The notes below the pieces were generated by a model, which saw nothing but the letters and a program-made list of their open reading frames with translations, was not told the DNA's origin and did no database searches. A DNA stretch of 64,000 nt from NCBI GenBank assembly GCA_964425765.1, contig CAYRNZ010000001.1:19082-83081 (forward strand). The letters run 5' to 3'. Both the position numbers and the translations under genes were made by a program. The stretch is from an uncultured Synergistaceae bacterium. GTDB taxonomy: Bacteria > Synergistota > Synergistia > Synergistales > 79-D21. Position 1 is the first letter of the stretch; each line of letters opens with the position of its first letter. Below are positions 1 through 64,000 of this stretch, in pieces.

Positions 1-7
1 GCCAGGT

Positions 8-685
8 TCAGGGAGTGATGAGCCCTTCCCGGATCGCCAGGCGGACGATGTCGGTGACGTTCTGCAGCCCTAGCTTCTTCAGCAGGTTCGACCGGTGGGT
101 TTCCACGGTCTTGTGGCTGATGCCCATGTGCTCGGAGATTTCCCTGGTGGAGAGGCCCAGGGCCAGGTGCCGGAAGACCTGCAGTTCCCTCGGGCTAAGG
201 CTGGAAAGAAGGGATTCTTCCCTCGCCCCGGTTTGGGGCGCAGGAAAGGTCCCCTCGCGGATGAAACTGTCGATGAGGGGGCTCGCGATCCCGGAGGACA
301 GGTAGGTCCCGCCGTCCATCACCGTCCTGATCGCCCGCGGGATTTCCCCTGGTTCGCAATCCTTCGTCAGGTAGGCGTGGGCTCCGGCCTTCAGGATCTC
401 CGCAGCGAGGAAAGCGTCCGCGTGCATCGAAAGGGTGACGATTTTCGGCGGGGCCGGGAGGGTGGAGAGAGTTCGAGCCGCCTCCACCCCGTTCATCCCG
501 GGCATGGAGATGTCGAGCAGGAGCACGTCCGGTTTCGTCTCGCGGCACTGGGTCACGGTGGATTCCCCGTCCGCCGCCTCCCCGACGACCGAGATTTCGG
601 GGAACGGCGCGAGGAGGTTCCGCAGCATTCCGCGGACGGTTTCCTGGTCGTCAGCGATGCAGATCCGTATCGGGATGGGAATCAC
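8..685 (-). CDS. NarL/FixJ-type (LuxR HTH) two-component response regulator
   Basis: 225-aa ORF. N-terminal receiver domain (ICIADDQ...VLLLDISMPGMNG). C-terminal LuxR-type HTH (LSPRELQVFRHLALGLSTREISEHMGISHKTVETHRSNLLKKLG). GTG start; overlaps the 3' end of the upstream kinase gene by 35 nt. Confidence 0.9.
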   Translation of the reverse strand: MIPIPIRICIADDQETVRGMLRNLLAPFPEISVVGEAADGESTVTQCRETKPDVLLLDISMPGMNGVEAARTLSTLPAPPKIVTLSMHADAFLAAEILKAGAHAYLTKDCEPGEIPRAIRTVMDGGTYLSSGIASPLIDSFIREGTFPAPQTGAREESLLSSLSPRELQVFRHLALGLSTREISEHMGISHKTVETHRSNLLKKLGLQNVTDIVRLAIREGLITP

Positions 686-2159
686 CCCCCGCCTTCGGTA
701 TCCAGAGTGCGCACCCTGTCCCGCTCCCCGGGGCCGTGTGGTAGGCCATCCTCCCGCCGAGGTACTTCACCCTCTCCCGGATCCCGAAGAGCCCCCAGCC
801 CTCCGTAAACCCGGCAGAATCACGCCCCTGCGACCGGGAGCCGATCCCGTCGTCGGTGACGCTCACCGCGATCGAGTCCCGCAGGTGGCGTATCCGTACC
901 GAGACGGAACCGGCCTTCGCGTGCTTGACCACGTTCCGCAGAAGCTCGCGGACCATCTGGTAGATCACGATCGCCAGTTCCTCGGGCACCTCGCGTCTTG
1001 AGCCCGTCACCACCAGTTTCCAGCGGATGTCGGCCGGGGTCAGCACCTGGTCCATGAGCGACCGCAGCCCCACTTCCATTCCGCCGGCGTAGAGGGCAGG
1101 GTTGCTGATCTCCCGGGTCAGGCTCCGGATCTGCGAGATGGCGTTCCTGAGGGAGTCGGAGGCCGCTTTCTGGAAATCCGGCGGGACCTCGCAGGAGGAG
1201 AGCGTCCCGATGGACTGGTAAAGCGATGCGAGTTCGAAGCCGATCTCGTCGTGAAGCACCCCGGCGATACGGTGCCGCTCGCGTTCCTCCGACAGGGCGA
1301 TCTCCCAGGCGAGGTGGCGCAGTTCCGCCTCGTAGGTCTCTATCCGGCGCTGGGCGCTCTTTTCGGCGGTGATGTCGTGGTAGATGCCGAACAGCAGCTT
1401 CTGCCCGTCGTCGGTGGTGAACGGGATGGCGGTGATGGTCACGTCCAGCGGGTTCCCGTCCTTGGTGTACCGGACGGTCCGACCCTGGTGGCTTTTGCCC
1501 CCGTAGACGAGGGCCGAGATTTTCCGTGCTTCCTCGTAATAGGGGCCGCGGGCGACGAAACCGTCGATCACCTGCCCGTCGATCTCTTCGGGAGTGTAGC
1601 CGAAAAGGCGGTAGAAGGCGGGGTTCCCCCTGACTATCCGGCTTTCGATGTCGCAGAGCACGACGGCCGTAGGGGTCCTGTCGAAGAGGTTCTCGAAGAG
1701 GGAATTGGCGGTCCGCAGGGCCCGTTCCCTTTCCCGCTTGCCCGTCAGGTCCAGGTAGGTGCACGTGTTCACGCTGCGCCGGCCGTCCTTGTCGATGTAC
1801 ATCGGCACCGATGTCAGGAGGACCGGGAAGGGGGTCCCATCCTTCCTGTGGCGGGTGGTCTCGATGGAAAATCCCCTGCCGGACATGCAGTAGAGTTCCG
1901 AAAGGGCGAGGGCGTCGTTCAGTTCCTCCCCCCGGGCGACGAGGCTATCGAGTTCCCTGCCGATGACCTCGCCCGGCGTATAACCGAACATCCGGCAGAA
2001 GCGGTCGTTGACCTGGATGATGTAACCGGTGCCGTCGTGCACGACGAGTCCAACCTCTCCCATGGCTTCGATGAGAGAAAAGGAGGAGCGGCCAAGGTTT
2101 TTTTGGCTGCGGGGATGACCATTAGCGGGAAAATTCGGCGAAGCGTCCATCCGGACCAA
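651..2159 (-). CDS. PAS-domain sensor histidine kinase (HisKA_3 / NarX-DegS type)
   Basis: 502-aa ORF. Two PAS-like segments (RFCRMFGYTPGEVIG; PAFYRLFGYTPEEIDG), HisKA_3-type H-box (ERERHRIAGVLHDEIGFEL) and HATPase_c boxes (VTDDGIG; GWGLFGIRERV). No obvious TM segment, so probably cytoplasmic. Start ambiguous: TTG 2159 or ATG 2150. Confidence 0.88.
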   Translation of the reverse strand: MVRMDASPNFPANGHPRSQKNLGRSSFSLIEAMGEVGLVVHDGTGYIIQVNDRFCRMFGYTPGEVIGRELDSLVARGEELNDALALSELYCMSGRGFSIETTRHRKDGTPFPVLLTSVPMYIDKDGRRSVNTCTYLDLTGKRERERALRTANSLFENLFDRTPTAVVLCDIESRIVRGNPAFYRLFGYTPEEIDGQVIDGFVARGPYYEEARKISALVYGGKSHQGRTVRYTKDGNPLDVTITAIPFTTDDGQKLLFGIYHDITAEKSAQRRIETYEAELRHLAWEIALSEERERHRIAGVLHDEIGFELASLYQSIGTLSSCEVPPDFQKAASDSLRNAISQIRSLTREISNPALYAGGMEVGLRSLMDQVLTPADIRWKLVVTGSRREVPEELAIVIYQMVRELLRNVVKHAKAGSVSVRIRHLRDSIAVSVTDDGIGSRSQGRDSAGFTEGWGLFGIRERVKYLGGRMAYHTAPGSGTGCALWIPKAGGDSHPDTDLHR

Positions 2160-2236
2160 TCCCCCGAACTGGTGTTCCTTTTGTACATGATAGCCCGAGT
2201 TAAGTTTTTCGGGAAGATCCGGCCGCCGGAGGCAAA

Positions 2237-2261
2237 GGGGGGAGCCGTTCCGGCTCCCCCC
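2237..2261 (-). terminator. GC-rich hairpin downstream of the homoserine-dehydrogenase-like gene (weak intrinsic terminator candidate)
   Basis: ggggggagccg / cggctcccccc inverted repeat with a 3-nt loop, 16 nt after the stop. On the minus strand it is followed only by TTTG, so the U-tract is weak. Confidence 0.3.
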
Positions 2262-2276
2262 TGAAGTCCGCGTTCC

Positions 2277-3323
2277 CTAGCGGATTCCGGCGTCTAGCGA
2301 GTAGAGGTCCGTGATCACACCGTAGGCCGTGGTAGTGATATTGGGGTCCTCCTCCGTCATGAGGATCTTCCCCAACAGGTCCGTCTCGAACCGGACGATG
2401 GAACCGGTGGCGTCCACGAGGGCGAAGGGGTGCCCGAGCGGGACCTCGGTGGCTTTTACCGAGGCCCTGACTGAGCCGCCCTCCCGCCAGGCGGAGCAGA
2501 CCATCTTGATCCGGAAGCCCCGCTCCTTCGCTTCCCGGACCCGCTCCGGGGTGATGCCGGCCATGCTGTCCCGGTCCACGTCCTTCGGCTCAAGCCCGGC
2601 GCCCATGAGGACGTTGGCCAGGGCGACGATCTTGACCGAGGCGTCCCAGCCGTCCAGGTCGTTCGAGGGATCGGCCTCGGCGATCTGCTCGGCCTGGGCC
2701 CCCGCCACGCCCTCGGCGAAGCTGGAGCCCTTTTCCATGGCGCAGAGGACGTAGTTGCTCGTGGAGTTCAGGATGCCGTCTATCTTGAGGATCGTGTTGC
2801 CCTTCATGCAGGAACGTGCCATGCCGAAGACGGGAGAGCCGTCCATGACCGTCGTCTCGTAAAGGAAGCCCGCATGCCTTTCGTCCGCCAGCCTGCGGAG
2901 CTCCCTGTAACCGAAGGCCAGGGGGCCCTTGTTGCAGGTGATGACGTGGCGCCCCCTTTCCAGCGCGGTCCGTACGTGGGAGATGGCCGGTTCGCCCCGT
3001 GTCGCGATCGACAGCGGGGACATTTCGACCAGCACGTCGTAGTTTAGGGTTTCGGCGGCGCCAAGGCTATCCAGTTCCGAGTAGTCCGGGTTGGCGGGCG
3101 TGAAGCGGCCATGCTCGCCTAGTTCCCGCAGGGCCCGGGCCAGGTCCACCCCGTAGGCGTTTGCCAGCGACTTGCGGCTGCCTGTGGTGATCCCCACGAC
3201 GGAAACGTCCAGGTCCCCGAGGGCCGGGTAGTCCGGGCGGTTCACGAGGATCCGGGCCAGTTCTCGGCCCACGTTGCCGAAACCCACCAGGAGCAGTTTC
3301 AGGGGAAAGCGGTCACGCGCCAT
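2277..3323 (-). CDS. homoserine dehydrogenase-family NAD(P)-binding protein (no ACT domain)
   Basis: 348-aa ORF. Rossmann motif LLLVGFGNVGRE at the N-terminus and a homoserine-dehydrogenase-like catalytic half (DGILNSTSNYVL ... DASVKIVALANV). Substrate not assignable from sequence alone. Confidence 0.75.
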   Translation of the reverse strand: MARDRFPLKLLLVGFGNVGRELARILVNRPDYPALGDLDVSVVGITTGSRKSLANAYGVDLARALRELGEHGRFTPANPDYSELDSLGAAETLNYDVLVEMSPLSIATRGEPAISHVRTALERGRHVITCNKGPLAFGYRELRRLADERHAGFLYETTVMDGSPVFGMARSCMKGNTILKIDGILNSTSNYVLCAMEKGSSFAEGVAGAQAEQIAEADPSNDLDGWDASVKIVALANVLMGAGLEPKDVDRDSMAGITPERVREAKERGFRIKMVCSAWREGGSVRASVKATEVPLGHPFALVDATGSIVRFETDLLGKILMTEEDPNITTTAYGVITDLYSLDAGIR

Positions 3324-3326
3324 GGG

Positions 3327-4559
3327 CTAGGCCCCCGCCAGGGTACGGATCTCTTCCAGGAGGCGGGAAATCTCTTCCCGGGTGTTGTACATCGAGAAGC
3401 CCACCCGGATGACGCCGCCCGACGGGGCCAGCCCCAGGACCTCGATGGCCCGGACCGCGTAGAAATCCCCGTCCCAGACGAGAATGCCCTTTTCGCCGAG
3501 TTTTTTGGCCGCGTCCGCGGGATGTACCCCGTCGATCGTGATGGAGACGGTGGGCGCCCTGTGGGTGCCGGAAAAGTCCGTTCCCCAGGCCGTGACGCCG
3601 GGGATGGCCTTGACCCTCTCGTAGTATTCCGAGGCGAGGGAATGCTCGTAGGCGGCGAGGGACTTCATGGCCGAAACCACGCGGCTCCTGAGGTCGGGAC
3701 CATCCCCCCATGAGGCGATGTACTCGATCCCCGCCTTCACCCCCACGATGGCGGCGTGGTTCATGGTTCCCGTCTCGATCTTGAAGGGGGCGAAATCGTC
3801 CTGTGTCCGCAGCCTGTCCGGGGTGAGCGAGTTCAGGAGGCCCGGCCGGCAGTAGAGGATGCCGATGTGCGGTCCGTAGAACTTGTAGGCCGAGCAGAGC
3901 AGGAAGTCGGTGTCGAGGGCCTCGACGTCCAGGGGGAAGTGGGGGGCGTAGTGGACCGCGTCCACGAGGAGCCAGGCCCCTACCGCCTTGGAGAGGCGCC
4001 GCGCCTCGGCGATGTCGTTGATCGTTCCCAGGGCGTTGGACGAAAACCCGATCGCCACGAGGCGGGTCTTCGGCCCGATCTTTGCCGCCATGTCCGCGTA
4101 GTCCAGCCGCCCCGTGGGGAGCAGCGCGACCTCCTTGACGACGATCCCCCGCTCCTTCAGGTGGAGCCACGGGCCTCGGTTGGCCTCGTGGTCGAGCTCC
4201 GTGATGACGATCTCGTCCCCCGGGGCCATGGATCGCATGAGGGTATGGCTGAGTGAGAAATTGAGGGTCGTCATGTTGTGCCCGAAGGAGATGCAGCTCC
4301 AGTCGGGGGCCCCGAGGAAGGCTGCGACGGCTTCCCTCGTCTCCTGGATCGCGGCGTCGGACTCGTTGGTGGTGACGAACATGCCGTGGGTGTTGGAGTT
4401 GCAGGTCTTGTAGTACCAGGAGACCGCGTCGATCACCTTCTGCGGGACCTGCGTCCCCCCGGGTCCGTCAAGGTAGGCCAGCCTGTAGCCGTTGTGGGTC
4501 CGGGCCAGGGCCGGGAAATCCTCCCTGCACCGCGCGCACGTCTTTTCGTCGAAAATCAT
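3327..4559 (-). CDS. class-V aminotransferase / cysteine-desulfurase-like PLP enzyme
   Basis: ORF-track start (4625) trimmed to ATG 4559 (MIFDEKT...), which has AAAGGAG upstream. Class-V fold-type-I pattern including a putative PLP-lysine context (LCSAYKFYGPHIG). Stop lies 3 nt before the next gene's start. Confidence 0.8.
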   Translation of the reverse strand: MIFDEKTCARCREDFPALARTHNGYRLAYLDGPGGTQVPQKVIDAVSWYYKTCNSNTHGMFVTTNESDAAIQETREAVAAFLGAPDWSCISFGHNMTTLNFSLSHTLMRSMAPGDEIVITELDHEANRGPWLHLKERGIVVKEVALLPTGRLDYADMAAKIGPKTRLVAIGFSSNALGTINDIAEARRLSKAVGAWLLVDAVHYAPHFPLDVEALDTDFLLCSAYKFYGPHIGILYCRPGLLNSLTPDRLRTQDDFAPFKIETGTMNHAAIVGVKAGIEYIASWGDGPDLRSRVVSAMKSLAAYEHSLASEYYERVKAIPGVTAWGTDFSGTHRAPTVSITIDGVHPADAAKKLGEKGILVWDGDFYAVRAIEVLGLAPSGGVIRVGFSMYNTREEISRLLEEIRTLAGA

Positions 4560-4643
4560 TTCCCCATCTCCTTTCGGTATTTTCGTTCGTCGTTTGTTAC
4601 CGTCGGTTCGTGCAGTCCGGGACAAAGCGGGTTCCGGTCCCCT

Positions 4644-6368
4644 TCACGCCGCACCCTGCTTCCGGAGGACCTCCATGACCCGTTCCACGGCAACGTGGAG
4701 GGATGGCCGGTCGAAAACGAAACGGGCTCCTGCGGCCGCGTAGAGATCCGGCAGGCGTTTCGTCCCGCCCAGCGCGAGCCCGCGCCTGTAGGCCGCGAGG
4801 GCCCCCGCCCTGTCCTCTAGCGAGTTCGCCCAGACCTGGACGGATGCCAGCTGGGCCATGCCGTACTCGATGTAGTAGAAGGGGATCTGGTGGATGTGCA
4901 GTTTCCTTTGCCATCCGGACCTGAGGTGGTCCTCGAAGCCCGAGTAGTCGATCCCCGGCATGAAGCGCCGCCAGAGGGCCTCCCATTGACTGTCGCAGGC
5001 CTCGGGGGAGGCCGCACGGGCAGGGTTCTCGTAGACCCAGTGCTGGAAGGCGTCGACGACCGCGATGTACGGCCACAGGGTGATCACGCTTTCAAGGTGT
5101 TCCACCAGGGCCCTTTCGGCGTCCGCGGGACGGTAGAACCCGCCCTTTTCCGCGGGAAGGAAGGGCAGCGCGAGGAGTTCCATCGCCATGGAGGCCACCT
5201 CGGCGAACTCGACCCCCACGTTCCACTGCAGGCTCCACGGCCAACGGGCCGTCTCCATGAAGTGGAAGGCGTGCCCCGACTCGTGGAGGAGAGTCTGGAC
5301 GTCGTCGTGCAGGCCCACGCCGTTCATGAAGATGAAGGGTTTCCCCTCCACGGGGAAGAAGGTGCAATAGCCGCCCGGGGCCTTTCCCTTGCGGCTCTCG
5401 AGGTCCAGGCAGCCGAGGTCCCGCATCCTGGAGAACGCCGAGCCCAGTTCGGGATCGAGAGCGTCAAAGACCGACCGGACGCCCGACTCGAGTTCTCGTC
5501 CCCCCGAATAGGGTTTCAGGGGGGGGCGGAGCAGGGGGTCCACGGCCAGGTCCCAGGGGCGCAGGGACTCGACCGCGAGCTTTTTCCTCCGGGCTTCGTA
5601 GAGGGCCGAGGCGGCGGGGACGACCTCGGTTTCGATGGCGTCACGGAAAGTGCGGCAGTCCTCCGGGGTGTAGTCGAAACGGTGCAGGGCCTTCCAGCGG
5701 TAGTCCCGGTAGCTCGAGAAGCCCGCGTTGGCCGAGATGCGCAGCCTCAGCTCGAGGAAGCGCTTCCAGAGCTCGGCGATGGCTTCCCGGTCGGCCATCT
5801 GCCGTTCGGCTACCAGCCGCCAGGCCGATTCGCGGACGTCGCGGGAGGTCTCCCGGTAAAGGGGCTGCATCTGCTGGATCGTCTTTTCCGTTCCCTCCCA
5901 GGTGACCGCCTGTGTCCCGATGATCCGCGCGTATTCCGAATCGAGCTTCTGTTCCTCCACCAGCAGGGGGACGTTTTCCTCCCGGTAGAGCTCGGCATCG
6001 GCCCGGAGCCCCTTGAGGGGTACCTCGAGGTCGTTCCGCGCGAAGCCGGAATCGAGCAGTTTTTGCCTGAGTTCCTGCTCGGCCGCCTCGAGCGGCGGGA
6101 GCAGTTCTTCCATGAAGGCGTGGTAACGGCGTTCGGACTCCTTGTCCGTGGTGTCCAGGGTCGTGGCGACGTGCAGCTTTTCCATTGCCTCGCCGGCCAG
6201 GGAGGAAACTCGGGTCCAGTCGGAAAGCCACTTTTCGGCTGAGCCTCCCGCCAGTGGGCGCCGTGCAAGTTCGGCGTAGTAGGGTTCAAACCGGTCCCAC
6301 TTCCAGTCGAAGAGTTCTTCCGCCCGCCGGGGCAGGGTATCGAAGAGGGAACCGTCCGACATCTTCAT
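4644..6368 (-). CDS. pepF: oligoendopeptidase F family (M3B) metallopeptidase
   Basis: The first 90 aa of the track ORF (4644..6638) are Arg/Pro-rich shadow. Start set at ATG 6368 (MKMSDGSLF...), overlapping the upstream M20 stop by 4 nt. Zinc motif LLHESGHAFH. Confidence 0.85.
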   Translation of the reverse strand: MKMSDGSLFDTLPRRAEELFDWKWDRFEPYYAELARRPLAGGSAEKWLSDWTRVSSLAGEAMEKLHVATTLDTTDKESERRYHAFMEELLPPLEAAEQELRQKLLDSGFARNDLEVPLKGLRADAELYREENVPLLVEEQKLDSEYARIIGTQAVTWEGTEKTIQQMQPLYRETSRDVRESAWRLVAERQMADREAIAELWKRFLELRLRISANAGFSSYRDYRWKALHRFDYTPEDCRTFRDAIETEVVPAASALYEARRKKLAVESLRPWDLAVDPLLRPPLKPYSGGRELESGVRSVFDALDPELGSAFSRMRDLGCLDLESRKGKAPGGYCTFFPVEGKPFIFMNGVGLHDDVQTLLHESGHAFHFMETARWPWSLQWNVGVEFAEVASMAMELLALPFLPAEKGGFYRPADAERALVEHLESVITLWPYIAVVDAFQHWVYENPARAASPEACDSQWEALWRRFMPGIDYSGFEDHLRSGWQRKLHIHQIPFYYIEYGMAQLASVQVWANSLEDRAGALAAYRRGLALGGTKRLPDLYAAAGARFVFDRPSLHVAVERVMEVLRKQGAA

Positions 6369-8026
6369 TTCCCTCCTTTCCCGCACCCGGCCCCGAGCGC
6401 CGAAACGGCAAAACGGAGCAGTTTCGGGGCCACGTTCAGGGAGTAGCCGAGCTCGAGGCGTTCGGTCATCTTGTGGGCGTCCTTGCCGGAGGGGCCGATG
6501 TTGAGCGCGGGGATGTCCAGCTTGAGGAGATCGTCGACGGGGAGGTCGTAAAGAGTCCCCCACCCGGGAAGGTTTACGCGGAGCCCGTCGAGGTCGTGCG
6601 GGTCTCCTTGGAAGCCCAGGTAGCTCAAGTCCGAGCACCCGCCGAAATGCTCGTTCTTGTGAAGGGTCTCCCCGAACCGGTTTTGCGCTTCCTCCACCGC
6701 GGCGTCCCCGACCGCGGAGAAAGCCTTCTCCTTGGCGGAGGCGCGGAAGTTCGTCCGGTGCGGGTAAAAGGGAGGCAGGAAACCCGTGACCGCCAGGGGG
6801 CCCTTTTCACCGGAAATAGTCAGGACCTCGTTCGCCAGGGCGATGCCCTTTTCGCGTTCGTCCATGGATTGCGGGAGCCCGGAGAGGAAGGCCGCCAGGT
6901 GTGCGTCAAGGTCGCCCTTGAACGCTTTTCGCGCGGTTTCGACCAGGTCCGCGTAACGGACGACCCGTCCAGTGGGAGTGGAAGGCCAGGGGGGAAGGCC
7001 GGCCCGCCCTGCGAAGGCCCGCTTGCTCTCGTCCAGGTGCACGGCCGTCCTCCGGAGCGCTTCCGCCGCGGCTGCATCGATCATTCCCAGCAGGGATTCG
7101 GGAGTCTGGCGGGTGGTGATCAGGCTGTAATAGGCGTAGGCACGTTCGGGCAGCGTGATGGAGTAGGCTTCCCGCAGGTCCTTCTGCTTGAGGCAGGCCA
7201 TGGGGGGGAAGTTTTCTTTCTCCCCGATGTCGGCGAAATCGGGGTTCCCCTCCAGGATCAGGTTCAGGTGGGCCATCACAAGGTTGGCATTGATCCCGTC
7301 GAAATACTCGGACCCGTGCGCGACCTTTCCCATGACCAGGACGAAGGGCATCAGTTTCCCAACCGCCCCGTACGTGACCACCCTGCCGTTGCCGCCCGGG
7401 TAGCCGGGGTCCGAGGGTTCGACCATGATGCAGCCGAGGAAATCGAGCCCCTCTTCCTGGGCACGGGCCAGGAGGCTGGCAGCCGACCGCATCCCGGAGG
7501 AGTTGTTCTCCTCGTCCGGTACTGCGACGAGCATCAGGTTCACCCCGAAGGCGCCCGGATTTTCGGAGGCCTCCGCCAGGAGGCACAGGGCCATGGCAAG
7601 GCCGAACTTCATGTCCATGACGCCCCGCCCGAAGAGGTAGTTCCCGGACTCGAGGTCCCTCTTCGCCTCTTCGGGAAGGGGAACCTCCCGCATGCGCCTC
7701 GTGCAGGCCTCGGGATCCAGGGCGACATCCTTCAGGGGGCCGTAGGGCTCGATGTCGACGACATCGAGATGCCCTTCGAGGATGACCGTTCTGCTGGTGG
7801 GGGGCTCCGCCCGCACGAGGGCCGTGACGACGGCGCTTCCGCACGGGCTCCCCGGGACGGTCGTCAGTTTCAGGTCCTCGGGGTGCTTCGTAAAGGCCGC
7901 GAGGGGGGAGAGGTGCTCGCGGATTCGCTCGGCGCAGGCCCGCTCCCCGGCCGTGGCCGAAAAGCTTGGGATTTTCACCAGGTCCAGGGTAAGGGCGTAG
8001 ATGTCTTCAGGTGTGTTCCTGAGCAT
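6365..8026 (-). CDS. M20/M25/M40-family metallopeptidase (ArgE/DapE-like)
   Basis: 553-aa ORF with M20-type metal-ligand motifs (LEGHLDVVD; AVPDEENNSSG). First gene of a four-gene co-directional block. Confidence 0.8.
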   Translation of the reverse strand: MLRNTPEDIYALTLDLVKIPSFSATAGERACAERIREHLSPLAAFTKHPEDLKLTTVPGSPCGSAVVTALVRAEPPTSRTVILEGHLDVVDIEPYGPLKDVALDPEACTRRMREVPLPEEAKRDLESGNYLFGRGVMDMKFGLAMALCLLAEASENPGAFGVNLMLVAVPDEENNSSGMRSAASLLARAQEEGLDFLGCIMVEPSDPGYPGGNGRVVTYGAVGKLMPFVLVMGKVAHGSEYFDGINANLVMAHLNLILEGNPDFADIGEKENFPPMACLKQKDLREAYSITLPERAYAYYSLITTRQTPESLLGMIDAAAAEALRRTAVHLDESKRAFAGRAGLPPWPSTPTGRVVRYADLVETARKAFKGDLDAHLAAFLSGLPQSMDEREKGIALANEVLTISGEKGPLAVTGFLPPFYPHRTNFRASAKEKAFSAVGDAAVEEAQNRFGETLHKNEHFGGCSDLSYLGFQGDPHDLDGLRVNLPGWGTLYDLPVDDLLKLDIPALNIGPSGKDAHKMTERLELGYSLNVAPKLLRFAVSALGAGCGKGGK

Positions 8027-8068
8027 GGAGGTCCATCACTCCTTTTCATATGTCGGGCCTGTCCTATT

Positions 8069-8097
8069 ATTATCCGCCAAGGTTGCCGTGGTGTTAA
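8069..8097 (-). promoter_or_regulatory. sigma70-like promoter candidate for the M20-pepF operon
   Basis: On the minus strand: TTAACA (8097-8092), 17-nt spacer, GATAAT (8074-8069). Sits in an AT-richer patch about 40 nt upstream of ATG 8026, which has an AAAAGGAG Shine-Dalgarno. Confidence 0.35.
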
Positions 8098-8117
8098 CCG
8101 GCAGGTTGACGGGAAGG

Positions 8118-9011
8118 CTAGCGGGATGCCGGGTTGCGGCGCCCGCATGGGGTTCCCTGTGACCCCAGGACAAGGACGGCCACGCCGCAGAGGATGAAGG
8201 CGACGGCGGCAAGTTCCGCCCGGGTGATGGTTTCGCCGGCGAAGAGGATCCCCAGCCCGAGGGCGATGGCCGGGTTGATGTAGGTGTAGCTGGTCGCCAG
8301 GGCCGGGCTGACTCTCTGCAGGAGGTAAAGGTAGGCGCTGAAGGCGACGACGGATCCCGCTATCGAGAAATAGAGGAGTGCGGCTGTAGAGCGAAGGGAA
8401 GGCATGCCGTGAAACCGCTCGTTCAACAGGACTCCGAGGATCAGCAGCAGGAGTCCGCCGGCCAGCATCTCCGACGCCGCGGCCATGGCTCCGCGGGGCA
8501 GCGGGAGGCGCGGGTTCAGGAATGAGCCCAAAGCCCAGGTCAGGGAACTGGCTAAAAGCAGCAGGGCTCCGCGAGGGTCTGCCTTCAGGTTGCCGCGGAG
8601 GCTCAGGAGCATGACCCCGAAAAAGCCCAGCGCGATGCCGAACCACTCCACGCGGTTAGGCCAGTCCCCCAGCAATCCCGAGAAAAGGGCGACCCATATC
8701 GGCACCGTGGCGATCCCTACCGCTGCGATGCCCGAGCCGATGGAAAGCTGGGCATAGGCGAGGGCGCCGGCGCCTCCAACCATCAGGAGCAACCCTTCGA
8801 GGGCCGAGGCGGCCCACTGTCGTCCCGTCGGAAGGGGGGTTCCCTTCGCGAGGAGGAATGCGAAAAGGAGAACCCCGGCAAGAAGAAAGCGGCCCGCCAT
8901 GAAGAAAAAGGGCGGGTAGCCCTCCAGGCCTATCCGGATCGAGATGAAACCGGAGCCCCAGAACACCAAAAGCGAGAGGAAGCAAAGGAGGGGCAGGGGG
9001 TTCTTCCGCAT
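8118..9011 (-). CDS. EamA/DMT-superfamily transporter
   Basis: 297-aa, about 10-TM hydrophobic ORF with the duplicated EamA-like architecture (…LLWGSGFISIR… / …LYLLQRVSPALATSY…). Confidence 0.8.
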   Translation of the reverse strand: MRKNPLPLLCFLSLLVFWGSGFISIRIGLEGYPPFFFMAGRFLLAGVLLFAFLLAKGTPLPTGRQWAASALEGLLLMVGGAGALAYAQLSIGSGIAAVGIATVPIWVALFSGLLGDWPNRVEWFGIALGFFGVMLLSLRGNLKADPRGALLLLASSLTWALGSFLNPRLPLPRGAMAAASEMLAGGLLLLILGVLLNERFHGMPSLRSTAALLYFSIAGSVVAFSAYLYLLQRVSPALATSYTYINPAIALGLGILFAGETITRAELAAVAFILCGVAVLVLGSQGTPCGRRNPASR

Positions 9012-9026
9012 CCGCGACTTCGTTTC

Positions 9027-9233
9027 CTAGCGAAGGAAGAGGTAGTAGACCAGCCCGTGAACGGCCCCGGAAAACACCCCGGCCAGGCCGAGCGTCCTGT
9101 GGAGTGTCATCACCGTCTTTGGGCTCATCACCCGGCGAAGCCTGGCGCCCCAAAAACCGGTCGCCGCGGCCGCGACCAGGAAGAAGCCTGCGGCGGCGCC
9201 GGACAGCCTGAAGATCGTGACCAGGTTTTCCAT
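9027..9233 (-). CDS. small two-TM membrane protein, unknown function
   Basis: Track ORF (9027..9389) trimmed to ATG 9233 (MENLVTIFRLSGAAAGFFLVAAAATGF...), because the upstream part overlaps the end of the preceding gene region. 68 aa with two hydrophobic helices. Confidence 0.5.
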   Translation of the reverse strand: MENLVTIFRLSGAAAGFFLVAAAATGFWGARLRRVMSPKTVMTLHRTLGLAGVFSGAVHGLVYYLFLR

Positions 9234-9262
9234 AAGGATCCCCCCTTGGAAGGATTGGAGAA

Positions 9263-10423
9263 TCAGCGGTTCCCGGTGAATTCCAGCGTCAGGACCCAGA
9301 TTTCTGGGGCGGCGCTCGTCCTCATGGGCGGCCCCCAGGTCCCGACCCCGCTCGAGACGAGGACTCTCGTGTTCCCGCGGCTTCCCCACCCCCGGCTGAC
9401 CTCGTATATCCGGGAGGTCACGAAGTTGAAGGGGAAGACCTGGCCGTTGTGGGTGTGTCCCGAAACCTGGAGGCTCACGCCCGCAGCCTCGGCCTCATCG
9501 AGGTTCCGCGGCTGGTGGTCCATGACAAGCACCGGTATCCCTTTAGGGGCGTCTTCCAGGATTTTCGGCAGAGGCAGGCGGCTCCCGCCGAACCGTGCTG
9601 CGGTCCTGTCCTTCCGTCCAGCCAGGACGAGCCTTCCGCCCAGGAGGACCGCCTGGTCCCGCAGCACCGTGATCCCGGCGCTTTCCAGGTAGGATACCGC
9701 TTCTTCTTCTCCCGCGTAATACTCGTGATTCCCGGTAACCGCGAAGGTTCCAATTTTGGGAGAAAGGTCCCGGAGCGCCTCCGCCATCCGTTCTTCCGCA
9801 AGCCTGGAAATGTCCTCGTCCACGATGTCCCCCACCAGGAGCACGACATCCGGGGCGAGGGCGTTGACCTTCCTCACCAGGGACCTGACTCGCCCGTTTC
9901 CCATGAGGGGCCCCATATGCAGGTCGGAGAAGAGGACGACACGTAAAGGGGTTCCCGCCGGGCCTTTCATCGTGACGGTCGCCTCCCGGACCCTGGGGAA
10001 GAAGGAGTTCACGGTTCCGAACACCACGATGAGGGTTGCCAGCGCCGCGACTCCAAGCAGGACGCTGCGTCTCAGGCCGGGTCCGGCAGGTCCGCGGTGG
10101 CCGACGAAAGGAAGTCCTGGAACCATCCGACCGGCCAGGAGCGCGATATCGGCGGCCGCGAACAGGAAAAGGGCTGTCACCATGAAACCCAGGTAGACGG
10201 ATCCCCAGAGGACGAGGGCCCGGGGTAAGTTCGCCGAGGGGAGTGCCCTCTCGGCTATCCTGCCGACGGGATAGGCGAGGGCCCATATGACAAGGAAGGC
10301 CCGGACGGAGGCGTTAGCCCAGCCGGGGCCCGCCAGGCCCTGGAAGGCCCGCCGGAGGATGTAGGCGTTCACCAGGGCGTAAATTCCCAGGGCGGTCGCG
10401 AAGAAGCCGAAAAACCGGGACAC
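9263..10423 (-). CDS. membrane-anchored calcineurin-like metallophosphoesterase (YkuE-like)
   Basis: 386-aa ORF. About 4 N-terminal TM helices, then metallophosphoesterase motifs (FSDLHMG; LVGDIVDE; GNHEYY; SGHTHNGQ). Confidence 0.85.
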   Translation of the reverse strand: MSRFFGFFATALGIYALVNAYILRRAFQGLAGPGWANASVRAFLVIWALAYPVGRIAERALPSANLPRALVLWGSVYLGFMVTALFLFAAADIALLAGRMVPGLPFVGHRGPAGPGLRRSVLLGVAALATLIVVFGTVNSFFPRVREATVTMKGPAGTPLRVVLFSDLHMGPLMGNGRVRSLVRKVNALAPDVVLLVGDIVDEDISRLAEERMAEALRDLSPKIGTFAVTGNHEYYAGEEEAVSYLESAGITVLRDQAVLLGGRLVLAGRKDRTAARFGGSRLPLPKILEDAPKGIPVLVMDHQPRNLDEAEAAGVSLQVSGHTHNGQVFPFNFVTSRIYEVSRGWGSRGNTRVLVSSGVGTWGPPMRTSAAPEIWVLTLEFTGNR

Positions 10424-10436
10424 GAACCCTAAGCCC

Positions 10437-11309
10437 TCACTTCCTGAAGTTCTCCCACTCCGTGATGAAGACCCCTGCGAGGATCAGGACGCCTCCGAGC
10501 GCGAACTGGAGGCTCCAGGTATCCAGGCCTATGGCGATCGAGGCGAGGTACCCGAAAGGGCTTTCCATCGCCAGGAGGATGGCCGCGTGGGTTTCGGGGG
10601 AGTGGCGCTGGGCCATGCTCTGGACGACGAAGGCGCAGACCGTGGGCCCGGCGGCCAGGAACAGGATCCCTTTCCAGGAGTAGGCCAGGACCTCGGGGGA
10701 GGGGAACGGTTCGAACAAAACCGCCAGCGGGAGGAAGCATGCGCAGGTGACGAACATCTGGACGGAGGCCAGGGCGATGGGGTCCATCCGCCGCGAGCAG
10801 TAGCCGATTACGATGACCTGGACCGCCACCACGGCGGCGAGGGCCAGGGAAAGGGCGTCCCCGAAATTCAGGTTCATGTTGGGCGAAAAGGCCATGACAA
10901 GCAGGCCGACGGTGGTCACGGCAGCGGCGGCGGTCGGTGTCCAGCCCGGCCATTTCCGGTAGAGGAGGGCCATCAGGAACGGCACCATGACGACGTTCGT
11001 CCCGACAATGAAGGCCTGCTTGCCCCCGGTGGTGAACACGAGGCCGTAGATGTGGAGGAGGTAGGTTACGGCCAGGACGAGGCCTACGCCCAGGGCCTGG
11101 AAAAGCTGGTTCTTGTCCAGCATTTTCAGGCGTCTCCCGAAGAGGGCCAGCAGCATGACCGAGCTTGCCGAAAAGCGGAGGGCCACCAGCCACAAGGGCC
11201 CGATGCGATCCAGGAGGGCATCGCTAACCACGTAGCCGAAGCCCCAGAGAAGCGCCACGAACAACATCGCGGCATCTGCCAGCAGGACTTTCGCCCGTGT
11301 TCCGGCCAC
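10437..11309 (-). CDS. EamA/DMT-superfamily transporter (second copy)
   Basis: 290-aa polytopic ORF with two EamA-like halves (LLWGFGYVVSD...; ...FVVQSMAQRHSPETHAAILLAMESPF). Confidence 0.8.
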   Translation of the reverse strand: MAGTRAKVLLADAAMLFVALLWGFGYVVSDALLDRIGPLWLVALRFSASSVMLLALFGRRLKMLDKNQLFQALGVGLVLAVTYLLHIYGLVFTTGGKQAFIVGTNVVMVPFLMALLYRKWPGWTPTAAAAVTTVGLLVMAFSPNMNLNFGDALSLALAAVVAVQVIVIGYCSRRMDPIALASVQMFVTCACFLPLAVLFEPFPSPEVLAYSWKGILFLAAGPTVCAFVVQSMAQRHSPETHAAILLAMESPFGYLASIAIGLDTWSLQFALGGVLILAGVFITEWENFRK

Positions 11310-11391
11310 GCGTAACCCCCCTCTTGCGCACGAACATTGAATTCAGTATACCATGAAGCGCAAAACGTTTTTCGCGGGCTGGAGAGGTTAC

Positions 11392-11428
11392 AAAAAAAGC
11401 GGGGACCCTGAAGAGGTCCCCGCTTTTT
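11392..11428. terminator. bidirectional rho-independent terminator
   Basis: aaaaaaa-GCGGGGACC-ctgaaga-GGTCCCCGC-ttttt. A perfect 9-bp stem flanked by an A-run and a T-run. On the minus strand it follows the flavoprotein gene (stop at 11442). Confidence 0.75.
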
Positions 11429-11441
11429 CATAGGCCGGCCC

Positions 11442-12170
11442 TCACTCGGGACGGCGATTTTCCAGGATACGGTCCCATGTCGCGTTTCCCTCCGAGACGT
11501 ACTGCTCGAAGGGGATAAGGGGCTTTTCAAGGGCTTCGGCGGTGGCTGCCTCCAGTGACCCGCTTTTCACGATCTCTTTTCCCGCCTTGCGGAGCAGGTC
11601 CAGGTAGGGCCCCGTGGCTTCCGGGTGCTGCTTCTCGTCCCGGCGCCCGAAGAGGTCGGATTCTCCCCTGTAGATTTCCGCGGCGATCCGGTTGCCGAAC
11701 CGCTCGGACAATCCCCTGAAGACCGTGCTCATGCCCTGGAAGTGGAACTGCTCGGGGAAACTGCAGGTCGACAGGACGAGCCAGTCCGGGACCTTCCGTC
11801 TTGAAGCCCTCCTGGTGCCCTGTCCGCGTTTCGCCCTGAAGGCGGTTTCGGTGAGGGGCAGCCATCGCTCCAGGAACAGCTTCATGAGGCCGGACATGGA
11901 GTCCATGACCAGGGGCGTCGCCAAAAGCACCAGGTCGGCCGACAGGGCTTTCCTGAGGAGCCGGGTCCCGTCGTCGTCCTGGGCGCATTCCCCGTCCTTC
12001 GACCAGCATTCCGCGCATTCCCGGCAGGGCAGGACCTTGTACTCGGAGAGGAAGAACGTTTCGGTTTCCGCCCCGGCCGCACGGGCCCCATCGAGGAAAG
12101 CCTCCACCAAAAGCTGCGTCCGGCTGGCGCGTCCCTTGGGGCTCCCGTTGAATGCCGCGATCCGCTTCAT
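11442..12170 (-). CDS. iron-sulfur flavoprotein-like NAD(P)H-dependent FMN reductase (flavodoxin fold)
   Basis: 242-aa ORF. N-terminal MKRIAAFNGSPKG flavodoxin-like start and a compact Cys cluster C-RE-C-AE-C-WSKDGE-C (CX2CX2CX6C), as in ISF-type proteins. Confidence 0.75.
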   Translation of the reverse strand: MKRIAAFNGSPKGRASRTQLLVEAFLDGARAAGAETETFFLSEYKVLPCRECAECWSKDGECAQDDDGTRLLRKALSADLVLLATPLVMDSMSGLMKLFLERWLPLTETAFRAKRGQGTRRASRRKVPDWLVLSTCSFPEQFHFQGMSTVFRGLSERFGNRIAAEIYRGESDLFGRRDEKQHPEATGPYLDLLRKAGKEIVKSGSLEAATAEALEKPLIPFEQYVSEGNATWDRILENRRPE

Positions 12171-12172
12171 GA

Positions 12173-13561
12173 CTAGACCTCCCAGTCGAACTCCGCGACG
12201 CCAGCCGCCATGATCCGCGACTTGAGGTCCGCCGCGTTGCGTTCGAGCGCTTCGGGGCTGCAGCCCTCCGCCCTGGCCACGATGACCGGCTGCGTGTTGC
12301 TGGCCCGGACGAGTCCCCAGCCGTCTGGGTAGAGGATGCGGACACCGTCCACGGTGATGGCGTCGTATTCCTTGAGGGCCGCCTCCCGTATCGAGTCGAT
12401 CACCTCGAACTTGATCTCGTCCGGGCAGGCGATGCGGGTCTCGGCGGTGCTGTAGTAGCGGGGCAGGGGCGCCACGAGCTCGGAGAGCGTCCGGTCCGTG
12501 TTGGAGAGGATGCGGAGCAGGCGCCCGGCGGCGTAGAAACTGTCGTCGAACCCGAAGAACTCGTCGGCGAAGAACATGTGCCCCGAGACTTCGCCCGCGA
12601 AAAGGGCGTTGAGCTCGCGCATCTTGGCCTTGATGAGGGAATGCCCGGCCTTCCAGAACACCGGCTTTCCGCCGAGGCGGCGGATCTCGTCCACGAGGGC
12701 CTGCGAGGACTTGACCTCGACGATGGCCTCCGCCCCGGGGTGCTTCGGCAGAATTTCCTGCCAGTAGACGGCCATCAGGATGTCCCCCCAGACGATCTCG
12801 CCTTTCTCGTCGACAACCCCCAGGCGGTCTGCGTCACCGTCGAAGCCGATTCCCACGTCAGCCCCCGTTTCCCGGACGGTCCTGATCAGGTCCACGAGGT
12901 TTTCCCGCTTAACCGGGTCCGGGTGGTGGTTGGGGAAGCGCCCGTCGGGCGTGGCGAAGAGCAGGGTATAATCCACGCCGAGCCGCCTGAGGAAGGGCTC
13001 GATGAAGAGCGAGGCCGTGCCGTTGCCGGCGTCCGCAACGACCTTCAGCCTTCGGGGCCCCAGCGTCAGCCGCCGCCCGAGCATGTCGAGGTAGGCGCCC
13101 TTCACGTCCAGGTGTCCCAGGCTGCCTGTTTTCGGTGCATGGAAAAACCCGTCGGCCTTGATGACCTGCAGCACTTCCTGGATCTCGGGGCCGAAAAGGG
13201 TGGCCTTGCCGAGGGCGAGCTTCAGGCCGTTGAATTCCTTGGGGTTGTGGCTCCCCGTTACCATGACCCCCCCGCCGACCCCCTCGGAATAGAGGCTGTA
13301 GTAGAAGGTGGGGGTCATCACGGTGCCGAGGTCGGCCACGTCGAGGCCCGCAGCGTTGAGCCCCCAGGCGATGTCCGCCATGATCCTGGGGGACGAGCTC
13401 CGGACGTCTCCTCCCACGGTGGCGAGCCGCACCCCGTTCCTGGCCAGGATCGTCCCGAAGGCGTGGCCGATGGCCCGGACGTTTTTCGAGGTGAGTTCCT
13501 CCTCCGCCAGGCCCCGGATGTCGTATTCCCTGAAGATATGAGCCGGTACGTCCATGGTCAA
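12173..13561 (-). CDS. phosphomannomutase/phosphoglucomutase
   Basis: 462-aa ORF. Active-site serine loop VMVTGSHNPKEFNG, metal loop GFDGDADR and sugar-binding loop GEVSGH. Confidence 0.92.
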   Translation of the reverse strand: MTMDVPAHIFREYDIRGLAEEELTSKNVRAIGHAFGTILARNGVRLATVGGDVRSSSPRIMADIAWGLNAAGLDVADLGTVMTPTFYYSLYSEGVGGGVMVTGSHNPKEFNGLKLALGKATLFGPEIQEVLQVIKADGFFHAPKTGSLGHLDVKGAYLDMLGRRLTLGPRRLKVVADAGNGTASLFIEPFLRRLGVDYTLLFATPDGRFPNHHPDPVKRENLVDLIRTVRETGADVGIGFDGDADRLGVVDEKGEIVWGDILMAVYWQEILPKHPGAEAIVEVKSSQALVDEIRRLGGKPVFWKAGHSLIKAKMRELNALFAGEVSGHMFFADEFFGFDDSFYAAGRLLRILSNTDRTLSELVAPLPRYYSTAETRIACPDEIKFEVIDSIREAALKEYDAITVDGVRILYPDGWGLVRASNTQPVIVARAEGCSPEALERNAADLKSRIMAAGVAEFDWEV

Positions 13562-13638
13562 CCCCTCCTTTTCGCGAAGGCGTCATTTCCGCCTTCCTGC
13601 AGGGTTCATCCCCGTATCCTTCCATTTTACTCAAATTT

Positions 13639-14784
13639 TCACTTTTGCGCTTCGATTTTTTTACGGAGCCTCTCGATCCGGTGTACCCATTCCTGTCGTT
13701 CCCTCACCCATGCGGGACCCGCCAGGGCGCGCCTCGATTCGACCTGCCGCAGCCCCTCCTGGGCTCTTTCCAGGGCTTCCTCCAGGTGACGAAGCCGGTG
13801 TTCGTAAGCCTTGGCAAGTTCCTCCAGCACTGTGAGGGAGGGCCTGCAGAGGGACCGTGCCCCTTCCCACAATTCGACGGCCGATTCCCACCGGCGGTCC
13901 TGTTTCGCAAGTCCTGCAAGCCTCGTCATGGCTTCCCCGCGGCTTTCCGGGTCCTCCATGGCCGAATTCCACAGGCTCTCGGCCCGGCCGCAGTCCCCCC
14001 GGGAGGACCAGAGGTCGCCGGCGAGCAGCAGTTCCTGTCCCCGGTTGCCTTCTCCCGCCACGATCCTCCCCACGTGGGACTTCAGGGCGGCCAGGGAAAG
14101 GATGTCCAGCCTGTTGTGGAGGAAGACGCCCCCCAGCGGGGCAGCGTCGCCGGTTGACAGGAAGTCGGCGTAAAGCGAGGGAATCTGCCACCCCGGCACG
14201 TCCAAAGCTTCCCTTTGGACGCCGAGGATGGAGCGCTCCACTTCCCCGAGGCGGCAGGAGGGAAGGCTGCACCGCCAGAGGGAGCGGGCAAGTCCCAAAA
14301 GGTCGAGGTGTGCGGAACCCGGCCTGAATCCAGGCCTTCGCGTGAGAATGGCCCGGGTCTGCAATAGCGGCAGGTCGAAACGCCGCCCGTTGTAGGTGAC
14401 GAACCCTGCCCTGTCGGGAACCAGCCCGTCCAGGGCATCCAGCCAGTCGGCCTCGCGGGCGGGGGTGGCCAGGAATAGCTGCCTGACGCGGATCTCGGTT
14501 TTTTCCAGGGTCCCGATGCCCGCCAGGAAGGCATAAGTGCCCGTTCCCCCGGCCAGGCCGGTGGTTTCGAGATCCAGGAAGCAGGGAGGGGGTGCCGCGC
14601 CCCAGGGAAGGAGCCGTTCTGAGGCGAGGGGAAGTTCCGTGAGGTCCCAGTTCCCGAACGGGTCTTCAAGGGGTTGGGCGCTCTCCAGGAGGTAAACCCC
14701 GGGCGCGACCCACACGCCACCGGGAGGGAGGTTTTCTATTCCCCGCTCCCTGGGTTTAACCACTGGGGCTGCCGGTTCCCCCAT
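13639..14784 (-). CDS. mrfB: RNase-H-fold (YprB/MrfB-like) exonuclease with C-terminal TPR-like repeats
   Basis: Track ORF (13639..15333) trimmed. Its first 183 aa are Arg/Gly/Pro shadow overlapping the helicase gene in another frame. ATG 14784 (MGEPAAP...); a TTG at 14817 is an alternative. DEDD-type start FLDLETTGL followed by YNGRRFDLPLL. C-terminal helical repeats (AESLWNSAMEDPESRGEAMTRLAGLAKQDRRWESAVELWE...). Confidence 0.7.
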   Translation of the reverse strand: MGEPAAPVVKPRERGIENLPPGGVWVAPGVYLLESAQPLEDPFGNWDLTELPLASERLLPWGAAPPPCFLDLETTGLAGGTGTYAFLAGIGTLEKTEIRVRQLFLATPAREADWLDALDGLVPDRAGFVTYNGRRFDLPLLQTRAILTRRPGFRPGSAHLDLLGLARSLWRCSLPSCRLGEVERSILGVQREALDVPGWQIPSLYADFLSTGDAAPLGGVFLHNRLDILSLAALKSHVGRIVAGEGNRGQELLLAGDLWSSRGDCGRAESLWNSAMEDPESRGEAMTRLAGLAKQDRRWESAVELWEGARSLCRPSLTVLEELAKAYEHRLRHLEEALERAQEGLRQVESRRALAGPAWVRERQEWVHRIERLRKKIEAQK

Positions 14785-14813
14785 GAACCTGCGGAGCCTG
14801 GTGAGGCGGTCGT

Positions 14814-17093
14814 TCAAGAGGGGCTCCCCCTCAGGGCGGACAGCAGCAGGCGCGTGGCTTCCTTGGCGCCGATCCGGGCCCCCAGGGCGCCGACGCAGGC
14901 CGGGCACCCGCGTTCGCAGGGGCAGGAGACGAGGGCCTCCCAGGCCGAGTCGAGCAGGGCCTTCCTGAGCGTGAAGACGGCCTCGGCAAGCCCCACGCCG
15001 CCGGGGAAGTTGTCGGCGAAGTAGACCGCCGGGCGCTCGAAGTGCGGGTCCCTCACCATGCCGTGAACCTGCAGGTCCCCGCGGTCGCACATCAGGAAAA
15101 GCGGCGCGGTGGCCCGCAGCAGGTGGGACAGTCCGGCCAGGGCCGAACTCTTCCGGTCGCTGTCCCAGTTTTCCCATGGGAGGTTTTCGGGCAGGGCCAG
15201 CCAGGCGCCCGTGGTGTGCATCTGTTCCTCGTCCAGGTGGATGTGCCCGTAGCCGACGTTCTCCTGTGTGGAAAGGCGGATCTTCTTGTAGACGGTGGGC
15301 CGGGAGGCCAGCAGCACCTCGCCCCAGCCCCACGGGGCGGCCCGTTCGAACTCCTCCAGGACCTCGAGGCGGACGGCGAGGTCCGCGTCGGTGTAGTATT
15401 CCGCCTCCACGGGCTTGACCAGGGCCCTCATCCCCCTGGAATCCAGCTCGAGGACCTGGTAGGCCTTGCCCCCGTGGAAGTAGACGGCCTCCGGGTGGAT
15501 GAGCATGGGGGCGCTGGGGCGGTCCACCTCTCCCACCACGGTGTGCCGGGCAGGGTCGGAGACGTCCAGGATCACGAAGTTCTCGCTAGTGGCGCTCCTG
15601 AGCGAGAAGCCTTCGGCCGGGAAGGAATCGGCCTGCCAGTGGTACCTCCCGGCGGCCACGTGGAGGACACCCTGCTCCGCCAGGTACTCCAGGACCTCGG
15701 CGACCTCGGCTTTGCCGAAGCGGTCGCCCTCCCGGAAGGGCAATTCGAAGGCCGCGCACTTGACGTGGTTCACCAGGATGTAGAGGTTGTCCGGGTTCAC
15801 GCGGGCCCGCTCGGGCGAGGCGTCGAAGAAGTAGGTGGGCTGGGCGGCCAGGAACTGGTCCAGCGCGAAGGAGGAGGCGACCATGACGGCCGCCGAGGTG
15901 CCCTGCCTTCTTCCTGCGCGTCCCATCTGCTGCCAGGCGGAGGCGATGCTTCCCGGGTAGCCGTGGAGAACTGCCAGTTCCAGGGAGCCGATGTCGATCC
16001 CCAGCTCCAGGGCGTTGGTGCTGACCACGCCCCGGACGGAACCGTCCCTCAGGCCCCGCTCGATCGCCCGGCGCTCGTTCGGCAGGTAGCCCCCGCGGTA
16101 CCCGGCGACCTGCCCGGAAGGAAGGGAGCGTGCCTCGAGGTTCTTCCGGATGCGGTGCAGGAGCAGTTCCACGTTCGTCCGGGAGCGTGTGAAGACGATC
16201 GTGCTGATGTCGTTGGCCAGGGCTTCCGTGGCGATGTCCGCCGTCTCGTCGAGAGACGAGCCGCGGATTCCCATGGACCGGTTCAACAGGGGCGGGTTCT
16301 GGATCATGACGTGTTTCTCGTCCCTGGGGGCCCCGTTTTTCACCACCAGCTCGACCGGTTCCTCCAGGAGGGCCTCCGCCAGTTCCTTCGGGTTGGCGAT
16401 GGTGGCCGAACAGCAGATGAACGTCGGTTTCGAGCCGTAGAAGGCGCAGATGCGCTTGAGCCTGCGGATCACGTTGGCCAGGTGGGAGCCGAAAACCCCG
16501 CGGTATCCGTGGAGTTCGTCCAGGACGATGTAGCGGAGGTTCTCGAAAAGCTTGACCCACTTGGTGTGGTGGGGCAGGATTCCCGTGTGGAGCATGTCGG
16601 GGTTCGTGATCACCACGTGTCCCGCCGTGCGGACCTTGGTCCTGGCGCTGGGGGCGGTGTCCCCGTCGTAGGTGAAGCAGGCGATGTCGGCCTCCACCGC
16701 TTCCGTGAGGGCGTACAGTTCAGCCAGTTGGTCCTGGCTCAGGGCCTTGGTGGGGAAGAGGTAGAGCGCCCGGGAAGAGGGGTTTTCGAGGATGGACTGC
16801 ACCACCGGGACGTTGTAGCAGGCGGTCTTGCCGCTGGCCGTCGGCGTGACGATGACCACGTTCCTGCCCTGCATGGCGGCGCCGATGGCTTCGGCCTGGT
16901 GGAGATAGGGCCGCTCGATGCCCCGCAGGGCCAGGGCGTTCGTCAGCCTGGCGTCCAGGGCCGGCCACGTGCCGAACCGGGGCTCCTGGGGGGGGAAGGT
17001 TCGCCAGACGGACACCTCCCCGGGGCGCGACGCGATCCATTCCAGCAGTTCCTTGACTTTTTTCCGGGGTTTGCGGAGCACGGCAGACATCAC
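14814..17093 (-). CDS. mrfA: DEAD/DEAH-box helicase with C-terminal DUF1998 zinc module (YprA/MrfA family)
   Basis: 759-aa ORF. Motif I VTPTASGKT, motif II VLDELH, motif III SAT, motif VI QQMGRAGRR. C-terminal Cys cluster LVSCPCERGCPACV typical of DUF1998. Confidence 0.88.
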   Translation of the reverse strand: MMSAVLRKPRKKVKELLEWIASRPGEVSVWRTFPPQEPRFGTWPALDARLTNALALRGIERPYLHQAEAIGAAMQGRNVVIVTPTASGKTACYNVPVVQSILENPSSRALYLFPTKALSQDQLAELYALTEAVEADIACFTYDGDTAPSARTKVRTAGHVVITNPDMLHTGILPHHTKWVKLFENLRYIVLDELHGYRGVFGSHLANVIRRLKRICAFYGSKPTFICCSATIANPKELAEALLEEPVELVVKNGAPRDEKHVMIQNPPLLNRSMGIRGSSLDETADIATEALANDISTIVFTRSRTNVELLLHRIRKNLEARSLPSGQVAGYRGGYLPNERRAIERGLRDGSVRGVVSTNALELGIDIGSLELAVLHGYPGSIASAWQQMGRAGRRQGTSAAVMVASSFALDQFLAAQPTYFFDASPERARVNPDNLYILVNHVKCAAFELPFREGDRFGKAEVAEVLEYLAEQGVLHVAAGRYHWQADSFPAEGFSLRSATSENFVILDVSDPARHTVVGEVDRPSAPMLIHPEAVYFHGGKAYQVLELDSRGMRALVKPVEAEYYTDADLAVRLEVLEEFERAAPWGWGEVLLASRPTVYKKIRLSTQENVGYGHIHLDEEQMHTTGAWLALPENLPWENWDSDRKSSALAGLSHLLRATAPLFLMCDRGDLQVHGMVRDPHFERPAVYFADNFPGGVGLAEAVFTLRKALLDSAWEALVSCPCERGCPACVGALGARIGAKEATRLLLSALRGSPS

Positions 17094-17158
17094 CTCTGCC
17101 CTAAGTCTACTCCAAGGTGGGGTAGAATAATCGGTGGCGGCTGAATCGAGAAACGGCG

Positions 17159-18100
17159 GTGAGGAGCTTGCACGGAATCCTGATCATCACCCCCCTGGTC
17201 CTGGTGATGGCCATGGGATGGTTTGCCCGGAGGAGGGGACTCCTCGGGGACGACAGCGTGTCCCGGATGAACGACATCCTTTACTGGATCGGGCTCCCGG
17301 CGCTTCTTTTCCGGTCGACCCTTTCCGTCGGCGAGGACGCCTTTTCTTCGCCGAACCTTTTCATCGCGACCCACGCGGCCTTCCTCGTGACCCCGGCCAT
17401 CGCCTGGGCGATCGCCTCGCTAAGGAAAGAGGAGCCGAAGCGCAGGGCCGTTTCCGTGCTCGTTTCCGTCCGTTCGAACAACGTCTACGTAGGAATCCCG
17501 GCGGTCACGCTCGCCATGGGGGAGCCGGGTGCCCGGGCGCTGGGGCTGTTCTTCGCGGTCTGCATGGTGGGTTACCACCTTGTCACGGTGGCCTGGGCGC
17601 AGGTCGCCGTATCCGGGGGGCTGAACCGCCGGTCGCTCGTAAAGACGCTGGCCGGTCTCGCCAAAAACCCGCTCCTGCTGGCCTCCCTGGCCGGGGTGTC
17701 CCTGGCGATGCTGGGCGTCCGGGAGATGCCAGGCATCCTGGACGAGGCCCTCAAGATCGCAGGGGGGATGTCCAGCGGCCTGGCCCTCATCGCCATCGGG
17801 GCCTCCCTCAAGGCCGAACACCTGCCCCAGGTCCTGGGGAGGACGTGGGTGGACCTCCTGGTCAGGCTGTTCCTTTCCCCGGCACTGGCCTGGCTGGCCT
17901 TCATGGCGTGGCCCGTGGAGAAGACGCTGATGCAGGCGGTGGTCCTCGTTTTCGCCATGCCCGCGGCGGTGAACAACTTCGTCCTGGCGGACTCCATGGG
18001 GATGGACTCGAAGTACGCCGGCGAGGTCATCGTGGCAAGCACTCTCCTGTCCATCGCCTCCATCCCGGTCTGGGTGAACCTCCTGGGGATCACCGGCTAG
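17159..18100 (+). CDS. AEC-family (auxin efflux carrier-like) permease
   Basis: 313-aa, about 10-TM ORF with the N-terminal pattern typical of the family (ILIITPLVLVMAMGWFARRRGLL...NDILYWIGLPALLF). GTG start. Confidence 0.75.
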   Translation: MRSLHGILIITPLVLVMAMGWFARRRGLLGDDSVSRMNDILYWIGLPALLFRSTLSVGEDAFSSPNLFIATHAAFLVTPAIAWAIASLRKEEPKRRAVSVLVSVRSNNVYVGIPAVTLAMGEPGARALGLFFAVCMVGYHLVTVAWAQVAVSGGLNRRSLVKTLAGLAKNPLLLASLAGVSLAMLGVREMPGILDEALKIAGGMSSGLALIAIGASLKAEHLPQVLGRTWVDLLVRLFLSPALAWLAFMAWPVEKTLMQAVVLVFAMPAAVNNFVLADSMGMDSKYAGEVIVASTLLSIASIPVWVNLLGITG

Positions 18101-18112
18101 GCGTTATGCTCG

Positions 18113-18541
18113 CTACTGTTCCCAGTTCGTGATGTCCCTGTCGTCTTCTTCCCCGCCCTCCGCCCCGTCCGGGCCGAATGACAGGATGTCCGTTTCGCCG
18201 TGTTCCCCGGGGGAACGGTAGACGTAAGGCCTGCCCCAGGGATCGACGGGGACTTTTTTCATGTACCCGTCCTTCCTGAAGTTCATCGGTTCGGGCATGC
18301 CGGAGGGTTTCGAGACGAGGGCCTCCAGCCCCTGCTCCGTGGTGGGGTAGAAGCCGTTGTCCAGCTTGTAGAGGTCCAGGGCCTGCTCGAGGGCCCTGAT
18401 CTGGACTACGGTCGCCGTGCGCTTGGCCTCCTCGCCCCTCCCCACGACCCGCGGGATGACCAGGGTGGCCAAAAGGCCCAGGATCACCACGACAACCAGG
18501 ATCTCCACCAGGGTGAAGCCGCTTCGCCTCTTTCTGTCCAT
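18113..18541 (-). CDS. gspG: type II secretion major pseudopilin GspG
   Basis: Start set at ATG 18541 (AAGGAGG 8 nt upstream), which gives an 8-aa prepilin leader MDRKRRSG|FTLVEILVVV. Body carries GspG signatures (...YKLDNGFYPTTEQGLEAL...DPWGRPYVYRSPGEHGETDILSFGPDG...DITNW). Confidence 0.93.
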   Translation of the reverse strand: MDRKRRSGFTLVEILVVVVILGLLATLVIPRVVGRGEEAKRTATVVQIRALEQALDLYKLDNGFYPTTEQGLEALVSKPSGMPEPMNFRKDGYMKKVPVDPWGRPYVYRSPGEHGETDILSFGPDGAEGGEEDDRDITNWEQ

Positions 18542-18570
18542 GAAGAAGACCTCCTTGCAGGTTTTTTCGT

Positions 18571-19731
18571 TCAACGGATGAGGGAAGACAGGTCGAAGAT
18601 GGGCAACAGGATCGCCACGACGATGAAACCCACCAGGGCTCCCAGGGCCAAAACCATGGTCGGCTCGACGAGGTCCGCCAGCCGCGCCATGCGGTTTTCC
18701 GCTATTTCCCAGCTGTTGTCCGCCACTTGCTGAAGGGCTTGCGAGAGCTCTCCCCCGGCCTCACCGACCTGGACGATGTAGACGGCGTCCTCCGTGAAGG
18801 AACCCTCGTCCTCCAGAGCCTGGCCGAGACGGTACCCCTTGCCGACCCGCGCGGAAACGGAGGCCCATCGGGCCGGGTCAGGGTCCATCGGGGCGATCAT
18901 GGAGAGGGCCTGGACCAGGGGAATCCCGCAGTCGAGCAGCGTCGCCAGGTGGGAAAACAAGAGGGACAGGGTAATCCTTTCCCTCAGGTTCCTGAAAGGC
19001 AGCCTCGGCAGGAGCGTTCCTCGCCTGCGGAGCCAAAGGAAGGCCAAAAGAAGAACCACCAAAATGGGGATCCCCGCGGTCTTCAGCAGGGCCGAAATCC
19101 ATAGCAGGATGCGGGTCGGGAGGGGAAGGGTCTCCCCCAGGTCCTCGAAAAGGGCCGAGAGCCGGGGTACCACGTAGACGAGGAGGAAGGCGACCACGGC
19201 CATGCCAACCGCGGCCATCACCAGCGGATAGGTCAGGGCGCTCCTGACGCGGCGCCTCAGGCTGATCTCCAGGCGGAAAAGGCGCCCCGCCCGATCCAGG
19301 ACCTGGGGAAGGGAGCCGCTCCTTTCCCCGGATTCCACCATCCCCACGAGGTCCTCCCTGAAGCGCCCGGATTCGCGCATCGCCAGTCCCAGGCTCCGGC
19401 CCCCCTCGACGTCTTCGCGCAGGCGGGTGTAGAGGTCCCTCAGGCCGCTTCCCGGGGACTGCTTCGCCAGCAGGACGAGGACGTGGCTCAGGGTGAGTCC
19501 ACCCCTTAGGTAGCTGGCCAGGCTCCTGCAGAAGAGCAGGTGGTCTTCCAGGGGCACCCGCCTGTCGCTTTTCCCGGAACCGGTTTTTTTCTCGATCCCG
19601 GGACGCAACTGAACCGGGACCAGGCCTTCCCTCCGGAGTGCCTGGACGGCAGCGGGCTCGCCCGTCGCCTCCACTTCGCCAGAAACGGCGTTCCCCTGCG
19701 GGTCGTAGGCGGTGTATCGATACCGCGGCAC
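18571..19731 (-). CDS. gspF: type II secretion inner-membrane platform protein GspF
   Basis: 386-aa ORF with the duplicated GspF/PilC cytoplasmic domains and three TM segments (…LTYPLVMAAVGMAVVAFLLVYVVP… / …VEPTMVLALGALVGFIVVAILLPIF). Confidence 0.9.
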   Translation of the reverse strand: MPRYRYTAYDPQGNAVSGEVEATGEPAAVQALRREGLVPVQLRPGIEKKTGSGKSDRRVPLEDHLLFCRSLASYLRGGLTLSHVLVLLAKQSPGSGLRDLYTRLREDVEGGRSLGLAMRESGRFREDLVGMVESGERSGSLPQVLDRAGRLFRLEISLRRRVRSALTYPLVMAAVGMAVVAFLLVYVVPRLSALFEDLGETLPLPTRILLWISALLKTAGIPILVVLLLAFLWLRRRGTLLPRLPFRNLRERITLSLLFSHLATLLDCGIPLVQALSMIAPMDPDPARWASVSARVGKGYRLGQALEDEGSFTEDAVYIVQVGEAGGELSQALQQVADNSWEIAENRMARLADLVEPTMVLALGALVGFIVVAILLPIFDLSSLIR

Positions 19732-19735
19732 CGGG

Positions 19736-21217
19736 TCAGGCCTCCCCTACGGCCCTGTAGAGCTCCTCCGGGGTCGTCAGGCCCTGCCGGACGCGTTTAA
19801 GGCCAAGTTCCCACAGGCTCTTGAAGCCCTTTTCCCGTGCGACCTCCCTTATCCTGGAGGATGTGGTCCCCCTGGAAACCGCTTCCCTCAGCTCGTCGTC
19901 CATCACCAGGAACTCGTACAGGCCGGAGCGGCCGAAATAACCGGTTCCCATGCAGCGCTCGCACCCGGTCCCCCTTCGTACCGTCTCGATGCCGAGCTTG
20001 CGCATGGCGGCCGGGGCTTCCGCCTCGGCAATACAGGAGGGGCAAACCTTCCGGACGAGCCTCTGCGCCACGACCCCCAGCAACGATCCGGCAACGAGGT
20101 AGGGTTCCACACCCATGTCCGCCAGCCGCACGACCGCGCTGGGCGCGTCGTTCGTGTGCAGGGTGGAGAGAACCAAATGCCCGGTGAGGGACGCCTGCAC
20201 CCCCATGTGGGCGGTCTCGAAATCGCGCATTTCCCCCACCATGATGATGTCGGGATCCTGGCGCAGGATCGCCCGCAGCGCGGAGGCGAAAGTAACCCCC
20301 GCCTTCTCGTTGACCTGGATCTGGCCGACACCGGGAAGGTCGTACTCGATGGGGTCTTCCACCGTGATGACGTTCACTTCCGGCCGGGCAAGCATCTGCA
20401 GGACGGCGTAAAGGGAGGTCGTTTTCCCCGACCCCGTGGGGCCGGTAAAAAGGATCATGCCGTAGGGTCTCGAAATCATCTCCTCGAGGGCCGTTCGGCT
20501 TTTTCCGGGCATGCCGAGCTGTTCCAGCGTCAGGAGCCCTTCCCTCTTGTCCAGCAGCCTAAGGGCCAGCCTTTCACCGTGCTGGGTCGGAACGGCACCG
20601 ACGCGGATGTCGACGGATCTTCCCCCCACGGCGATGCCGATGCGTCCGTCCTGTGGGGAGAAGCGTTCCGATATGTCCATCCGTGCCATGACCTTGATCC
20701 TCGTGGTGAGCGGGGACTGGTGCGTTTTCGGGAGGGTCAGCTTGTCGTGGAGGACCCCGTCCACCCGGAACCGGATCTCGCACCTGTCCTCGAAGGGTTC
20801 CACGTGGATGTCCGTGGCGCGTTCCTTCACGGCCTCGAAGAAAAGGCTGTTCACCAGGCGGATGACGGGGGCGGACACGGAATCGCTCTGGATGTCCTCA
20901 CGCGCTGCCGAATCGAGGTCCTCGACTCCCTCTATCGCCTCCACGTCGTCGGAGGCGATGCGGCTCCTGAGGCTGTAAAGACGGTCGAAGAGGCCGTTCA
21001 GGAGGGCGGGATCCGCGAACTCGATCCGGGTTTTCCCCTCGAACGCACGGGAGAGGAGTTGGGCGTTTCCGTAGGCCTCGACGGAGGAAACCCCCAAAAA
21101 CAGGTCTTCCCCGTCCCGGCGCAGCGGGAGGACGCCCGCCCCCCGGAGGGTGTCGAGGCTCAGGGATTCGGGTATGAGAGAGAGGATTTCCCCGGGATCC
21201 GGAGCCCTTGCCGTCAC
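19736..21217 (-). CDS. gspE: type II secretion ATPase GspE
   Basis: 493-aa ORF. Walker A GPTGSGKTT, Asp/His boxes, and the tetracysteine motif CPSC...CERC characteristic of GspE-type ATPases. Confidence 0.92.
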   Translation of the reverse strand: MTARAPDPGEILSLIPESLSLDTLRGAGVLPLRRDGEDLFLGVSSVEAYGNAQLLSRAFEGKTRIEFADPALLNGLFDRLYSLRSRIASDDVEAIEGVEDLDSAAREDIQSDSVSAPVIRLVNSLFFEAVKERATDIHVEPFEDRCEIRFRVDGVLHDKLTLPKTHQSPLTTRIKVMARMDISERFSPQDGRIGIAVGGRSVDIRVGAVPTQHGERLALRLLDKREGLLTLEQLGMPGKSRTALEEMISRPYGMILFTGPTGSGKTTSLYAVLQMLARPEVNVITVEDPIEYDLPGVGQIQVNEKAGVTFASALRAILRQDPDIIMVGEMRDFETAHMGVQASLTGHLVLSTLHTNDAPSAVVRLADMGVEPYLVAGSLLGVVAQRLVRKVCPSCIAEAEAPAAMRKLGIETVRRGTGCERCMGTGYFGRSGLYEFLVMDDELREAVSRGTTSSRIREVAREKGFKSLWELGLKRVRQGLTTPEELYRAVGEA

Positions 21218-23184
21218 TGCTGTTTCACTCCCTGCCTGTAGAGGGCGTCGTTTTTCTGCTTGTAGACCCGTTCCATCTCCGTCAGCTGGCTCTCCACGTC
21301 CCCGGAGGCCGTCCCGATTTCCCGGGTCAGGAGGCCGGCCTCCTCCGGAGTCTCGAGGATCTGGGGCGTCAGGAAAATCAGGAGGTCCACCTTCTCCCTG
21401 GACTTCGCCACGCTCTTGAAGAACTCCCCGATGACGGGGATGTAGGACAGGATGGGGACGCGCGAGCGGACAGACTTGTCGGCTTCCTTGATGAGGCCCC
21501 CCAGGATGACGGTCTGGCCGTCCTTCACGGTGACGTTGCTCTTGATCTGTCTCTTGGAGGTGGTGGGCGTACTGACTGTCATCGGCGTCAGGACGTCCTC
21601 CACGGTCTGCTCGATCTCCAGGGCCACGAGGTTCCCGCTGCGGACGTGTGGCGTCACCTTCAGTATGAGCCCCGTGTCCTTGTAGTCGAAGCTGTTCTGG
21701 ACGGCCCCGGGGTTTGTGGTGTCCGTCAGTTTCGACGTGAGCTGCGGGATGACCTGTCCCACCTGTAGCTCGCTCTGCAGGTTGTCGGTGCAGAGGAGGC
21801 GGGGCATGGAAAGCACGTTGATCGCGTCGTACTTCTTCAGCATGTTGATCGTGGCATAGACGAGGGCCTTCCCCTCGTAGGTCGTGGTGGTCGTCACGTT
21901 CCCGAACTCGTCGGTGGTTTTTTCCTCCACCCGCGTCAGGTCGCGGAACCAGTCGAGGAACTCGGCCGGGATGCCCGTCGAGTTGCCCAGGGCGGCCTGC
22001 CCCGCGAGGACGGCGTCCCCGGTGATGGCGCCGCCCCAGGTGGCCCAGTCGATTCCGGCGTTGTTCAGCCGCGTCATGTTGACCTCGGCGATGAGCCCCC
22101 TCAGGAAGACCTGCTTGGGCTGGATGTCCAGCTTCTGGATGATGGCCTCGATGTTCCGGGCCGTGGCGTCCTCGGCCACGAAGATCAGGCTGTTCGTGCC
22201 GGGGTCCGCGACGACGGAGCTGGGAAGGGTTCCCTTCTGGTCGGGCTGGAGCTTTGCGGCGGTGGAAAGGATGGTGCTCAGCTTCTCGGCCATCACCTTG
22301 GCGTCGCTGTTCTTCAGGGCTACGACATGGTATTGCCCGGCCCGGGCCGGTATGTCGAGCTCCCGGATGATCTTCTGCGCCTCGGCGAAGACCCGCTTCT
22401 CCCCCAGGAGCACGAGCTTGCGGGACGCGTCGTCCGGCACTGCCAGGAGGCCCGCCACGGGCGAACTCGGGTCCTTGGCCATCACCGCGAGCTGGTTGGC
22501 CAGGGCCGACGGGGTGGCGTTCCTGATTTCCAGGGTCTTGCTGTTCTTCAGGCTGTCGGGGGCGTCCAGCGCGTTGATGACGCTCAGGGCCTTCTGGACC
22601 ACCGTAGCCTTACCCATGAGGAGGACCTTGGCCCCGCTGGCCATGGGGGCGACTCCCACCTCGCCGTTCATGGCGGCCTTGAGCCCCTCGGCGACGAAGG
22701 CAGCGGAGACGTAGTCCAGCGGGACGATCTGGGTGACGAAGCTCTCGCCGAAACCGGGCCCGACCCGTCCCTTGCGGACGGCGTACTCGGTGCTCTGCCC
22801 CTTGGAGGAGGGGACCACCTTGCTGTAGGTGCCCGTCCGCTGCAGGGAGAGGCCGTTCATCTCCAGCACCGAGAGCATCGCCTGGCGTGCTTCCCTGAGG
22901 TTTAGCGCCCGGGGCGAGATGACGGTGACGGTGCCCTTGACCGCCGGGTCCACGAGGATGTTCTCCTGTAGGACCTCGGACATGAAACGGATGAACGTCC
23001 CCAGGTCGAGGTCCCGGAAGTTGAACTGGACTGAACCCGTCCTGCGCATCGCGCGGGCAGCCTCGACGATGCCGGCTTCGTCCTGCGGGGGGTCCGCCAG
23101 GCAGAGGGTCCCGGGAACAAGCGAGCCGGCCCAGATAGCCAGGGCCAGGATGAGGAGAATCAGCGGGTGTTTCCTGCAGTGCAT
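21214..23184 (-). CDS. gspD: type II secretion secretin GspD
   Basis: 656-aa ORF. Signal peptide, repeated N-domains and a C-terminal secretin domain (…VTVKDGQTVILGGLI…RVPILSYIPVIGEFFK…). Confidence 0.92.
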   Translation of the reverse strand: MHCRKHPLILLILALAIWAGSLVPGTLCLADPPQDEAGIVEAARAMRRTGSVQFNFRDLDLGTFIRFMSEVLQENILVDPAVKGTVTVISPRALNLREARQAMLSVLEMNGLSLQRTGTYSKVVPSSKGQSTEYAVRKGRVGPGFGESFVTQIVPLDYVSAAFVAEGLKAAMNGEVGVAPMASGAKVLLMGKATVVQKALSVINALDAPDSLKNSKTLEIRNATPSALANQLAVMAKDPSSPVAGLLAVPDDASRKLVLLGEKRVFAEAQKIIRELDIPARAGQYHVVALKNSDAKVMAEKLSTILSTAAKLQPDQKGTLPSSVVADPGTNSLIFVAEDATARNIEAIIQKLDIQPKQVFLRGLIAEVNMTRLNNAGIDWATWGGAITGDAVLAGQAALGNSTGIPAEFLDWFRDLTRVEEKTTDEFGNVTTTTTYEGKALVYATINMLKKYDAINVLSMPRLLCTDNLQSELQVGQVIPQLTSKLTDTTNPGAVQNSFDYKDTGLILKVTPHVRSGNLVALEIEQTVEDVLTPMTVSTPTTSKRQIKSNVTVKDGQTVILGGLIKEADKSVRSRVPILSYIPVIGEFFKSVAKSREKVDLLIFLTPQILETPEEAGLLTREIGTASGDVESQLTEMERVYKQKNDALYRQGVKQQ

Positions 23185-23197
23185 GGGGACCCCTCCC

Positions 23198-23536
23198 TCA
23201 GGGAATGATCAGTTCGATGCGGCGAACACCTGACTTGACCGTCAGGACCCGGTAACCCAGGTTCCATCTGTCTTCCAGCACGGGACGGACCTGCTTGCGA
23301 GTTTCCCAGGCCAGGTCGCCGCTCGTACCGTTTTCCGGCGTTTTCCCGTAAAGCAGGTCCAGGCGCAGGCGGGAAGCCTCCTCGACAAATGCTTCCTGCT
23401 GTCGGGCCTCCGCCAGGGCCCGCTCCGAGAGAAGAATGAGCCGGAGGGCCCCGGCGCCCGCCAGGCCCATGACCGCGACGGCCACCAGGACTTCAAGAAG
23501 GGTAAAGCCGGGGCCGCGCCGTGGCGGTCTTTTCAT
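23198..23536 (-). CDS. minor pseudopilin, GspI-like
   Basis: 112-aa ORF with a prepilin N-terminus MKRPPRRGPG|FTLLEVLVAV. Size fits GspI; the subfamily assignment rests on size and position only. Confidence 0.65.
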   Translation of the reverse strand: MKRPPRRGPGFTLLEVLVAVAVMGLAGAGALRLILLSERALAEARQQEAFVEEASRLRLDLLYGKTPENGTSGDLAWETRKQVRPVLEDRWNLGYRVLTVKSGVRRIELIIP

Positions 23537-24411
23537 CTTACCGTGTAGGCGACCTGGGAATCGGCCCCGTCACGGAAGAAGGACACCACGAACCGGTCGC
23601 TTTTCAGCAGTGAATTCATCGCATTGACGATATCCGAGGTCGTCCGGATGGGGATGTCGTTCAGGGCATGGATCACGTCCCCGGAACGGACCCCCATTGC
23701 CCTGAGCAGGCTGTCCCTGTGCAGCCACTGGGCCTCGATGCCCTGCGGCGCCCCGTCTTCCGCCAGCTTCGGGCGAAGCCGGACCCGGTTCAGTTCCTGG
23801 TAGGGATCCATCAGTAGCCTGTTGATCGCGTCCCGCTCGATGAGCCCTTCCTGCCCACCGGAGGGCGGCGTGATGCCCTTCCGGGAGTCGCCTTCCTGCC
23901 GGTTTCCCGTCCTTGCGGGGGCCGGCTGCGCGAGCGCGGGGGCCTCACCCCCGGCACCCGCGTAGAGGATGTCGAGCGTCCGGGTGCCGGTCCCGCCAAA
24001 CAGGGACACGCGGGTTCCTTCGACTTTCCTCAGGATTTCGCTTCCGACCCTCTGTCCCACGAGGACGGCCCTGGGGTTCCCGCCGACCCGGAAAAGGGCC
24101 CCCACCGGGGGAAAGGTGCCCACGAGCGAGACCCCGGCCGGTCCCGATGCGGCAGCGGAGATGCCGGAAGGTTCCCCGTCCAGGCCGAAAAGGTTCCGGG
24201 CGACGAAAGCCTCGAGCCCCTTTTCCCGGTCGTTTCGCGCATCGGGCATCACCGCGGCAGCGAGGGGTTTCCGGGCTTCCTCCAGGCGCCTTGACATCAC
24301 GCGGCCGTCCATGACGATCCCGGCAGCTTCCGACAGGACAACCCCGCAAAGGAAGGCCCCTGCAGCCGCCCCGAAAAGTTTCCACGGGATTTTCCCAACA
24401 GGCCTTCTCAT
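23533..24411 (-). CDS. GspC-like T2SS protein with C-terminal PDZ domain
   Basis: Track ORF (23533..24939) trimmed to ATG 24411 (MRRPVGKIPWKLFGAAAGAFLCGVVL...; ATGA overlap with the upstream stop). ATG 24429 is an alternative. One TM helix, then a C-terminal PDZ-like segment (…LLRAMGVRSGDVIHALNDIPIRTTSDIVNAM…). Confidence 0.65.
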   Translation of the reverse strand: MRRPVGKIPWKLFGAAAGAFLCGVVLSEAAGIVMDGRVMSRRLEEARKPLAAAVMPDARNDREKGLEAFVARNLFGLDGEPSGISAAASGPAGVSLVGTFPPVGALFRVGGNPRAVLVGQRVGSEILRKVEGTRVSLFGGTGTRTLDILYAGAGGEAPALAQPAPARTGNRQEGDSRKGITPPSGGQEGLIERDAINRLLMDPYQELNRVRLRPKLAEDGAPQGIEAQWLHRDSLLRAMGVRSGDVIHALNDIPIRTTSDIVNAMNSLLKSDRFVVSFFRDGADSQVAYTVR

Positions 24412-25010
24412 GGGATCCTCAGCCTCCATCGCCCATCGCCCTCGGGTTTCAGGCCCGCGGAGCCGGCAAGGAGGGCCATGCCCTCGGCCAGGCGGGGCGG
24501 CACCGTCACCAGGAAGTCCGCCTTGCTGAACCTTCTTTCCGAGGCCGACCACGTTCCCTTTCCCGAAAAGGGAAGGTCGCCGACGGCGCTGGCCGCGTCG
24601 AGGCTCATGCCCGGTTTTTCCAGAGCGCCCCGGGCCTTGAATCCCTTGAGGGCCAGCGTTTCGGTTCCCGCCATCCGGATCGTCGCAGCGGGGCTTTCGA
24701 AGGAGAACGAGGGAGCCATCCGCAGGAGTGAGTCCGGGAGGCTCATCTCCAGGACGGCACGCGGGAAAAGAACCGTTCCCAGTATGTTCCCGGCCGCCAG
24801 GTCGAAAATCTCGACCCTCGGGGGAAACCGGGAGACCGTCCGGGTCCAGCCGGAGCCCACCTGGATCCCGGGGAGCGCCCCCTTTCCTGCGATCCCTGCC
24901 AGGGAGCATTCCACGACGCTGCCCCAGGGGAAGGCCCACGCGAGGCCCAGGATGAAGGCGGCGACCAGCAGGGCGCCAAAGCCGATTTTCGCCGAAAGTC
25001 CCCTCGTCAT
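24408..25010 (-). CDS. GspN-like T2SS protein
   Basis: 200-aa ORF with one N-terminal TM helix and a periplasmic beta-rich body. Called from its position between the M-like and C-like genes; weak sequence recognition. Confidence 0.45.
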   Translation of the reverse strand: MTRGLSAKIGFGALLVAAFILGLAWAFPWGSVVECSLAGIAGKGALPGIQVGSGWTRTVSRFPPRVEIFDLAAGNILGTVLFPRAVLEMSLPDSLLRMAPSFSFESPAATIRMAGTETLALKGFKARGALEKPGMSLDAASAVGDLPFSGKGTWSASERRFSKADFLVTVPPRLAEGMALLAGSAGLKPEGDGRWRLRIP

Positions 25011-25522
25011 GGCTTGGCCCCCAGGAGCAGGTTCACGGACAGGACCCTTTTGCCGCCGACCGGCAGGGCCCTGATCTCGGCGGAAACCACCGCGAGGCGG
25101 GAGCGATCCAGTTCTCGGGCCAAATCGAGCGCCTCCCTACGGCCGAGCCCTTCGAGGGAGAGGGAGACGCCCTGTCCGGAACTCGAGAGGTTCTTGAGGC
25201 GGTCCCTGAGCTGTAGTTTCTCGATCGTTTCCGAGGCAAGGGCGAGGGGATCCGCCGCCTGCCGGCTCGCAGACGAGCCGAGCCGCGACGGGGGAAGAGC
25301 CAGGTAGGCACGGGAAACGGCGGAGAGGTTCGAAAAGCGCGCCGCCTGGATCTGGACGCGTTCCGCGAGGCCGTTCCCCATGAGGAGGAAGGCAAAACCG
25401 GCTATCCAGGCCAAGGCGGCCAACCCGCCTACGAGGGCGAGCCGGCGCCCCCCCGGATCGGCCAGGGCGTTACCGAGGGTTTCCCTTGCCCGGGCCGGGT
25501 TCCATCCCGCATCGTTTGTCAT
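25007..25522 (-). CDS. GspM-like T2SS assembly-platform protein
   Basis: 171-aa bitopic ORF: cytoplasmic N-terminus, a TM helix (LALVGGLAALAWIAGFAFLLM), then a periplasmic domain. Position after the L-like gene, with 4-nt overlaps on both sides. Confidence 0.5.
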   Translation of the reverse strand: MTNDAGWNPARARETLGNALADPGGRRLALVGGLAALAWIAGFAFLLMGNGLAERVQIQAARFSNLSAVSRAYLALPPSRLGSSASRQAADPLALASETIEKLQLRDRLKNLSSSGQGVSLSLEGLGRREALDLARELDRSRLAVVSAEIRALPVGGKRVLSVNLLLGAKP

Positions 25523-26598
25523 GGCCGACTCTCCCTTACGGCGAGCCTGAACCGAAACAAGCCCCCGGGCAGTTGCTGGAGGTCCTCCAGCGAGGCGTCT
25601 TTCGGGTCCATCGCCCTCTGGAAGGCCCGTATCGACTCCACCGAGCCCCCCCTACCGATGAGTTCAGACTGTCCTTTCGAGAACCGGAGAGTGTCCAGGA
25701 AGATCCCGTCGCCCGCGGTCGAACCGGCCCGGCCGAGCATCGCCAGGGTCCCGGAAAGGTTTCCCGTTTCTTCCTGCCCGGAGGCCGCGGCAAGGCGGGC
25801 CTTCGCCTGGCTGAGGGGGTCCCGGACGGGACCGGTGGGGTCGAACACCTCGCGGTACAGGCGCACGGAGGATTCCTCGTAGCGTGCCAGCTTCATCCGC
25901 GAGGAGAAATACGACAGCCCCGTCGCGGCGGAAAACAGGACCCCCAACGCCAGCAGCCACGCGAGAGCAGGCTTTGCCGCAAGGGCCAGGTTTTCAAGCC
26001 GGAGGGCGGATTCCATCTGCCCGGGTGACAGGTCCAGGGCCGCGAGGGGGGGGAAGGCTTTCCAGGTCTTTTCGGCCTCGGCTTCGAGGATGCCGGCGGC
26101 AGCGGGGTCTTCCCGCGCGTCCAGGACAAGGACCTTTAGGTCACGCCCGGCGGACGCCCGGATCCACTCGGCGGTCTCTTCCGGTTCCGCTTCAGCCCTG
26201 GGTGAGCATCGGTACAGGACCGGTATTCCGTCCTGCCATAGGACGCTGGAAACGTTTTGCCCGTCGGCCCAGATGCCAAGGCCGTCGGGGGCTACCGAGC
26301 CGCCCAGGGCCAGAGGTGCCGGGAAAAGGCGGGTCCCGGGGGAAATGCTCCCGCCAAGGCTTTCTTCAGCGGGGATCGCCAGGGCGAACCCCCTGGAACG
26401 GTCCCCGTCGTGCTCCAGGGTCACGGGGTGGACACGCACGTCTTCGGCGTTCTTCCCAAGCAGGGAAGAGATCTGGAGGCGCAGGGCCTGGCGCACGCGG
26501 GCAGGGTCGCCGAACGGGAAGGAAAACGGGTGGAGCGACATCCCTGCCGGGGTGACGTATCGACAGGCGCGTTCCTCGCTGGGTCCAGTGCGTGCCAT
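25519..26598 (-). CDS. GspL-like T2SS assembly-platform protein
   Basis: 359-aa ORF. A cytoplasmic domain of about 200 aa, a central TM helix (PALAWLLALGVLFSAATGLSYF) and a periplasmic tail. Topology and position fit GspL. Confidence 0.5.
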   Translation of the reverse strand: MARTGPSEERACRYVTPAGMSLHPFSFPFGDPARVRQALRLQISSLLGKNAEDVRVHPVTLEHDGDRSRGFALAIPAEESLGGSISPGTRLFPAPLALGGSVAPDGLGIWADGQNVSSVLWQDGIPVLYRCSPRAEAEPEETAEWIRASAGRDLKVLVLDAREDPAAAGILEAEAEKTWKAFPPLAALDLSPGQMESALRLENLALAAKPALAWLLALGVLFSAATGLSYFSSRMKLARYEESSVRLYREVFDPTGPVRDPLSQAKARLAAASGQEETGNLSGTLAMLGRAGSTAGDGIFLDTLRFSKGQSELIGRGGSVESIRAFQRAMDPKDASLEDLQQLPGGLFRFRLAVRESRP

Positions 26599-26604
26599 GG
26601 GGGG

Positions 26605-27534
26605 CTACATCTCCTTCCAGGAAGCTATCCTGCAGCGTCCGGAATCCTTCACGAGTACGGCCTCGAAGCGGCGGACCAGAGTTCCCTTCCTGACCTCGAC
26701 CTCCGCCAGGAAATGGGAGCTGGTGAACGAAACAAGACCGTCGAGCCGCGGCCTGAGCCCCGGAGGGAAGCCGGGTATGCCGGCCAGGTCCTCCCAGCCT
26801 TCCAGGGGATTCTTTGCCCGCCTTTCGACGATTTCCCGGATCACGCCCCGCGTCAGCGACGGGTCCAGGAGGGCGAGGGCCTCGGGGTGGGCCGCGTTGA
26901 AATTGATCCTTCCATCGCCCTGGACCGTCAGGAGCCGGCCGAGCCCGGGGCGCGCCTTTCCATTCTTTCCGTAATAGAGGCTTTCGTCAATGCCGGGACA
27001 AAGCAGGAGCTCCTCGAGGGCGGAAGGGGCCCTGTTGATGCAGGAATCCGTCTCGGAGCCGCCGGGGCGCGGGGTCCTGTCCGCATCCAGGAAGTCGAGC
27101 ACGACGGGGGCCAGTCCCGGCTTCCCGGCCTCTTCCCAGAGGGTTTCCCAAGGCCCCTCGAGTTCCCGCCGAAGCGTGGAGCCGTCGGGAAGGAAAAGCC
27201 CGGCCAGCGGCAGGGCCCTGTTTTGCGGGGCAAGGGCGACCGTGACGGAAGCCGCCGTCCCGAGGGGGACGGGCCAGGTGGAAAACCATGGCTCGAGCGG
27301 GGAATCATAGGCGTTCCCGTCCAGCACGAGCCCCTTCCTGGCGGCGTGGACGACGGTTTCGGCCAGGCTCCGGGCCTCAAGGGAAAAGGCGGTCGCTTCC
27401 GCTTTCCGCAGTTCCGTCCTTGAAAACCAGGCTAAGGCCAGCGATCCCGTCACGAGAATCGAGACGGACAGGAGGACGGCCACGAGGACGAAGCCCCGTT
27501 GTTTACCGTTATAGGGGTGCGAGCGTGTCCGCAT
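26605..27534 (-). CDS. gspK: minor pseudopilin GspK
   Basis: 309-aa ORF. Prepilin-like N-terminus lacking Glu+5 (QRG|FVLVAVLLSV), as is typical of GspK, with a large C-terminal body. Confidence 0.7.
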   Translation of the reverse strand: MRTRSHPYNGKQRGFVLVAVLLSVSILVTGSLALAWFSRTELRKAEATAFSLEARSLAETVVHAARKGLVLDGNAYDSPLEPWFSTWPVPLGTAASVTVALAPQNRALPLAGLFLPDGSTLRRELEGPWETLWEEAGKPGLAPVVLDFLDADRTPRPGGSETDSCINRAPSALEELLLCPGIDESLYYGKNGKARPGLGRLLTVQGDGRINFNAAHPEALALLDPSLTRGVIREIVERRAKNPLEGWEDLAGIPGFPPGLRPRLDGLVSFTSSHFLAEVEVRKGTLVRRFEAVLVKDSGRCRIASWKEM

Positions 27535-28120
27535 GGGTGGCCAGTGTTTCCTTTCGCCCGATTTTCAGGGAGATTCCGGCCGGGAGAGGGCCGGAGTAGT
27601 CCTCGACCCAGGCTTTGCCGTCAAAGACCTCGACCTCGAAACGGTCGGCATTTTTTACCACGAGGACAGCCGATACGGGCTCCAGCCGGGCCAGGTCGAC
27701 CTCGGCGGGAGTCATTCCCGGGAAAGTCCAGCGATAGAGGCCGGGAGTCATGCCCTCGCTGAAGGGGCCCGGCTCGAGGAGCGCGTAGACCTCGGTTCCC
27801 GAAGGGCTCCTGCGGGCCAGCGGGGCCGCCGTCCAGAACGCGAGGGTGTCCGAACGCCTGTCGCCCGCCCCCCCCCTTAGGGTTCTAAATGGCGTCTTGC
27901 CGCCCCTGGGGAGATTCTGCCTGCACTCCGAAGCTATGGACCGCACCGCATAGGAGAGCGCGGCGCCGGACGCATAGTCCTGCCGGACGGCATCGAGGCG
28001 GACGACAAGAGCCGTCAGCGGACCGATGGCGAGCGCCGCCACAAGGCCTGTAAGGCTTACCGCGACGAGCACCTCCACGAGGGTGAAGGCGCGTTTCCGT
28101 AAAGGGGGATTGCCGCTCAT
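27509..28120 (-). CDS. minor pseudopilin, GspJ-like
   Basis: 203-aa ORF with prepilin N-terminus MSGNPPLRKRA|FTLVEVLVAV. Size and its position before gspK fit GspJ. Overlaps gspK by 26 nt. Confidence 0.6.
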   Translation of the reverse strand: MSGNPPLRKRAFTLVEVLVAVSLTGLVAALAIGPLTALVVRLDAVRQDYASGAALSYAVRSIASECRQNLPRGGKTPFRTLRGGAGDRRSDTLAFWTAAPLARRSPSGTEVYALLEPGPFSEGMTPGLYRWTFPGMTPAEVDLARLEPVSAVLVVKNADRFEVEVFDGKAWVEDYSGPLPAGISLKIGRKETLATHADTLAPL

Positions 28121-28237
28121 GAGCCTATTTTACCCCCCGCAACGGCCCCCATGGGCCGGAAAGCCGAGGCGAAGGGTTACAATATCCGCATCGGGCACGA
28201 GCCCGGCAGCGAGCGGCAACGGAGAGGGGAAAGGCCC

Positions 28238-29023
28238 TTGCACCCGGTTCTTTTCAAGATCGGCTCCCACGTGATCGACACCTACACCGTGGCCTGGACT
28301 TTCTGCCTGGCGTTCGCTTTGGCGTGGACGCGAAACAGGGCGAGCCGCCTTTACGGGATGGACGACGAAAACGCACGATTCGCCCTTTTCTGGGGCTTTC
28401 TGGGAATCCTGGCCGGGGCCCGCCTCGGTCATATCGCGGTGAACTGGCAGGACTACGCCCGGGAGCCGTTGAAGCTGCTTCGCTTCTGGGAAGGCGGGCT
28501 CTCTGCCCTGCCGGCCATCCTGGGAGGAGGCCTCGCCGCGCTGGCTGCGCTAAGGAAGAGAAAGCTCCCGGTGTGGCCGCTGGCCGAATCGGCCAGCCTG
28601 CCCGCGGCGGCCCTGGTGGCGGTCGGTCGTTGGGGGTGCCTGGCCGAGGGGTGCTGTTACGGCAAGGTGACCGACGTCCCGTGGGGGGTTCACTTTCCCT
28701 TCGATCCCACTGGGGTGGCAAGGCACCCGACACAGGTCTACGAATCCCTTTCGGCCTTTTTCCTTTTGCTTGCCCTGGCCTTCCTCGAACGGAAAATCGG
28801 AGGAACCGGCCGCAAGCTGCAGCGGGCGGTCCTGTGGCCCCTCTTCCTGGCGGGATACGGGTTCATCCGGCTTGCGGTGGAACCCCTGAGGGGGGAGCCC
28901 GTCATGGGGACCTTCGCCGCGCGTTCCTGGAGCCTGGGGGTCTTCCTGCTCGGGGCTGCCTGGCTGGCCGTTTCGGTTTTCCGTGCCGGAAAGGGCTCGC
29001 CTGCCGGGGAGGAAATCCGGTGA
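28238..29023 (+). CDS. lgt: prolipoprotein diacylglyceryl transferase
   Basis: Track ORF starts at ATG 28151, but homology-like sequence begins at TTG 28238 (LHPVLFKIGSHVIDTY...), which follows GGAGAGGGGAAAGG. Lgt-like motifs AVGRWGCLAEGCCYG and RHPTQVYES. The start choice is uncertain. Confidence 0.82.
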   Translation: MHPVLFKIGSHVIDTYTVAWTFCLAFALAWTRNRASRLYGMDDENARFALFWGFLGILAGARLGHIAVNWQDYAREPLKLLRFWEGGLSALPAILGGGLAALAALRKRKLPVWPLAESASLPAAALVAVGRWGCLAEGCCYGKVTDVPWGVHFPFDPTGVARHPTQVYESLSAFFLLLALAFLERKIGGTGRKLQRAVLWPLFLAGYGFIRLAVEPLRGEPVMGTFAARSWSLGVFLLGAAWLAVSVFRAGKGSPAGEEIR

Positions 29024-29553
29024 GAGGGGCGGCCCTGGTTCCGCTCGTAGCGGTGGCCGCCATGCTTTACGGGCCCTATCTCTGGGCACGGGCCCGGAAG
29101 GAACCCCTCCAGGCCTACGGCCTTTCTTTTCGTCCCTCCAGGCGGGCGCTGTATGAGGCGGCGGCCGCCGCCATGCTCACCCTCGGTCCGTTGACCCTTT
29201 TGGTGTTCACAGGGTGGCCGGGCCGAACCTGGCCCCGGTCCCTGCCTTTGTCCGCCGTCGCGGCTTTTGCCTCGTCAGGGCTTGTCGCGGCCTTTTCCGA
29301 GGAGGTCTTTTTCCGGGGCTGGGTCCAGACGCTGCTCGTTCGAGCCTTCCACCCGGCTCTCGCGGTCGCCGGTGCTTCGGCCCTTTTTGCCCTTTCGCAC
29401 CTCGTTTTCCGTTCCGACCCTTTTTATCTGCTGACGTTCTTCCCGGGGCTGGTGATGGGATGGCTCCGGCTGAAACACGGCGACGTGGCCCCGGCCGTCC
29501 TCTACCATTTCCTCGGGAACCTCTGGGCGATCTGGTTCTTTCCGCACCCCTGA
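29020..29553 (+). CDS. CPBP-family intramembrane glutamic endopeptidase (CAAX protease/Abi-like)
   Basis: Track ORF (28324..29553) trimmed to GTG 29020, which overlaps the lgt stop (GTGA). Motifs EEVFFRGW, FALSH and HFLGN (the three CPBP motifs). Confidence 0.8.
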   Translation: MRGAALVPLVAVAAMLYGPYLWARARKEPLQAYGLSFRPSRRALYEAAAAAMLTLGPLTLLVFTGWPGRTWPRSLPLSAVAAFASSGLVAAFSEEVFFRGWVQTLLVRAFHPALAVAGASALFALSHLVFRSDPFYLLTFFPGLVMGWLRLKHGDVAPAVLYHFLGNLWAIWFFPHP

Positions 29554-29562
29554 AAAGAAAGA

Positions 29563-29593
29563 GGGAGGCGGTTTTTCCCGCCTCCCCGTTTTT
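29563..29593. terminator. bidirectional rho-independent terminator between convergent CPBP and citF genes
   Basis: aaaagaaaga-GGGAGGCGG-ttttt-CCGCCTCCC-cgttttt. A 9-bp perfect stem with A/T runs on both sides. Confidence 0.75.
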
Positions 29594-29618
29594 CAACCGT
29601 TCTCTTTTCCCGCAGCTT

Positions 29619-31169
29619 TTACTTTTTCTTCAGCTGCTTCACGACGTCGATGACCGTGCCGTCCCGCCACTCGATGACCCCGATGATGCGATCCTCGGTT
29701 TCCACCGGGTCGGTGGGTCCGCACATCTCGTGGGCCCGTGCGACGAGTTCGTCCATGGAGACGAGGGGCACGTTGCCGGCCGTTTTGCAGGCATCCACAA
29801 GGTCCTGCCGGCGCGGGTTGATCGTGACGCCGTATTCCGTGACCAGCGCGTCCACGACCTCGCCCGGCGTGGTGACCGAGTAGACCTGGTCGACGACGCA
29901 GGGGATGCGGCCGCGGAGCAGGGGCTGGCTGATGATGGTGAGCTTGGCCCCCGCGGCGGTGTCCTGGTGCCCGCCGATGCCGTGCAGGAGGGCGCCGTCC
30001 GCCTCGGTGTTCACGTTCACGTTGAAGTCACGGTCCATCTCGGTGGCGCCAAGGATGACCACGTCGAGCATGTTGACCGCGGTCCCCGCGTTCCAGGGGT
30101 TGGCGTACCAGTCGGCCGAGATCTCGATGTGGTTGGGGTTCTCGGCGATGGACTTCACGGCCTCGAGGTCGAAGGACTGGACGTCCATGAGTTTCTCGAC
30201 ATAGCCTTCCTTGAGCAGGTCGACGAAGTAGCCCGTGATGCCGCCAAGGCCGAAACTTCCCTTGATCTGCCGCTTTTTCATCGCTTCCTTCATGAACGCC
30301 GTCACCGCCAGGGAGATGCCGCCGGCTCCCGTCTGGAAGCTGATGCCTTCCTTGAAGTAGGGGCTGGCCTCGATGAGGCGCGAAGCGTACTTGGAGATCA
30401 GAAGGCGCAGGGGATCGCGGGTGACCCGCGTCGTTCCCGAGACGATGCCCGCCGGGTCGCCGATGCTGTCCATGACGGCGACGATGTCGACGTAGACCTG
30501 CGAGATGGATACGGGCGATGCCGGGAATGGGACGAGGTTGTCCGTCACCGCCACGACGCAGTCGGCGTACATGGCGTCCGTGAAGGCGTAGCCCAGCGAC
30601 CCGCAGGCGGACTTGCCCTGCGAACCGCAGAGGTTGCCGTAGGCATCGGCCGTCGGGGCGGCCACGAAGGCCACGTCGATCTTCACGTCTCCCGACACGA
30701 CCGCCCTGGGCCTGCCGCCGTGGCTGCGCAGTACGACGGGCATCTCCATGCCGCCCTCGGAGACCATCTGCCCGATGGGGCCGTTGACGGAGCCCATGAT
30801 CCGGCGGATGACCCCGCTCTTGATGTGCTCGATCAGTTTCTTGTGAACCCCGAAGAGGGCCGTCGGGAAGAGGGTCAGGTCCCTGATGCCCATCTCGGCG
30901 CAGGCGTCGATGACCGCGTTGACCACGTAGTCGCCGTTCCGGAGGTGGTGGTGGAACGACACCGTCATGCCGCTCTTCAGTCCCGATGCCGCGATGGCGG
31001 CCTTGAGGTCGGGGACGACCTTGCTGGTGCGGTCGTTGAACGCCGAGCGGAGTTTCGGCCCGGCTCGGTTCCCCTCGGGTTTCCGGGCGTGCTCGCCCAT
31101 GAAGGGGAGCGTCTTGCCGTAACCTTCGATGAATTCCGGGATTTCCCGTCCAAGGATGTTCTTAGGCAT
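29619..31169 (-). CDS. citF: citrate lyase alpha subunit (citrate CoA-transferase) family
   Basis: 516-aa ORF with a CitF-like N-terminus (…LKSGMTVSFHHHLRNGDYVVN…) and full-length CitF-like organisation. Overlaps citE by 8 nt. Confidence 0.88.
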   Translation of the reverse strand: MPKNILGREIPEFIEGYGKTLPFMGEHARKPEGNRAGPKLRSAFNDRTSKVVPDLKAAIAASGLKSGMTVSFHHHLRNGDYVVNAVIDACAEMGIRDLTLFPTALFGVHKKLIEHIKSGVIRRIMGSVNGPIGQMVSEGGMEMPVVLRSHGGRPRAVVSGDVKIDVAFVAAPTADAYGNLCGSQGKSACGSLGYAFTDAMYADCVVAVTDNLVPFPASPVSISQVYVDIVAVMDSIGDPAGIVSGTTRVTRDPLRLLISKYASRLIEASPYFKEGISFQTGAGGISLAVTAFMKEAMKKRQIKGSFGLGGITGYFVDLLKEGYVEKLMDVQSFDLEAVKSIAENPNHIEISADWYANPWNAGTAVNMLDVVILGATEMDRDFNVNVNTEADGALLHGIGGHQDTAAGAKLTIISQPLLRGRIPCVVDQVYSVTTPGEVVDALVTEYGVTINPRRQDLVDACKTAGNVPLVSMDELVARAHEMCGPTDPVETEDRIIGVIEWRDGTVIDVVKQLKKK

Positions 31170-32049
31170 TGTCGGTTCCCTCCTCCAGGAGGCCCGCCCG
31201 GGTGAGCGTGAAGAGAGCCCTCTTCACGACGGGGGCGTCCACCATACGTCCGTCCACCTGCACGGCACCGAGTCCCCGCTCCGCGGCTTCCTTAGCCGCC
31301 GCAACGATCTTCCGGGCGCGCTCGATTTCCTTCTCCGTCGGTGTGAAGACCTCGTGGATGACGGGAATCTGGTTCGGGTGGATGACGCTCTTGCCGTCGA
31401 AGCCGAGTTGCTTGATGAACGCCGTTTCCCGCTTCAGCCCCTCGTCGTCGGTGATCCGGGGGAAAACCGTGTCGAGTGCGTCGACGCCGGCTGCCCGGGC
31501 GGCCACGATCACGGTTTTGCGGATGCCTTCGAGCTCGGTTCCCTCGGGTGACCGGTTGGTCCTCAGGTCGGCGGTCAGGTCCTCGCCGCCCGGGATGACC
31601 GCGGTCACGCGCGGGGACGCCGTGGCGATGTCGTAGGTGTTGAAGATGCCCTTCGCCGTCTCGAGCAGGCAGAAGATCTTCGTCCTGCCGACTTCGAGCC
31701 CCGCTTTCGCCTCGATCTCGGAGAGGGCTTCGTCGAGCTGCCTGACCGTGGCGGCGTCGTCCACCTTGGGGGCGCGGACGCCGTCCAGCCTGCCCAGCGG
31801 GACGAGGGTTTCGATGTCCTTTCTCCAGTACTCCGTGTCGAGGCCGTTGATCCTCACGGTGACCTCGCAGGAGCCGAACTCGCCTCTCTTCAGGACGTCC
31901 CGGATGAGGATGCGGGCCGCGTCCTTCTCCCGGACGGCGACGGCGTCCTCCAGGTCCAGGATCAGGCCGTCCGGGGCGAAAAGATGCCCCCGGAGAAGCA
32001 TGTTGGGGTTGTTGCCGGGAAGGTAGAGCATCGTGCGACGCAGCCTCAT
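31162..32049 (-). CDS. citE: citrate lyase beta subunit (citryl-CoA lyase) family
   Basis: 295-aa ORF; MRLRRTMLYLPGNNPNMLLRG…LILDLEDAV… is typical of the HpcH/CitE fold. Confidence 0.88.
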   Translation of the reverse strand: MRLRRTMLYLPGNNPNMLLRGHLFAPDGLILDLEDAVAVREKDAARILIRDVLKRGEFGSCEVTVRINGLDTEYWRKDIETLVPLGRLDGVRAPKVDDAATVRQLDEALSEIEAKAGLEVGRTKIFCLLETAKGIFNTYDIATASPRVTAVIPGGEDLTADLRTNRSPEGTELEGIRKTVIVAARAAGVDALDTVFPRITDDEGLKRETAFIKQLGFDGKSVIHPNQIPVIHEVFTPTEKEIERARKIVAAAKEAAERGLGAVQVDGRMVDAPVVKRALFTLTRAGLLEEGTDNA

Positions 32050-32318
32050 GCCTCTTCCCCTCCCTTCAGCCTGGCGACGGCCGCCTCGACGCGGGCCTTC
32101 AGCACCAGGTCGAGCGCCCCGTTGTCCTGGACCGAGACGGTCATGTCGGTGATTTCCAGGTTGTCCAGGGTGTCACGGACCGCCTTGTCCATGGCCTTCG
32201 AGAAGCGGGCCACGCTGGCGCCGGCGAGGGCCAGGGAGATTCCCGTCCCCGGGCCGGCCTCGGACACCGTGACAAGGCAGTCCATGGATTCCACGGTTCC
32301 GGCTTGTGCGGTTCTCAT
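32046..32318 (-). CDS. citD: citrate lyase acyl carrier protein (gamma subunit)
   Basis: Track ORF (32046..32465) trimmed to ATG 32318 (GAAGGAGG upstream). 90 aa. N-terminal AGTVESMD matches the prosthetic-group serine motif of CitD (AGTLESGD in E. coli, recalled). Confidence 0.85.
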   Translation of the reverse strand: MRTAQAGTVESMDCLVTVSEAGPGTGISLALAGASVARFSKAMDKAVRDTLDNLEITDMTVSVQDNGALDLVLKARVEAAVARLKGGEEA

Positions 32319-32406
32319 GGTGTTGACCTCCTTCGGTTTCACGATTCCTATGCGAAAGGGGCCCACCGCGCTGCAGTGGGCCCCTCGGGGTCCTTTTGGC
32401 CGGTTC

Positions 32407-33657
32407 CTACTGGGGCAGGTGCTCCCAGGCGCACATCTCCTTCGCCTTCGCGGAGAACTGCGCATCGAACTTGTCGTAGTCCGGCAGGATCTTCCGGGCG
32501 ACGGCGCGGGCCATGTCGAGGGTCGAGACGGCCTTCTTCTCCCACTCCGGATCGCCGTTGTCGCGGAACACGTCGTAGGTCAGGTCCTTGCCTTCGACGA
32601 GGACGGCGCTGATGGCGGCCTCAAGCTTTTTGGCAGCTTCATCGAGGCCGAGGTACTCGAGCATCATCGTGGCGGCGTTCAGGAGGCCGCAGGGGTTGAT
32701 CTTGTACTGGTGGGCGTACTTCGGCACGGAGCCGTGGCTGGGCTCGAACAGCGCGAAGTCCTTCCCGATGTTGCCGCTGGGGGCGAATCCCATGCCCCCC
32801 ACGAGCTGGCTGGCTTCGTCGGAGAGGATGTCGCCGAACACGTTCGGCGTCACGACGACCTGGTAGTCCTGCGGGTTCTTGATGAGCCACATGGCGGTTG
32901 CGTCGGCGTTCTCGTCGATTGCCTTGATGTCGGGATATTCCTTCGCGATGGCCAGGAAGATCTCCTTGAACATGCCGTCCGTGGCGCGGATGACATTGGC
33001 CTTCGTGGCGCAGACGACCTTGTTCCGGCCGGTGGCCTTGGCGTACTCGAAGGCGGCGCGGATGATGCGCTCGCAGCCTTCCTTGGAGAAGACCTTCCAG
33101 GAGACGGCGACCTCTTCCTTGTCCTTGAAGCGGGCCATACCGGGGTGCATCTCGAAGTGTTCCTTCGGGGTGGGGCGGAACTCGACGGCGGCGTAGAGGT
33201 CTTCCGTGTTCTCACGGAACATGACGATGTCGACCTTGGGGTCGCCCTTCAGGGGGCAGATGATGCCCGGCATCGACTTCGCGGGGCGCAGGTTGATGTA
33301 GAGATCGAACAGCTGGCGCATCTGCAGGATGGCGGACTTGAAGCCCTTCACGCCGGCCTTGGAGGTGATGGCGGCCATGAGGGCGGCGTCGCTCTCGCGG
33401 AGGGTCTTCTTCGTTTCCTCGGGAACCGTGTTGCGCTTCGGGTCGCCCTCGGGGAGCTCGAGGCAGGACTTGGCCCACATGCACCAGCCCATGTCGGCGC
33501 GAACCCAGTCGATGGGCAGGCCGAAAGCCTTGTCCATGGCCTGCATGACGATCATGGCGCCTTCCATGACGTCGAAGCCGGCGTCGTCCCCGGGGATGTA
33601 GGCGACCTTGTAACGGGGCTTCGTTTCCTTCACTTTAAGGACGTTGCGGATATCCAT
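32407..33657 (-). CDS. isocitrate/isopropylmalate dehydrogenase-family beta-decarboxylating dehydrogenase (substrate uncertain)
   Basis: Start set at ATG 33657 (AGGGAGGG upstream). 416 aa. Family motifs YIPGDDAGFDV, LYINLRPAK, FRENTEDLY and NVFGDILSDEASQLVGGMGFAPSGNIG. The substrate loop KSAILQMRQ deviates from E. coli Icd RSLNVALRQ. Confidence 0.85.
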   Translation of the reverse strand: MDIRNVLKVKETKPRYKVAYIPGDDAGFDVMEGAMIVMQAMDKAFGLPIDWVRADMGWCMWAKSCLELPEGDPKRNTVPEETKKTLRESDAALMAAITSKAGVKGFKSAILQMRQLFDLYINLRPAKSMPGIICPLKGDPKVDIVMFRENTEDLYAAVEFRPTPKEHFEMHPGMARFKDKEEVAVSWKVFSKEGCERIIRAAFEYAKATGRNKVVCATKANVIRATDGMFKEIFLAIAKEYPDIKAIDENADATAMWLIKNPQDYQVVVTPNVFGDILSDEASQLVGGMGFAPSGNIGKDFALFEPSHGSVPKYAHQYKINPCGLLNAATMMLEYLGLDEAAKKLEAAISAVLVEGKDLTYDVFRDNGDPEWEKKAVSTLDMARAVARKILPDYDKFDAQFSAKAKEMCAWEHLPQ

Positions 33658-33729
33658 CTGGCTATTGCCCTCCCTTGGATTGTTTGTTTTTTCCACGGGG
33701 GCGCGGGGAGAACCCCGCGCCCCCGGTCT

Positions 33730-34230
33730 CTACTTGGAAAGTCCCAGCGACTTCTTGACGTGGGGGATCAGCCCGCCGTCCTCGATGAGGCCCCGGACGA
33801 ACTCGGGGTAGGGCGGGAACTTGAAGACCTTGCCGCCTGCGGTCCTGATCTCGCCGGAGTCGAAATCCACTTCGACCGTTTCCCCGGCGTTGACGGCGTC
33901 GACGGCTTCCGCCGAAACGATGATCGGCAGCCCCTCGTTGAGGCAGTTGCGGTAGTAGATGCGGGCGAAACCCTTGGCGATGATCGCGCCGATGCCCCGC
34001 TCCTTCAGGCAGGTGACGGCCTGTTCGCGGCTGGAGCCGCAGCCCCAGTTCTTCCCGCCGACGATGATGTCGCCGGGCTGGGCGTTTTTCGTGAACTCGG
34101 GATCCAGGTCTTCCAGGGCGACCTTGGCCATCTCCGCGCGATCCTTGATCGTGTAGGTGTACTTCCCGGCGAAGATGACGTCGGTGTTGACGTCATCCCC
34201 GTATTTCCAGACCTTTCCCTGGATCTTCAT
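33730..34230 (-). CDS. LeuD/HacB-type hydro-lyase small subunit (pair 1)
   Basis: 166-aa ORF; GDDVNTDVIFAGKYTYT… and …WGCGSSREQAV… are typical of aconitase-superfamily swivel-domain subunits. Confidence 0.85.
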   Translation of the reverse strand: MKIQGKVWKYGDDVNTDVIFAGKYTYTIKDRAEMAKVALEDLDPEFTKNAQPGDIIVGGKNWGCGSSREQAVTCLKERGIGAIIAKGFARIYYRNCLNEGLPIIVSAEAVDAVNAGETVEVDFDSGEIRTAGGKVFKFPPYPEFVRGLIEDGGLIPHVKKSLGLSK

Positions 34231-34232
34231 GG

Positions 34233-35489
34233 TTACAGCACCTCCCGCGGGTCGGCGATCTCGCCCTTCAGGGCGGAGGCGGCGACGGTCATGGGGCTGG
34301 CGAGGTAGATGAAGCTCTCCTTGTTGCCCATGCGCCCCTTGAAGTTACGGTTGGCAGTCGAGATGCAGGCTTCGCCGGGGGCGAGGATGCCCTCGTGGTT
34401 GCCCATGCAAGGCCCGCAGCCGGGGTTGGTGATGACGCACCCGGCGTCCATGAAGACCTCGAGCAGCCCTTCGTCCATGGCCTGGCGGTAGACCCTCCAG
34501 GAGGCGGGGATGACGATCGTGCGGACGGCGACTTCCTTGCCCTTGAGGATGCCCGCGGCGACGCGCAGGTCCTCGATGCGGGCGTTGGTGCAGCTGCCCA
34601 GGAAGGCCTGGTGGATCTTCGTTCCCTTGACCGCGTCGATGGGGGCCCAGTTGTCGACGGTATGCGGCTTGGCGACGCAGGGGAGCAGTTCGGCAAGGTC
34701 GTAGGTCAGTTCCTTGGCGTAGACGGCGTCGTCGTCGGCCCAGATCGCTTCCCACTCGCTCGTCTTCTCGATTCCCCTAATGGCATCGAGGACCTTCTTG
34801 TCCGGCGGGCAGACGGCGTTCTTCGCGCCCATCTCGATGCCCATGTTGCAGAGGGTCATCCGCTCGGCGATCGTCATTTCCTCGATTGCGGGACCGTGGA
34901 ACTCGACGGACATGTAGTCCGCGCCGTCGGCCTTGATATCGCCGATGATCTTCAGGATCAGGTCCTTGGCGGAGACGCCCTTGTTGAACTTGCCCTTCAC
35001 GGTGATTTTCAGGGACTCGGGGACGCGGAACCAGATCTTGCCGGTCGCCCAGGCCGCGGCCATCTCGCTGCGGCCGATGCCCGTGGAGAAGGCCCCGTAG
35101 GCCCCATAGGTGCAGGTGTGGCTGTCGCTGCCGATCATGATGAGCCCGGGGAGCGCGAAGCCCTCCTCGCACATCTTCTGGTGGCAGACGCCGCCCTTGC
35201 TGGTGACGTCGTAGAAGTGGGGGATTCCCTGCTCCTCTACGAATTCCCTGATTTCCTTGTGGTTGATGGCGTGTTCGTCGGTCGGGGCCGGGATCGCGTG
35301 GTCCAGGATGAAGACCAGGTGGTCCGGCTTCCAGACCTTCGGGACGCCGATCTTCTTGAAGGTCTTGGCGATCGGGGCGGCGTTGTCGTGGCTCATGCAG
35401 AAATGGGGCTCGACCGTGACGACCTCGCCGGCCTTGACCGCGTAACCCGCTGCCTTGCCCAGTACCTTCTCAGCAAACGTCATGCCCAT
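34233..35489 (-). CDS. LeuC/HacA-type Fe-S hydro-lyase large subunit (pair 1)
   Basis: 418-aa ORF. Fe-S ligand motifs GSDSHT, GSCTNARIEDL and NPGCGPCMG. Stop lies 2 nt before the small-subunit start. Confidence 0.88.
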   Translation of the reverse strand: MGMTFAEKVLGKAAGYAVKAGEVVTVEPHFCMSHDNAAPIAKTFKKIGVPKVWKPDHLVFILDHAIPAPTDEHAINHKEIREFVEEQGIPHFYDVTSKGGVCHQKMCEEGFALPGLIMIGSDSHTCTYGAYGAFSTGIGRSEMAAAWATGKIWFRVPESLKITVKGKFNKGVSAKDLILKIIGDIKADGADYMSVEFHGPAIEEMTIAERMTLCNMGIEMGAKNAVCPPDKKVLDAIRGIEKTSEWEAIWADDDAVYAKELTYDLAELLPCVAKPHTVDNWAPIDAVKGTKIHQAFLGSCTNARIEDLRVAAGILKGKEVAVRTIVIPASWRVYRQAMDEGLLEVFMDAGCVITNPGCGPCMGNHEGILAPGEACISTANRNFKGRMGNKESFIYLASPMTVAASALKGEIADPREVL

Positions 35490-35504
35490 GAGTCGTTCGC
35501 CTCC

Positions 35505-36032
35505 CTACTTCTTGGCCGCCTGGGCCTTCAGGTACTCGATCAGGCCGCCGCTGGCCATGATGTCCTTCTCGAGGTCCGTGACCGCATCGCCCTTGAAGGT
35601 GTTGCCGTTGGTCACGTCCTTGATTTCTCCCGTGGCGATGTTCACTTCCAGGTCGTCGCCGTCCTGGATCTTGCCGGCCTTGATGGCATCGCTCAGGCCG
35701 TTGACGAAGAGCACCGGGTAGCCGTTGTTGATGGCGTTGCGGTAGTAGATGCGGGCGAAGGATTCCGCCAGCACGACGGGGACGCCCAGTTCCTTCAGGC
35801 AGTAGACGGCATGTTCGCGGCTGGAACCGCAGCCGAAGTTGCGCCCGGCCACGACGAAATCTCCGGGCTTGGCTTCCTTGGCGAACTTCTCCTTGCCGGG
35901 GTAGTACTCGAAGGAGAACTGGGCCATCTTCTTCGGGTCCGTCTCGGCGAGGTACTTGTTGTGGTAGATCAGGTCCGTGTCGACGTCGTCGGTGAAGACC
36001 CAGGCTTTTCCGCGCAGGACGCTCTGTTCCAT
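35505..36032 (-). CDS. LeuD/HacB-type hydro-lyase small subunit (pair 2)
   Basis: 175-aa ORF; [17 protein letters not shown]… and …[11 protein letters not shown]…. Confidence 0.85.
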
Positions 36033-36060
36033 GGTCTGTCCCTCCTTAAACCTGTGGAGC

Positions 36061-37338
36061 CTACTTCAGGATGTCCCGCGGGTCGGTGAGGACGCCCTTC
36101 ACCGCGGAAGCCATCGCCGTCATGGGGCTGACAAGGTACGTGTGGCTGCCCTTGCCCACCTTGCCGATGAAGTTCCGGTTCGTGGTGGAGACGCCCACGT
36201 CGCCGCCCGGGAGCACGCCGTAGTGCTCGGCGGTGCAGAGGCTGCAGGTCGGGTTCGTGAAGATGACGCCCGCCTCCAGGAACTTCTGGATGAATCCCGC
36301 CTCGGCGCACTGCTTCATGACCTCGCGGGTGCTGGGGGTGATGATCGTCCGCACGCTGTCGCTGACCTTGAAGCCGGAGAGCTTCAGGATCTCGAAGGCG
36401 GCGGCGATGTCCTCGAACCGGCCGTTGGAGCAGGAGCCGATGTGGACCTGGTCGATGTGTGCGCCAGCGGCCTCGCGGACGGTCTTCACGTTGTCCGGGG
36501 CGTCGGGGCAGGAGGCCATCGGCTCGAGGTTCGTCACGTCGAAGTGCAGGTCGTCGCTGTAGACGGCGTCGGCATCGGCCCTGATGGCCTCCACGCGGTC
36601 GAGGACTTCCTTGCCGGCACGCTCGACCAGCCAGTCGAGGACTTCCCCGTTGGGCATGATGAGCCCGACCTTGCCGCTCATCTCGGTCACCATGGAGCAG
36701 AGGGTGATCCGGTCGGCCAGCGAGCTCTTCTCGATGGTCTCGCCGTAGAACTCGACGGCCTTGAAGAACATGCCGTCGGCGCCGAGCTTGCCCACCAGGA
36801 AGGTGAGGTAGTCGCGCATGCAGACGCCCTTCTTGAAGGATCCAGTGGTCGTGATCTTCATGGTCTCCGGGACGCGGAACCAGAGGGTCCCGTTGATCCA
36901 GGAGGCGACGATGTCGGTGTTGCCCACGCCGGAGGCGAAAGCACCGACGCCGCCCAGCAGGTTCATGTGGCTGTCGGTCCCGAGGATGACATCACCCGGC
37001 TTCACGAGCCCGTGCTCGAGCAGGACGTGCTGGCCGATGCCCCAGTTGACGTCGAAAACCTTGCTGATGCCCTGGCGCTTGGAGAAATCGCGGATGATCT
37101 TCTGGTTGTTGGCCACTTTCTCGGCGTGGGCCGGGGCCTGGAGGTCGAAGGTGAAGGCGATCTTGTCGGGATCCCAGACCTTCGCCTTGTCCGTCACCTC
37201 GTCGAACTGCAGGACGCAGTTCGGGCCGCCGAAATCGCGAGCCGTGGAAAGGTCGATGTTGCACCAGACCCGGTCCCCTACCTTGGCTTCCTTGCCGGAA
37301 GCCCTCTGGATGATCTTTTGGATCATCGTCTTGCCCAT
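36061..37338 (-). CDS. LeuC/HacA-type Fe-S hydro-lyase large subunit (pair 2)
   Basis: 425-aa ORF. Motifs [17 protein letters not shown] and a variant third Cys motif [13 protein letters not shown] (usual form is CGPCxG). Confidence 0.85.
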
Positions 37339-37374
37339 GGCGTTACACCTCCCGTTTGAATTGGTGGGAAAACT

Positions 37375-37932
37375 CTACTTCATTCCGAGGAACGACTTGA
37401 TGGTCTCGAAGTTCACGAAGTCGGCCTTGTTGACGACGACGCCCTCGGGGCTCCGCAGGGTGCCGTCTCCCTCGTGGGCGTGGTTGGCGATGATGTGGCC
37501 GATGTCGCTCGAAACGCCGTTGCGCAGGGCCAGTACCGTTCCGGAGAAGGGATGGCGGAGGTCCTTGCCCATCTGGGACTTCACCGTCGCCCCGTCCGGG
37601 GATTTCTCGTACTCGACCAGCTTGCCCACGTCGTGAAGGATGGCGCCGGCCATGAGCTTGTCATGGTTCAACTGGAAGCCGCCCTCGTCCTTGTAGAGGG
37701 CGTTGAACTCCTCGTAGACCCTCTTGCACACGCGGGTGACGCCCCGGGTGTGTGTCAGGTAGGAAGCTGGGCAGTTCGGGATGAGGAGCGTGAAGGGGAT
37801 CTTCGTCATGTCCTCGGGTTCCCAGCCCCCGGTCTTCAGGGCGTCCACGTAGGTGTCGATGACCTGTTCCCGCAGTTTCTGGTCCGTGATCCAGTTGATC
37901 TCAGGCAGCAGTTCCACGATCTTCTCTCTCAT
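37375..37932 (-). CDS. HD-domain metal-dependent phosphohydrolase
   Basis: 185-aa ORF; H…HD motif (AILHDVGKL) and downstream His residues (ANHAHEGDG). Confidence 0.75.
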   Translation of the reverse strand: MREKIVELLPEINWITDQKLREQVIDTYVDALKTGGWEPEDMTKIPFTLLIPNCPASYLTHTRGVTRVCKRVYEEFNALYKDEGGFQLNHDKLMAGAILHDVGKLVEYEKSPDGATVKSQMGKDLRHPFSGTVLALRNGVSSDIGHIIANHAHEGDGTLRSPEGVVVNKADFVNFETIKSFLGMK

Positions 37933-37992
37933 GTTTCTTCCCTCCCGTGACTTGGTTTGTAAAGCCTGTCGCGATGCTCTATCGACGCTTGA

Positions 37993-38694
37993 TCATCCCT
38001 GTTCTTCCAGGGAGATGCTTTCCTGCAGGGTATGGTAGACGCGTTCGATGTGGGTGCCCGCTATTTTCGCCGCCAGTTTCGCGTCGTGGTCGACGATGGC
38101 GGTGTAGAGGCCCGAGTGCTCCTTGAGGAAGGCCTGCTTGTCCGTCAGGCAGCCGTAGATCCGCTCGTGGGTCGCCATGATGAGGTTGAAGGTCATCTTT
38201 GCGATGTTGACGAAGATGAAGTTGTGGGTCGCCTCGGCCAGGGCCAGGTGGAAGTCGAAGTCACACTGCGCGCGGTGTGCCGAGGACTCCAGGTTCTGCT
38301 CCGTGCGGGAAAGGACGCGGCGGATTTTCGTCAGGTCGGCGGGTAGGGCGCGCTTGGCAGCCTCTCCGGCGATGGCGGGATCGATGATTCGCCGGGCTTC
38401 CATGAGCTCGAGCACGGCCGCCCCTTCGAGCGGGATGTTGCGGGATTCACCGCTCTCCGTGACCGGCCTGCGCACGAAACGCCCCTTGCCGGGGACGCTT
38501 TCGATGAGGCCGATCAGCTCGAGCACGCGGAAGGCTTCCCTTAGGGAGCTGCGGCTCACGCCCAGATCTTCCATCATCTGGCGCTCGGGGGGCAGGGGGT
38601 CGCCGGGGCGGAGCTCTCCCCGGGAGATGAGGTCCTTCAGCTCTTCCACGACTTTCTCGTAGATGCGCGTCGGTTTGACTTTCCTGGTTTCCAT
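37993..38694 (-). CDS. GntR-family (FadR/FCD subfamily) transcriptional regulator
   Basis: Start set at ATG 38694 (GGAGG upstream; METRKVKPTRIYEKVVEELKDLI…). Winged HTH (PPERQMMEDLGVSRSSLREAFRVLELIGLIES) and an all-helical FCD-like C-terminal domain. Confidence 0.88.
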   Translation of the reverse strand: METRKVKPTRIYEKVVEELKDLISRGELRPGDPLPPERQMMEDLGVSRSSLREAFRVLELIGLIESVPGKGRFVRRPVTESGESRNIPLEGAAVLELMEARRIIDPAIAGEAAKRALPADLTKIRRVLSRTEQNLESSAHRAQCDFDFHLALAEATHNFIFVNIAKMTFNLIMATHERIYGCLTDKQAFLKEHSGLYTAIVDHDAKLAAKIAGTHIERVYHTLQESISLEEQG

Positions 38695-38726
38695 GGGAAC
38701 CCTCCTAGCGTGGACCACCCAGTGCA

Positions 38727-38755
38727 CTTATATACCTGACCCGTGGAAAGCGCAA
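38727..38755 (-). promoter_or_regulatory. sigma70-like promoter candidate for gntR and possibly the whole operon
   Basis: Minus strand: TTGCGC (38755-38750), 17 nt, TATAAG (38732-38727). Predicted TSS is about 25 nt upstream of ATG 38694, which argues against the ORF-track start at 38727. Confidence 0.4.
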
Positions 38756-38986
38756 GGGGCTTTGGCCTGTCTGAATATTAAGATATTTTGCAGTCAATTC
38801 GGGTAAATGAGGGGGTGTTTCGGCCGTTTTGAGAACAATGGGATGAACCAATAAGGCGGGTAGTCAGGCTACTGTTCAGACCAGTTGTCCGTACATTTTA
38901 CCCCAGGCAGGTCTTGCCGGCAAGGAGAACCTGAAAGCCAGGGGGGGAGTCCCTGTTCGGTCCGGCATCCGTAAAATGGCCCTTGT

Positions 38987-39014
38987 TTGACGGGAACCCC
39001 GAAGGGTATATGAT
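38987..39014 (+). promoter_or_regulatory. sigma70-like promoter candidate for the rhodanese-AMIN operon
   Basis: TTGACG (38987-38992), 16 nt, TATGAT (39009-39014). About 50 nt upstream of TTG start 39065, which follows AAGGGGGA. Confidence 0.45.
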
Positions 39015-39064
39015 AAAAGACTTTTCAATTCAGGGTCCAGGGGAATTCGAAGGGGGACGAGCTT

Positions 39065-40642
39065 TTGAAGTGGAAGAAAACGGCAATACCGATCCTTTTG
39101 TCCTGCTCGATCGGCTTCCTGCCGGCGGTCCAGGCCTGGAACGGCGCGGCGGAGGCCGCGGTCCGGACAGCCGCCAGCGCACCCGCCAAGGGGGCCAAGC
39201 TCCCCGCCGGTTCCACGGGTTACAATGCCTTCTACGTTTCACTGGAATGGCTCAGGCTGAACATGAACGGGGTCGTCCTGCTGGACGCCCGCCCGGCGTC
39301 TCTTTACGCAGGCGGACACATACCGGGAGCCCATAACGCCGAGTGGCAGTCCTTCAGCTCGATGAAGGGAGCCCCGGGCAGCCGGGGATGGGCCACGCTG
39401 CTGGCCCAGAAATCGCTCGCGGCGCGTATCGGAGCGCTCGGGATCGACGGCAGCCGTCCCGTCATCGTCTACGGGGAACCCGGGACATGGGGACAGGACG
39501 GGTTTGTCGCCCTCACCCTGCGCATGGCGGGGGTCCAGGGAGTCCGCATCCTGGACGGCGGCTGGACGGCCTGGCGCTCCGCAGGTTTGCCTGTGACGAA
39601 AGCGGTTCCCAAGCCCAGGCCGGCCAACTTCGCGATCAGGAAATACAGGGACGATCTCAACGCCACCGTGGACCATATCCGGGAAAGGCTTCTTTCGGCA
39701 AAACTGCTGGACGTCCGCACCCTGGAGGAATACAAGGGGGCCCGGTACTTCAGCGAAAAGCGCGGAGGACACCTCCCGGGGGCCATCCTGGTACCCTATA
39801 ACCAGCTAGTGGGCAGGGACGGAATGCTTCTGCCGGAGCCGGACCTCAAGGCCCTGTTCCAGGAGGCGGGCCTGTCGCCCGAGGACGAGATCGTCGTCTA
39901 CGACACCGCAGGGGTCCGCTCTGCCTACGCTGCCTGGGTAATGCTGATGCTGGGCTACACGAACGTGAGGAACTACGACGGTTCGTTCCACGAATGGGCC
40001 GGGATCCCCGAGCTCACGGTGGAAACCGGCGATCCCGGCGAACAGCCGGTCCTCAGCGCAACCAAGCCACAGCCCGTTTCCCCGCCCCCGGCGGCCGCTC
40101 CCGCCCCGAAGCCGGCCCCTCCCGCGGTGCGGTCGGCAGACGCCAAGCCCGCCGGGAAGACCGAGGCCCCGGCCGCGGTCACCCCCGCAACTGTGCAGCC
40201 TGCTGTCCAAAACCCCGCCGGAAGGGTTCCCATCTCCATACCCCCCGTTTCGCCGGACGTGGATTACAAAAGCGTGAAGCCCATCCCCATCGGGGTACCC
40301 AAGGTTTCCCCCAGCGTCACGTCCGCGGACTCCAAGCCCGCGGCGGCTAAAATCCTGGCGATCCGCTGGAACAGGGACGATCACAGGATAAGGATGGTCG
40401 TGGACCTCGACCGCACCCTGGAGCCCCGGATCGTCGTCAACCCGGGGGTCGTCGAGCTGGCTTTCGGTGCGTTCCCGGTCAAGGAGATCGCCGGCATGAC
40501 ATCCCCGTTTGCGAAGGAGGTGTCGTTGACCGCTGCCGAAACGGCGGTCGGCACGACCCTGAAGTTCTCCCACAGACTGAAAAAGGTGCGCCATTTCCGG
40601 CTGGAAAAGCCTGACCGCTACGTGGTGGACTTCGAGTTCTAG
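39065..40642 (+). CDS. exported (possibly lipoprotein) tandem rhodanese-homology protein lacking the catalytic Cys, with Pro/Ala-rich linker and C-terminal AMIN domain
   Basis: 525-aa ORF, TTG start. Signal peptide MKWKKTAIPILLSC (LLSC resembles a lipobox). Two rhodanese-like domains; the second carries IVVYDTAGVRS…YDGSFHEW, where the active-site Cys position is Asp. About 100 aa of P/A-rich linker. C-terminus (ILAIRWNRDDHRIRMVVDLD…RYVVDFEF) matches the AMIN pattern. Confidence 0.8.
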   Translation: MKWKKTAIPILLSCSIGFLPAVQAWNGAAEAAVRTAASAPAKGAKLPAGSTGYNAFYVSLEWLRLNMNGVVLLDARPASLYAGGHIPGAHNAEWQSFSSMKGAPGSRGWATLLAQKSLAARIGALGIDGSRPVIVYGEPGTWGQDGFVALTLRMAGVQGVRILDGGWTAWRSAGLPVTKAVPKPRPANFAIRKYRDDLNATVDHIRERLLSAKLLDVRTLEEYKGARYFSEKRGGHLPGAILVPYNQLVGRDGMLLPEPDLKALFQEAGLSPEDEIVVYDTAGVRSAYAAWVMLMLGYTNVRNYDGSFHEWAGIPELTVETGDPGEQPVLSATKPQPVSPPPAAAPAPKPAPPAVRSADAKPAGKTEAPAAVTPATVQPAVQNPAGRVPISIPPVSPDVDYKSVKPIPIGVPKVSPSVTSADSKPAAAKILAIRWNRDDHRIRMVVDLDRTLEPRIVVNPGVVELAFGAFPVKEIAGMTSPFAKEVSLTAAETAVGTTLKFSHRLKKVRHFRLEKPDRYVVDFEF

Positions 40643-40654
40643 GGGGGCCGGCCG

Positions 40655-42295
40655 ATGAGCTTCCGCGTGACCGAGGAAAGCAACGGGTCCTTCGAAGCGC
40701 AGGGGCCGATGAGCGGCCTGGAGGTCCTGGCAAGGGACGGCCGGACCCAGGGCAACATTGTGGCCTGGCGGGTGAACCGCTACCTCCGGCCTCTCGGCTG
40801 GGTGGTTTCGGAGGACTGCTGCGTCTCTTTCGTGGATACGTCGTGTTTCGAGGGGAAAGAGGTCTACAGGCGAACCCTCACCTTCCTGCTGGTACTGGCC
40901 TGCCGCAAGGCCCTGGGCAGGGAGGTCGTGGTTCGCCACTCTCTCAGCGACGGCTATTACTGCGAGACCCCGGGAGAAGCCCTGTCTTCCTCCCAGGTGG
41001 AGGCCGTGAAGGGTGCGATCGCGGAACTGGTGGCCTTCGACCTGCCGGTCACCAGGGAAGTCCTGTCTTTGGACCGGGCGCGGGTCCTTTTCGAGCGCCA
41101 GGGGAATTTCGACAAGGCGGAACTGTTGAGGTGGATCGGGACAGATCCCGTCGAAACCTACCGGATCGGGGACCGCAACGGTTTCTTCTACGGCCCTCTA
41201 GCCCCGACGACCGGGGCCGTTGGGGTTTTCGACCTGGTTTTCCATGATCCCGGCATGGTGCTCCGGTTTCCCACCGTGGCCTATCCGGCCCAGCTGCCGC
41301 CTTTCCAGCCCCCGGTTCGCCTCTCTGATGTATTCCTGGAATATTCCGGGTGGCTCGACATCCTTGGCGTCAGCACGATGGAAAGCCTTCACAGGGCCGT
41401 GGCTTCCGGGAAGGCCACGGAACTCATCCTGGTCTCCGAGGCCCTCCATGCGCAGAGGCTCAACAGGATAGCCGAAGCCGTCGTCTCCCGGGAGGCATGC
41501 CGCATGGTCTGCATCGCCGGCCCGTCGGGCGCGGGCAAGACCACGACGTCCCACAGGCTCGCCGTCCACCTTGCGGTATGCGGGAAACGTTCGAAGATCC
41601 TGGCCATGGACGATTACTTCCTGGAGCGTAGCAAGACGCCGAAGGACGAGGACGGGAACTACGATTTCGAAGCCGTCGAGGCCCTGGACATGGAGCTTTT
41701 GAACAGGCACATCCGCCTTCTTTTCGAGGGGCGGCCTGTAAGGCTGCCCCGTTTCGACTTCCACGAAGGCACGCGGGAGGAGGGGCCCGAGCTGAGGCTA
41801 CAGGAGGGCGAGATCCTGGTCGTCGAGGGGATCCACGGCCTGAACGACCGGGTGGGGGAGGGCATCCCCGACACCGAGAAGTACCTCCTGTACCTGTCCC
41901 CCCTGACCGGGGTCAACCTGGACCGGCACAACCGCACCAGCACCACGGACAACCGCCTTCTCAGGAGGCTCGTCCGGGATTACCGCACCCGGGGGAAGAA
42001 GCCGGAAAATACCCTTCTCCAATGGCCTTCGGTCATCCGCGGGGCGACCCGGCACATTTTCCCCTACCAGGAAAAAGCCGACGCGATGTTCAACTCCGCC
42101 CTTGTCTTCGAGCTTTCCGTCCTCAAGGGGTATGCGGAACCGCTCTTGAGGAGGATCCGCGAGGAATCGCCCGTTTTCGGCGAAGCGGCTCGGCTGCTGG
42201 ACCTGCTCCGATACGCCCCTTTCATTCCCGCGGACGACGTGCCCAACAACTCGATCCTCCGGGAATTCATCGGGGGCAGCTGCTTCGGGGAATGA
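40655..42295 (+). CDS. ThrRS-N-terminal-like (TGS + SAD-like) domain fused to a PRK/uridine-kinase-type P-loop kinase
   Basis: 546-aa ORF, 12 nt after the previous stop. The N-terminal ~90 aa align by eye with the ThrRS TGS region (…AWRVNRYLRPLG…EGKEVYRRTLTFLLVLACRKAL). Central P-loop IAGPSGAGKTTTSHRL, and a C-terminal half that looks like uridine kinase/phosphoribulokinase. Confidence 0.65.
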   Translation: MSFRVTEESNGSFEAQGPMSGLEVLARDGRTQGNIVAWRVNRYLRPLGWVVSEDCCVSFVDTSCFEGKEVYRRTLTFLLVLACRKALGREVVVRHSLSDGYYCETPGEALSSSQVEAVKGAIAELVAFDLPVTREVLSLDRARVLFERQGNFDKAELLRWIGTDPVETYRIGDRNGFFYGPLAPTTGAVGVFDLVFHDPGMVLRFPTVAYPAQLPPFQPPVRLSDVFLEYSGWLDILGVSTMESLHRAVASGKATELILVSEALHAQRLNRIAEAVVSREACRMVCIAGPSGAGKTTTSHRLAVHLAVCGKRSKILAMDDYFLERSKTPKDEDGNYDFEAVEALDMELLNRHIRLLFEGRPVRLPRFDFHEGTREEGPELRLQEGEILVVEGIHGLNDRVGEGIPDTEKYLLYLSPLTGVNLDRHNRTSTTDNRLLRRLVRDYRTRGKKPENTLLQWPSVIRGATRHIFPYQEKADAMFNSALVFELSVLKGYAEPLLRRIREESPVFGEAARLLDLLRYAPFIPADDVPNNSILREFIGGSCFGE

Positions 42296-42320
42296 ACCTC
42301 GGAAAACCCAGGGACGAAAA

Positions 42321-42356
42321 AAAGGCGGGGAGCCTTCTGGGGGGCTCCCCGCCTTT
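42321..42356. terminator. bidirectional rho-independent terminator
   Basis: aaaaaaa-AAAGGCGGGGAGCC-ttctgggg-GGCTCCCCGCCTTT-ctta. A 14-bp perfect stem between the convergent kinase (+) and small Cys/His protein (-) genes. Confidence 0.8.
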
Positions 42357-42376
42357 CTTATCGAGGTTTTTCGGTT

Positions 42377-42559
42377 TTAGAGGGCTACCGGCCTGCAGAG
42401 GTTCTTCGCTTCCTTCGCCACCCTGCCGCAGTTCGCGCAGACGAACTTCCCGTCCTTGACGAGTTCGACGTACTTCTCGAGTTCCGCTTCCACCATTCCC
42501 ATGTTCTGGTAGTAGCAGAGGTGGTTCTCATGGTCCGGATGCGGCCAACCCAGTTTCAT
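42377..42559 (-). CDS. 60-aa Cys/His-rich small protein, unknown function (putative metal-binding)
   Basis: Start set at ATG 42559 (GGGAGGG 6 nt upstream). MKLGWPHPDHENHLCYYQNMGMVEAELEKYVELVKDGKFVCANCGRVAKEAKNLCRPVAL has 4 Cys (C…CxxC…C) plus a His cluster. Bracketed by a consensus-like promoter and a strong terminator. Confidence 0.65.
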   Translation of the reverse strand: MKLGWPHPDHENHLCYYQNMGMVEAELEKYVELVKDGKFVCANCGRVAKEAKNLCRPVAL

Positions 42560-42595
42560 GGACATCCCTCCCGAGAGGTTTTTTGCTACCCTTTT

Positions 42596-42624
42596 ATTAT
42601 ATTGCCTCGGCAGCCCAAAGCCAA
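42596..42624 (-). promoter_or_regulatory. near-consensus sigma70 promoter for the small Cys/His protein gene
   Basis: Minus strand: TTGGCT (42624-42619), 17 nt, TATAAT (42601-42596). About 37 nt upstream of ATG 42559 and immediately after the DUF2207 stop. Confidence 0.55.
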
Positions 42625-42638
42625 GTTAGAGATTAACC

Positions 42639-44636
42639 TTACCAGCCGCCGCCGCCTCCTCCGCCGCCTCCTCCGCCGGATCCCCCGCCGCCCCCGAAGC
42701 TGCCTCCGCCTCCACGGCCACCGAACCCGGAACGGCTGCCGGGTGCCACGGAAGCGGAAGATATGGCCCCGGAAAGGCTCGAGCCCAGGTTGGAGGCGAA
42801 GGCCCCGGTGTTGAATCCACGAAGGGAGTCTCCCATGTACCACGCCGGGTGGTACCCTCCCCTCCAGGATTCGGGGGCGGTCCCCTCGGCAGCCATGCGG
42901 GCGAACACCTCCGAGAACTGCTCGGACCACTCCTGCTCGACCCCCAGGGCCAGGGCGTAGGGCAGGAACTTCTCGAACAGTTCCGGCGTCCGGTCGGGCG
43001 GGTTCAGCAGGTTCATCCGGTCTTTTTCCGCGATGGAGAGGTACAGCCTGAATCCCTCTATCTCGTCCATGGCCTTACGCCCGGCCGGGGTGCGGGCTTT
43101 CAGGATCCGGGCGAAGAAGACGTTGGACAGCACGAGCAGGACAACGGCGGCCAGTACGGTCCAGGAAACGATGCCGGCCAGTCCCTTGCCCATGACCGCA
43201 AGGGCCGACCCCACGGGAACCAGGAGGGCCAGCATGATGACGAGGCTAAACAGGGACCGGACCTTTTTCGGGCCATTCCTGACGGCCGCTGCCTGCCTGG
43301 CGATCCCCGTGACGAAGGCCGTGGCGAAGAGGGTCAGCATGGGGAAGACGAAAGCCGAGGCGATGTTGAAAGGCAGGTTCGACGCAGACGGGTCCAACAG
43401 GACTCCCATGGCGAGGCTCAGGGCCGTGAGCGTTACGCCGACGACAAAGAACCCCGTGTTCTTCACGAAGGTTTTCTTGTAATACCGGTTTCGCAGCAGG
43501 TCCTTCAGCGCGGACACGGCCGCCCCGATCACGCCGTGGTTGGAGTTGTCGAGGGCCAGCGTCGGCAGAAGTCCCACGAGCGGCTGGGCCGTCACCCGTT
43601 CCTCGGAGTCCAGGGCATTGAAATCGGGCCGGGGCCCCCGCCGGAGGAAGTACTTGTCGCCGTCCTGTTCGATGGTGACGACTCCCTTTACTGCCGCGTT
43701 CAGGAGGGTAGCCGTGAAGCACTTGTCGTCGTAAGCCATCTTGTAGACGTAGCGGACCCCTCCCGGCGTGTAACCCTCGGGGGGGGAAAAGCGCGGGATG
43801 ATCGTTCCGGGCCGCGGATCTCTGCCGAAACGGGCCCAGACCAGGAAGTAGTAAAGGAAGATCACCGCCGCACCCAGGAAAAGGGCCACTTTTCCCGCGT
43901 TGTCCTTCAGTTTCCAGGCCAGCCGGGTTGCGGCGGAAGGTTCGGGGACGATGCCTTTCGGCCATCCCGCCACGATGGAAAAACCCTCCCCGGGGTAAAG
44001 GGTCCGGGTGGTCTCGAAACGCGGGGTACCGTCGGGTTCCTTGCCTATGGTGAAGTCGCTGCCCTTTTCCCCGAACCTGCCGGTGTAGGCCTCGGTCATC
44101 GTGATGCGGGATCCCCCGCCCGCGACCGGCAGCGTGACGACGCACCAGGCCGCGTCTATCGGAAACCCCCACCCGTTGCCGGTGACGTTCCAGTAGAGCT
44201 CGTCGTGGTCCTGGAAAAACCCAAGCTGCCTGCCGGTGCGGTAAACGAGGGTATAGGTGTGGATCCCCGGCCTTACGTAGCTTCCCGGGTCCCCGATGTA
44301 CACGCGCTTGCCGTTGGACATGCCCTTGACGGTGAAGGGCTCCGGCCTGCCGTCGAGCAGGGTGGAGAGGACCTCGAACGGCACCGTCACCGTATTGCCT
44401 TTTTCGTCCTTGTAAGCCGTCGGGAAATCGCGGTAAATCCCCCTGCGGATGGCCTGTCCCTCCGCCCTCACGCGGATCGTCTCGGTGACCTCCAGCGAGG
44501 TGTCGGCTTTCACGGTGACGAGGCTGCCGTATTCCAGGATGCGCTCGTCGGCCGAGGACGGCGGGGCAAGCCAACCCAGGACCGCCAGGCAGCAGAGGCC
44601 CAGTAAGAGCCGGGAGAGGAAGAGGCGGGTTCTCAT
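42639..44636 (-). CDS. DUF2207-family membrane protein with C-terminal poly-Gly tail
   Basis: 665-aa ORF. Signal/TM, then an N-terminal domain with the pattern I recall for DUF2207 (ERILEYGSLVTVKADTSLEVTETIRVRAEGQAIRRGIYRDFPTAY), several TM helices, and a C-terminal GFGGRGGGGSFGGGGGSGGGGGGGGGGGW tail. Confidence 0.8.
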   Translation of the reverse strand: MRTRLFLSRLLLGLCCLAVLGWLAPPSSADERILEYGSLVTVKADTSLEVTETIRVRAEGQAIRRGIYRDFPTAYKDEKGNTVTVPFEVLSTLLDGRPEPFTVKGMSNGKRVYIGDPGSYVRPGIHTYTLVYRTGRQLGFFQDHDELYWNVTGNGWGFPIDAAWCVVTLPVAGGGSRITMTEAYTGRFGEKGSDFTIGKEPDGTPRFETTRTLYPGEGFSIVAGWPKGIVPEPSAATRLAWKLKDNAGKVALFLGAAVIFLYYFLVWARFGRDPRPGTIIPRFSPPEGYTPGGVRYVYKMAYDDKCFTATLLNAAVKGVVTIEQDGDKYFLRRGPRPDFNALDSEERVTAQPLVGLLPTLALDNSNHGVIGAAVSALKDLLRNRYYKKTFVKNTGFFVVGVTLTALSLAMGVLLDPSASNLPFNIASAFVFPMLTLFATAFVTGIARQAAAVRNGPKKVRSLFSLVIMLALLVPVGSALAVMGKGLAGIVSWTVLAAVVLLVLSNVFFARILKARTPAGRKAMDEIEGFRLYLSIAEKDRMNLLNPPDRTPELFEKFLPYALALGVEQEWSEQFSEVFARMAAEGTAPESWRGGYHPAWYMGDSLRGFNTGAFASNLGSSLSGAISSASVAPGSRSGFGGRGGGGSFGGGGGSGGGGGGGGGGGW
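42642..42728 (-). repeat. coding GGN/GCC low-complexity tract (poly-Gly tail of the DUF2207 protein)
   Basis: Plus strand reads ccagccgccgccgcctcctccgccgcctcctccgccggatcccccgccgcccccgaagctgcctccgcctcc…. In frame with the upstream ORF, so it is coding low complexity rather than a non-coding tandem repeat. Confidence 0.85.
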
Positions 44637-44649
44637 GGGGGGATTCCGT

Positions 44650-45207
44650 CTAGTTGAACTTGACCTGGGGAGTCTTCCGTTCCCCTTCGTCCTCGAGCTC
44701 GAAGAAATCGCCCTTGCCGAAGCCGCCCAGCCTGGCGACGAAGTTGCTGGGGAAGCTCTCGACGAGTACGTTGTTCTCCCGGACAGTGCCGTTGTAGTAC
44801 CGGCGGGCCATCTGGATCTGGTCTTCTATCTCCGACAGGCTTTTCTGGAGTTCGAGGAAGTTCGTGTTGGCCTTCAGTTCAGGGTAGGCTTCCGCGACCG
44901 CGAAGAGGGTCCGGAGGGACGCCGTCAGGCCCGTTTCGGCGGCAGCCTGTTCCTTGACCGAGCCTGCCGAGATCGACTGGGCGCGGGAAGCCGCCACCTT
45001 CTCGAAGACTTCCTTTTCGTGGGTCGCGTAACCCTTTACCGTTTCGACGAGGTTCGGGATCAGGTCGACCCTCCGCTTCAGCTGGACATCGACCCCGCTC
45101 CAGGCTTCGGCCATCATGTTCTTCAGGCGGACGAACCGGTTGTAGATCGAGACTCCCCAACCGAGCACGAGTACGGCTGCCGCGGCGATGATTCCGATTA
45201 CCAACAT
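44650..45207 (-). CDS. lemA: LemA-family protein
   Basis: Track ORF (44650..45996) trimmed to ATG 45207 (GGGAGGA 6 nt upstream). N-terminal TM helix, then YNRFVRLKNMMAEAWSGVDVQLKRRVDLIPNLVETVKGYATHEKEVF, a very typical LemA core. 13-nt gap to the DUF2207 gene. Confidence 0.88.
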   Translation of the reverse strand: MLVIGIIAAAAVLVLGWGVSIYNRFVRLKNMMAEAWSGVDVQLKRRVDLIPNLVETVKGYATHEKEVFEKVAASRAQSISAGSVKEQAAAETGLTASLRTLFAVAEAYPELKANTNFLELQKSLSEIEDQIQMARRYYNGTVRENNVLVESFPSNFVARLGGFGKGDFFELEDEGERKTPQVKFN

Positions 45208-45275
45208 GGCGATTCCTCCCATCGGGGAATGGCTTCGGCTCCATTGTAGCCCAAGAGGCCGGGAAAAGGAGGACG

Positions 45276-45298
45276 TGATAGAATTGCAACCGGTTGAA
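45276..45298 (+). promoter_or_regulatory. extended -10 promoter plus LacI-type palindromic operator candidate
   Basis: TGaTAGAAT (45276-45284) is followed directly by TGCAACC|GGTTGAA (45285-45298; 12 of 14 positions palindromic, core CAACCGGTTG perfect). Lies about 20 nt upstream of the lacI-like ATG, in the region divergent from lemA. Confidence 0.35.
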
Positions 45299-45315
45299 CG
45301 GAAGGGGCGTGACGC

Positions 45316-46143
45316 ATGAGGGTAACGATGGTCCAGGTCGCCGGGGAGGCGGGGGTCGACAAGGCCACGGTGAGCCGGGCCCTGAAAGGCGACCCCCGCA
45401 TATCCCTGGCCACCAGGGAGAGAGTCTGGGAAGCCGCCAGGAGGCTCGGCTACGAGCCGGACGCCATGGCCAAGGGGCTTTCCAGCAGCAGGAGCGGGAT
45501 GATCGCGGTCGTCCTGCGCTCCCTGTCGCCCTGCTGGACGGGGCTCTTCCTCGAAGGGGTCGAGCGCGTGGTGGCGAAGGGGCGGATGGATTTCATCGTG
45601 CGCTCGACGGGCGGCCAGCCGGGCGTGCGAGAAAACCTCATGAGGACGATCTCGGCCCGCAGGGTCGACGGCCTTGTCTGGGTCGATCCCGGGATGCCCC
45701 GGTTGCCGGGGGTCCCGACGGTCGCGGTGGGTTTCCCCCTGGAGGGGGCCATGTCCGTCGTCACGGACCTGGAGGAGGCCCGGCGGCTGCTTGCCCTTGT
45801 GTCCGGGAAAGCCGGGCTTTTCCACAGGGCCGGCCCGGATGCTCTTTTCCCGGGACTCGCGGGATCGCTGGAAAACGCACCTGAGGGCGGCGTGGCCGCT
45901 CCCGCCTGGGTCTTCTGCGACGGGACCCCCCCGGGAGAGGGTGAACGGGCCATCCTGTCCTGCGGGAAGCTCTCTGCACACTTTGCTGCATCCCACCCGG
46001 TGCTCGTCTGGCCGGCTTTTGAAACCGGGGTGATCGCCGCGCGGCTTCTTTTGAACTCCATGAAAGGACAGCAGCCGCTCCCGGATGTAGTGATGGTGCG
46101 CCCTCGGCTTGAAGCAGCCGAGGACTCGGGGTTGTCGGATTGA
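45316..46143 (+). CDS. LacI-family transcriptional regulator (short effector domain)
   Basis: 275-aa ORF. N-terminal HTH VTMVQVAGEAGVDKATVSRALKGDPRISLATRERVWEAARRLGYEPD, then a periplasmic-binding-protein-like domain about 50 aa shorter than usual. Confidence 0.8.
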   Translation: MRVTMVQVAGEAGVDKATVSRALKGDPRISLATRERVWEAARRLGYEPDAMAKGLSSSRSGMIAVVLRSLSPCWTGLFLEGVERVVAKGRMDFIVRSTGGQPGVRENLMRTISARRVDGLVWVDPGMPRLPGVPTVAVGFPLEGAMSVVTDLEEARRLLALVSGKAGLFHRAGPDALFPGLAGSLENAPEGGVAAPAWVFCDGTPPGEGERAILSCGKLSAHFAASHPVLVWPAFETGVIAARLLLNSMKGQQPLPDVVMVRPRLEAAEDSGLSD

Positions 46144-46191
46144 AATTTTCAGACAGCTTTAGTTTACTTATACAATATAAATAAACTGGCG

Positions 46192-46220
46192 TTGACTCTT
46201 CCCGAAACTTCTGGTATAAC
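46192..46220 (+). promoter_or_regulatory. sigma70-like promoter in AT-rich patch upstream of the leader / small ORF / ABC genes
   Basis: TTGACT (46192-46197), 17 nt, TATAAC (46215-46220). Preceded by an AT-rich UP-like stretch (ttacttatacaatataaataaa). Confidence 0.55.
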
Positions 46221-46376
46221 AAGCCGAAGAAAGGGAACGGGGGTTATGGAATGGAATTTTGCAGTGTCCCGACCAGCCGAATGAGACGAGCGAGACGTAG
46301 CCTCGAGGGCGTTGGAGTTTCCGGCGCCGCGGGACTTCCCGCGCGGCCTGTGGATTTCGGCAAGGGAGGGTTCGAT

Positions 46377-46568
46377 ATGTGGATGAAGGATTCTAAAGGC
46401 AACTGGTACATGGCGGGGCAAGAACCGATACAGGGCATTTCCGAGGTAGCGGGCGGCTGGGAGAAGGACAGTTCCGGCGGGTGGGTTTTCCTGGCGACGA
46501 CCGTAGGCAGCCTGACCGGCGTGAAGGGGCAGGCTTCAATTCCGGTGCATACCCCGGTGGCCCTGTAG
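46377..46568 (+). CDS. 63-aa protein with two W-x-KDS-x-G-x-W repeats, unknown function
   Basis: Track ORF (46251..46568) trimmed to ATG 46377, which follows AAGGGAGGG by 6 nt. MWMKDSKGNWYMAG… and …GGWEKDSSGGWVFLA repeat the same motif, reminiscent of cell-wall/choline-binding-type repeats. No signal peptide. Whether it is coding remains uncertain. Confidence 0.4.
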   Translation: MWMKDSKGNWYMAGQEPIQGISEVAGGWEKDSSGGWVFLATTVGSLTGVKGQASIPVHTPVAL

Positions 46569-46598
46569 GGCCGGCAAGAAACGATACCGATTACCCGA

Positions 46599-46640
46599 GG
46601 GGCGGCAGGCGCAGAAATGCGCGGGCCGCCCCCTTTCGTT
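46599..46640 (+). terminator. GC hairpin (terminator/attenuator candidate) between the small ORF and the ABC permease gene
   Basis: GGGGCGGC-aGGCGCagaaatGCGCgg-GCCGCCCC followed by ctttcgtttcgg (interrupted T-tract). The track's ATG 46617 lies inside this hairpin. Confidence 0.35.
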
Positions 46641-46706
46641 TCGGCTATACTGGCCCCGGGAGGGACTTCCATCCCCCCCTTTCGAAGACGAGGAGGGTCG
46701 GTTGCC

Positions 46707-47699
46707 TTGAGAAGGACCGGCGACAAATCCCTGTTGTTTACGGCCGCTGCCGGTTTGGGCGCTTCGCTCCTGGCCGCTTTCGCGTTGTCCCTCCTTTCGG
46801 GGGATGTCGCACTTTCCCCGATGGAAGTGATTTCCATCCTGGCCTCGGGCCCCGGCGCGGCCGACGGAAACTCCGGCGCCATGGCGTCCGCCGTCGTTTG
46901 GCAGGTTCGGTTGCCCCGGTCCCTCACGGCTCTTTCCACCGGTGCCGGGCTGGCGGGTTGCGGGGTCCTTTTCCAGGCCCTCCTCCTGAACCCGCTGGCC
47001 GAACCCTACACGCTCGGGGTCGCCTCCGGCGCCGCTTTCGGAGCGGCCGTGGCGATCTCGTTCCACCTGCCTTTCCTGACCTTCTGGGCTTTTTGCGGCA
47101 GCCTCGCCGCCCTGGGCGTGGTCCTGGCGCTGGGAGGGAAGGGGGCGCTGCGGGAGCCGACACGCATGATCCTTGCGGGGGTCGTCGTGGGAAGCATCCT
47201 CAGCGCGGCCATCGCCCTCGTGAAGTCCCTTTCCGGCCAGATGATGGCGGCCATCGTCCTGTGGATCATGGGGAGCTTTTCCGGCTCCAACTGGACGAGC
47301 ACGGCCTGGTGCCTTCCGGCCGCGTTCGTCGTACTCGGCCTCGGGCTCGGGTTCCACAGGGATCTCGACATCGTGTCCTCGGGAAGCCCCGCGGTGGTCC
47401 TCGGTGTAGACGAACCCCGCCTCAGGCTGGGGCTGCTCCTGGCCTCGTCCCTGGCGACGGCGGTTTTCGTCTCGTTTTCCGGCGTGGTCGGCTTCGTCGG
47501 CCTCGTGGTCCCCCACCTGGTAAGGATCATCGCCGGCCCGTCGCACTCGCGGCTTATGCCCCTGTCCTTCCTCGGCGGGGGTCTCCTGATGCTGGTCGCG
47601 GACCAGGCGGCCCGCGGGCTGGCGGAAATCCCGGTAGGGGTGATCACGGCCCTGGTCGGAGGCCCCGTCTTCTGCCTTCTTCTATGGAGGCGGGCGTGA
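46707..47699 (+). CDS. FecCD/BtuC-family ABC permease (corrinoid/siderophore/heme type)
   Basis: Start moved to TTG 46707 (GAGGAGGG 9 nt upstream); the track start 46617 lies in the hairpin. N-terminus LRRTGDKSLLFTAAAGLGASLLAAFALSLLSGDVALSPMEVISIL is typical of BtuC/FhuB-type permeases. About 9-10 TM helices. Confidence 0.85.
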   Translation: MRRTGDKSLLFTAAAGLGASLLAAFALSLLSGDVALSPMEVISILASGPGAADGNSGAMASAVVWQVRLPRSLTALSTGAGLAGCGVLFQALLLNPLAEPYTLGVASGAAFGAAVAISFHLPFLTFWAFCGSLAALGVVLALGGKGALREPTRMILAGVVVGSILSAAIALVKSLSGQMMAAIVLWIMGSFSGSNWTSTAWCLPAAFVVLGLGLGFHRDLDIVSSGSPAVVLGVDEPRLRLGLLLASSLATAVFVSFSGVVGFVGLVVPHLVRIIAGPSHSRLMPLSFLGGGLLMLVADQAARGLAEIPVGVITALVGGPVFCLLLWRRA

Positions 47700-48457
47700 T
47701 GCTGGAGGCTCGGAAGGTTTCGGCCGGTTACACGGAGCGGCCGGTCATCCGGGAACTTTCCCTCGAACTGCGCCGGGGAGAACTCCTGGCCCTCCTCGGG
47801 CCGAACGGGAGCGGGAAAAGCACGCTGCTGTCCGCTCTCTGCGGGGTTTTGCCCTGGCGTTCGGGGGAAGTTCTCCTTGAAGGCAGCCCCATCGAGGAGA
47901 TGGACCGCCGCAGCCTCTCCAGGAAAATCTCCTACGTGCCGCAGCAATCGGCCTTCGTGCAGGGTTTTACCGTGGAGGAGATCGTCCTGATGGGGAGGTC
48001 CTGCTGGCTGGGGACGTTCGAGAGGCCGGGCGAAAGGGACCTGGCGCTCGTGGAATCGGCGGTCGGGATCATGGACCTGCGGGAGGTCCGGTCAAAATCG
48101 GTCCTCGAGATTTCCGGCGGGGAAGCCCAGAGGGCCTGCCTGGCCAGGGCCCTGGCGCAGGATACTCCCGTGGCGCTCTTCGACGAACCGACGTCCTCCC
48201 TCGACCCCCGGCATGCCCTCCTCGTGATGCAGAGGCTCTCGTCGATGGCACGCGAAGGCAGGGCCGTGGCGGTGGCTCTCCACGACGTGAACCTTGCCCT
48301 GAGGTATGCCGGCCGGATGGCTTTCCTGAAGGAGGGGTGCCTGCTGGGCGTCCGTACTCCCCCCGAGGTGGACGGGCCCATCCTGGAATCCGTCTTCGAC
48401 GTCGGGTGGAATTTCGCCGGGACATCCCCCGGCTCCCGACTGGCTTTCCCCGTTTAG
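47699..48457 (+). CDS. ABC transporter ATP-binding protein (BtuD/FecE type)
   Basis: Real frame is the 3' part of track ORF 46481..48457. ATG 47699 overlaps the permease stop (TGATG). Walker A GPNGSGKST, signature ISGGE, Walker B ALFDEPTSSLD. Confidence 0.9.
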   Translation: MLEARKVSAGYTERPVIRELSLELRRGELLALLGPNGSGKSTLLSALCGVLPWRSGEVLLEGSPIEEMDRRSLSRKISYVPQQSAFVQGFTVEEIVLMGRSCWLGTFERPGERDLALVESAVGIMDLREVRSKSVLEISGGEAQRACLARALAQDTPVALFDEPTSSLDPRHALLVMQRLSSMAREGRAVAVALHDVNLALRYAGRMAFLKEGCLLGVRTPPEVDGPILESVFDVGWNFAGTSPGSRLAFPV

Positions 48458-48463
48458 GGCCGT

Positions 48464-50272
48464 CTAGGAGAGGAAGGAGAAGACCGCGTTCAGGAGCCCG
48501 CCGGCGGTAAACGCCGTCGCCAGCATGATGGCGAGGCTCTTGACGGTGTCCCTGCCCCCCAGTTCCTTCCAGAGGACCACGAAGGTGGCGATGCAGGGAA
48601 ACGTCATCGACAGGGTGACGGTCGCCACCACCAGCTGTTCAGGCGTAAGCCCCAGGGGAACGAGCATCCCCACGGCCACGTCCTTTCTCAGGATCCCCAG
48701 GAGGATGGCCCCTGCAGCCGAAGAAGGCAGGCCCAGGACAAAATTGAACAGCGGCGCCACCGCATTGGAAAGAAATCCGATGACCCCGGCCGTGGTCAAC
48801 AGGTTCGCGAGAAGTATCCCTCCCAGGACGAGAGGCGTCGCCTCGACGAGGAACCCCCTGATCCTGAACCAGAGCTTCATGGAAAAGGCCCGCAGCGACG
48901 GCAGCCTGTACGGGGGGATTTCAACGATCAGCTCCGGGCTGTAGCCCGGAAGCAGCTTGTGCATCAGCCTGCCGAGCACGATCCAGGAAACGAAGAGGGC
49001 ACCGTAGACTAGGAGCACGTACCTCAGGCCGATATTGCCCAGCACCCCGACCACCATGGCCTGCAGCGCCGCGCACGGGATCGCTACGGAGATCAGCGTC
49101 GCGGCGATGAATCTCTCCCGCCTCGACTCCAGGACCCTCGTGGCGAGGATGCCCGGGACGTTGCACCCAAGGCCGAGGAGGGTCGGGATCACGGCGTAGC
49201 CGTGTATCCCGATCCGGTGGAGCAGCGCGTCGAACAGGATGGCGAGGCGGGGCAGGTAACCGGAATCCTCGAGGAAGCTAAGCACGGCGTAAAAGGCCAC
49301 GATGTACGGGAGCACCATGACGAATTCGACGTAAAGCCCCGTCGACAGGACCCCGAAACTCTGCTCGAAGTCGATCTGCCCGTCGAAAAGCGTTCCGACC
49401 AGGAGCGTGTGCAGGAAGGATCCCGGGCCCAGGATGTCTGAGAGTTTCATGAGGACCGGCCTGGCGGCGGACTCGAAGAACGGGTCCAGGAGCAGGTTGA
49501 TGAGCCCTTCCCCGATTTCGCGCACGGCCATGTAGCTGAGCGAGAGCACCGACAATCCGATCAGGGCCCCCCAGAACTTGTGGACGCTGGCGTCCTCGAG
49601 CCGGTCCCTGAAGGTGTGGTGACGGTGCACCACCTTCTGCACGCGGTTGACGATGGACCCGATCGCCTGCCACCGGGACTCCGGCGGGGTCGCGGTGAGG
49701 GGGGAGACGCGGGCCTCGTCGAGCCGGGCGACCAGTTCCCGTATACCCTGTCCCGTTACGGCGACCGTCGGGACGACCGGGACACCCAGTTCCGTTTCGA
49801 GGGCGGCGCTGTCCACGATGATGCCGCTGTGGCGGGCCTCGTCCACCATGTTGAGGGCCACGACGGATGGGATCCCCCTTTCGAGGACCTGCAGGGCGAG
49901 GACCAGGTTCCTCTCGAGGGCCGTGGCGTCGAGGACGATGATGATTTTTTCTCCGCCTTCGGCCACCAGTTTCCGGGCGATCTCTTCCGCCTCGTTGGTC
50001 GGTTCGAGGGTGTAGGCTCCGGGGACGTCGACCAGTCGGTAGCACGCCCCCTCTGTCCGGAGAGTCCCTTCCATGAAGCCTACCGTGGTCCCGGGGTAGT
50101 TGGACGAGATGGCGTGCACGCCGGTGAGGCGGGAAAAGAAGGCGCTCTTCCCGACGTTGGGGTTCCCGGTCAGGAGGATGCGTTTCGTACATTCGGGGGC
50201 CGGGGTCCCGCCGGGAGCGGGGGCCTGGAGGCAGCCGCCGCAGCTCGAGCAGCGGCCGTCGCAATGACCCAT
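48464..50272 (-). CDS. feoB: ferrous iron transporter FeoB with Cys-rich N-terminal extension
   Basis: Track ORF trimmed to ATG 50272 (1-nt overlap with the feoA stop). G-domain LLTGNPNVGKSAFF…, polytopic C-terminal half. Preceded by MGHCDGRCSSCGGCLQAPAPGGTPAPEC. Confidence 0.9.
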   Translation of the reverse strand: MGHCDGRCSSCGGCLQAPAPGGTPAPECTKRILLTGNPNVGKSAFFSRLTGVHAISSNYPGTTVGFMEGTLRTEGACYRLVDVPGAYTLEPTNEAEEIARKLVAEGGEKIIIVLDATALERNLVLALQVLERGIPSVVALNMVDEARHSGIIVDSAALETELGVPVVPTVAVTGQGIRELVARLDEARVSPLTATPPESRWQAIGSIVNRVQKVVHRHHTFRDRLEDASVHKFWGALIGLSVLSLSYMAVREIGEGLINLLLDPFFESAARPVLMKLSDILGPGSFLHTLLVGTLFDGQIDFEQSFGVLSTGLYVEFVMVLPYIVAFYAVLSFLEDSGYLPRLAILFDALLHRIGIHGYAVIPTLLGLGCNVPGILATRVLESRRERFIAATLISVAIPCAALQAMVVGVLGNIGLRYVLLVYGALFVSWIVLGRLMHKLLPGYSPELIVEIPPYRLPSLRAFSMKLWFRIRGFLVEATPLVLGGILLANLLTTAGVIGFLSNAVAPLFNFVLGLPSSAAGAILLGILRKDVAVGMLVPLGLTPEQLVVATVTLSMTFPCIATFVVLWKELGGRDTVKSLAIMLATAFTAGGLLNAVFSFLS

Positions 50273-50520
50273 CAGTCGACTTCTCCCGTGGATTCCGCCG
50301 TTTCGACGATCAGGTGGGAGGAAACGCCGTGCCCGATCGCGATCTGCCGCTGGTCGAGGAGGATCGTCACCGGCCCGTGGAAAGGCATGCCGGAGACCTT
50401 CACGAACGCCTTGCCCGGGTAGAGGCCGAGGGCTTCGAGCCTCTTGCCGCATTCCCCGGCGGGCATTTTGGAGACGATCGCCCGGGCTCCGTCCTCTAGG
50501 GCGTTTAAAGTTAGCTTCAT
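50272..50520 (-). CDS. feoA: FeoA-family protein
   Basis: Start set at ATG 50520 (MKLTLNALEDG…), because the track start 50547 lies at the predicted TSS/operator. SH3-like FeoA pattern …GKRLEALGLYPGKAFVKV…. Confidence 0.85.
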   Translation of the reverse strand: MKLTLNALEDGARAIVSKMPAGECGKRLEALGLYPGKAFVKVSGMPFHGPVTILLDQRQIAIGHGVSSHLIVETAESTGEVD

Positions 50521-50539
50521 CAGAATCCCCATCCCTATT

Positions 50540-50553
50540 TTAGGCATGCCTAA
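50540..50553. promoter_or_regulatory. perfect 14-bp palindrome TTAGGCATGCCTAA (operator candidate) at the feoA transcription start
   Basis: Read directly. Abuts the -10 hexamer of the feoA promoter candidate. The outer half-sites TTAGG/CCTAA resemble DtxR/IdeR-type boxes, not the Fur box. Confidence 0.4.
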
Positions 50554-50582
50554 CTTATAGCCGAGTCTACCTGCGGTGTCAA
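50554..50582 (-). promoter_or_regulatory. near-consensus sigma70 promoter for feoAB
   Basis: Minus strand: TTGACA (50582-50577), 17 nt, TATAAG (50559-50554). Confidence 0.55.
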
Positions 50583-50593
50583 GATGGCGCGGA

Positions 50594-51808
50594 TCAGGCT
50601 ATCCCGGTGAGCGCTTTCAGGAACATCGTGGCATATGAGCTTTTCGGCAGGAAGAACCCCATCGGGCGGCAGAGCTTGCCGGGATAGGCCCCGTCAGGCT
50701 CCGGCGGAAAGAGCACCAGGTCCTTCGGCATGCAGACGGCCCTCCTGGGAAACGATTTGAAAAAGCTTTTCCTGACCCCACGGAGGTTGAACTGCGGGCG
50801 CCTGACACCCCTCTCTTCGAGCACGCCGTCCATGATCCGCCGGGTCCCTTCGTCCACCGGGCCCAGTTTTCCCGCTTCTGTCGGAACGACCGCTTCGGCC
50901 AGGGGGTTGTTCCCCTGCGGCTCCAGGCTGCCGAAGTGGAGGGTGGGCGCGACCCTTCCGTGGACTTCGAAGGTTTGCCGACCGTAAAGCCCGACGAGTT
51001 TCCGCAGGGTTTCGTTCCAGAGGAATGACTGGTAGGCCGAGAAGGCCATGGACAGCGTTTCCCTCGGGATGGCGTTGACGGCCCGAAGCATCCCCTGGCG
51101 GGAGGGATCCGAGACGAGGATGCGGGCGACCTGGTTTTCGTCCCTTGTCCGGCTGAGGGACGCCACTTTCGCCCAGTTGCCCCAGTTTTCCCGGCGCATG
51201 GATTTCAGGGCCTTCAGGGGGGAGGGGTCCTCCGGGTGGACGGCGCAGAAAAACAGCTGGAGCGCCCCGGACAATTCTCCGCGGATGAGTCTCTCCGCCA
51301 GGAAGGCGCCTTCCGAGACGCTCCCGAAACGCTGGTCGTCGAAGTAGTTCGCGAACCCCCACCTTTGCACCCGCTCCGTTCCCGTCTCGAGCGACGCCGA
51401 TTCCTTCAAGGAAAGGTCCCTGACGGTGATGCGGAACTCGTTCCCCAGGAGGTGCAGGGAGGAGATGAAATCGCTGGCGAAGCCTTCGCGGCTTACCGAA
51501 ACGTTCCTGGATTCGAAATCGAGGGTGTACCTGGAGGGCACTGAAAGGAACTGTACCGTACTGGCGTGCCGGTCCTTTTTTCCGCCGTAGCCGATGGCCG
51601 AGACCGGGACGCCGTTGGCCCGGGCTGCCGCGGCGATCGCGTCGACGGTATTCCAGCCGCGCTTTTTCAGGCTGTAGATCGCGTAAGTCCCGCCGGTGGC
51701 GTTGATCGGCAGGTCCAGCCTTTCCGTCACCTGGAAATCCTCTGGGAGCACCTTGATTTTCACCACACCGCCTCGCTTTCGCTCGAAACTGTCAAGTACC
51801 CGCCTCAC
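50594..51808 (-). CDS. truD: tRNA pseudouridine(13) synthase TruD
   Basis: 404-aa ORF. N-terminal PEDFQVTE motif and the catalytic-Asp loop GYGGKKDRHA. GTG start overlaps the tonB stop (GTGA). Confidence 0.85.
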   Translation of the reverse strand: MRRVLDSFERKRGGVVKIKVLPEDFQVTERLDLPINATGGTYAIYSLKKRGWNTVDAIAAAARANGVPVSAIGYGGKKDRHASTVQFLSVPSRYTLDFESRNVSVSREGFASDFISSLHLLGNEFRITVRDLSLKESASLETGTERVQRWGFANYFDDQRFGSVSEGAFLAERLIRGELSGALQLFFCAVHPEDPSPLKALKSMRRENWGNWAKVASLSRTRDENQVARILVSDPSRQGMLRAVNAIPRETLSMAFSAYQSFLWNETLRKLVGLYGRQTFEVHGRVAPTLHFGSLEPQGNNPLAEAVVPTEAGKLGPVDEGTRRIMDGVLEERGVRRPQFNLRGVRKSFFKSFPRRAVCMPKDLVLFPPEPDGAYPGKLCRPMGFFLPKSSYATMFLKALTGIA

Positions 51809-52464
51809 TCGAGCCTGAAGACTACCGGGACGAGCAGGATCCGGGGTGCCTTCGGGTCGAACCTCCAGGCCCGCACCGCCGCCATGGCGGAGTTGTCCAG
51901 GGCCGGAAAGCCCGAGGAGGATCTTACGGAAACCTCGTGAACCCGTCCCTGGGCGTCCAGCCGGACGGCCAGGACGACCGTTCCGGATTCGCCTTTCTTC
52001 CTGGACGCCAGGGGGTAGAGGGGGTGTTTCCTGTAAAGGATGTCCGGAGCCGCTGCCTCGCGGGGGGTGTCAACCCGGGGTTCCTCCCTCGGCAGGGTTT
52101 CCCTCTCGAACCCGCCGTTGCCGGCTGCAGGCGGAGGGGTTTTCGGTTCTTCGACCGGCACGGGGCCGGCGGGAATTTCCGGAGAGGGAACCGAACCCCG
52201 GGGACTGGACGCGACGGGTGCCGGCTTTTTCAGGGGAACTTCCGGCCTGGCTGTCGGTTTGGGTTTGGCCGGTGCCTTGGCGGCCTGTTCCTGCGGAACG
52301 GCCCGGGGTTCAGGGGCGGCCGGAGGAGGCAGAGTGACCAGCCGGGCCTTCAGCACCGTCGGCTGCGGCTGAGCCCTGGCCGGGAACACCGCGTCGGGCA
52401 GCGCGAGCATCACGGCCGCGTGCGCGGCGAGGCTGAGAGCTGCCGGCAGGAGCCAGCGGTTCAA
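51805..52464 (-). CDS. tonB: TonB-family energy transducer
   Basis: 219-aa ORF. N-terminal TM helix, Pro-rich spacer (PPPAAPEPRAVPQEQ…KPKPTARPEVP), C-terminal TonB domain (GESGTVVLAVRLDAQGRVHEVSVRSSSGFPALDNSAMAAVRAWRF). Confidence 0.88.
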   Translation of the reverse strand: MNRWLLPAALSLAAHAAVMLALPDAVFPARAQPQPTVLKARLVTLPPPAAPEPRAVPQEQAAKAPAKPKPTARPEVPLKKPAPVASSPRGSVPSPEIPAGPVPVEEPKTPPPAAGNGGFERETLPREEPRVDTPREAAAPDILYRKHPLYPLASRKKGESGTVVLAVRLDAQGRVHEVSVRSSSGFPALDNSAMAAVRAWRFDPKAPRILLVPVVFRLE

Positions 52465-52847
52465 GGGGATTTCCCCCCTTCGAGGGCGAGCCCCACGTCC
52501 TTTACCCCGGCCGAGCGGAGCGCTTCCAGGATGGCCGCCACCCGGCCGTAGGGAACGCCCCTGTCGGCGGCGATGACCAATTCCCGTCCCTCTGAGGTGT
52601 CCCTGCGGGCGTGCTCCACCGCCGACCGGGTATCGACCTCGTTCCCGTCGTACCTGATCTTCCCGTTCAGGGGGATCTCCAGGACGACGGGTCGCCCGAA
52701 AAGGGCGGTGCCCTGGCCCGAGGGAAGCCGGACCGAAATCTGTCCCTGCAGCAGGGAAGCGGACAGGACGAAGAAAAGGACCAGCATGAAAAGGACGTCG
52801 ATCAGCGGGGTCAGGTCCAAGTCTGGCTGGAGCCTCCTACGGGACAA
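52461..52847 (-). CDS. exbD: ExbD/TolR-family protein
   Basis: 128-aa ORF; DLTPLIDVLFMLVLFFV TM segment plus a periplasmic domain. Confidence 0.88.
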   Translation of the reverse strand: MSRRRLQPDLDLTPLIDVLFMLVLFFVLSASLLQGQISVRLPSGQGTALFGRPVVLEIPLNGKIRYDGNEVDTRSAVEHARRDTSEGRELVIAADRGVPYGRVAAILEALRSAGVKDVGLALEGGKSP

Positions 52848-53709
52848 GGGGTTTCCCCCCTTCCGATGCGTTCAGCGCCCGTGCGAGAAGGCCGGCGGCC
52901 TCGAGGACCCTTGGCCCCGGGTGGAAGAGGGAGTCCGAGCGGACCTCCACCACGCGTCCCGTACGGATCGCTCGGAGCGGCAAACCCCGGAAAAGGGCGT
53001 CGAAATCCCCCCGGGTGGTGGCCATTCCCTTGCCGGCCTGTGCCAGCACCACGACGTCCGGGTCGAGGGACAGCACGGTTTCGCGGTCAACCTGCGGGAA
53101 GGAATAGACGATCCTCCGGGCCGCGTTCGGGATCGCCAGGCGGGTGAGGATGTCCTGGATATAGTTCGTGCGCCCCGCGACGGTTAGGGGATCGTGCCAG
53201 ACGACCACCAGCACCGAAGGCACGCCCCCGGGATGGGTCCCGAGTATCTGGCGTCTCCCGGCGTCCAGCCCCGTCCTGATCTTCACGACGGCTTTCTCCG
53301 CGGCCGCCTTCCTGCCGAGTTCCTTCCCGAGCGCCCTCAGGGCCGTGTCGACCTGGTCGAGGGACCGGTGCATCGTCAGGGAGAGTGTCCGGACGCCCAT
53401 AGCGGAAAGGCGCGCGAGGGTGGCGGAGTGAAAGGTCGCCTCCCCGATCACCAGGGTCGGCCTCACGGCCAGCACGCGCTCGATGGAAGGGGTGGCATAT
53501 CCGCCCACCTTGGGCAGGCGCCCCACGGACGGCGGGCTGTCGTCGTGTTCGGAAACGGCCACGATGGAACCCGACATGCCGATGGCGTCGAGCGCCTCGG
53601 TGATGCTGGGCGCAAGGGAGACGATGCGGAGGTTTTGGGCCCCCGGTGCGTCCCATGCCGGGTTTAGGCAGGCGATGACCAGCATCGCGGCCAGGAGGGC
53701 CTTTTTCAT
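52837..53709 (-). CDS. BtuF/FhuD-type (cluster A/8) periplasmic substrate-binding protein
   Basis: Real gene is the 3' 290 codons of track ORF 52837..54369. ATG 53709 overlaps the exbB stop (ATGA). Signal peptide MKKALLAAMLVIACLNPAWDAPGA. RIVSLAPSITEALDAIG…PKVGGYATPSIERVLAVRPTLVIG parallels E. coli BtuF (recalled). Confidence 0.82.
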   Translation of the reverse strand: MKKALLAAMLVIACLNPAWDAPGAQNLRIVSLAPSITEALDAIGMSGSIVAVSEHDDSPPSVGRLPKVGGYATPSIERVLAVRPTLVIGEATFHSATLARLSAMGVRTLSLTMHRSLDQVDTALRALGKELGRKAAAEKAVVKIRTGLDAGRRQILGTHPGGVPSVLVVVWHDPLTVAGRTNYIQDILTRLAIPNAARRIVYSFPQVDRETVLSLDPDVVVLAQAGKGMATTRGDFDALFRGLPLRAIRTGRVVEVRSDSLFHPGPRVLEAAGLLARALNASEGGKPLVP

Positions 53710-54359
53710 CCCGGGTGCTTCCCTACCGCGACGTCCGGGCCGCGAAGCAGCTTTTCGCGGACCAGGAAGTCGATTCCCCTGTGGAGGGTTTCCTCCTGGC
53801 TGTCGATGCGGGCCGTGAGGTAGGTGTGGCAGAGGATCACCGGGACCGCTACGGCCAGCCCCGCGACAGTCGTCAGGAGCGCCACCCAGATCCCGGAGGC
53901 GAGCTCCGCCATGCCTCCCGCGGCGGCCGGGGCCCCGGACACCGCAGGCAGTCCCCGGAAGGTGGACACCATGCCCAGGACGGTGCCCAGGAGCCCCAGG
54001 AGCGGGGCCACCCGCGCGATCGTGGCGAGGGTGCCGAGCCCCTTTTCCCAGCGGAACATCTCCCGCCGCAGCTGCTGTTCCATGAGGGCCCTGAGGGAAT
54101 CGGGCTCCGCCTGCCAGTGGGTGATGGCGATCTCGAAAAGCCTGTGGAGGGAGCTTCGTCCCCCCCTCACGAGGGCCGTGGCGGCGGTCTCGTCGCCCTC
54201 GTAAAGCGCCTTGCCCAGGGCGGTTTCGAGGGCCATGGGGTCTGTCGAGGCCCCCCGGAAGAAGAGCAGGCGCTCGACGACGATCGAAAGCCCCAGGACG
54301 GAAACGGCGGCGATCAGCCACATCAGGGGGCCGCCCAGTTTCATGTAGGTCAGGTTCAT
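53706..54359 (-). CDS. exbB: MotA/TolQ/ExbB-family proton channel
   Basis: 217-aa ORF with three TM helices and the conserved C-terminal …VAPLLGLLGTVLGMVSTF… segment. Confidence 0.88.
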   Translation of the reverse strand: MNLTYMKLGGPLMWLIAAVSVLGLSIVVERLLFFRGASTDPMALETALGKALYEGDETAATALVRGGRSSLHRLFEIAITHWQAEPDSLRALMEQQLRREMFRWEKGLGTLATIARVAPLLGLLGTVLGMVSTFRGLPAVSGAPAAAGGMAELASGIWVALLTTVAGLAVAVPVILCHTYLTARIDSQEETLHRGIDFLVREKLLRGPDVAVGKHPG

Positions 54360-54414
54360 CTCTTCTCACCGCTTTCGGTTCGACGTCGCCCTTGCGGCGT
54401 CATTATAGGGGAAC

Positions 54415-55392
54415 TCAGGCCGTCCGGGCCACGGAAACCGCCGTTTCCTCGAACAACTCGTAAAACGTCTCGCGCCTCGCGGGCGAGCCTTTTAGGGCCT
54501 CCAGAGAGACGATCCAGAAATCGAGGGGAGCGGAAGGGCCGATGAGTCGGTCCGCTACAGGGGCCAGCCATTCCGAGAGAAGGGAGGCCTCGGCCGCCGT
54601 CCTGGTGATCCAGACCCACCAGGTGACGGAAGACTGCTCCTGGGTGTCCGTGTCGAACCGTCCGGGCAACAGGATCCTCCTGGCGTACTCGAGGAAGGGG
54701 CGCAGTCTTGACAGGTCCTGTGCCGCCCGTTCGAGGAAGAGACCCGGGTCGAGACGGGCGGGTTCCGCGAGCCGCACCAGGAGCCGGTCGGTGTTCAGCA
54801 GCTTCAGGGAATCGCCGGGCGCCGATGCCTCGAGATAATACCGGTAGTCGTAGCGGTGGATGAAAAGCACGTCCAGGGGGAGGGCGCCCTGTAAGGCCCC
54901 GGTCCGTCCCGCCCATCGAGTGAGGCTTTCTTCGGGCGGCGCCGGCCGGTCCTGGCCTCCCCTGGGGAATTCGTCAGCGAAGGAAACCCAAAGCGGGTGC
55001 CGCTCGAGGGCTTCCAGTTCGTCGAAATTAGAGCAAGCAGGCAGGGTAGGGTAATAGGGCAGGAGGATTCCCGCCCGGGGGTCCTTGCTACCCCATGGAC
55101 TGTGGAAACCCCGATCCAGGCTCATGATGGCCTCCAGGGCGAAAAGGCTAAGGCCAGGATCTTCCGGCGACTCCCCAGGCGTGCTTTCGAGGAAGGATTC
55201 GGCCGCAAGGCTCGCGAAACGTCTCCGTCCTTCCGCCGTCAGGACATAGCCTCCCTGCGGCGTCCTCTGCAGGAGCGCCTGCCTCTCCAGCCGCCCGAGT
55301 CCTTCGGGGTCCTCTCCCGCCAGGCCTGCCAAAGCTTCGGACCAGCAGGGACGGTTCTTGTCGAAAAGCAGCAGCAGGCTCGAATCCTCCAT
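54415..55392 (-). CDS. hypothetical protein (325 aa), possible N-terminal winged-helix
   Basis: Start set at ATG 55392 (GGGAGAG upstream). No family recognised. The N-terminus (…LERQALLQRTPQGGYVLTAEGRRRF…) looks like a wHTH wing. Lies 55 nt upstream of exbB on the same strand. Confidence 0.55.
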   Translation of the reverse strand: MEDSSLLLLFDKNRPCWSEALAGLAGEDPEGLGRLERQALLQRTPQGGYVLTAEGRRRFASLAAESFLESTPGESPEDPGLSLFALEAIMSLDRGFHSPWGSKDPRAGILLPYYPTLPACSNFDELEALERHPLWVSFADEFPRGGQDRPAPPEESLTRWAGRTGALQGALPLDVLFIHRYDYRYYLEASAPGDSLKLLNTDRLLVRLAEPARLDPGLFLERAAQDLSRLRPFLEYARRILLPGRFDTDTQEQSSVTWWVWITRTAAEASLLSEWLAPVADRLIGPSAPLDFWIVSLEALKGSPARRETFYELFEETAVSVARTA

Positions 55393-55447
55393 CCTTTTCT
55401 CTCCCTTCACGTGTTAGATTAGTGGCGACCGACATGCACAGGAGGCC

Positions 55448-56707
55448 GTGATCGTGGCGCCATCCGTTTTCTGGTTATTGCTTTCCCTCGGGGTCATCGT
55501 CGAGACGTCCCTGTGCCTTAGGCAGTGGGGATGGCTCGACCGTATCGATAGGAGCGTTCCGCCCGGCCTCGTCCCGCTATTGCCCGAGGGTTACGGCTGG
55601 TGGCGGGGTGTCGCCTACGCCCGGGAGCGGCTCCGCGTCCAGTTGGGTTCCCTCCTGTCACGCTATGCGGGCATTGCGGTGCTGGTCGGTCAGGGGTGGC
55701 TGGCAAAAGCCGCAGGAATCGCCCTGGAAGCTTTCCCCGGGCCTTTCCCTTCCGGTTTCGCACTAGGGGGCGTCCTGGCGCTTTTCTTTTTCCTCTTCGA
55801 CCTCCCGTGGGGGTTCTACGAAACCTTCCGGGTCGAAAACCGCTTCGGGTTCAACCGCTCTCCCCTGTCCCTCTTCCTGCGCGACAGCCTCCTCCAGGCA
55901 GTGCTCTCGTTCGGGTTCTCCGGGGTACTTGCGGGTTCCGCCTCTTTCCTCCTGGGGTTACCCCGAGGGCTTGCCTGGGCCCTGGGGGGGCTCGCCGTCT
56001 TCGACCTGCTCCTGGCGACCCTGTTCCCGAATCTCGTCCTGCCCCTTTTCTACCGGTTGAGGCTCCTTCCCGAAGGGGACCTAATGGACAAGCTCGAGTC
56101 GCTTTTCGGGCGGACGGGTTTTCCCGCCTCCGCCCTCTTCGTGGCGGACGGAAGCCGAAGGTCCACACACGGAAACGCCTTCTTCATGGGGCTCGGCCGG
56201 CTCCGGCGCGTTGTCCTGTTCGACACCCTCGTGGACCGTTTCCCGGTGAACGAGGCTGCCGCGGTCGTCGCCCACGAGATCGGGCACTGGAAAAAGCGCC
56301 ATGTCCCGGCCGGTCTTCTGCTCATGTTCGCGTTCCAATCCAGTTTTGTCCTCTTCGCTTTCCTGTCCTGGCATGCCGGAGCCCTGTCCGGGTCCTTCGG
56401 GTTGCCCCCGGGCCCGGCGCCGTTCATCGTCATGGCTTTCCTCGCATGGTCCGCTGCGGCGGGGCTGGTCATCCAGCCCGCGCTATCGTCGGGTTCGCGC
56501 AGGCGGGAATTCGAGGCGGACCGTTTCGCCGCGGAAAACGAGGGCTCCTGCGCCATGATCGGGGCGTTGACGCGCCTCGCCGCGGACAGCCTGGCGTGGA
56601 CGCCTTCGGACTCCTGGTTTTCCGCCTGGTACGCCACGCACCCTTCCGTTGCGGACCGGATCCTGGCCCTGGCGGAAAGGGAGCCTCCTACATCCCCCGC
56701 AGGATGA
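55448..56707 (+). CDS. M48-family (Ste24/HtpX-like) membrane zinc metalloprotease
   Basis: 419-aa polytopic ORF, GTG start. Zinc motif AHEIGHWKKRH, a downstream E (REFEADRFA) and C-terminal THPSVADR. Confidence 0.85.
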   Translation: MIVAPSVFWLLLSLGVIVETSLCLRQWGWLDRIDRSVPPGLVPLLPEGYGWWRGVAYARERLRVQLGSLLSRYAGIAVLVGQGWLAKAAGIALEAFPGPFPSGFALGGVLALFFFLFDLPWGFYETFRVENRFGFNRSPLSLFLRDSLLQAVLSFGFSGVLAGSASFLLGLPRGLAWALGGLAVFDLLLATLFPNLVLPLFYRLRLLPEGDLMDKLESLFGRTGFPASALFVADGSRRSTHGNAFFMGLGRLRRVVLFDTLVDRFPVNEAAAVVAHEIGHWKKRHVPAGLLLMFAFQSSFVLFAFLSWHAGALSGSFGLPPGPAPFIVMAFLAWSAAAGLVIQPALSSGSRRREFEADRFAAENEGSCAMIGALTRLAADSLAWTPSDSWFSAWYATHPSVADRILALAEREPPTSPAG

Positions 56708-58184
56708 TCTCCCGGTCGGCAGGGTAGGTCAGGCGGTACCGTACCGTCAGTTTCTTCGTTTCCCCGGGCGCCAGCTTCAAGTCCCACGTGAGGATGCCGC
56801 GGTCGTCCTGTTTAGAGGGCTTGGGGTCCAGGGCCAGCAACTCGACCTTGATCTTCTCCTGGGCGCTGACGGGGATCCGGTCGAGCACCTTCACGGCAGC
56901 GGCCGTGCCGGTGCCGTTGGTAACGGAGACGGTGAAGGATTTTTCCAGCTTGCCCCGTCCCCAGGTCGTCCCCTCGCGGGGCACGGCTTCCTCGACCGCC
57001 GCGGTGACGAGCGGGACGCGGCCGAAAGCCAGCTTCAGGCTGTCGCCGCGCCCCAGCATGCCGAGGTGGGCCCTGCCCGAGGGCGACCCGTCAAGGGAAA
57101 GCTCGGCGGTCCCGGAAAGCAGGGGCCGGTCGAGCGACTTGACCTCGGCCGTCAGCCAGGCTTCCCGTTCCAGGGCGGGGATGACCACGACGCTGGTTTC
57201 GGAGGGGAGGCTGAAGCCCCCGACCGAAAGCCGGGACGGGGTCCCCTCGCCCGGTACGCGCCCGCGGGTCGTCAAGGAGAGATCGGTCAGGGTCTCCTCC
57301 TGGACGAACGAGCCTGCCTTGTCCGGGACGGCGGCCTCCTTCATCATCGATATCCCGGCGTTCCTCGGCTGTACCGTCTGGAAATCCGCTACCAGCGGAG
57401 GCAACTCGGGAGCCGTCACGGTGCGCCTCGGCTGGACCGTGTGCAGGACCACCGTTCCGTCCCAGTCCAGTCCCGTCCGCTGCTGGACACGGGCTTCCTG
57501 GCTGAAGGCCACCTTGCCCGTCCGGCCTGCCAGGTCGAGGGCGTAGGCCGTGTGCCAGGAGGCTTCCGGAGTCCAGATGGCCAGGCGGACGGTGCCGGAT
57601 CCGGAGGTCTTGATCCGGACCCTGTTGGCCGCCTCGTGTTCCGGGGGCATTTTCCCGGTCAGTTCGTTCTCCAGGCGGGAGAGTTCCGCCCGGGCTTTTT
57701 CCAGGGCCCGTTGGTTCTCCCTGGTTTTCTGTTCCACCTGTTCCCGGCGCTTCTCGGCCGTTTCCAGGAAGGCCGCCAGGTCCTGCGGCCTCCAGCTCGA
57801 AGGCACCGGGTCCTGGAGGTGTTTCGCGGTTTGCTGCAGCGAGGCGAGGCGCGACTCGAGGCGGTCCACCTCGGCACGGGCCTTTTTAACGCGGGCATCG
57901 AGCCCCGCAAGGGCGGGGGGGACCCAGCCCGTCCGCTGGATGCGGCTGGTCTCGACGGAAAGGATCCGGGTTCCCGCGCCGGTCACCCGGATGGACTCCT
58001 CCTCGAACGAGAGAGGGAAGTCGAAGGTCATGTCGGGCTGGGACTGGGCTTCGAGGGTCACGCGCGCCCCCCTCGGGTAGACGTCGGCGATCTTCACCAC
58101 CGCTTCCTGCGATAGGGCGGGTGCGGAAAAAGCGAACAGAAGGCACAGGGCCATTGCGATACGGTGCCGTTTCAAGGCGACCAC
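56688..58184 (-). CDS. secreted DUF4139-like protein (MuiA-like architecture)
   Basis: 498-aa ORF. Signal peptide (…LLFAFSAPALSQEA), an N-terminal beta region, a central coiled-coil (…RVKKARAEVDRLESRLASLQQ…ELSRLENEL…) and a C-terminal beta-rich domain. Family name recalled, not verified. Confidence 0.5.
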   Translation of the reverse strand: MVALKRHRIAMALCLLFAFSAPALSQEAVVKIADVYPRGARVTLEAQSQPDMTFDFPLSFEEESIRVTGAGTRILSVETSRIQRTGWVPPALAGLDARVKKARAEVDRLESRLASLQQTAKHLQDPVPSSWRPQDLAAFLETAEKRREQVEQKTRENQRALEKARAELSRLENELTGKMPPEHEAANRVRIKTSGSGTVRLAIWTPEASWHTAYALDLAGRTGKVAFSQEARVQQRTGLDWDGTVVLHTVQPRRTVTAPELPPLVADFQTVQPRNAGISMMKEAAVPDKAGSFVQEETLTDLSLTTRGRVPGEGTPSRLSVGGFSLPSETSVVVIPALEREAWLTAEVKSLDRPLLSGTAELSLDGSPSGRAHLGMLGRGDSLKLAFGRVPLVTAAVEEAVPREGTTWGRGKLEKSFTVSVTNGTGTAAAVKVLDRIPVSAQEKIKVELLALDPKPSKQDDRGILTWDLKLAPGETKKLTVRYRLTYPADREIILRGM

Positions 58185-58255
58185 CTCCTCTGGACAATGA
58201 TACCCGATGATGGCCGTCCCGCTATAATGGGGCGGAAGCGATTGGAGGGATGCCC

Positions 58256-59350
58256 ATGCTGGGTTGCGGGATCGTCGGTCTTCCCCTGAGCGGGAAAACG
58301 ACCGTTTTCAATGTCATCACGGGTTCGGGCGCCGAAGTGAAACCCTACGCGGGGGGCAAGACGGACCCCAACAGGGCGATCGTCGAGGTGCCGGACGAGC
58401 GCGTCGACAGGCTGACGGAGATCTTCAAGCCGAAAAAGAGGACCCCCGCCATGGTCGAGTTCGTCGACCTGGCCGGGCTTTCCAGGGACGCCTCGAGGGG
58501 GGCCGGCCTGGGCAACGCCTTCCTTTCCTTCGTTGCCGAGGCGGATGCCCTCGTGCACGTGCTGAGGGCCTTCGACAACCCGGAGGTGCCTCACCCCGAG
58601 GAAACGATCGATCCCTTGAGGGACTGGAACATCGTCGAGACGGAACTGATCCTGCGCGACCTGGGAGTGACCGAGACCCGGCTCAACCGCCTGGCGGCGA
58701 AGAAGCGGCTCCTGCCGGAGGAACAGGTGGAGGCCGATCTCCTGAAGGCGTGCCAGGATCACCTGTTGGAGGAGCGCCCCCTAAGGGACCTGCCCCTGAA
58801 GGAAGAACAGCTTCGCCTGTTGCGGGGGTTCACCTTCGTCTCTCTCAAGCCGGAACTGGTGGTCCTCAACCTGGACGAGACGCAGGTCCAGGACGAATCG
58901 ATCCCCGGGCTGGCAGGGTTGAGGGACCTGTGCGAAGCCAGGGGTATGCCGCTGGTTCGGGTCTACGGGCGCATGGAGATGGACCTGGCGGCCCTTTCCC
59001 CGGAGGAGCAGGCGGAGTTCATGGCGGACCTGCATGTCGAGGAGACGGGCCGGCGGAGGCTGATCTCGAAAGCCTTCGGGCTGCTGGGCCTCCAGTCCTT
59101 CTTCACCGTCGGGCCCGACGAGGTTCGTGCCTGGACCCTGAAAACCGGGGCGACCGCCGTGGAGGCGGCCGGGACGATCCATTCGGACCTCGCCCGGGGT
59201 TTCATCCGGGCCCAGGTCGTCCCGTACGGCGAATTCATGAAGCACGGGGCTAGCTTTCCCGCCTGCCGCGATGCGGGCGTCCTGAGGCTGGAGGGCAAGG
59301 AATACCCCGTCCGTGACGGGGATATCCTGGAGATCCGCTTCAACGTCTAG
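58256..59350 (+). CDS. ychF: redox-regulated ATPase YchF (Obg-family)
   Basis: Start set at ATG 58256 (GGAGGG 6 nt upstream). G1 GIVGLPLSGKTTVFN, DLAGL, and a C-terminal TGS-like domain (…LRLEGKEYPVRDGDILEIRFNV). Confidence 0.9.
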   Translation: MLGCGIVGLPLSGKTTVFNVITGSGAEVKPYAGGKTDPNRAIVEVPDERVDRLTEIFKPKKRTPAMVEFVDLAGLSRDASRGAGLGNAFLSFVAEADALVHVLRAFDNPEVPHPEETIDPLRDWNIVETELILRDLGVTETRLNRLAAKKRLLPEEQVEADLLKACQDHLLEERPLRDLPLKEEQLRLLRGFTFVSLKPELVVLNLDETQVQDESIPGLAGLRDLCEARGMPLVRVYGRMEMDLAALSPEEQAEFMADLHVEETGRRRLISKAFGLLGLQSFFTVGPDEVRAWTLKTGATAVEAAGTIHSDLARGFIRAQVVPYGEFMKHGASFPACRDAGVLRLEGKEYPVRDGDILEIRFNV

Positions 59351-59386
59351 AAGAAACGCCCGGTTTCCAACGAAAGGGGTGGTCTC

Positions 59387-60790
59387 TTGTCGACCCTGCA
59401 CGTGCTGATCCTCGCCGGGGGAAGCGGCACCCGCCTGTGGCCTCTCTCGAGGGAAGAGCTTCCCAAGCAGTTCCTGCCGCTGGTCGGGTCACGGACCCTG
59501 TTGCAGGAAACCGTCCTCCGCCTGGCCTCGATTGCGCGGAAGGAGTGCATACGGATCGTCGCGGGCCGGGAATGGCGAGCCCTGGTGAAACACCAGCTTC
59601 GGGGCATCCTGCCGGAAGAGCCGGATCCCGTGGTCATCGAGCCGATGGGTCGGAACACGGCGCCGGCCATCGCCCTGGGGCTTGCGGCCCTCAAGGAAAA
59701 GTTTTCCGCCTCCGACGACGACCTGGTGCTGGTCTGCCCCAGCGACCACCTCATCCGTGACCGCGGTGCCTTCGGAAAGGCCGTGTGCCTGGCGGTGAAG
59801 GCGGCGGAAGAAGGCTTCCTCGTCACGTTCGGGATCGTGCCTCGGTCGCCGGAGACCGGTTACGGCTACATGGAGTGCGAAGCGCCGCGGAAGTTCGAAT
59901 GCGCCCGGAGGGTTGTCCGGTTTATCGAGAAGCCCACCCGGGAGATGGCGGCCCAGTATATCGGGAGCGGACGTTTCCTCTGGAACGGCGGGATGTTCTG
60001 CTTCAGGCTGGGCCGGATGGCGGAGGAGCTGAAGGCGCACGCTCCCGAGATCGGCACCCTGTACGAGGCGGGACTGGCGGCTCTGGTTGGGGGATTCGAG
60101 GGGCTTCCCTCCGTCTCCATCGACTACGCCGTCATGGAAAAAGCCGAAAGGGTGGCGGCGGTGCCGCTGGAGGCCGGGTGGTCCGACATCGGCAGCTGGG
60201 ACGCGGTCTACGAGGCCCTCCCGACGGACGAGAGAGGAAACGCCCTGAAAGGGAACGCGCGCCTCATCGGGGGCAGGGACAACCTTCTTTACGGGCACGA
60301 CCGCCTCATCTTCGGCGTGGACCTGCAGGACATGCTGGTCGTGGACACACCGGACGCCCTGTTCGTGGCCCCGCGGGGCAGTTCGCAGAAGGTCCGGGAG
60401 GCCGTCAGGGAACTCCGGGACGAGGGGCGGAGGGAAGTCTTCGAAGCGCCGGTAAACGCCCGTCCCTGGGGGACTTACGAGACTTTGGGGCAGGCCGACC
60501 GCTACAGGATCAAGAGGATCGTCGTGGAACCGGGCGCCAGGCTCAGCCTGCAGTACCACCACCATCGGAGCGAACACTGGGTGGTGGTCAAAGGAACGGC
60601 CATGGTGGCGCTGGACGGCTCCGAGTCCCTGGTTTACGAAGGGCAGAGCTGCTATGTCCCGAAAGGGGTTCCGCACAGGCTTTCCAACCCCGGCAAGGTC
60701 CCGCTGGAGATCATCGAGGTCCAGAACGGGGAATACGTGGGGGAAGACGATATCGTCCGGATGGACGACGATTACAGGAGGGAGGGGTAA
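59387..60790 (+). CDS. manC: mannose-1-phosphate guanylyltransferase / mannose-6-phosphate isomerase (type II PMI-GMP)
   Basis: 467-aa ORF, TTG start. LAGGSGTRLWPLSR nucleotidyltransferase motif and a C-terminal cupin (LQYHHHRSEHWVVVKGTA). Confidence 0.9.
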   Translation: MSTLHVLILAGGSGTRLWPLSREELPKQFLPLVGSRTLLQETVLRLASIARKECIRIVAGREWRALVKHQLRGILPEEPDPVVIEPMGRNTAPAIALGLAALKEKFSASDDDLVLVCPSDHLIRDRGAFGKAVCLAVKAAEEGFLVTFGIVPRSPETGYGYMECEAPRKFECARRVVRFIEKPTREMAAQYIGSGRFLWNGGMFCFRLGRMAEELKAHAPEIGTLYEAGLAALVGGFEGLPSVSIDYAVMEKAERVAAVPLEAGWSDIGSWDAVYEALPTDERGNALKGNARLIGGRDNLLYGHDRLIFGVDLQDMLVVDTPDALFVAPRGSSQKVREAVRELRDEGRREVFEAPVNARPWGTYETLGQADRYRIKRIVVEPGARLSLQYHHHRSEHWVVVKGTAMVALDGSESLVYEGQSCYVPKGVPHRLSNPGKVPLEIIEVQNGEYVGEDDIVRMDDDYRREG

Positions 60791-60808
60791 CCCCCCTCCT
60801 TATTTTTT
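60780..60808 (+). terminator. rho-independent terminator of manC
   Basis: AGGAGGGG-taacc-CCCCTCCT followed by tatttttt. The TAA stop lies in the loop. Confidence 0.7.
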
Positions 60809-60926
60809 GCCTTTCCGTAGAGAACAAAGCGAAAAACTCTTGCCCGCGGTTTCCCTCTTGGTTAACATTAAGATAAATAAAGCCGGTTTGCTCCTGCGGA
60901 AACCGGAAAAGGAAGGGGGAGGTTCC

Positions 60927-64000: not shown

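Follow-up and report, generated by a model that had tools for sequence, protein, structure and literature searches.

The block of ten genes described here is real and conserved, looks like a single operon, and probably serves to break down a 2-oxo acid, for example 2-oxoglutarate, to acetate. Our favoured reading, to which we assign a probability of about 0.38 (0.35–0.4 for the substrate set), is that of a GntR-controlled catabolic operon that would run the chemistry of 2-oxoacid chain elongation backwards, with 2-oxoglutarate and citrate as the most likely substrates.

Gene content, operon structure and conservation

An earlier note on this DNA had described ten co-directional minus-strand genes, and all ten open reading frames were found where it had placed them (29619–38694). 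Their products follow the order GntR/FCD regulator, HD protein, two LeuC/LeuD-type hydro-lyase pairs, Iso_dh-family dehydrogenase and CitD-CitE-CitF.

38695–38755, minus strand: 5' leader with a weak sigma-70-like promoter candidate and the gntR ribosome-binding site AGGAGG, read from the sequence
37993–38694, minus strand: GntR/FCD transcription regulator, first gene (Pfam GntR 70.6 bits, FCD 70.9 bits)
37375–37932, minus strand: HD-domain metalloprotein, 185 aa, neighbour of pair 1 (Pfam HD)
36061–37338, minus strand: pair 1 large subunit, LeuC-like, with a divergent active site (Pfam Aconitase)
35505–36032, minus strand: pair 1 small subunit, LeuD-like, loop YLAE (Pfam Aconitase_C; TIGR02087 subfamily, 172 bits)
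34233–35489, minus strand: pair 2 large subunit, LeuC/HacA-like (Pfam Aconitase; PRK00402, 565 bits)
33730–34230, minus strand: pair 2 small subunit, loop YTYT (Pfam Aconitase_C)
32407–33657, minus strand: Iso_dh-family beta-decarboxylating dehydrogenase with NADP-type signature and non-canonical substrate loop (Pfam Iso_dh 296 bits)
32046–32318, minus strand: CitD-type acyl carrier protein, gamma subunit (TIGR01608, 68.2 against a cut-off of 63.5)
31162–32049, minus strand: CitE-type acyl-ACP oxo-acid lyase, beta subunit (Pfam HpcH_HpaI 209 bits)
29619–31169, minus strand: CitF-type acetyl-ACP:hydroxyacid transferase, alpha subunit (TIGR01584, 660 against a cut-off of 501)
29562–29587, minus strand: intrinsic terminator hairpin at the operon end (10-bp stem with 8 G-C pairs, 6-nt loop, T-rich tail)

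Calculated from these coordinates, the intergenic gaps from gntR to citD are 60, 36, 28, 15, 2, 72 and 88 nt, and the last two junctions (citD/citE and citE/citF) show the claimed overlaps of 4 and 8 nt. The proposed start codons likewise hold, that of gntR (ATG 38694) having the Shine-Dalgarno sequence AGGAGG 6 nt upstream and those of the dehydrogenase (ATG 33657) and citD (ATG 32318) agreeing with ortholog lengths and alignment. The strong hairpin terminator predicted for the operon end is present; the only further minus-strand site resembling a terminator (38942–38930) is upstream of the operon, and a terminator scan found none on the minus strand within it. The promoter proposed at 38727–38755 can be seen by direct reading (TTGCGC-17-TATATA/TATAAG) but is too weak to reach the reporting strength of a consensus promoter scan.

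A search of gene neighbourhoods found both pairs, the dehydrogenase and CitDEF together on one strand in 75 other contigs. As the same order is repeated in these independent contigs (protein identity 64–99%), the arrangement is not due to chance, and this order, the tight spacing, the single terminal hairpin and the lack of an internal minus-strand terminator together support the claim of one operon. In most Synergistota loci the GntR gene stands at the head of the cluster. The operon occurs in many amino-acid-fermenting Synergistota, among them the cultured glutamate fermenters Thermanaerovibrio acidaminovorans, which has the same ten genes, and Aminomonas paucivorans, which has the full cluster. 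Genes next to the operon that could hint at the substrate vary between loci, each being seen once. No published description of this operon or route was found in the literature.

Motif divergence in the proposed route

In the favoured reading the Iso_dh-family enzyme would reductively carboxylate a 2-oxo-dicarboxylate, at the expense of NADPH, to a 3-substituted malate, which pair 2 would dehydrate to an ene-acid and which pair 1, with the HD protein somehow participating, would rehydrate to a 2-substituted (tertiary) hydroxy acid. The two pairs would thus each perform one half-isomerisation, after which the ACP-type CitDEF would cleave the tertiary acid to acetate and a 2-oxo acid that has lost two carbons relative to the lyase substrate but, because of the CO2 added, only one relative to the 2-oxo acid at the start. 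The likely chain would be 2-oxoglutarate -> isocitrate -> cis-aconitate -> citrate -> acetate + oxaloacetate, with 2-oxoglutarate derived from glutamate, histidine, glutamine or arginine; here we infer substrates, direction, cofactor and any role of the HD protein alike. The use of two hydro-lyases has precedent in the alpha-aminoadipate pathway, where homocitrate dehydration and homoaconitate hydration are carried out by different enzymes.

Among the operon proteins only CitF and CitD reach NCBIfam equivalog cut-offs, in both cases those for citrate lyase, and CitD conserves the prosthetic-group serine (GTVES versus GTLES in E. coli), which argues for citrate. CitF and CitE are 47 and 44% identical to their E. 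coli counterparts. CitE, however, scores 328 with TIGR01588, under the cut-off of 443, and the activating genes citC, citX and citG are missing from the window (the whole 64-kb stretch analysed), which both weigh against citrate. The CitE score, and a second-best match of CitE to the itaconate-pathway citramalyl-CoA lyase RipC, lend something to a methyl-branched alternative that we consider unlikely. Here CitDEF would be a citramalate lyase, pair 1 would interconvert citramalate and citraconate or mesaconate, and pair 2 and the dehydrogenase would be LeuCD/LeuB-like enzymes acting on citraconate, 3-methylmalate and 2-oxobutyrate. Such an operon would either turn 2-oxobutyrate, CO2 and NADPH into pyruvate and acetate or complete a glutamate fermentation of the methylaspartate type, from which a side route would lead to 2-oxobutyrate and propionate. 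A single LeuCD normally performs both citramalate half-reactions, so that the presence of two pairs would be left unexplained.

Comparison of the subunits with models for LeuCD, HacAB and aconitase returned only generic or subfamily assignments. The pair 1 large subunit (PRK00402, 449 bits) falls below the cut-offs for LEU2 (361 < 611), HacA (348 < 550) and aconitase PRK07229 (237 < 612), its small subunit below those for LeuD (147 < 246) and HacB (149 < 230), and the pair 2 large subunit, which is 40% identical to that of pair 1, below those for LEU2 (476 < 611) and HacA (478 < 550). The loops to which the earlier note had drawn attention are conserved, GKYTYT in 42/42 pair 2 orthologs and NKYLAE, within an identical 16-residue stretch, in 49/50 pair 1 orthologs; like that of the dehydrogenase, these substrate loops are non-canonical specificity motifs, invariant or almost so. 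The unmet cut-offs and invariant novel loops together support the earlier suggestion that neither pair is a standard biosynthetic enzyme. Pair 1 retains the three cluster Cys of the large subunit and the GSSRE catalytic motif of the small subunit; relative to IPMI and HACN of M. jannaschii its large subunit shows the invariant changes vhD to ARD, DSHTCTHG to DSHMNLLG and NRNFrGR to NRNFIGK, and it has an extra active-site Arg where both have His, a point in favour of the citrate chain. The pair 2 large subunit has the canonical motifs SHD, DSHTCTYG and NRNFKGR. The loop of its small subunit reads YTYT, where the solved relatives compared have YLVY, YNLT and YLRT, and contains no basic residue, and the best solved relative is the small subunit of M. 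jannaschii isopropylmalate/citramalate isomerase (154 bits versus 123 for that of HACN); both features disfavour citrate and point to the methyl-branched substrates.

The dehydrogenase had been assigned to the IDH family, and this stands as to the Iso_dh family and the NADP-type K-Y pair (PKYA, as in IDH, versus PDIA in LeuB). Assignment as a canonical IDH is ruled out, as no equivalog cut-off is reached (IDH PRK09222, 281 < 509; best match the homoisocitrate dehydrogenase AksF2, 303 < 540) and the substrate loop KSAILQMR (versus RS113LN115VALR in E. coli IDH and RGALLPLR in LeuB) has Ile in place of Asn115, which in E. coli IDH binds the isocitrate gamma-carboxylate. Its orthogroup is isolated, with representatives dropping from at least 66% to at most 48% identity. 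For the citrate chain, the enzyme retains Ser113, the T-S pair, the NADP-type K-Y pair and all catalytic Arg, Tyr, Lys and Asp residues; against it, besides the lost Asn, the loop is of the class S-[AP]-[ILV]-[ILV], shared with proteins named methanogen homoisocitrate dehydrogenase in their source, and not S-x-N-V as in IDHs. The hydrophobic Ile-Leu, where E. coli LeuB has Leu-Leu, would suit methyl-branched substrates, whereas the polar T-S, Ser113 and K-Y would not, LeuB having G-G, Gly and D-I.

The AksF2 match and the loop class bring in a further alternative, to which we give little credence: a reversal of the upper alpha-aminoadipate pathway, in which 2-oxoadipate + CO2 + NADPH would pass through homoisocitrate, cis-homoaconitate and homocitrate to acetate + 2-oxoglutarate. 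If true, it would connect lysine or aminoadipate carbon to 2-oxoglutarate without a need for oxygen, and its enzymes might also take the next shorter homologue, thus overlapping with the citrate version. That pathway is the known case requiring two separate hydro-lyases, but the pair 2 loop does not contain the Arg of the homoaconitase motif YLRT, and we know of no homocitrate lyase.

Gene-neighbourhood links and physiology of the carriers

The HD protein, to which the earlier note gave no part in the route, is the obligate neighbour of pair 1, and no other partner of that pair is so tightly linked to it. With the Geosporobacter copy it shares 70% identity; H61, H100-D101, H127, H146, H151 and D171 are invariant, and its AF2 model (pLDDT 93) finds its best PDB fold matches in generic HD phosphohydrolases (YhaM, 1XX7, PgpH). 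HD and pair 1 also form a separate module, about 70% conserved, that the earlier note had missed.

In Clostridia this module lies beside citCDEFXG, PrpF and carboxylate transporters (TctABC or CitMHS/DASS-type) without pair 2 or the dehydrogenase, suggesting that pair 1 acts on the lyase's own substrate. These transporters speak against citramalate; the occurrence of PrpF- and PrpD-family genes with pair 1 and CitDEF speaks for it. The loci with PrpF recall nicotinate fermentation, which employs a PrpF-like isomerase and the LeuCD-like DmdAB. In a Planctomycetota metagenome-assembled genome (L061), which also has the GKYTYT loop, the same HD, pair 2, dehydrogenase and pair 1 set follows a citryl-CoA lyase of the citrate-synthase fold (NF004869, 271 > 212), which, going by its fold family, uses oxaloacetate. 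This pairing counts against both citramalate and homocitrate. Both independent contexts favour the citrate chain and agree with the general logic put forward earlier, in which a 2-oxo acid is linked to acetate and a 2-oxo acid of shorter chain by way of an enzyme of the IDH family, two hydro-lyases and a lyase of the ACP type; this is the most economical reading. On one metagenome contig (L138) the dehydrogenase is followed by an NhaC-type transporter and by a protein that exceeds the cut-off for L-lysine 6-transaminase, a point for homocitrate chemistry. This adjacency looks incidental, since the gene for the transaminase is conserved across the Synergistota and has glycine reductase genes as its neighbours in T. 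acidaminovorans and A. paucivorans.

Six termite-gut Synergistaceae loci have HD, both pairs and the dehydrogenase with no adjacent lyase. They would fit a separate and rather improbable arrangement around a citrate node, in which the dehydrogenase works oxidatively, taking citrate through aconitate and isocitrate to 2-oxoglutarate for glutamate synthesis, while CitDEF breaks down imported citrate in parallel and the GntR regulator senses citrate. IDH-family enzymes usually work oxidatively, and in Enterococcus the GntR-family activator CitO controls the citrate lyase genes. The GntR protein here reaches no NCBIfam equivalog cut-off, its nearest models being LldR, GlcC and NanR. Against such a node, the operon lacks a citrate transporter, and indeed any transporter, in all 75 Synergistota-type loci, these organisms live on amino acids with small need for glutamate synthesis, and co-transcription is better explained by a linear pathway than by two competing citrate sinks.

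13C-NMR work by Plugge et al. in 2001 reportedly identified the methylaspartate route as the most likely source of acetate in T. acidaminovorans, in which case the lyase would be a citramalate lyase and the citrate chain would be disfavoured. Extracts of this organism grown on glutamate, 2-oxoglutarate or succinate showed citrate lyase activity, with methylaspartase and hydroxyglutarate dehydrogenase undetected (PMC3035242), which favours citrate over citramalate. IDH activity was also undetected in these extracts (PMC3035242), a result that counts against the citrate chain and for the methyl-branched one. The organism ferments lysine to acetate + propionate, as homocitrate chemistry would allow, and grows on citrate, as the citrate node would (PMC3035242). 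A. paucivorans produces acetate + formate from Glu, His, Gln and Arg, but neither citrate nor lysine supports its growth, and it does not use mesaconate or methylaspartate (PMC3035310), which tells in turn against the node, homocitrate and the methyl-branched chain. As it carries the cluster, the lyase substrate must be made inside the cell, which, with the transporter-free operon, agrees with the favoured reading. The inconstant flanking genes count somewhat against that reading. Given the missing isocitrate-binding Asn and the undetected IDH activity, citramalate- and homocitrate-type substrates stay in play, and sequence cannot decide among the three chains.

If the favoured reading is true, the operon, acting with an NADP-linked glutamate dehydrogenase and with decarboxylation of oxaloacetate, would convert glutamate to NH4+, acetate and pyruvate in a fermentation that would be both redox-neutral and B12-independent.

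The operon and its surroundings

Ten open reading frames on the minus strand form a block that an earlier note had described as a single operon, a description borne out by open reading frame calls, Pfam matches, and a gene order conserved among relatives. The start codons chosen there agree with ortholog lengths, and a strong AGGAGG site precedes gntR. Intergenic gaps span 2-88 nt, with overlaps of 4 nt between citD and citE and of 8 nt between citE and citF. The hairpin terminator described as closing the block was found, and a terminator scan returned no internal minus-strand terminator-like sites within the operon; the promoter candidate upstream of gntR can be read in the sequence but is weak. 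The regulator carries a winged helix at its N-terminus (PF00392, 70.6 bits) and an FCD domain at its C-terminus (PF07729, 70.9 bits), as expected of the GntR/FadR type.

Features of the operon
29619-38694, minus strand: block of ten open reading frames with Pfam domains GntR/FCD, HD (185 aa), Aconitase and Aconitase_C twice, Iso_dh, CitD, CitE, and CitF
37375-37932, minus strand: HD protein
36061-37338 and 35505-36032, minus strand: large and small subunits of hydro-lyase pair 1
34233-35489 and 33730-34230, minus strand: large and small subunits of hydro-lyase pair 2
32407-33657, minus strand: dehydrogenase of the Iso_dh family
29562-29587, minus strand: terminator hairpin with a 10-bp G+C-rich stem and T tail, closing the operon

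Protein matches place the window, which has a G+C content of about 65%, in the Synergistota, with uncultured Synergistaceae nearest (92-98% identity) and Aminomonas paucivorans and Thermanaerovibrio acidaminovorans the next relatives (64-83%). Further loci were gathered in two scans, one of species-representative genomes with the HD protein as query and one of metagenome contigs with the dehydrogenase as query, and were annotated by local BLASTP against the window's proteins. This gene-neighborhood search, for which the earlier note had called, shows that the combination recurs: across both scans, pair 1, pair 2, the dehydrogenase, and CitDEF stand on one strand and in the same order in 75 contigs, a count that leaves out the separately retrieved loci of cultured organisms, and all ten genes are present in T. 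acidaminovorans and in A. paucivorans DSM 12260. Given 75 contigs of the same order, the arrangement is more than chance. The HD protein, both pairs, and the dehydrogenase also occur without adjacent CitDEF, in six termite-gut Synergistaceae loci and one Planctomycetota metagenome-assembled genome (MAG). In seven loci from termite-gut and related Synergistaceae (L013-L016, L019, L057, and L060), most of them without adjacent CitDEF, a gene for a 164-aa pyridoxamine-5'-phosphate-oxidase-like protein separates the small-subunit gene of pair 2 from the dehydrogenase gene.

The flanks are unrelated to the operon, with Lgt and type II secretion/pseudopilin genes downstream and genes for a rhodanese-domain protein and a PRK-like kinase upstream. 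The type II secretion/type IV pilus-like set (18113-28120, minus strand), just downstream of the operon's terminator region, comprises a secretin, GspE-like, GspF-like, and GspL-like proteins, and several pseudopilins with N-methylation motifs; pseudopilin genes are also found upstream of the cluster in the Planctomycetota locus, L061. Upstream of gntR and divergent from it (39065-42295, plus strand) are genes for a rhodanese-domain protein of 525 aa, whose long tail is rich in Pro and Ala, and for a PRK/uridine-kinase-like protein of 546 aa, and since these genes keep their position in many Synergistota loci, synteny reaches beyond the operon. A divergent gene immediately upstream of gntR in gut and digester Synergistaceae (L055:5432-6967, 15 other genome-scan loci, and further metagenome contigs) encodes a 511-aa B12-binding radical-SAM protein with only weak similarity to P-methyltransferases. 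None of the recurrent flanking genes (B12/radical-SAM, PRK-like kinase, rhodanese, UDP-glucose dehydrogenase) is informative about substrate. The sole tandem repeat in the window, 3.7 copies of the 12-nt unit CCGCCGCCTCCT (42649-42692), lies at the 3' end of a DUF2207 membrane-protein gene. Scans of the 64-kb window for tRNAs and Rfam families gave no match, and a riboswitch explanation for the operon was dropped because the Rfam scan was empty.

The lyase, the dehydrogenase, and the hydro-lyase pairs

Three enzyme orthogroups in the operon are named by no curated model, and the only proteins to reach an NCBI equivalog cut-off are two subunits of the ACP-type lyase, CitF (TIGR01584, 660 bits against 501) and CitD (TIGR01608, 68.2 against 63.5). 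CitE falls below its cut-off (TIGR01588, 328 against 443) and matches only Pfam HpcH_HpaI. In CitD, the serine for the prosthetic group (phosphoribosyl-dephospho-CoA) is kept, GTVES aligning with GTLES of E. coli. These features of a three-subunit lyase, together with a regulator at the operon head, recall the citCDEFXG operons of Klebsiella, E. coli, and lactic acid bacteria, and complete citCDEFXG sets enclose the Clostridial relatives of the HD protein and pair 1. Unlike those operons, however, this one has no citC, citX, citG, or citrate transporter, either within it or in the 64-kb window (tblastn with E. coli and Geosporobacter CitC, CitX, and CitG as queries), its CitE is below cut-off, its lyase is merely 44-47% identical to that of E. 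coli, and the lyase shares the operon with two hydro-lyases and a dehydrogenase that citrate fermentation does not need. The citC, citX, and citG genes may lie elsewhere in this genome; CitG or CitC adjoins the cluster in three relatives (L056, L131, and L138). Similarity was also tried as a means of calling the enzyme a citrate or a citramalate lyase, but the mutual identities of 39-47% among the lyases of the window, the Clostridia, and E. coli decide nothing.

The dehydrogenase lies below every NCBI model cut-off, its best matches being to AksF2 homoisocitrate dehydrogenase (303 bits against 540) and NADP-IDH (PRK09222, 281 against 509), with 210 bits against 567 for IDH (TIGR00183). In an alignment with IDH and LeuB from the E. 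coli K-12 genome, the catalytic residues Arg119/129/153, Tyr160, Lys230, and Asp283/307/311 (E. coli IDH numbering) are kept, as are the T-S pair, Ser113, and the NADP-type Lys344-Tyr345 (PKYA, as in E. coli IDH; PDIA in LeuB). Ser113 and Asn115 of E. coli IDH hold the γ-carboxylate of isocitrate; in the window enzyme Asn115 is replaced by Ile, followed by Leu (KSAILQMR as against RSLNVALR), and the pattern of retained Ser with Asn changed to Ile is found in 40 of 42 orthologs. The orthogroup is isolated in a 50%-identity representative library, where identity drops from at least 66% to at most 48%. Among the nearest outgroups, those with S-x-N-V are IDH-like, one being so named by its source, and those with S-P-[ILV]-[ILV] include the Planctomycetota copy and a protein that its source calls "methanogen homoisocitrate dehydrogenase". 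The window enzyme belongs to this second, homoisocitrate-like loop class yet has the NADP-type K-Y, and Thermus-type homoisocitrate dehydrogenase (HICDH) has Arg at the position of its Leu. Judged by these residues, the combination of loop class and K-Y sets the dehydrogenase apart from canonical IDH, from IPMDH, and from Thermus-type HICDH.

Both hydro-lyase pairs keep the three cluster cysteines (C...CxxC) and the DSH motif in their large subunits and the GSSRE serine (GCGSSRE) in their small subunits, as in [4Fe-4S] hydro-lyases of the aconitase superfamily, and so look like competent Fe-S hydro-lyases. Identity between the pairs is 40% for the large and 42% for the small subunits. The large subunits pass generic "aconitase/IPM dehydratase/homoaconitase family" models only, with scores for pairs 1 and 2 of 361 and 476 bits against 611 for LEU2 (TIGR02083), 348 and 478 against 550 for methanogen HacA (NF040615), and 237 and 315 against 612 for aconitase (PRK07229); the AcnA and AcnB models are far under their cut-offs. 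The small subunits likewise miss LeuD (TIGR02084, 147 and 171 against 246) and the HacB models (at most 166 against 230).

Small-subunit specificity loops
Pair 1: YLAE
Pair 2: YTYT
M. jannaschii IPMI: YLVY
P. horikoshii LeuD: YNLT
M. jannaschii homoaconitase: YLRT

The loop of pair 1 is conserved in 49 of 50 orthologs and that of pair 2 in all 42, and neither corresponds to the hydrophobic YLVY of the M. jannaschii isopropylmalate isomerase or contains the arginine of the homoaconitase YLRT. Pair 2, whose loop is uncharged, has an isopropylmalate/citramalate isomerase subunit as its closest solved relative. The large subunit of pair 1 is the more aberrant of the two, with three invariant active-site changes relative to both M. 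jannaschii enzymes (ARD for (v/t)hD, DSHMNLLG for DSHTCTHG, and NRNFIGK for NRNF(r/k)GR) and an extra active-site Arg. The earlier note had given the two M. jannaschii motifs correctly, and its judgment that neither pair looks like a standard biosynthetic enzyme is upheld by novel, invariant loops and by the failure to reach any LeuCD, HacAB, or aconitase cut-off. A reading of these genes as housekeeping LeuCD/LeuB was rejected on the same grounds and for want of linkage to leuA or ilv genes, none of which is in the operon; a study of the Synergistetes CodY regulon lists separate ilv and leuC genes (PMC9318921).

In its isomerase and dehydrogenase families the operon resembles the modules of 2-oxoacid elongation (LeuABCD, methanogen AksA/DE/F, and LysS/TU/HICDH), its closest solved relatives being M. 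jannaschii IPMI/HACN subunits and Thermus IDH and HICDH. It departs from them in having a lyase in place of the condensing synthase and two isomerase pairs rather than one, along with an HD partner, while every equivalog cut-off for these modules is missed and the loops YLAE, YTYT, and KSAILQMR match no characterized enzyme.

The HD protein and its link to pair 1

The HD protein, treated in the earlier note as a bystander, forms with pair 1 a linked module that was overlooked there. Between the window and Geosporobacter ferrireducens the HD proteins are 70% identical and the pair 1 subunits 68-73%, as against just 38-46% for CitDEF, and in Clostridia the HD protein and pair 1 occur without pair 2 or the dehydrogenase, inside citrate-lyase loci.

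Clostridial loci with the HD protein and the large (C1) and small (D1) subunits of pair 1
Acidaminobacter hydrogenoformans: PrpF-TctB-TctA-TctC-PrpF-CitC-D-E-F-HD-C1-D1
1.15-Mb Clostridial contig: the Acidaminobacter order plus CitX, CitG, and GntR
Geosporobacter: PrpD-LysR-PrpF-PrpD-CitC-D-E-F-X-HD-C1-D1-CitG

Because the module is embedded in these loci, pair 1 would be expected to make or use the lyase's own substrate, and pair 2 with the dehydrogenase is an add-on characteristic of the Synergistota-type operon. In two Clostridium/Lachnoclostridium contigs, pair 1 and CitDEF have next to them, where the HD protein would be expected, an Amidohydro_2 protein (L066:14623-15450 and L068:9144-9974) with 4-sulfomuconolactone hydrolase as a weak best match; these loci also hold PrpF, a TAXI-TRAP or CitMHS/DASS-type transporter, and two paralogues of PrpD. 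The Amidohydro_2 protein may be a non-orthologous replacement for the HD protein or may reflect a different substrate further upstream, for instance a lactone, itaconate, or aconitate.

The HD protein has the fold and the H...HD...D metal ligands of HD-domain metal-dependent phosphohydrolases (PF01966, 42.8 bits), with H61, H100-D101, H127, H146, H151, and D171 as invariant candidate ligands, and its predicted model (pLDDT 93) resembles only generic HD phosphohydrolases (YhaM, 1XX7, and PgpH). A role as a stand-in for CitC, CitX, or CitG was rejected, since there are Clostridial loci that have the HD protein in addition to all three. In two Cloacimonadota MAGs, homologues of 43-44% identity (L064:377-919 and L065:996-1544) adjoin genes with TerB domains, and no aconitase-family or lyase gene lies anywhere near, so that the HD family is not limited to this pathway. 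In AcnD-PrpF and DmdAB-Mii, an enzyme of the aconitase family is teamed with a PrpF-family isomerase, and Clostridial pair 1 genes similarly adjoin PrpF-family genes; the window, in contrast, has no PrpF, and the universally conserved partner is the HD protein, for which those systems offer no equivalent.

Candidate routes and their significance

Taken together, these enzymes could run the chemistry of 2-oxoacid elongation backwards. The dehydrogenase would catalyze a reductive carboxylation, probably with NADPH, pair 2 would dehydrate the product, pair 1 with the HD protein would rehydrate it to a tertiary alcohol, and the ACP lyase would cleave this to acetate and a shorter 2-oxo acid. Starting from 2-oxoglutarate, the products would be acetate and oxaloacetate, and with glutamate dehydrogenase and oxaloacetate decarboxylation glutamate would yield NH4+, acetate, and pyruvate, an inferred stoichiometry whose balance would equal that of the methylaspartate pathway without B12. 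To this reductive citrate route we assign a probability just below 0.4. The earlier note's interpretation, a citrate- or citramalate-type route with a split aconitase role, finds partial support. Somewhat unlikely as a whole is the full claim of a new B12-independent, redox-neutral glutamate fermentation shared by Synergistota and, by way of the HD-pair 1 module, by some Clostridia, in which 2-oxoglutarate would pass with NADPH and CO2 to isocitrate, cis-aconitate, citrate, acetate plus oxaloacetate, and pyruvate, aconitase being split over two new LeuCD-type enzymes, one in need of a new HD partner, and the dehydrogenase being an IDH relative rebuilt at its substrate pocket.

The sequence 2-oxoglutarate to isocitrate to citrate to C2 plus oxaloacetate is also that of citrate cleavage in the reductive TCA cycle (IDH, aconitase, and ATP-citrate lyase or citryl-CoA synthetase/lyase). 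The proposed route differs in cleavage by an ATP-independent ACP-type lyase to free acetate, in an aconitase role spread over two LeuCD-type heterodimers, in a dehydrogenase without the IDH Asn, and in a purpose that would be fermentation, not CO2 fixation. A precedent for sharing aconitase-type half-reactions between two enzymes is found in the α-aminoadipate pathway, where homocitrate dehydration (aconitase) and homoaconitate hydration (homoaconitase) need different enzymes; here, however, both are LeuCD-type heterodimers encoded side by side, and their division of labor is inferred.

Evidence for the citrate series includes the passage of CitF and CitD through citrate-lyase models, the extra active-site Arg of pair 1, and the Tct and CitMHS/DASS-type transporters and PrpF next to pair 1 in Clostridia, PrpF belonging to a family described as including an aconitate isomerase for trans-aconitate assimilation. 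Like the reductive TCA segment, the Planctomycetota relative (L061) sets these genes beside citryl-CoA lyase: the order HD-pair 2-dehydrogenase-pair 1, different from that of Synergistota and without CitDEF, comes immediately after a short protein of citrate-synthase fold that exceeds the cut-off of a citryl-CoA lyase model (271 against 212), and this fold family uses oxaloacetate. Over the whole stretch (L061:8323-15200), a 260-aa protein with no Pfam or NCBIfam match and the citryl-CoA lyase precede the HD gene, a pair resembling pair 2, a gene of IDH type, and a pair resembling pair 1. No transporter gene is found in the operon, and A. paucivorans, which converts Glu, His, Gln, and Arg to acetate and formate, does not grow on citrate, 2-oxoglutarate, mesaconate, methylaspartate, or lysine (PMC3035310). 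The absence of a transporter and this inability to use citrate suggest that the lyase substrate is most simply made intracellularly from an amino-acid-derived 2-oxo acid. An oxidative "citrate node" is accordingly given little probability. T. acidaminovorans forms acetate and propionate from glutamate, 2-oxoglutarate, histidine, arginine, and lysine, and acetate from citrate, and its extracts have citrate lyase, glutamate dehydrogenase, and malate dehydrogenase activities; no methylaspartase, hydroxyglutarate dehydrogenase, or IDH activity was detected in them (PMC3035242).

That reported absence of IDH activity, in an organism whose extracts show citrate lyase, stands against a simple citrate reading, as do the loss of Asn115, the homoisocitrate-like loop class, the CitE score, and the uncharged YTYT loop of pair 2. 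A 2001 13C-NMR study reportedly favored the methylaspartate route in T. acidaminovorans. Together these observations keep citramalate and homocitrate versions of the route alive. A methyl-branched, citramalate version, for which the methylaspartate pathway of Clostridium tetanomorphum offers an ACP-type three-subunit lyase that yields acetate and a 2-oxo acid in a glutamate fermenter, is improbable; unlike that pathway, the operon has no glutamate mutase, methylaspartase, or class-I-fumarase-type mesaconase. A homocitrate version, to which the loop class of the dehydrogenase would be suited and the missing loop arginine would not, is very improbable, on a par with the oxidative node. A lysine link was considered from L138:13588-14952, two genes after the dehydrogenase, where a protein exceeds the equivalog cut-off for L-lysine 6-transaminase. 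This proximity is weak support, because the gene is Synergistota-wide (68-92% identity; L153 and L154, 10001-11383) and normally lies by glycine reductase genes, immediately upstream of them in T. acidaminovorans and A. paucivorans. A. paucivorans carries the gene although it is not a lysine fermenter. The remaining probability falls to some other function.

Other neighbors are sporadic. Directly after citF in one contig only (L131:11116-17088) stands a hydroxyglutarate-pathway-like set of D-2-hydroxyacid dehydrogenase, family-III CoA-transferase, dehydratase activase, and 2-hydroxyacyl-CoA dehydratase alpha/beta; an amino-acid-dehydrogenase-like gene with a sodium symporter was seen once (L015), and fumarase occurs at L020 and L030, the first of which also has malic enzyme.

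Full-text literature searches turned up no account of the operon, of an aconitase split over LeuCD-type enzymes and assisted by an HD protein, or of glutamate fermentation by a reductive citrate route, in line with the earlier note's statement that no characterized operon has this composition, and the recent Synergistota metabolic reconstructions among that literature do not mention it. The enzyme families are all known; what is new is their combination, the three unnamed orthogroups, and the HD partnership. Anaerobic digesters, guts, and the oral cavity all harbor abundant Synergistota. The breakdown of histidine, glutamine, and arginine converges on glutamate, and the route from glutamate to acetate in the phylum has been unsettled since the first enzyme surveys; the conserved operon is a concrete candidate for it. 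If true, the reductive citrate route would explain a published gap in T. acidaminovorans, which makes acetate from glutamate and has citrate lyase activity, while methylaspartase, hydroxyglutarate dehydrogenase, and conventional IDH activities could not be detected; should the homocitrate version hold, the operon would instead provide an oxygen-free way from 2-oxoadipate to 2-oxoglutarate. The operon is widespread, uncharacterized, and directly testable in two cultured organisms, and confirmation would add a pathway to the known fermentations, extend the LeuCD family by two substrate specificities, assign for the first time a function to an HD family of thousands of members, and supply a marker gene set for amino-acid fermentation in metagenomes.
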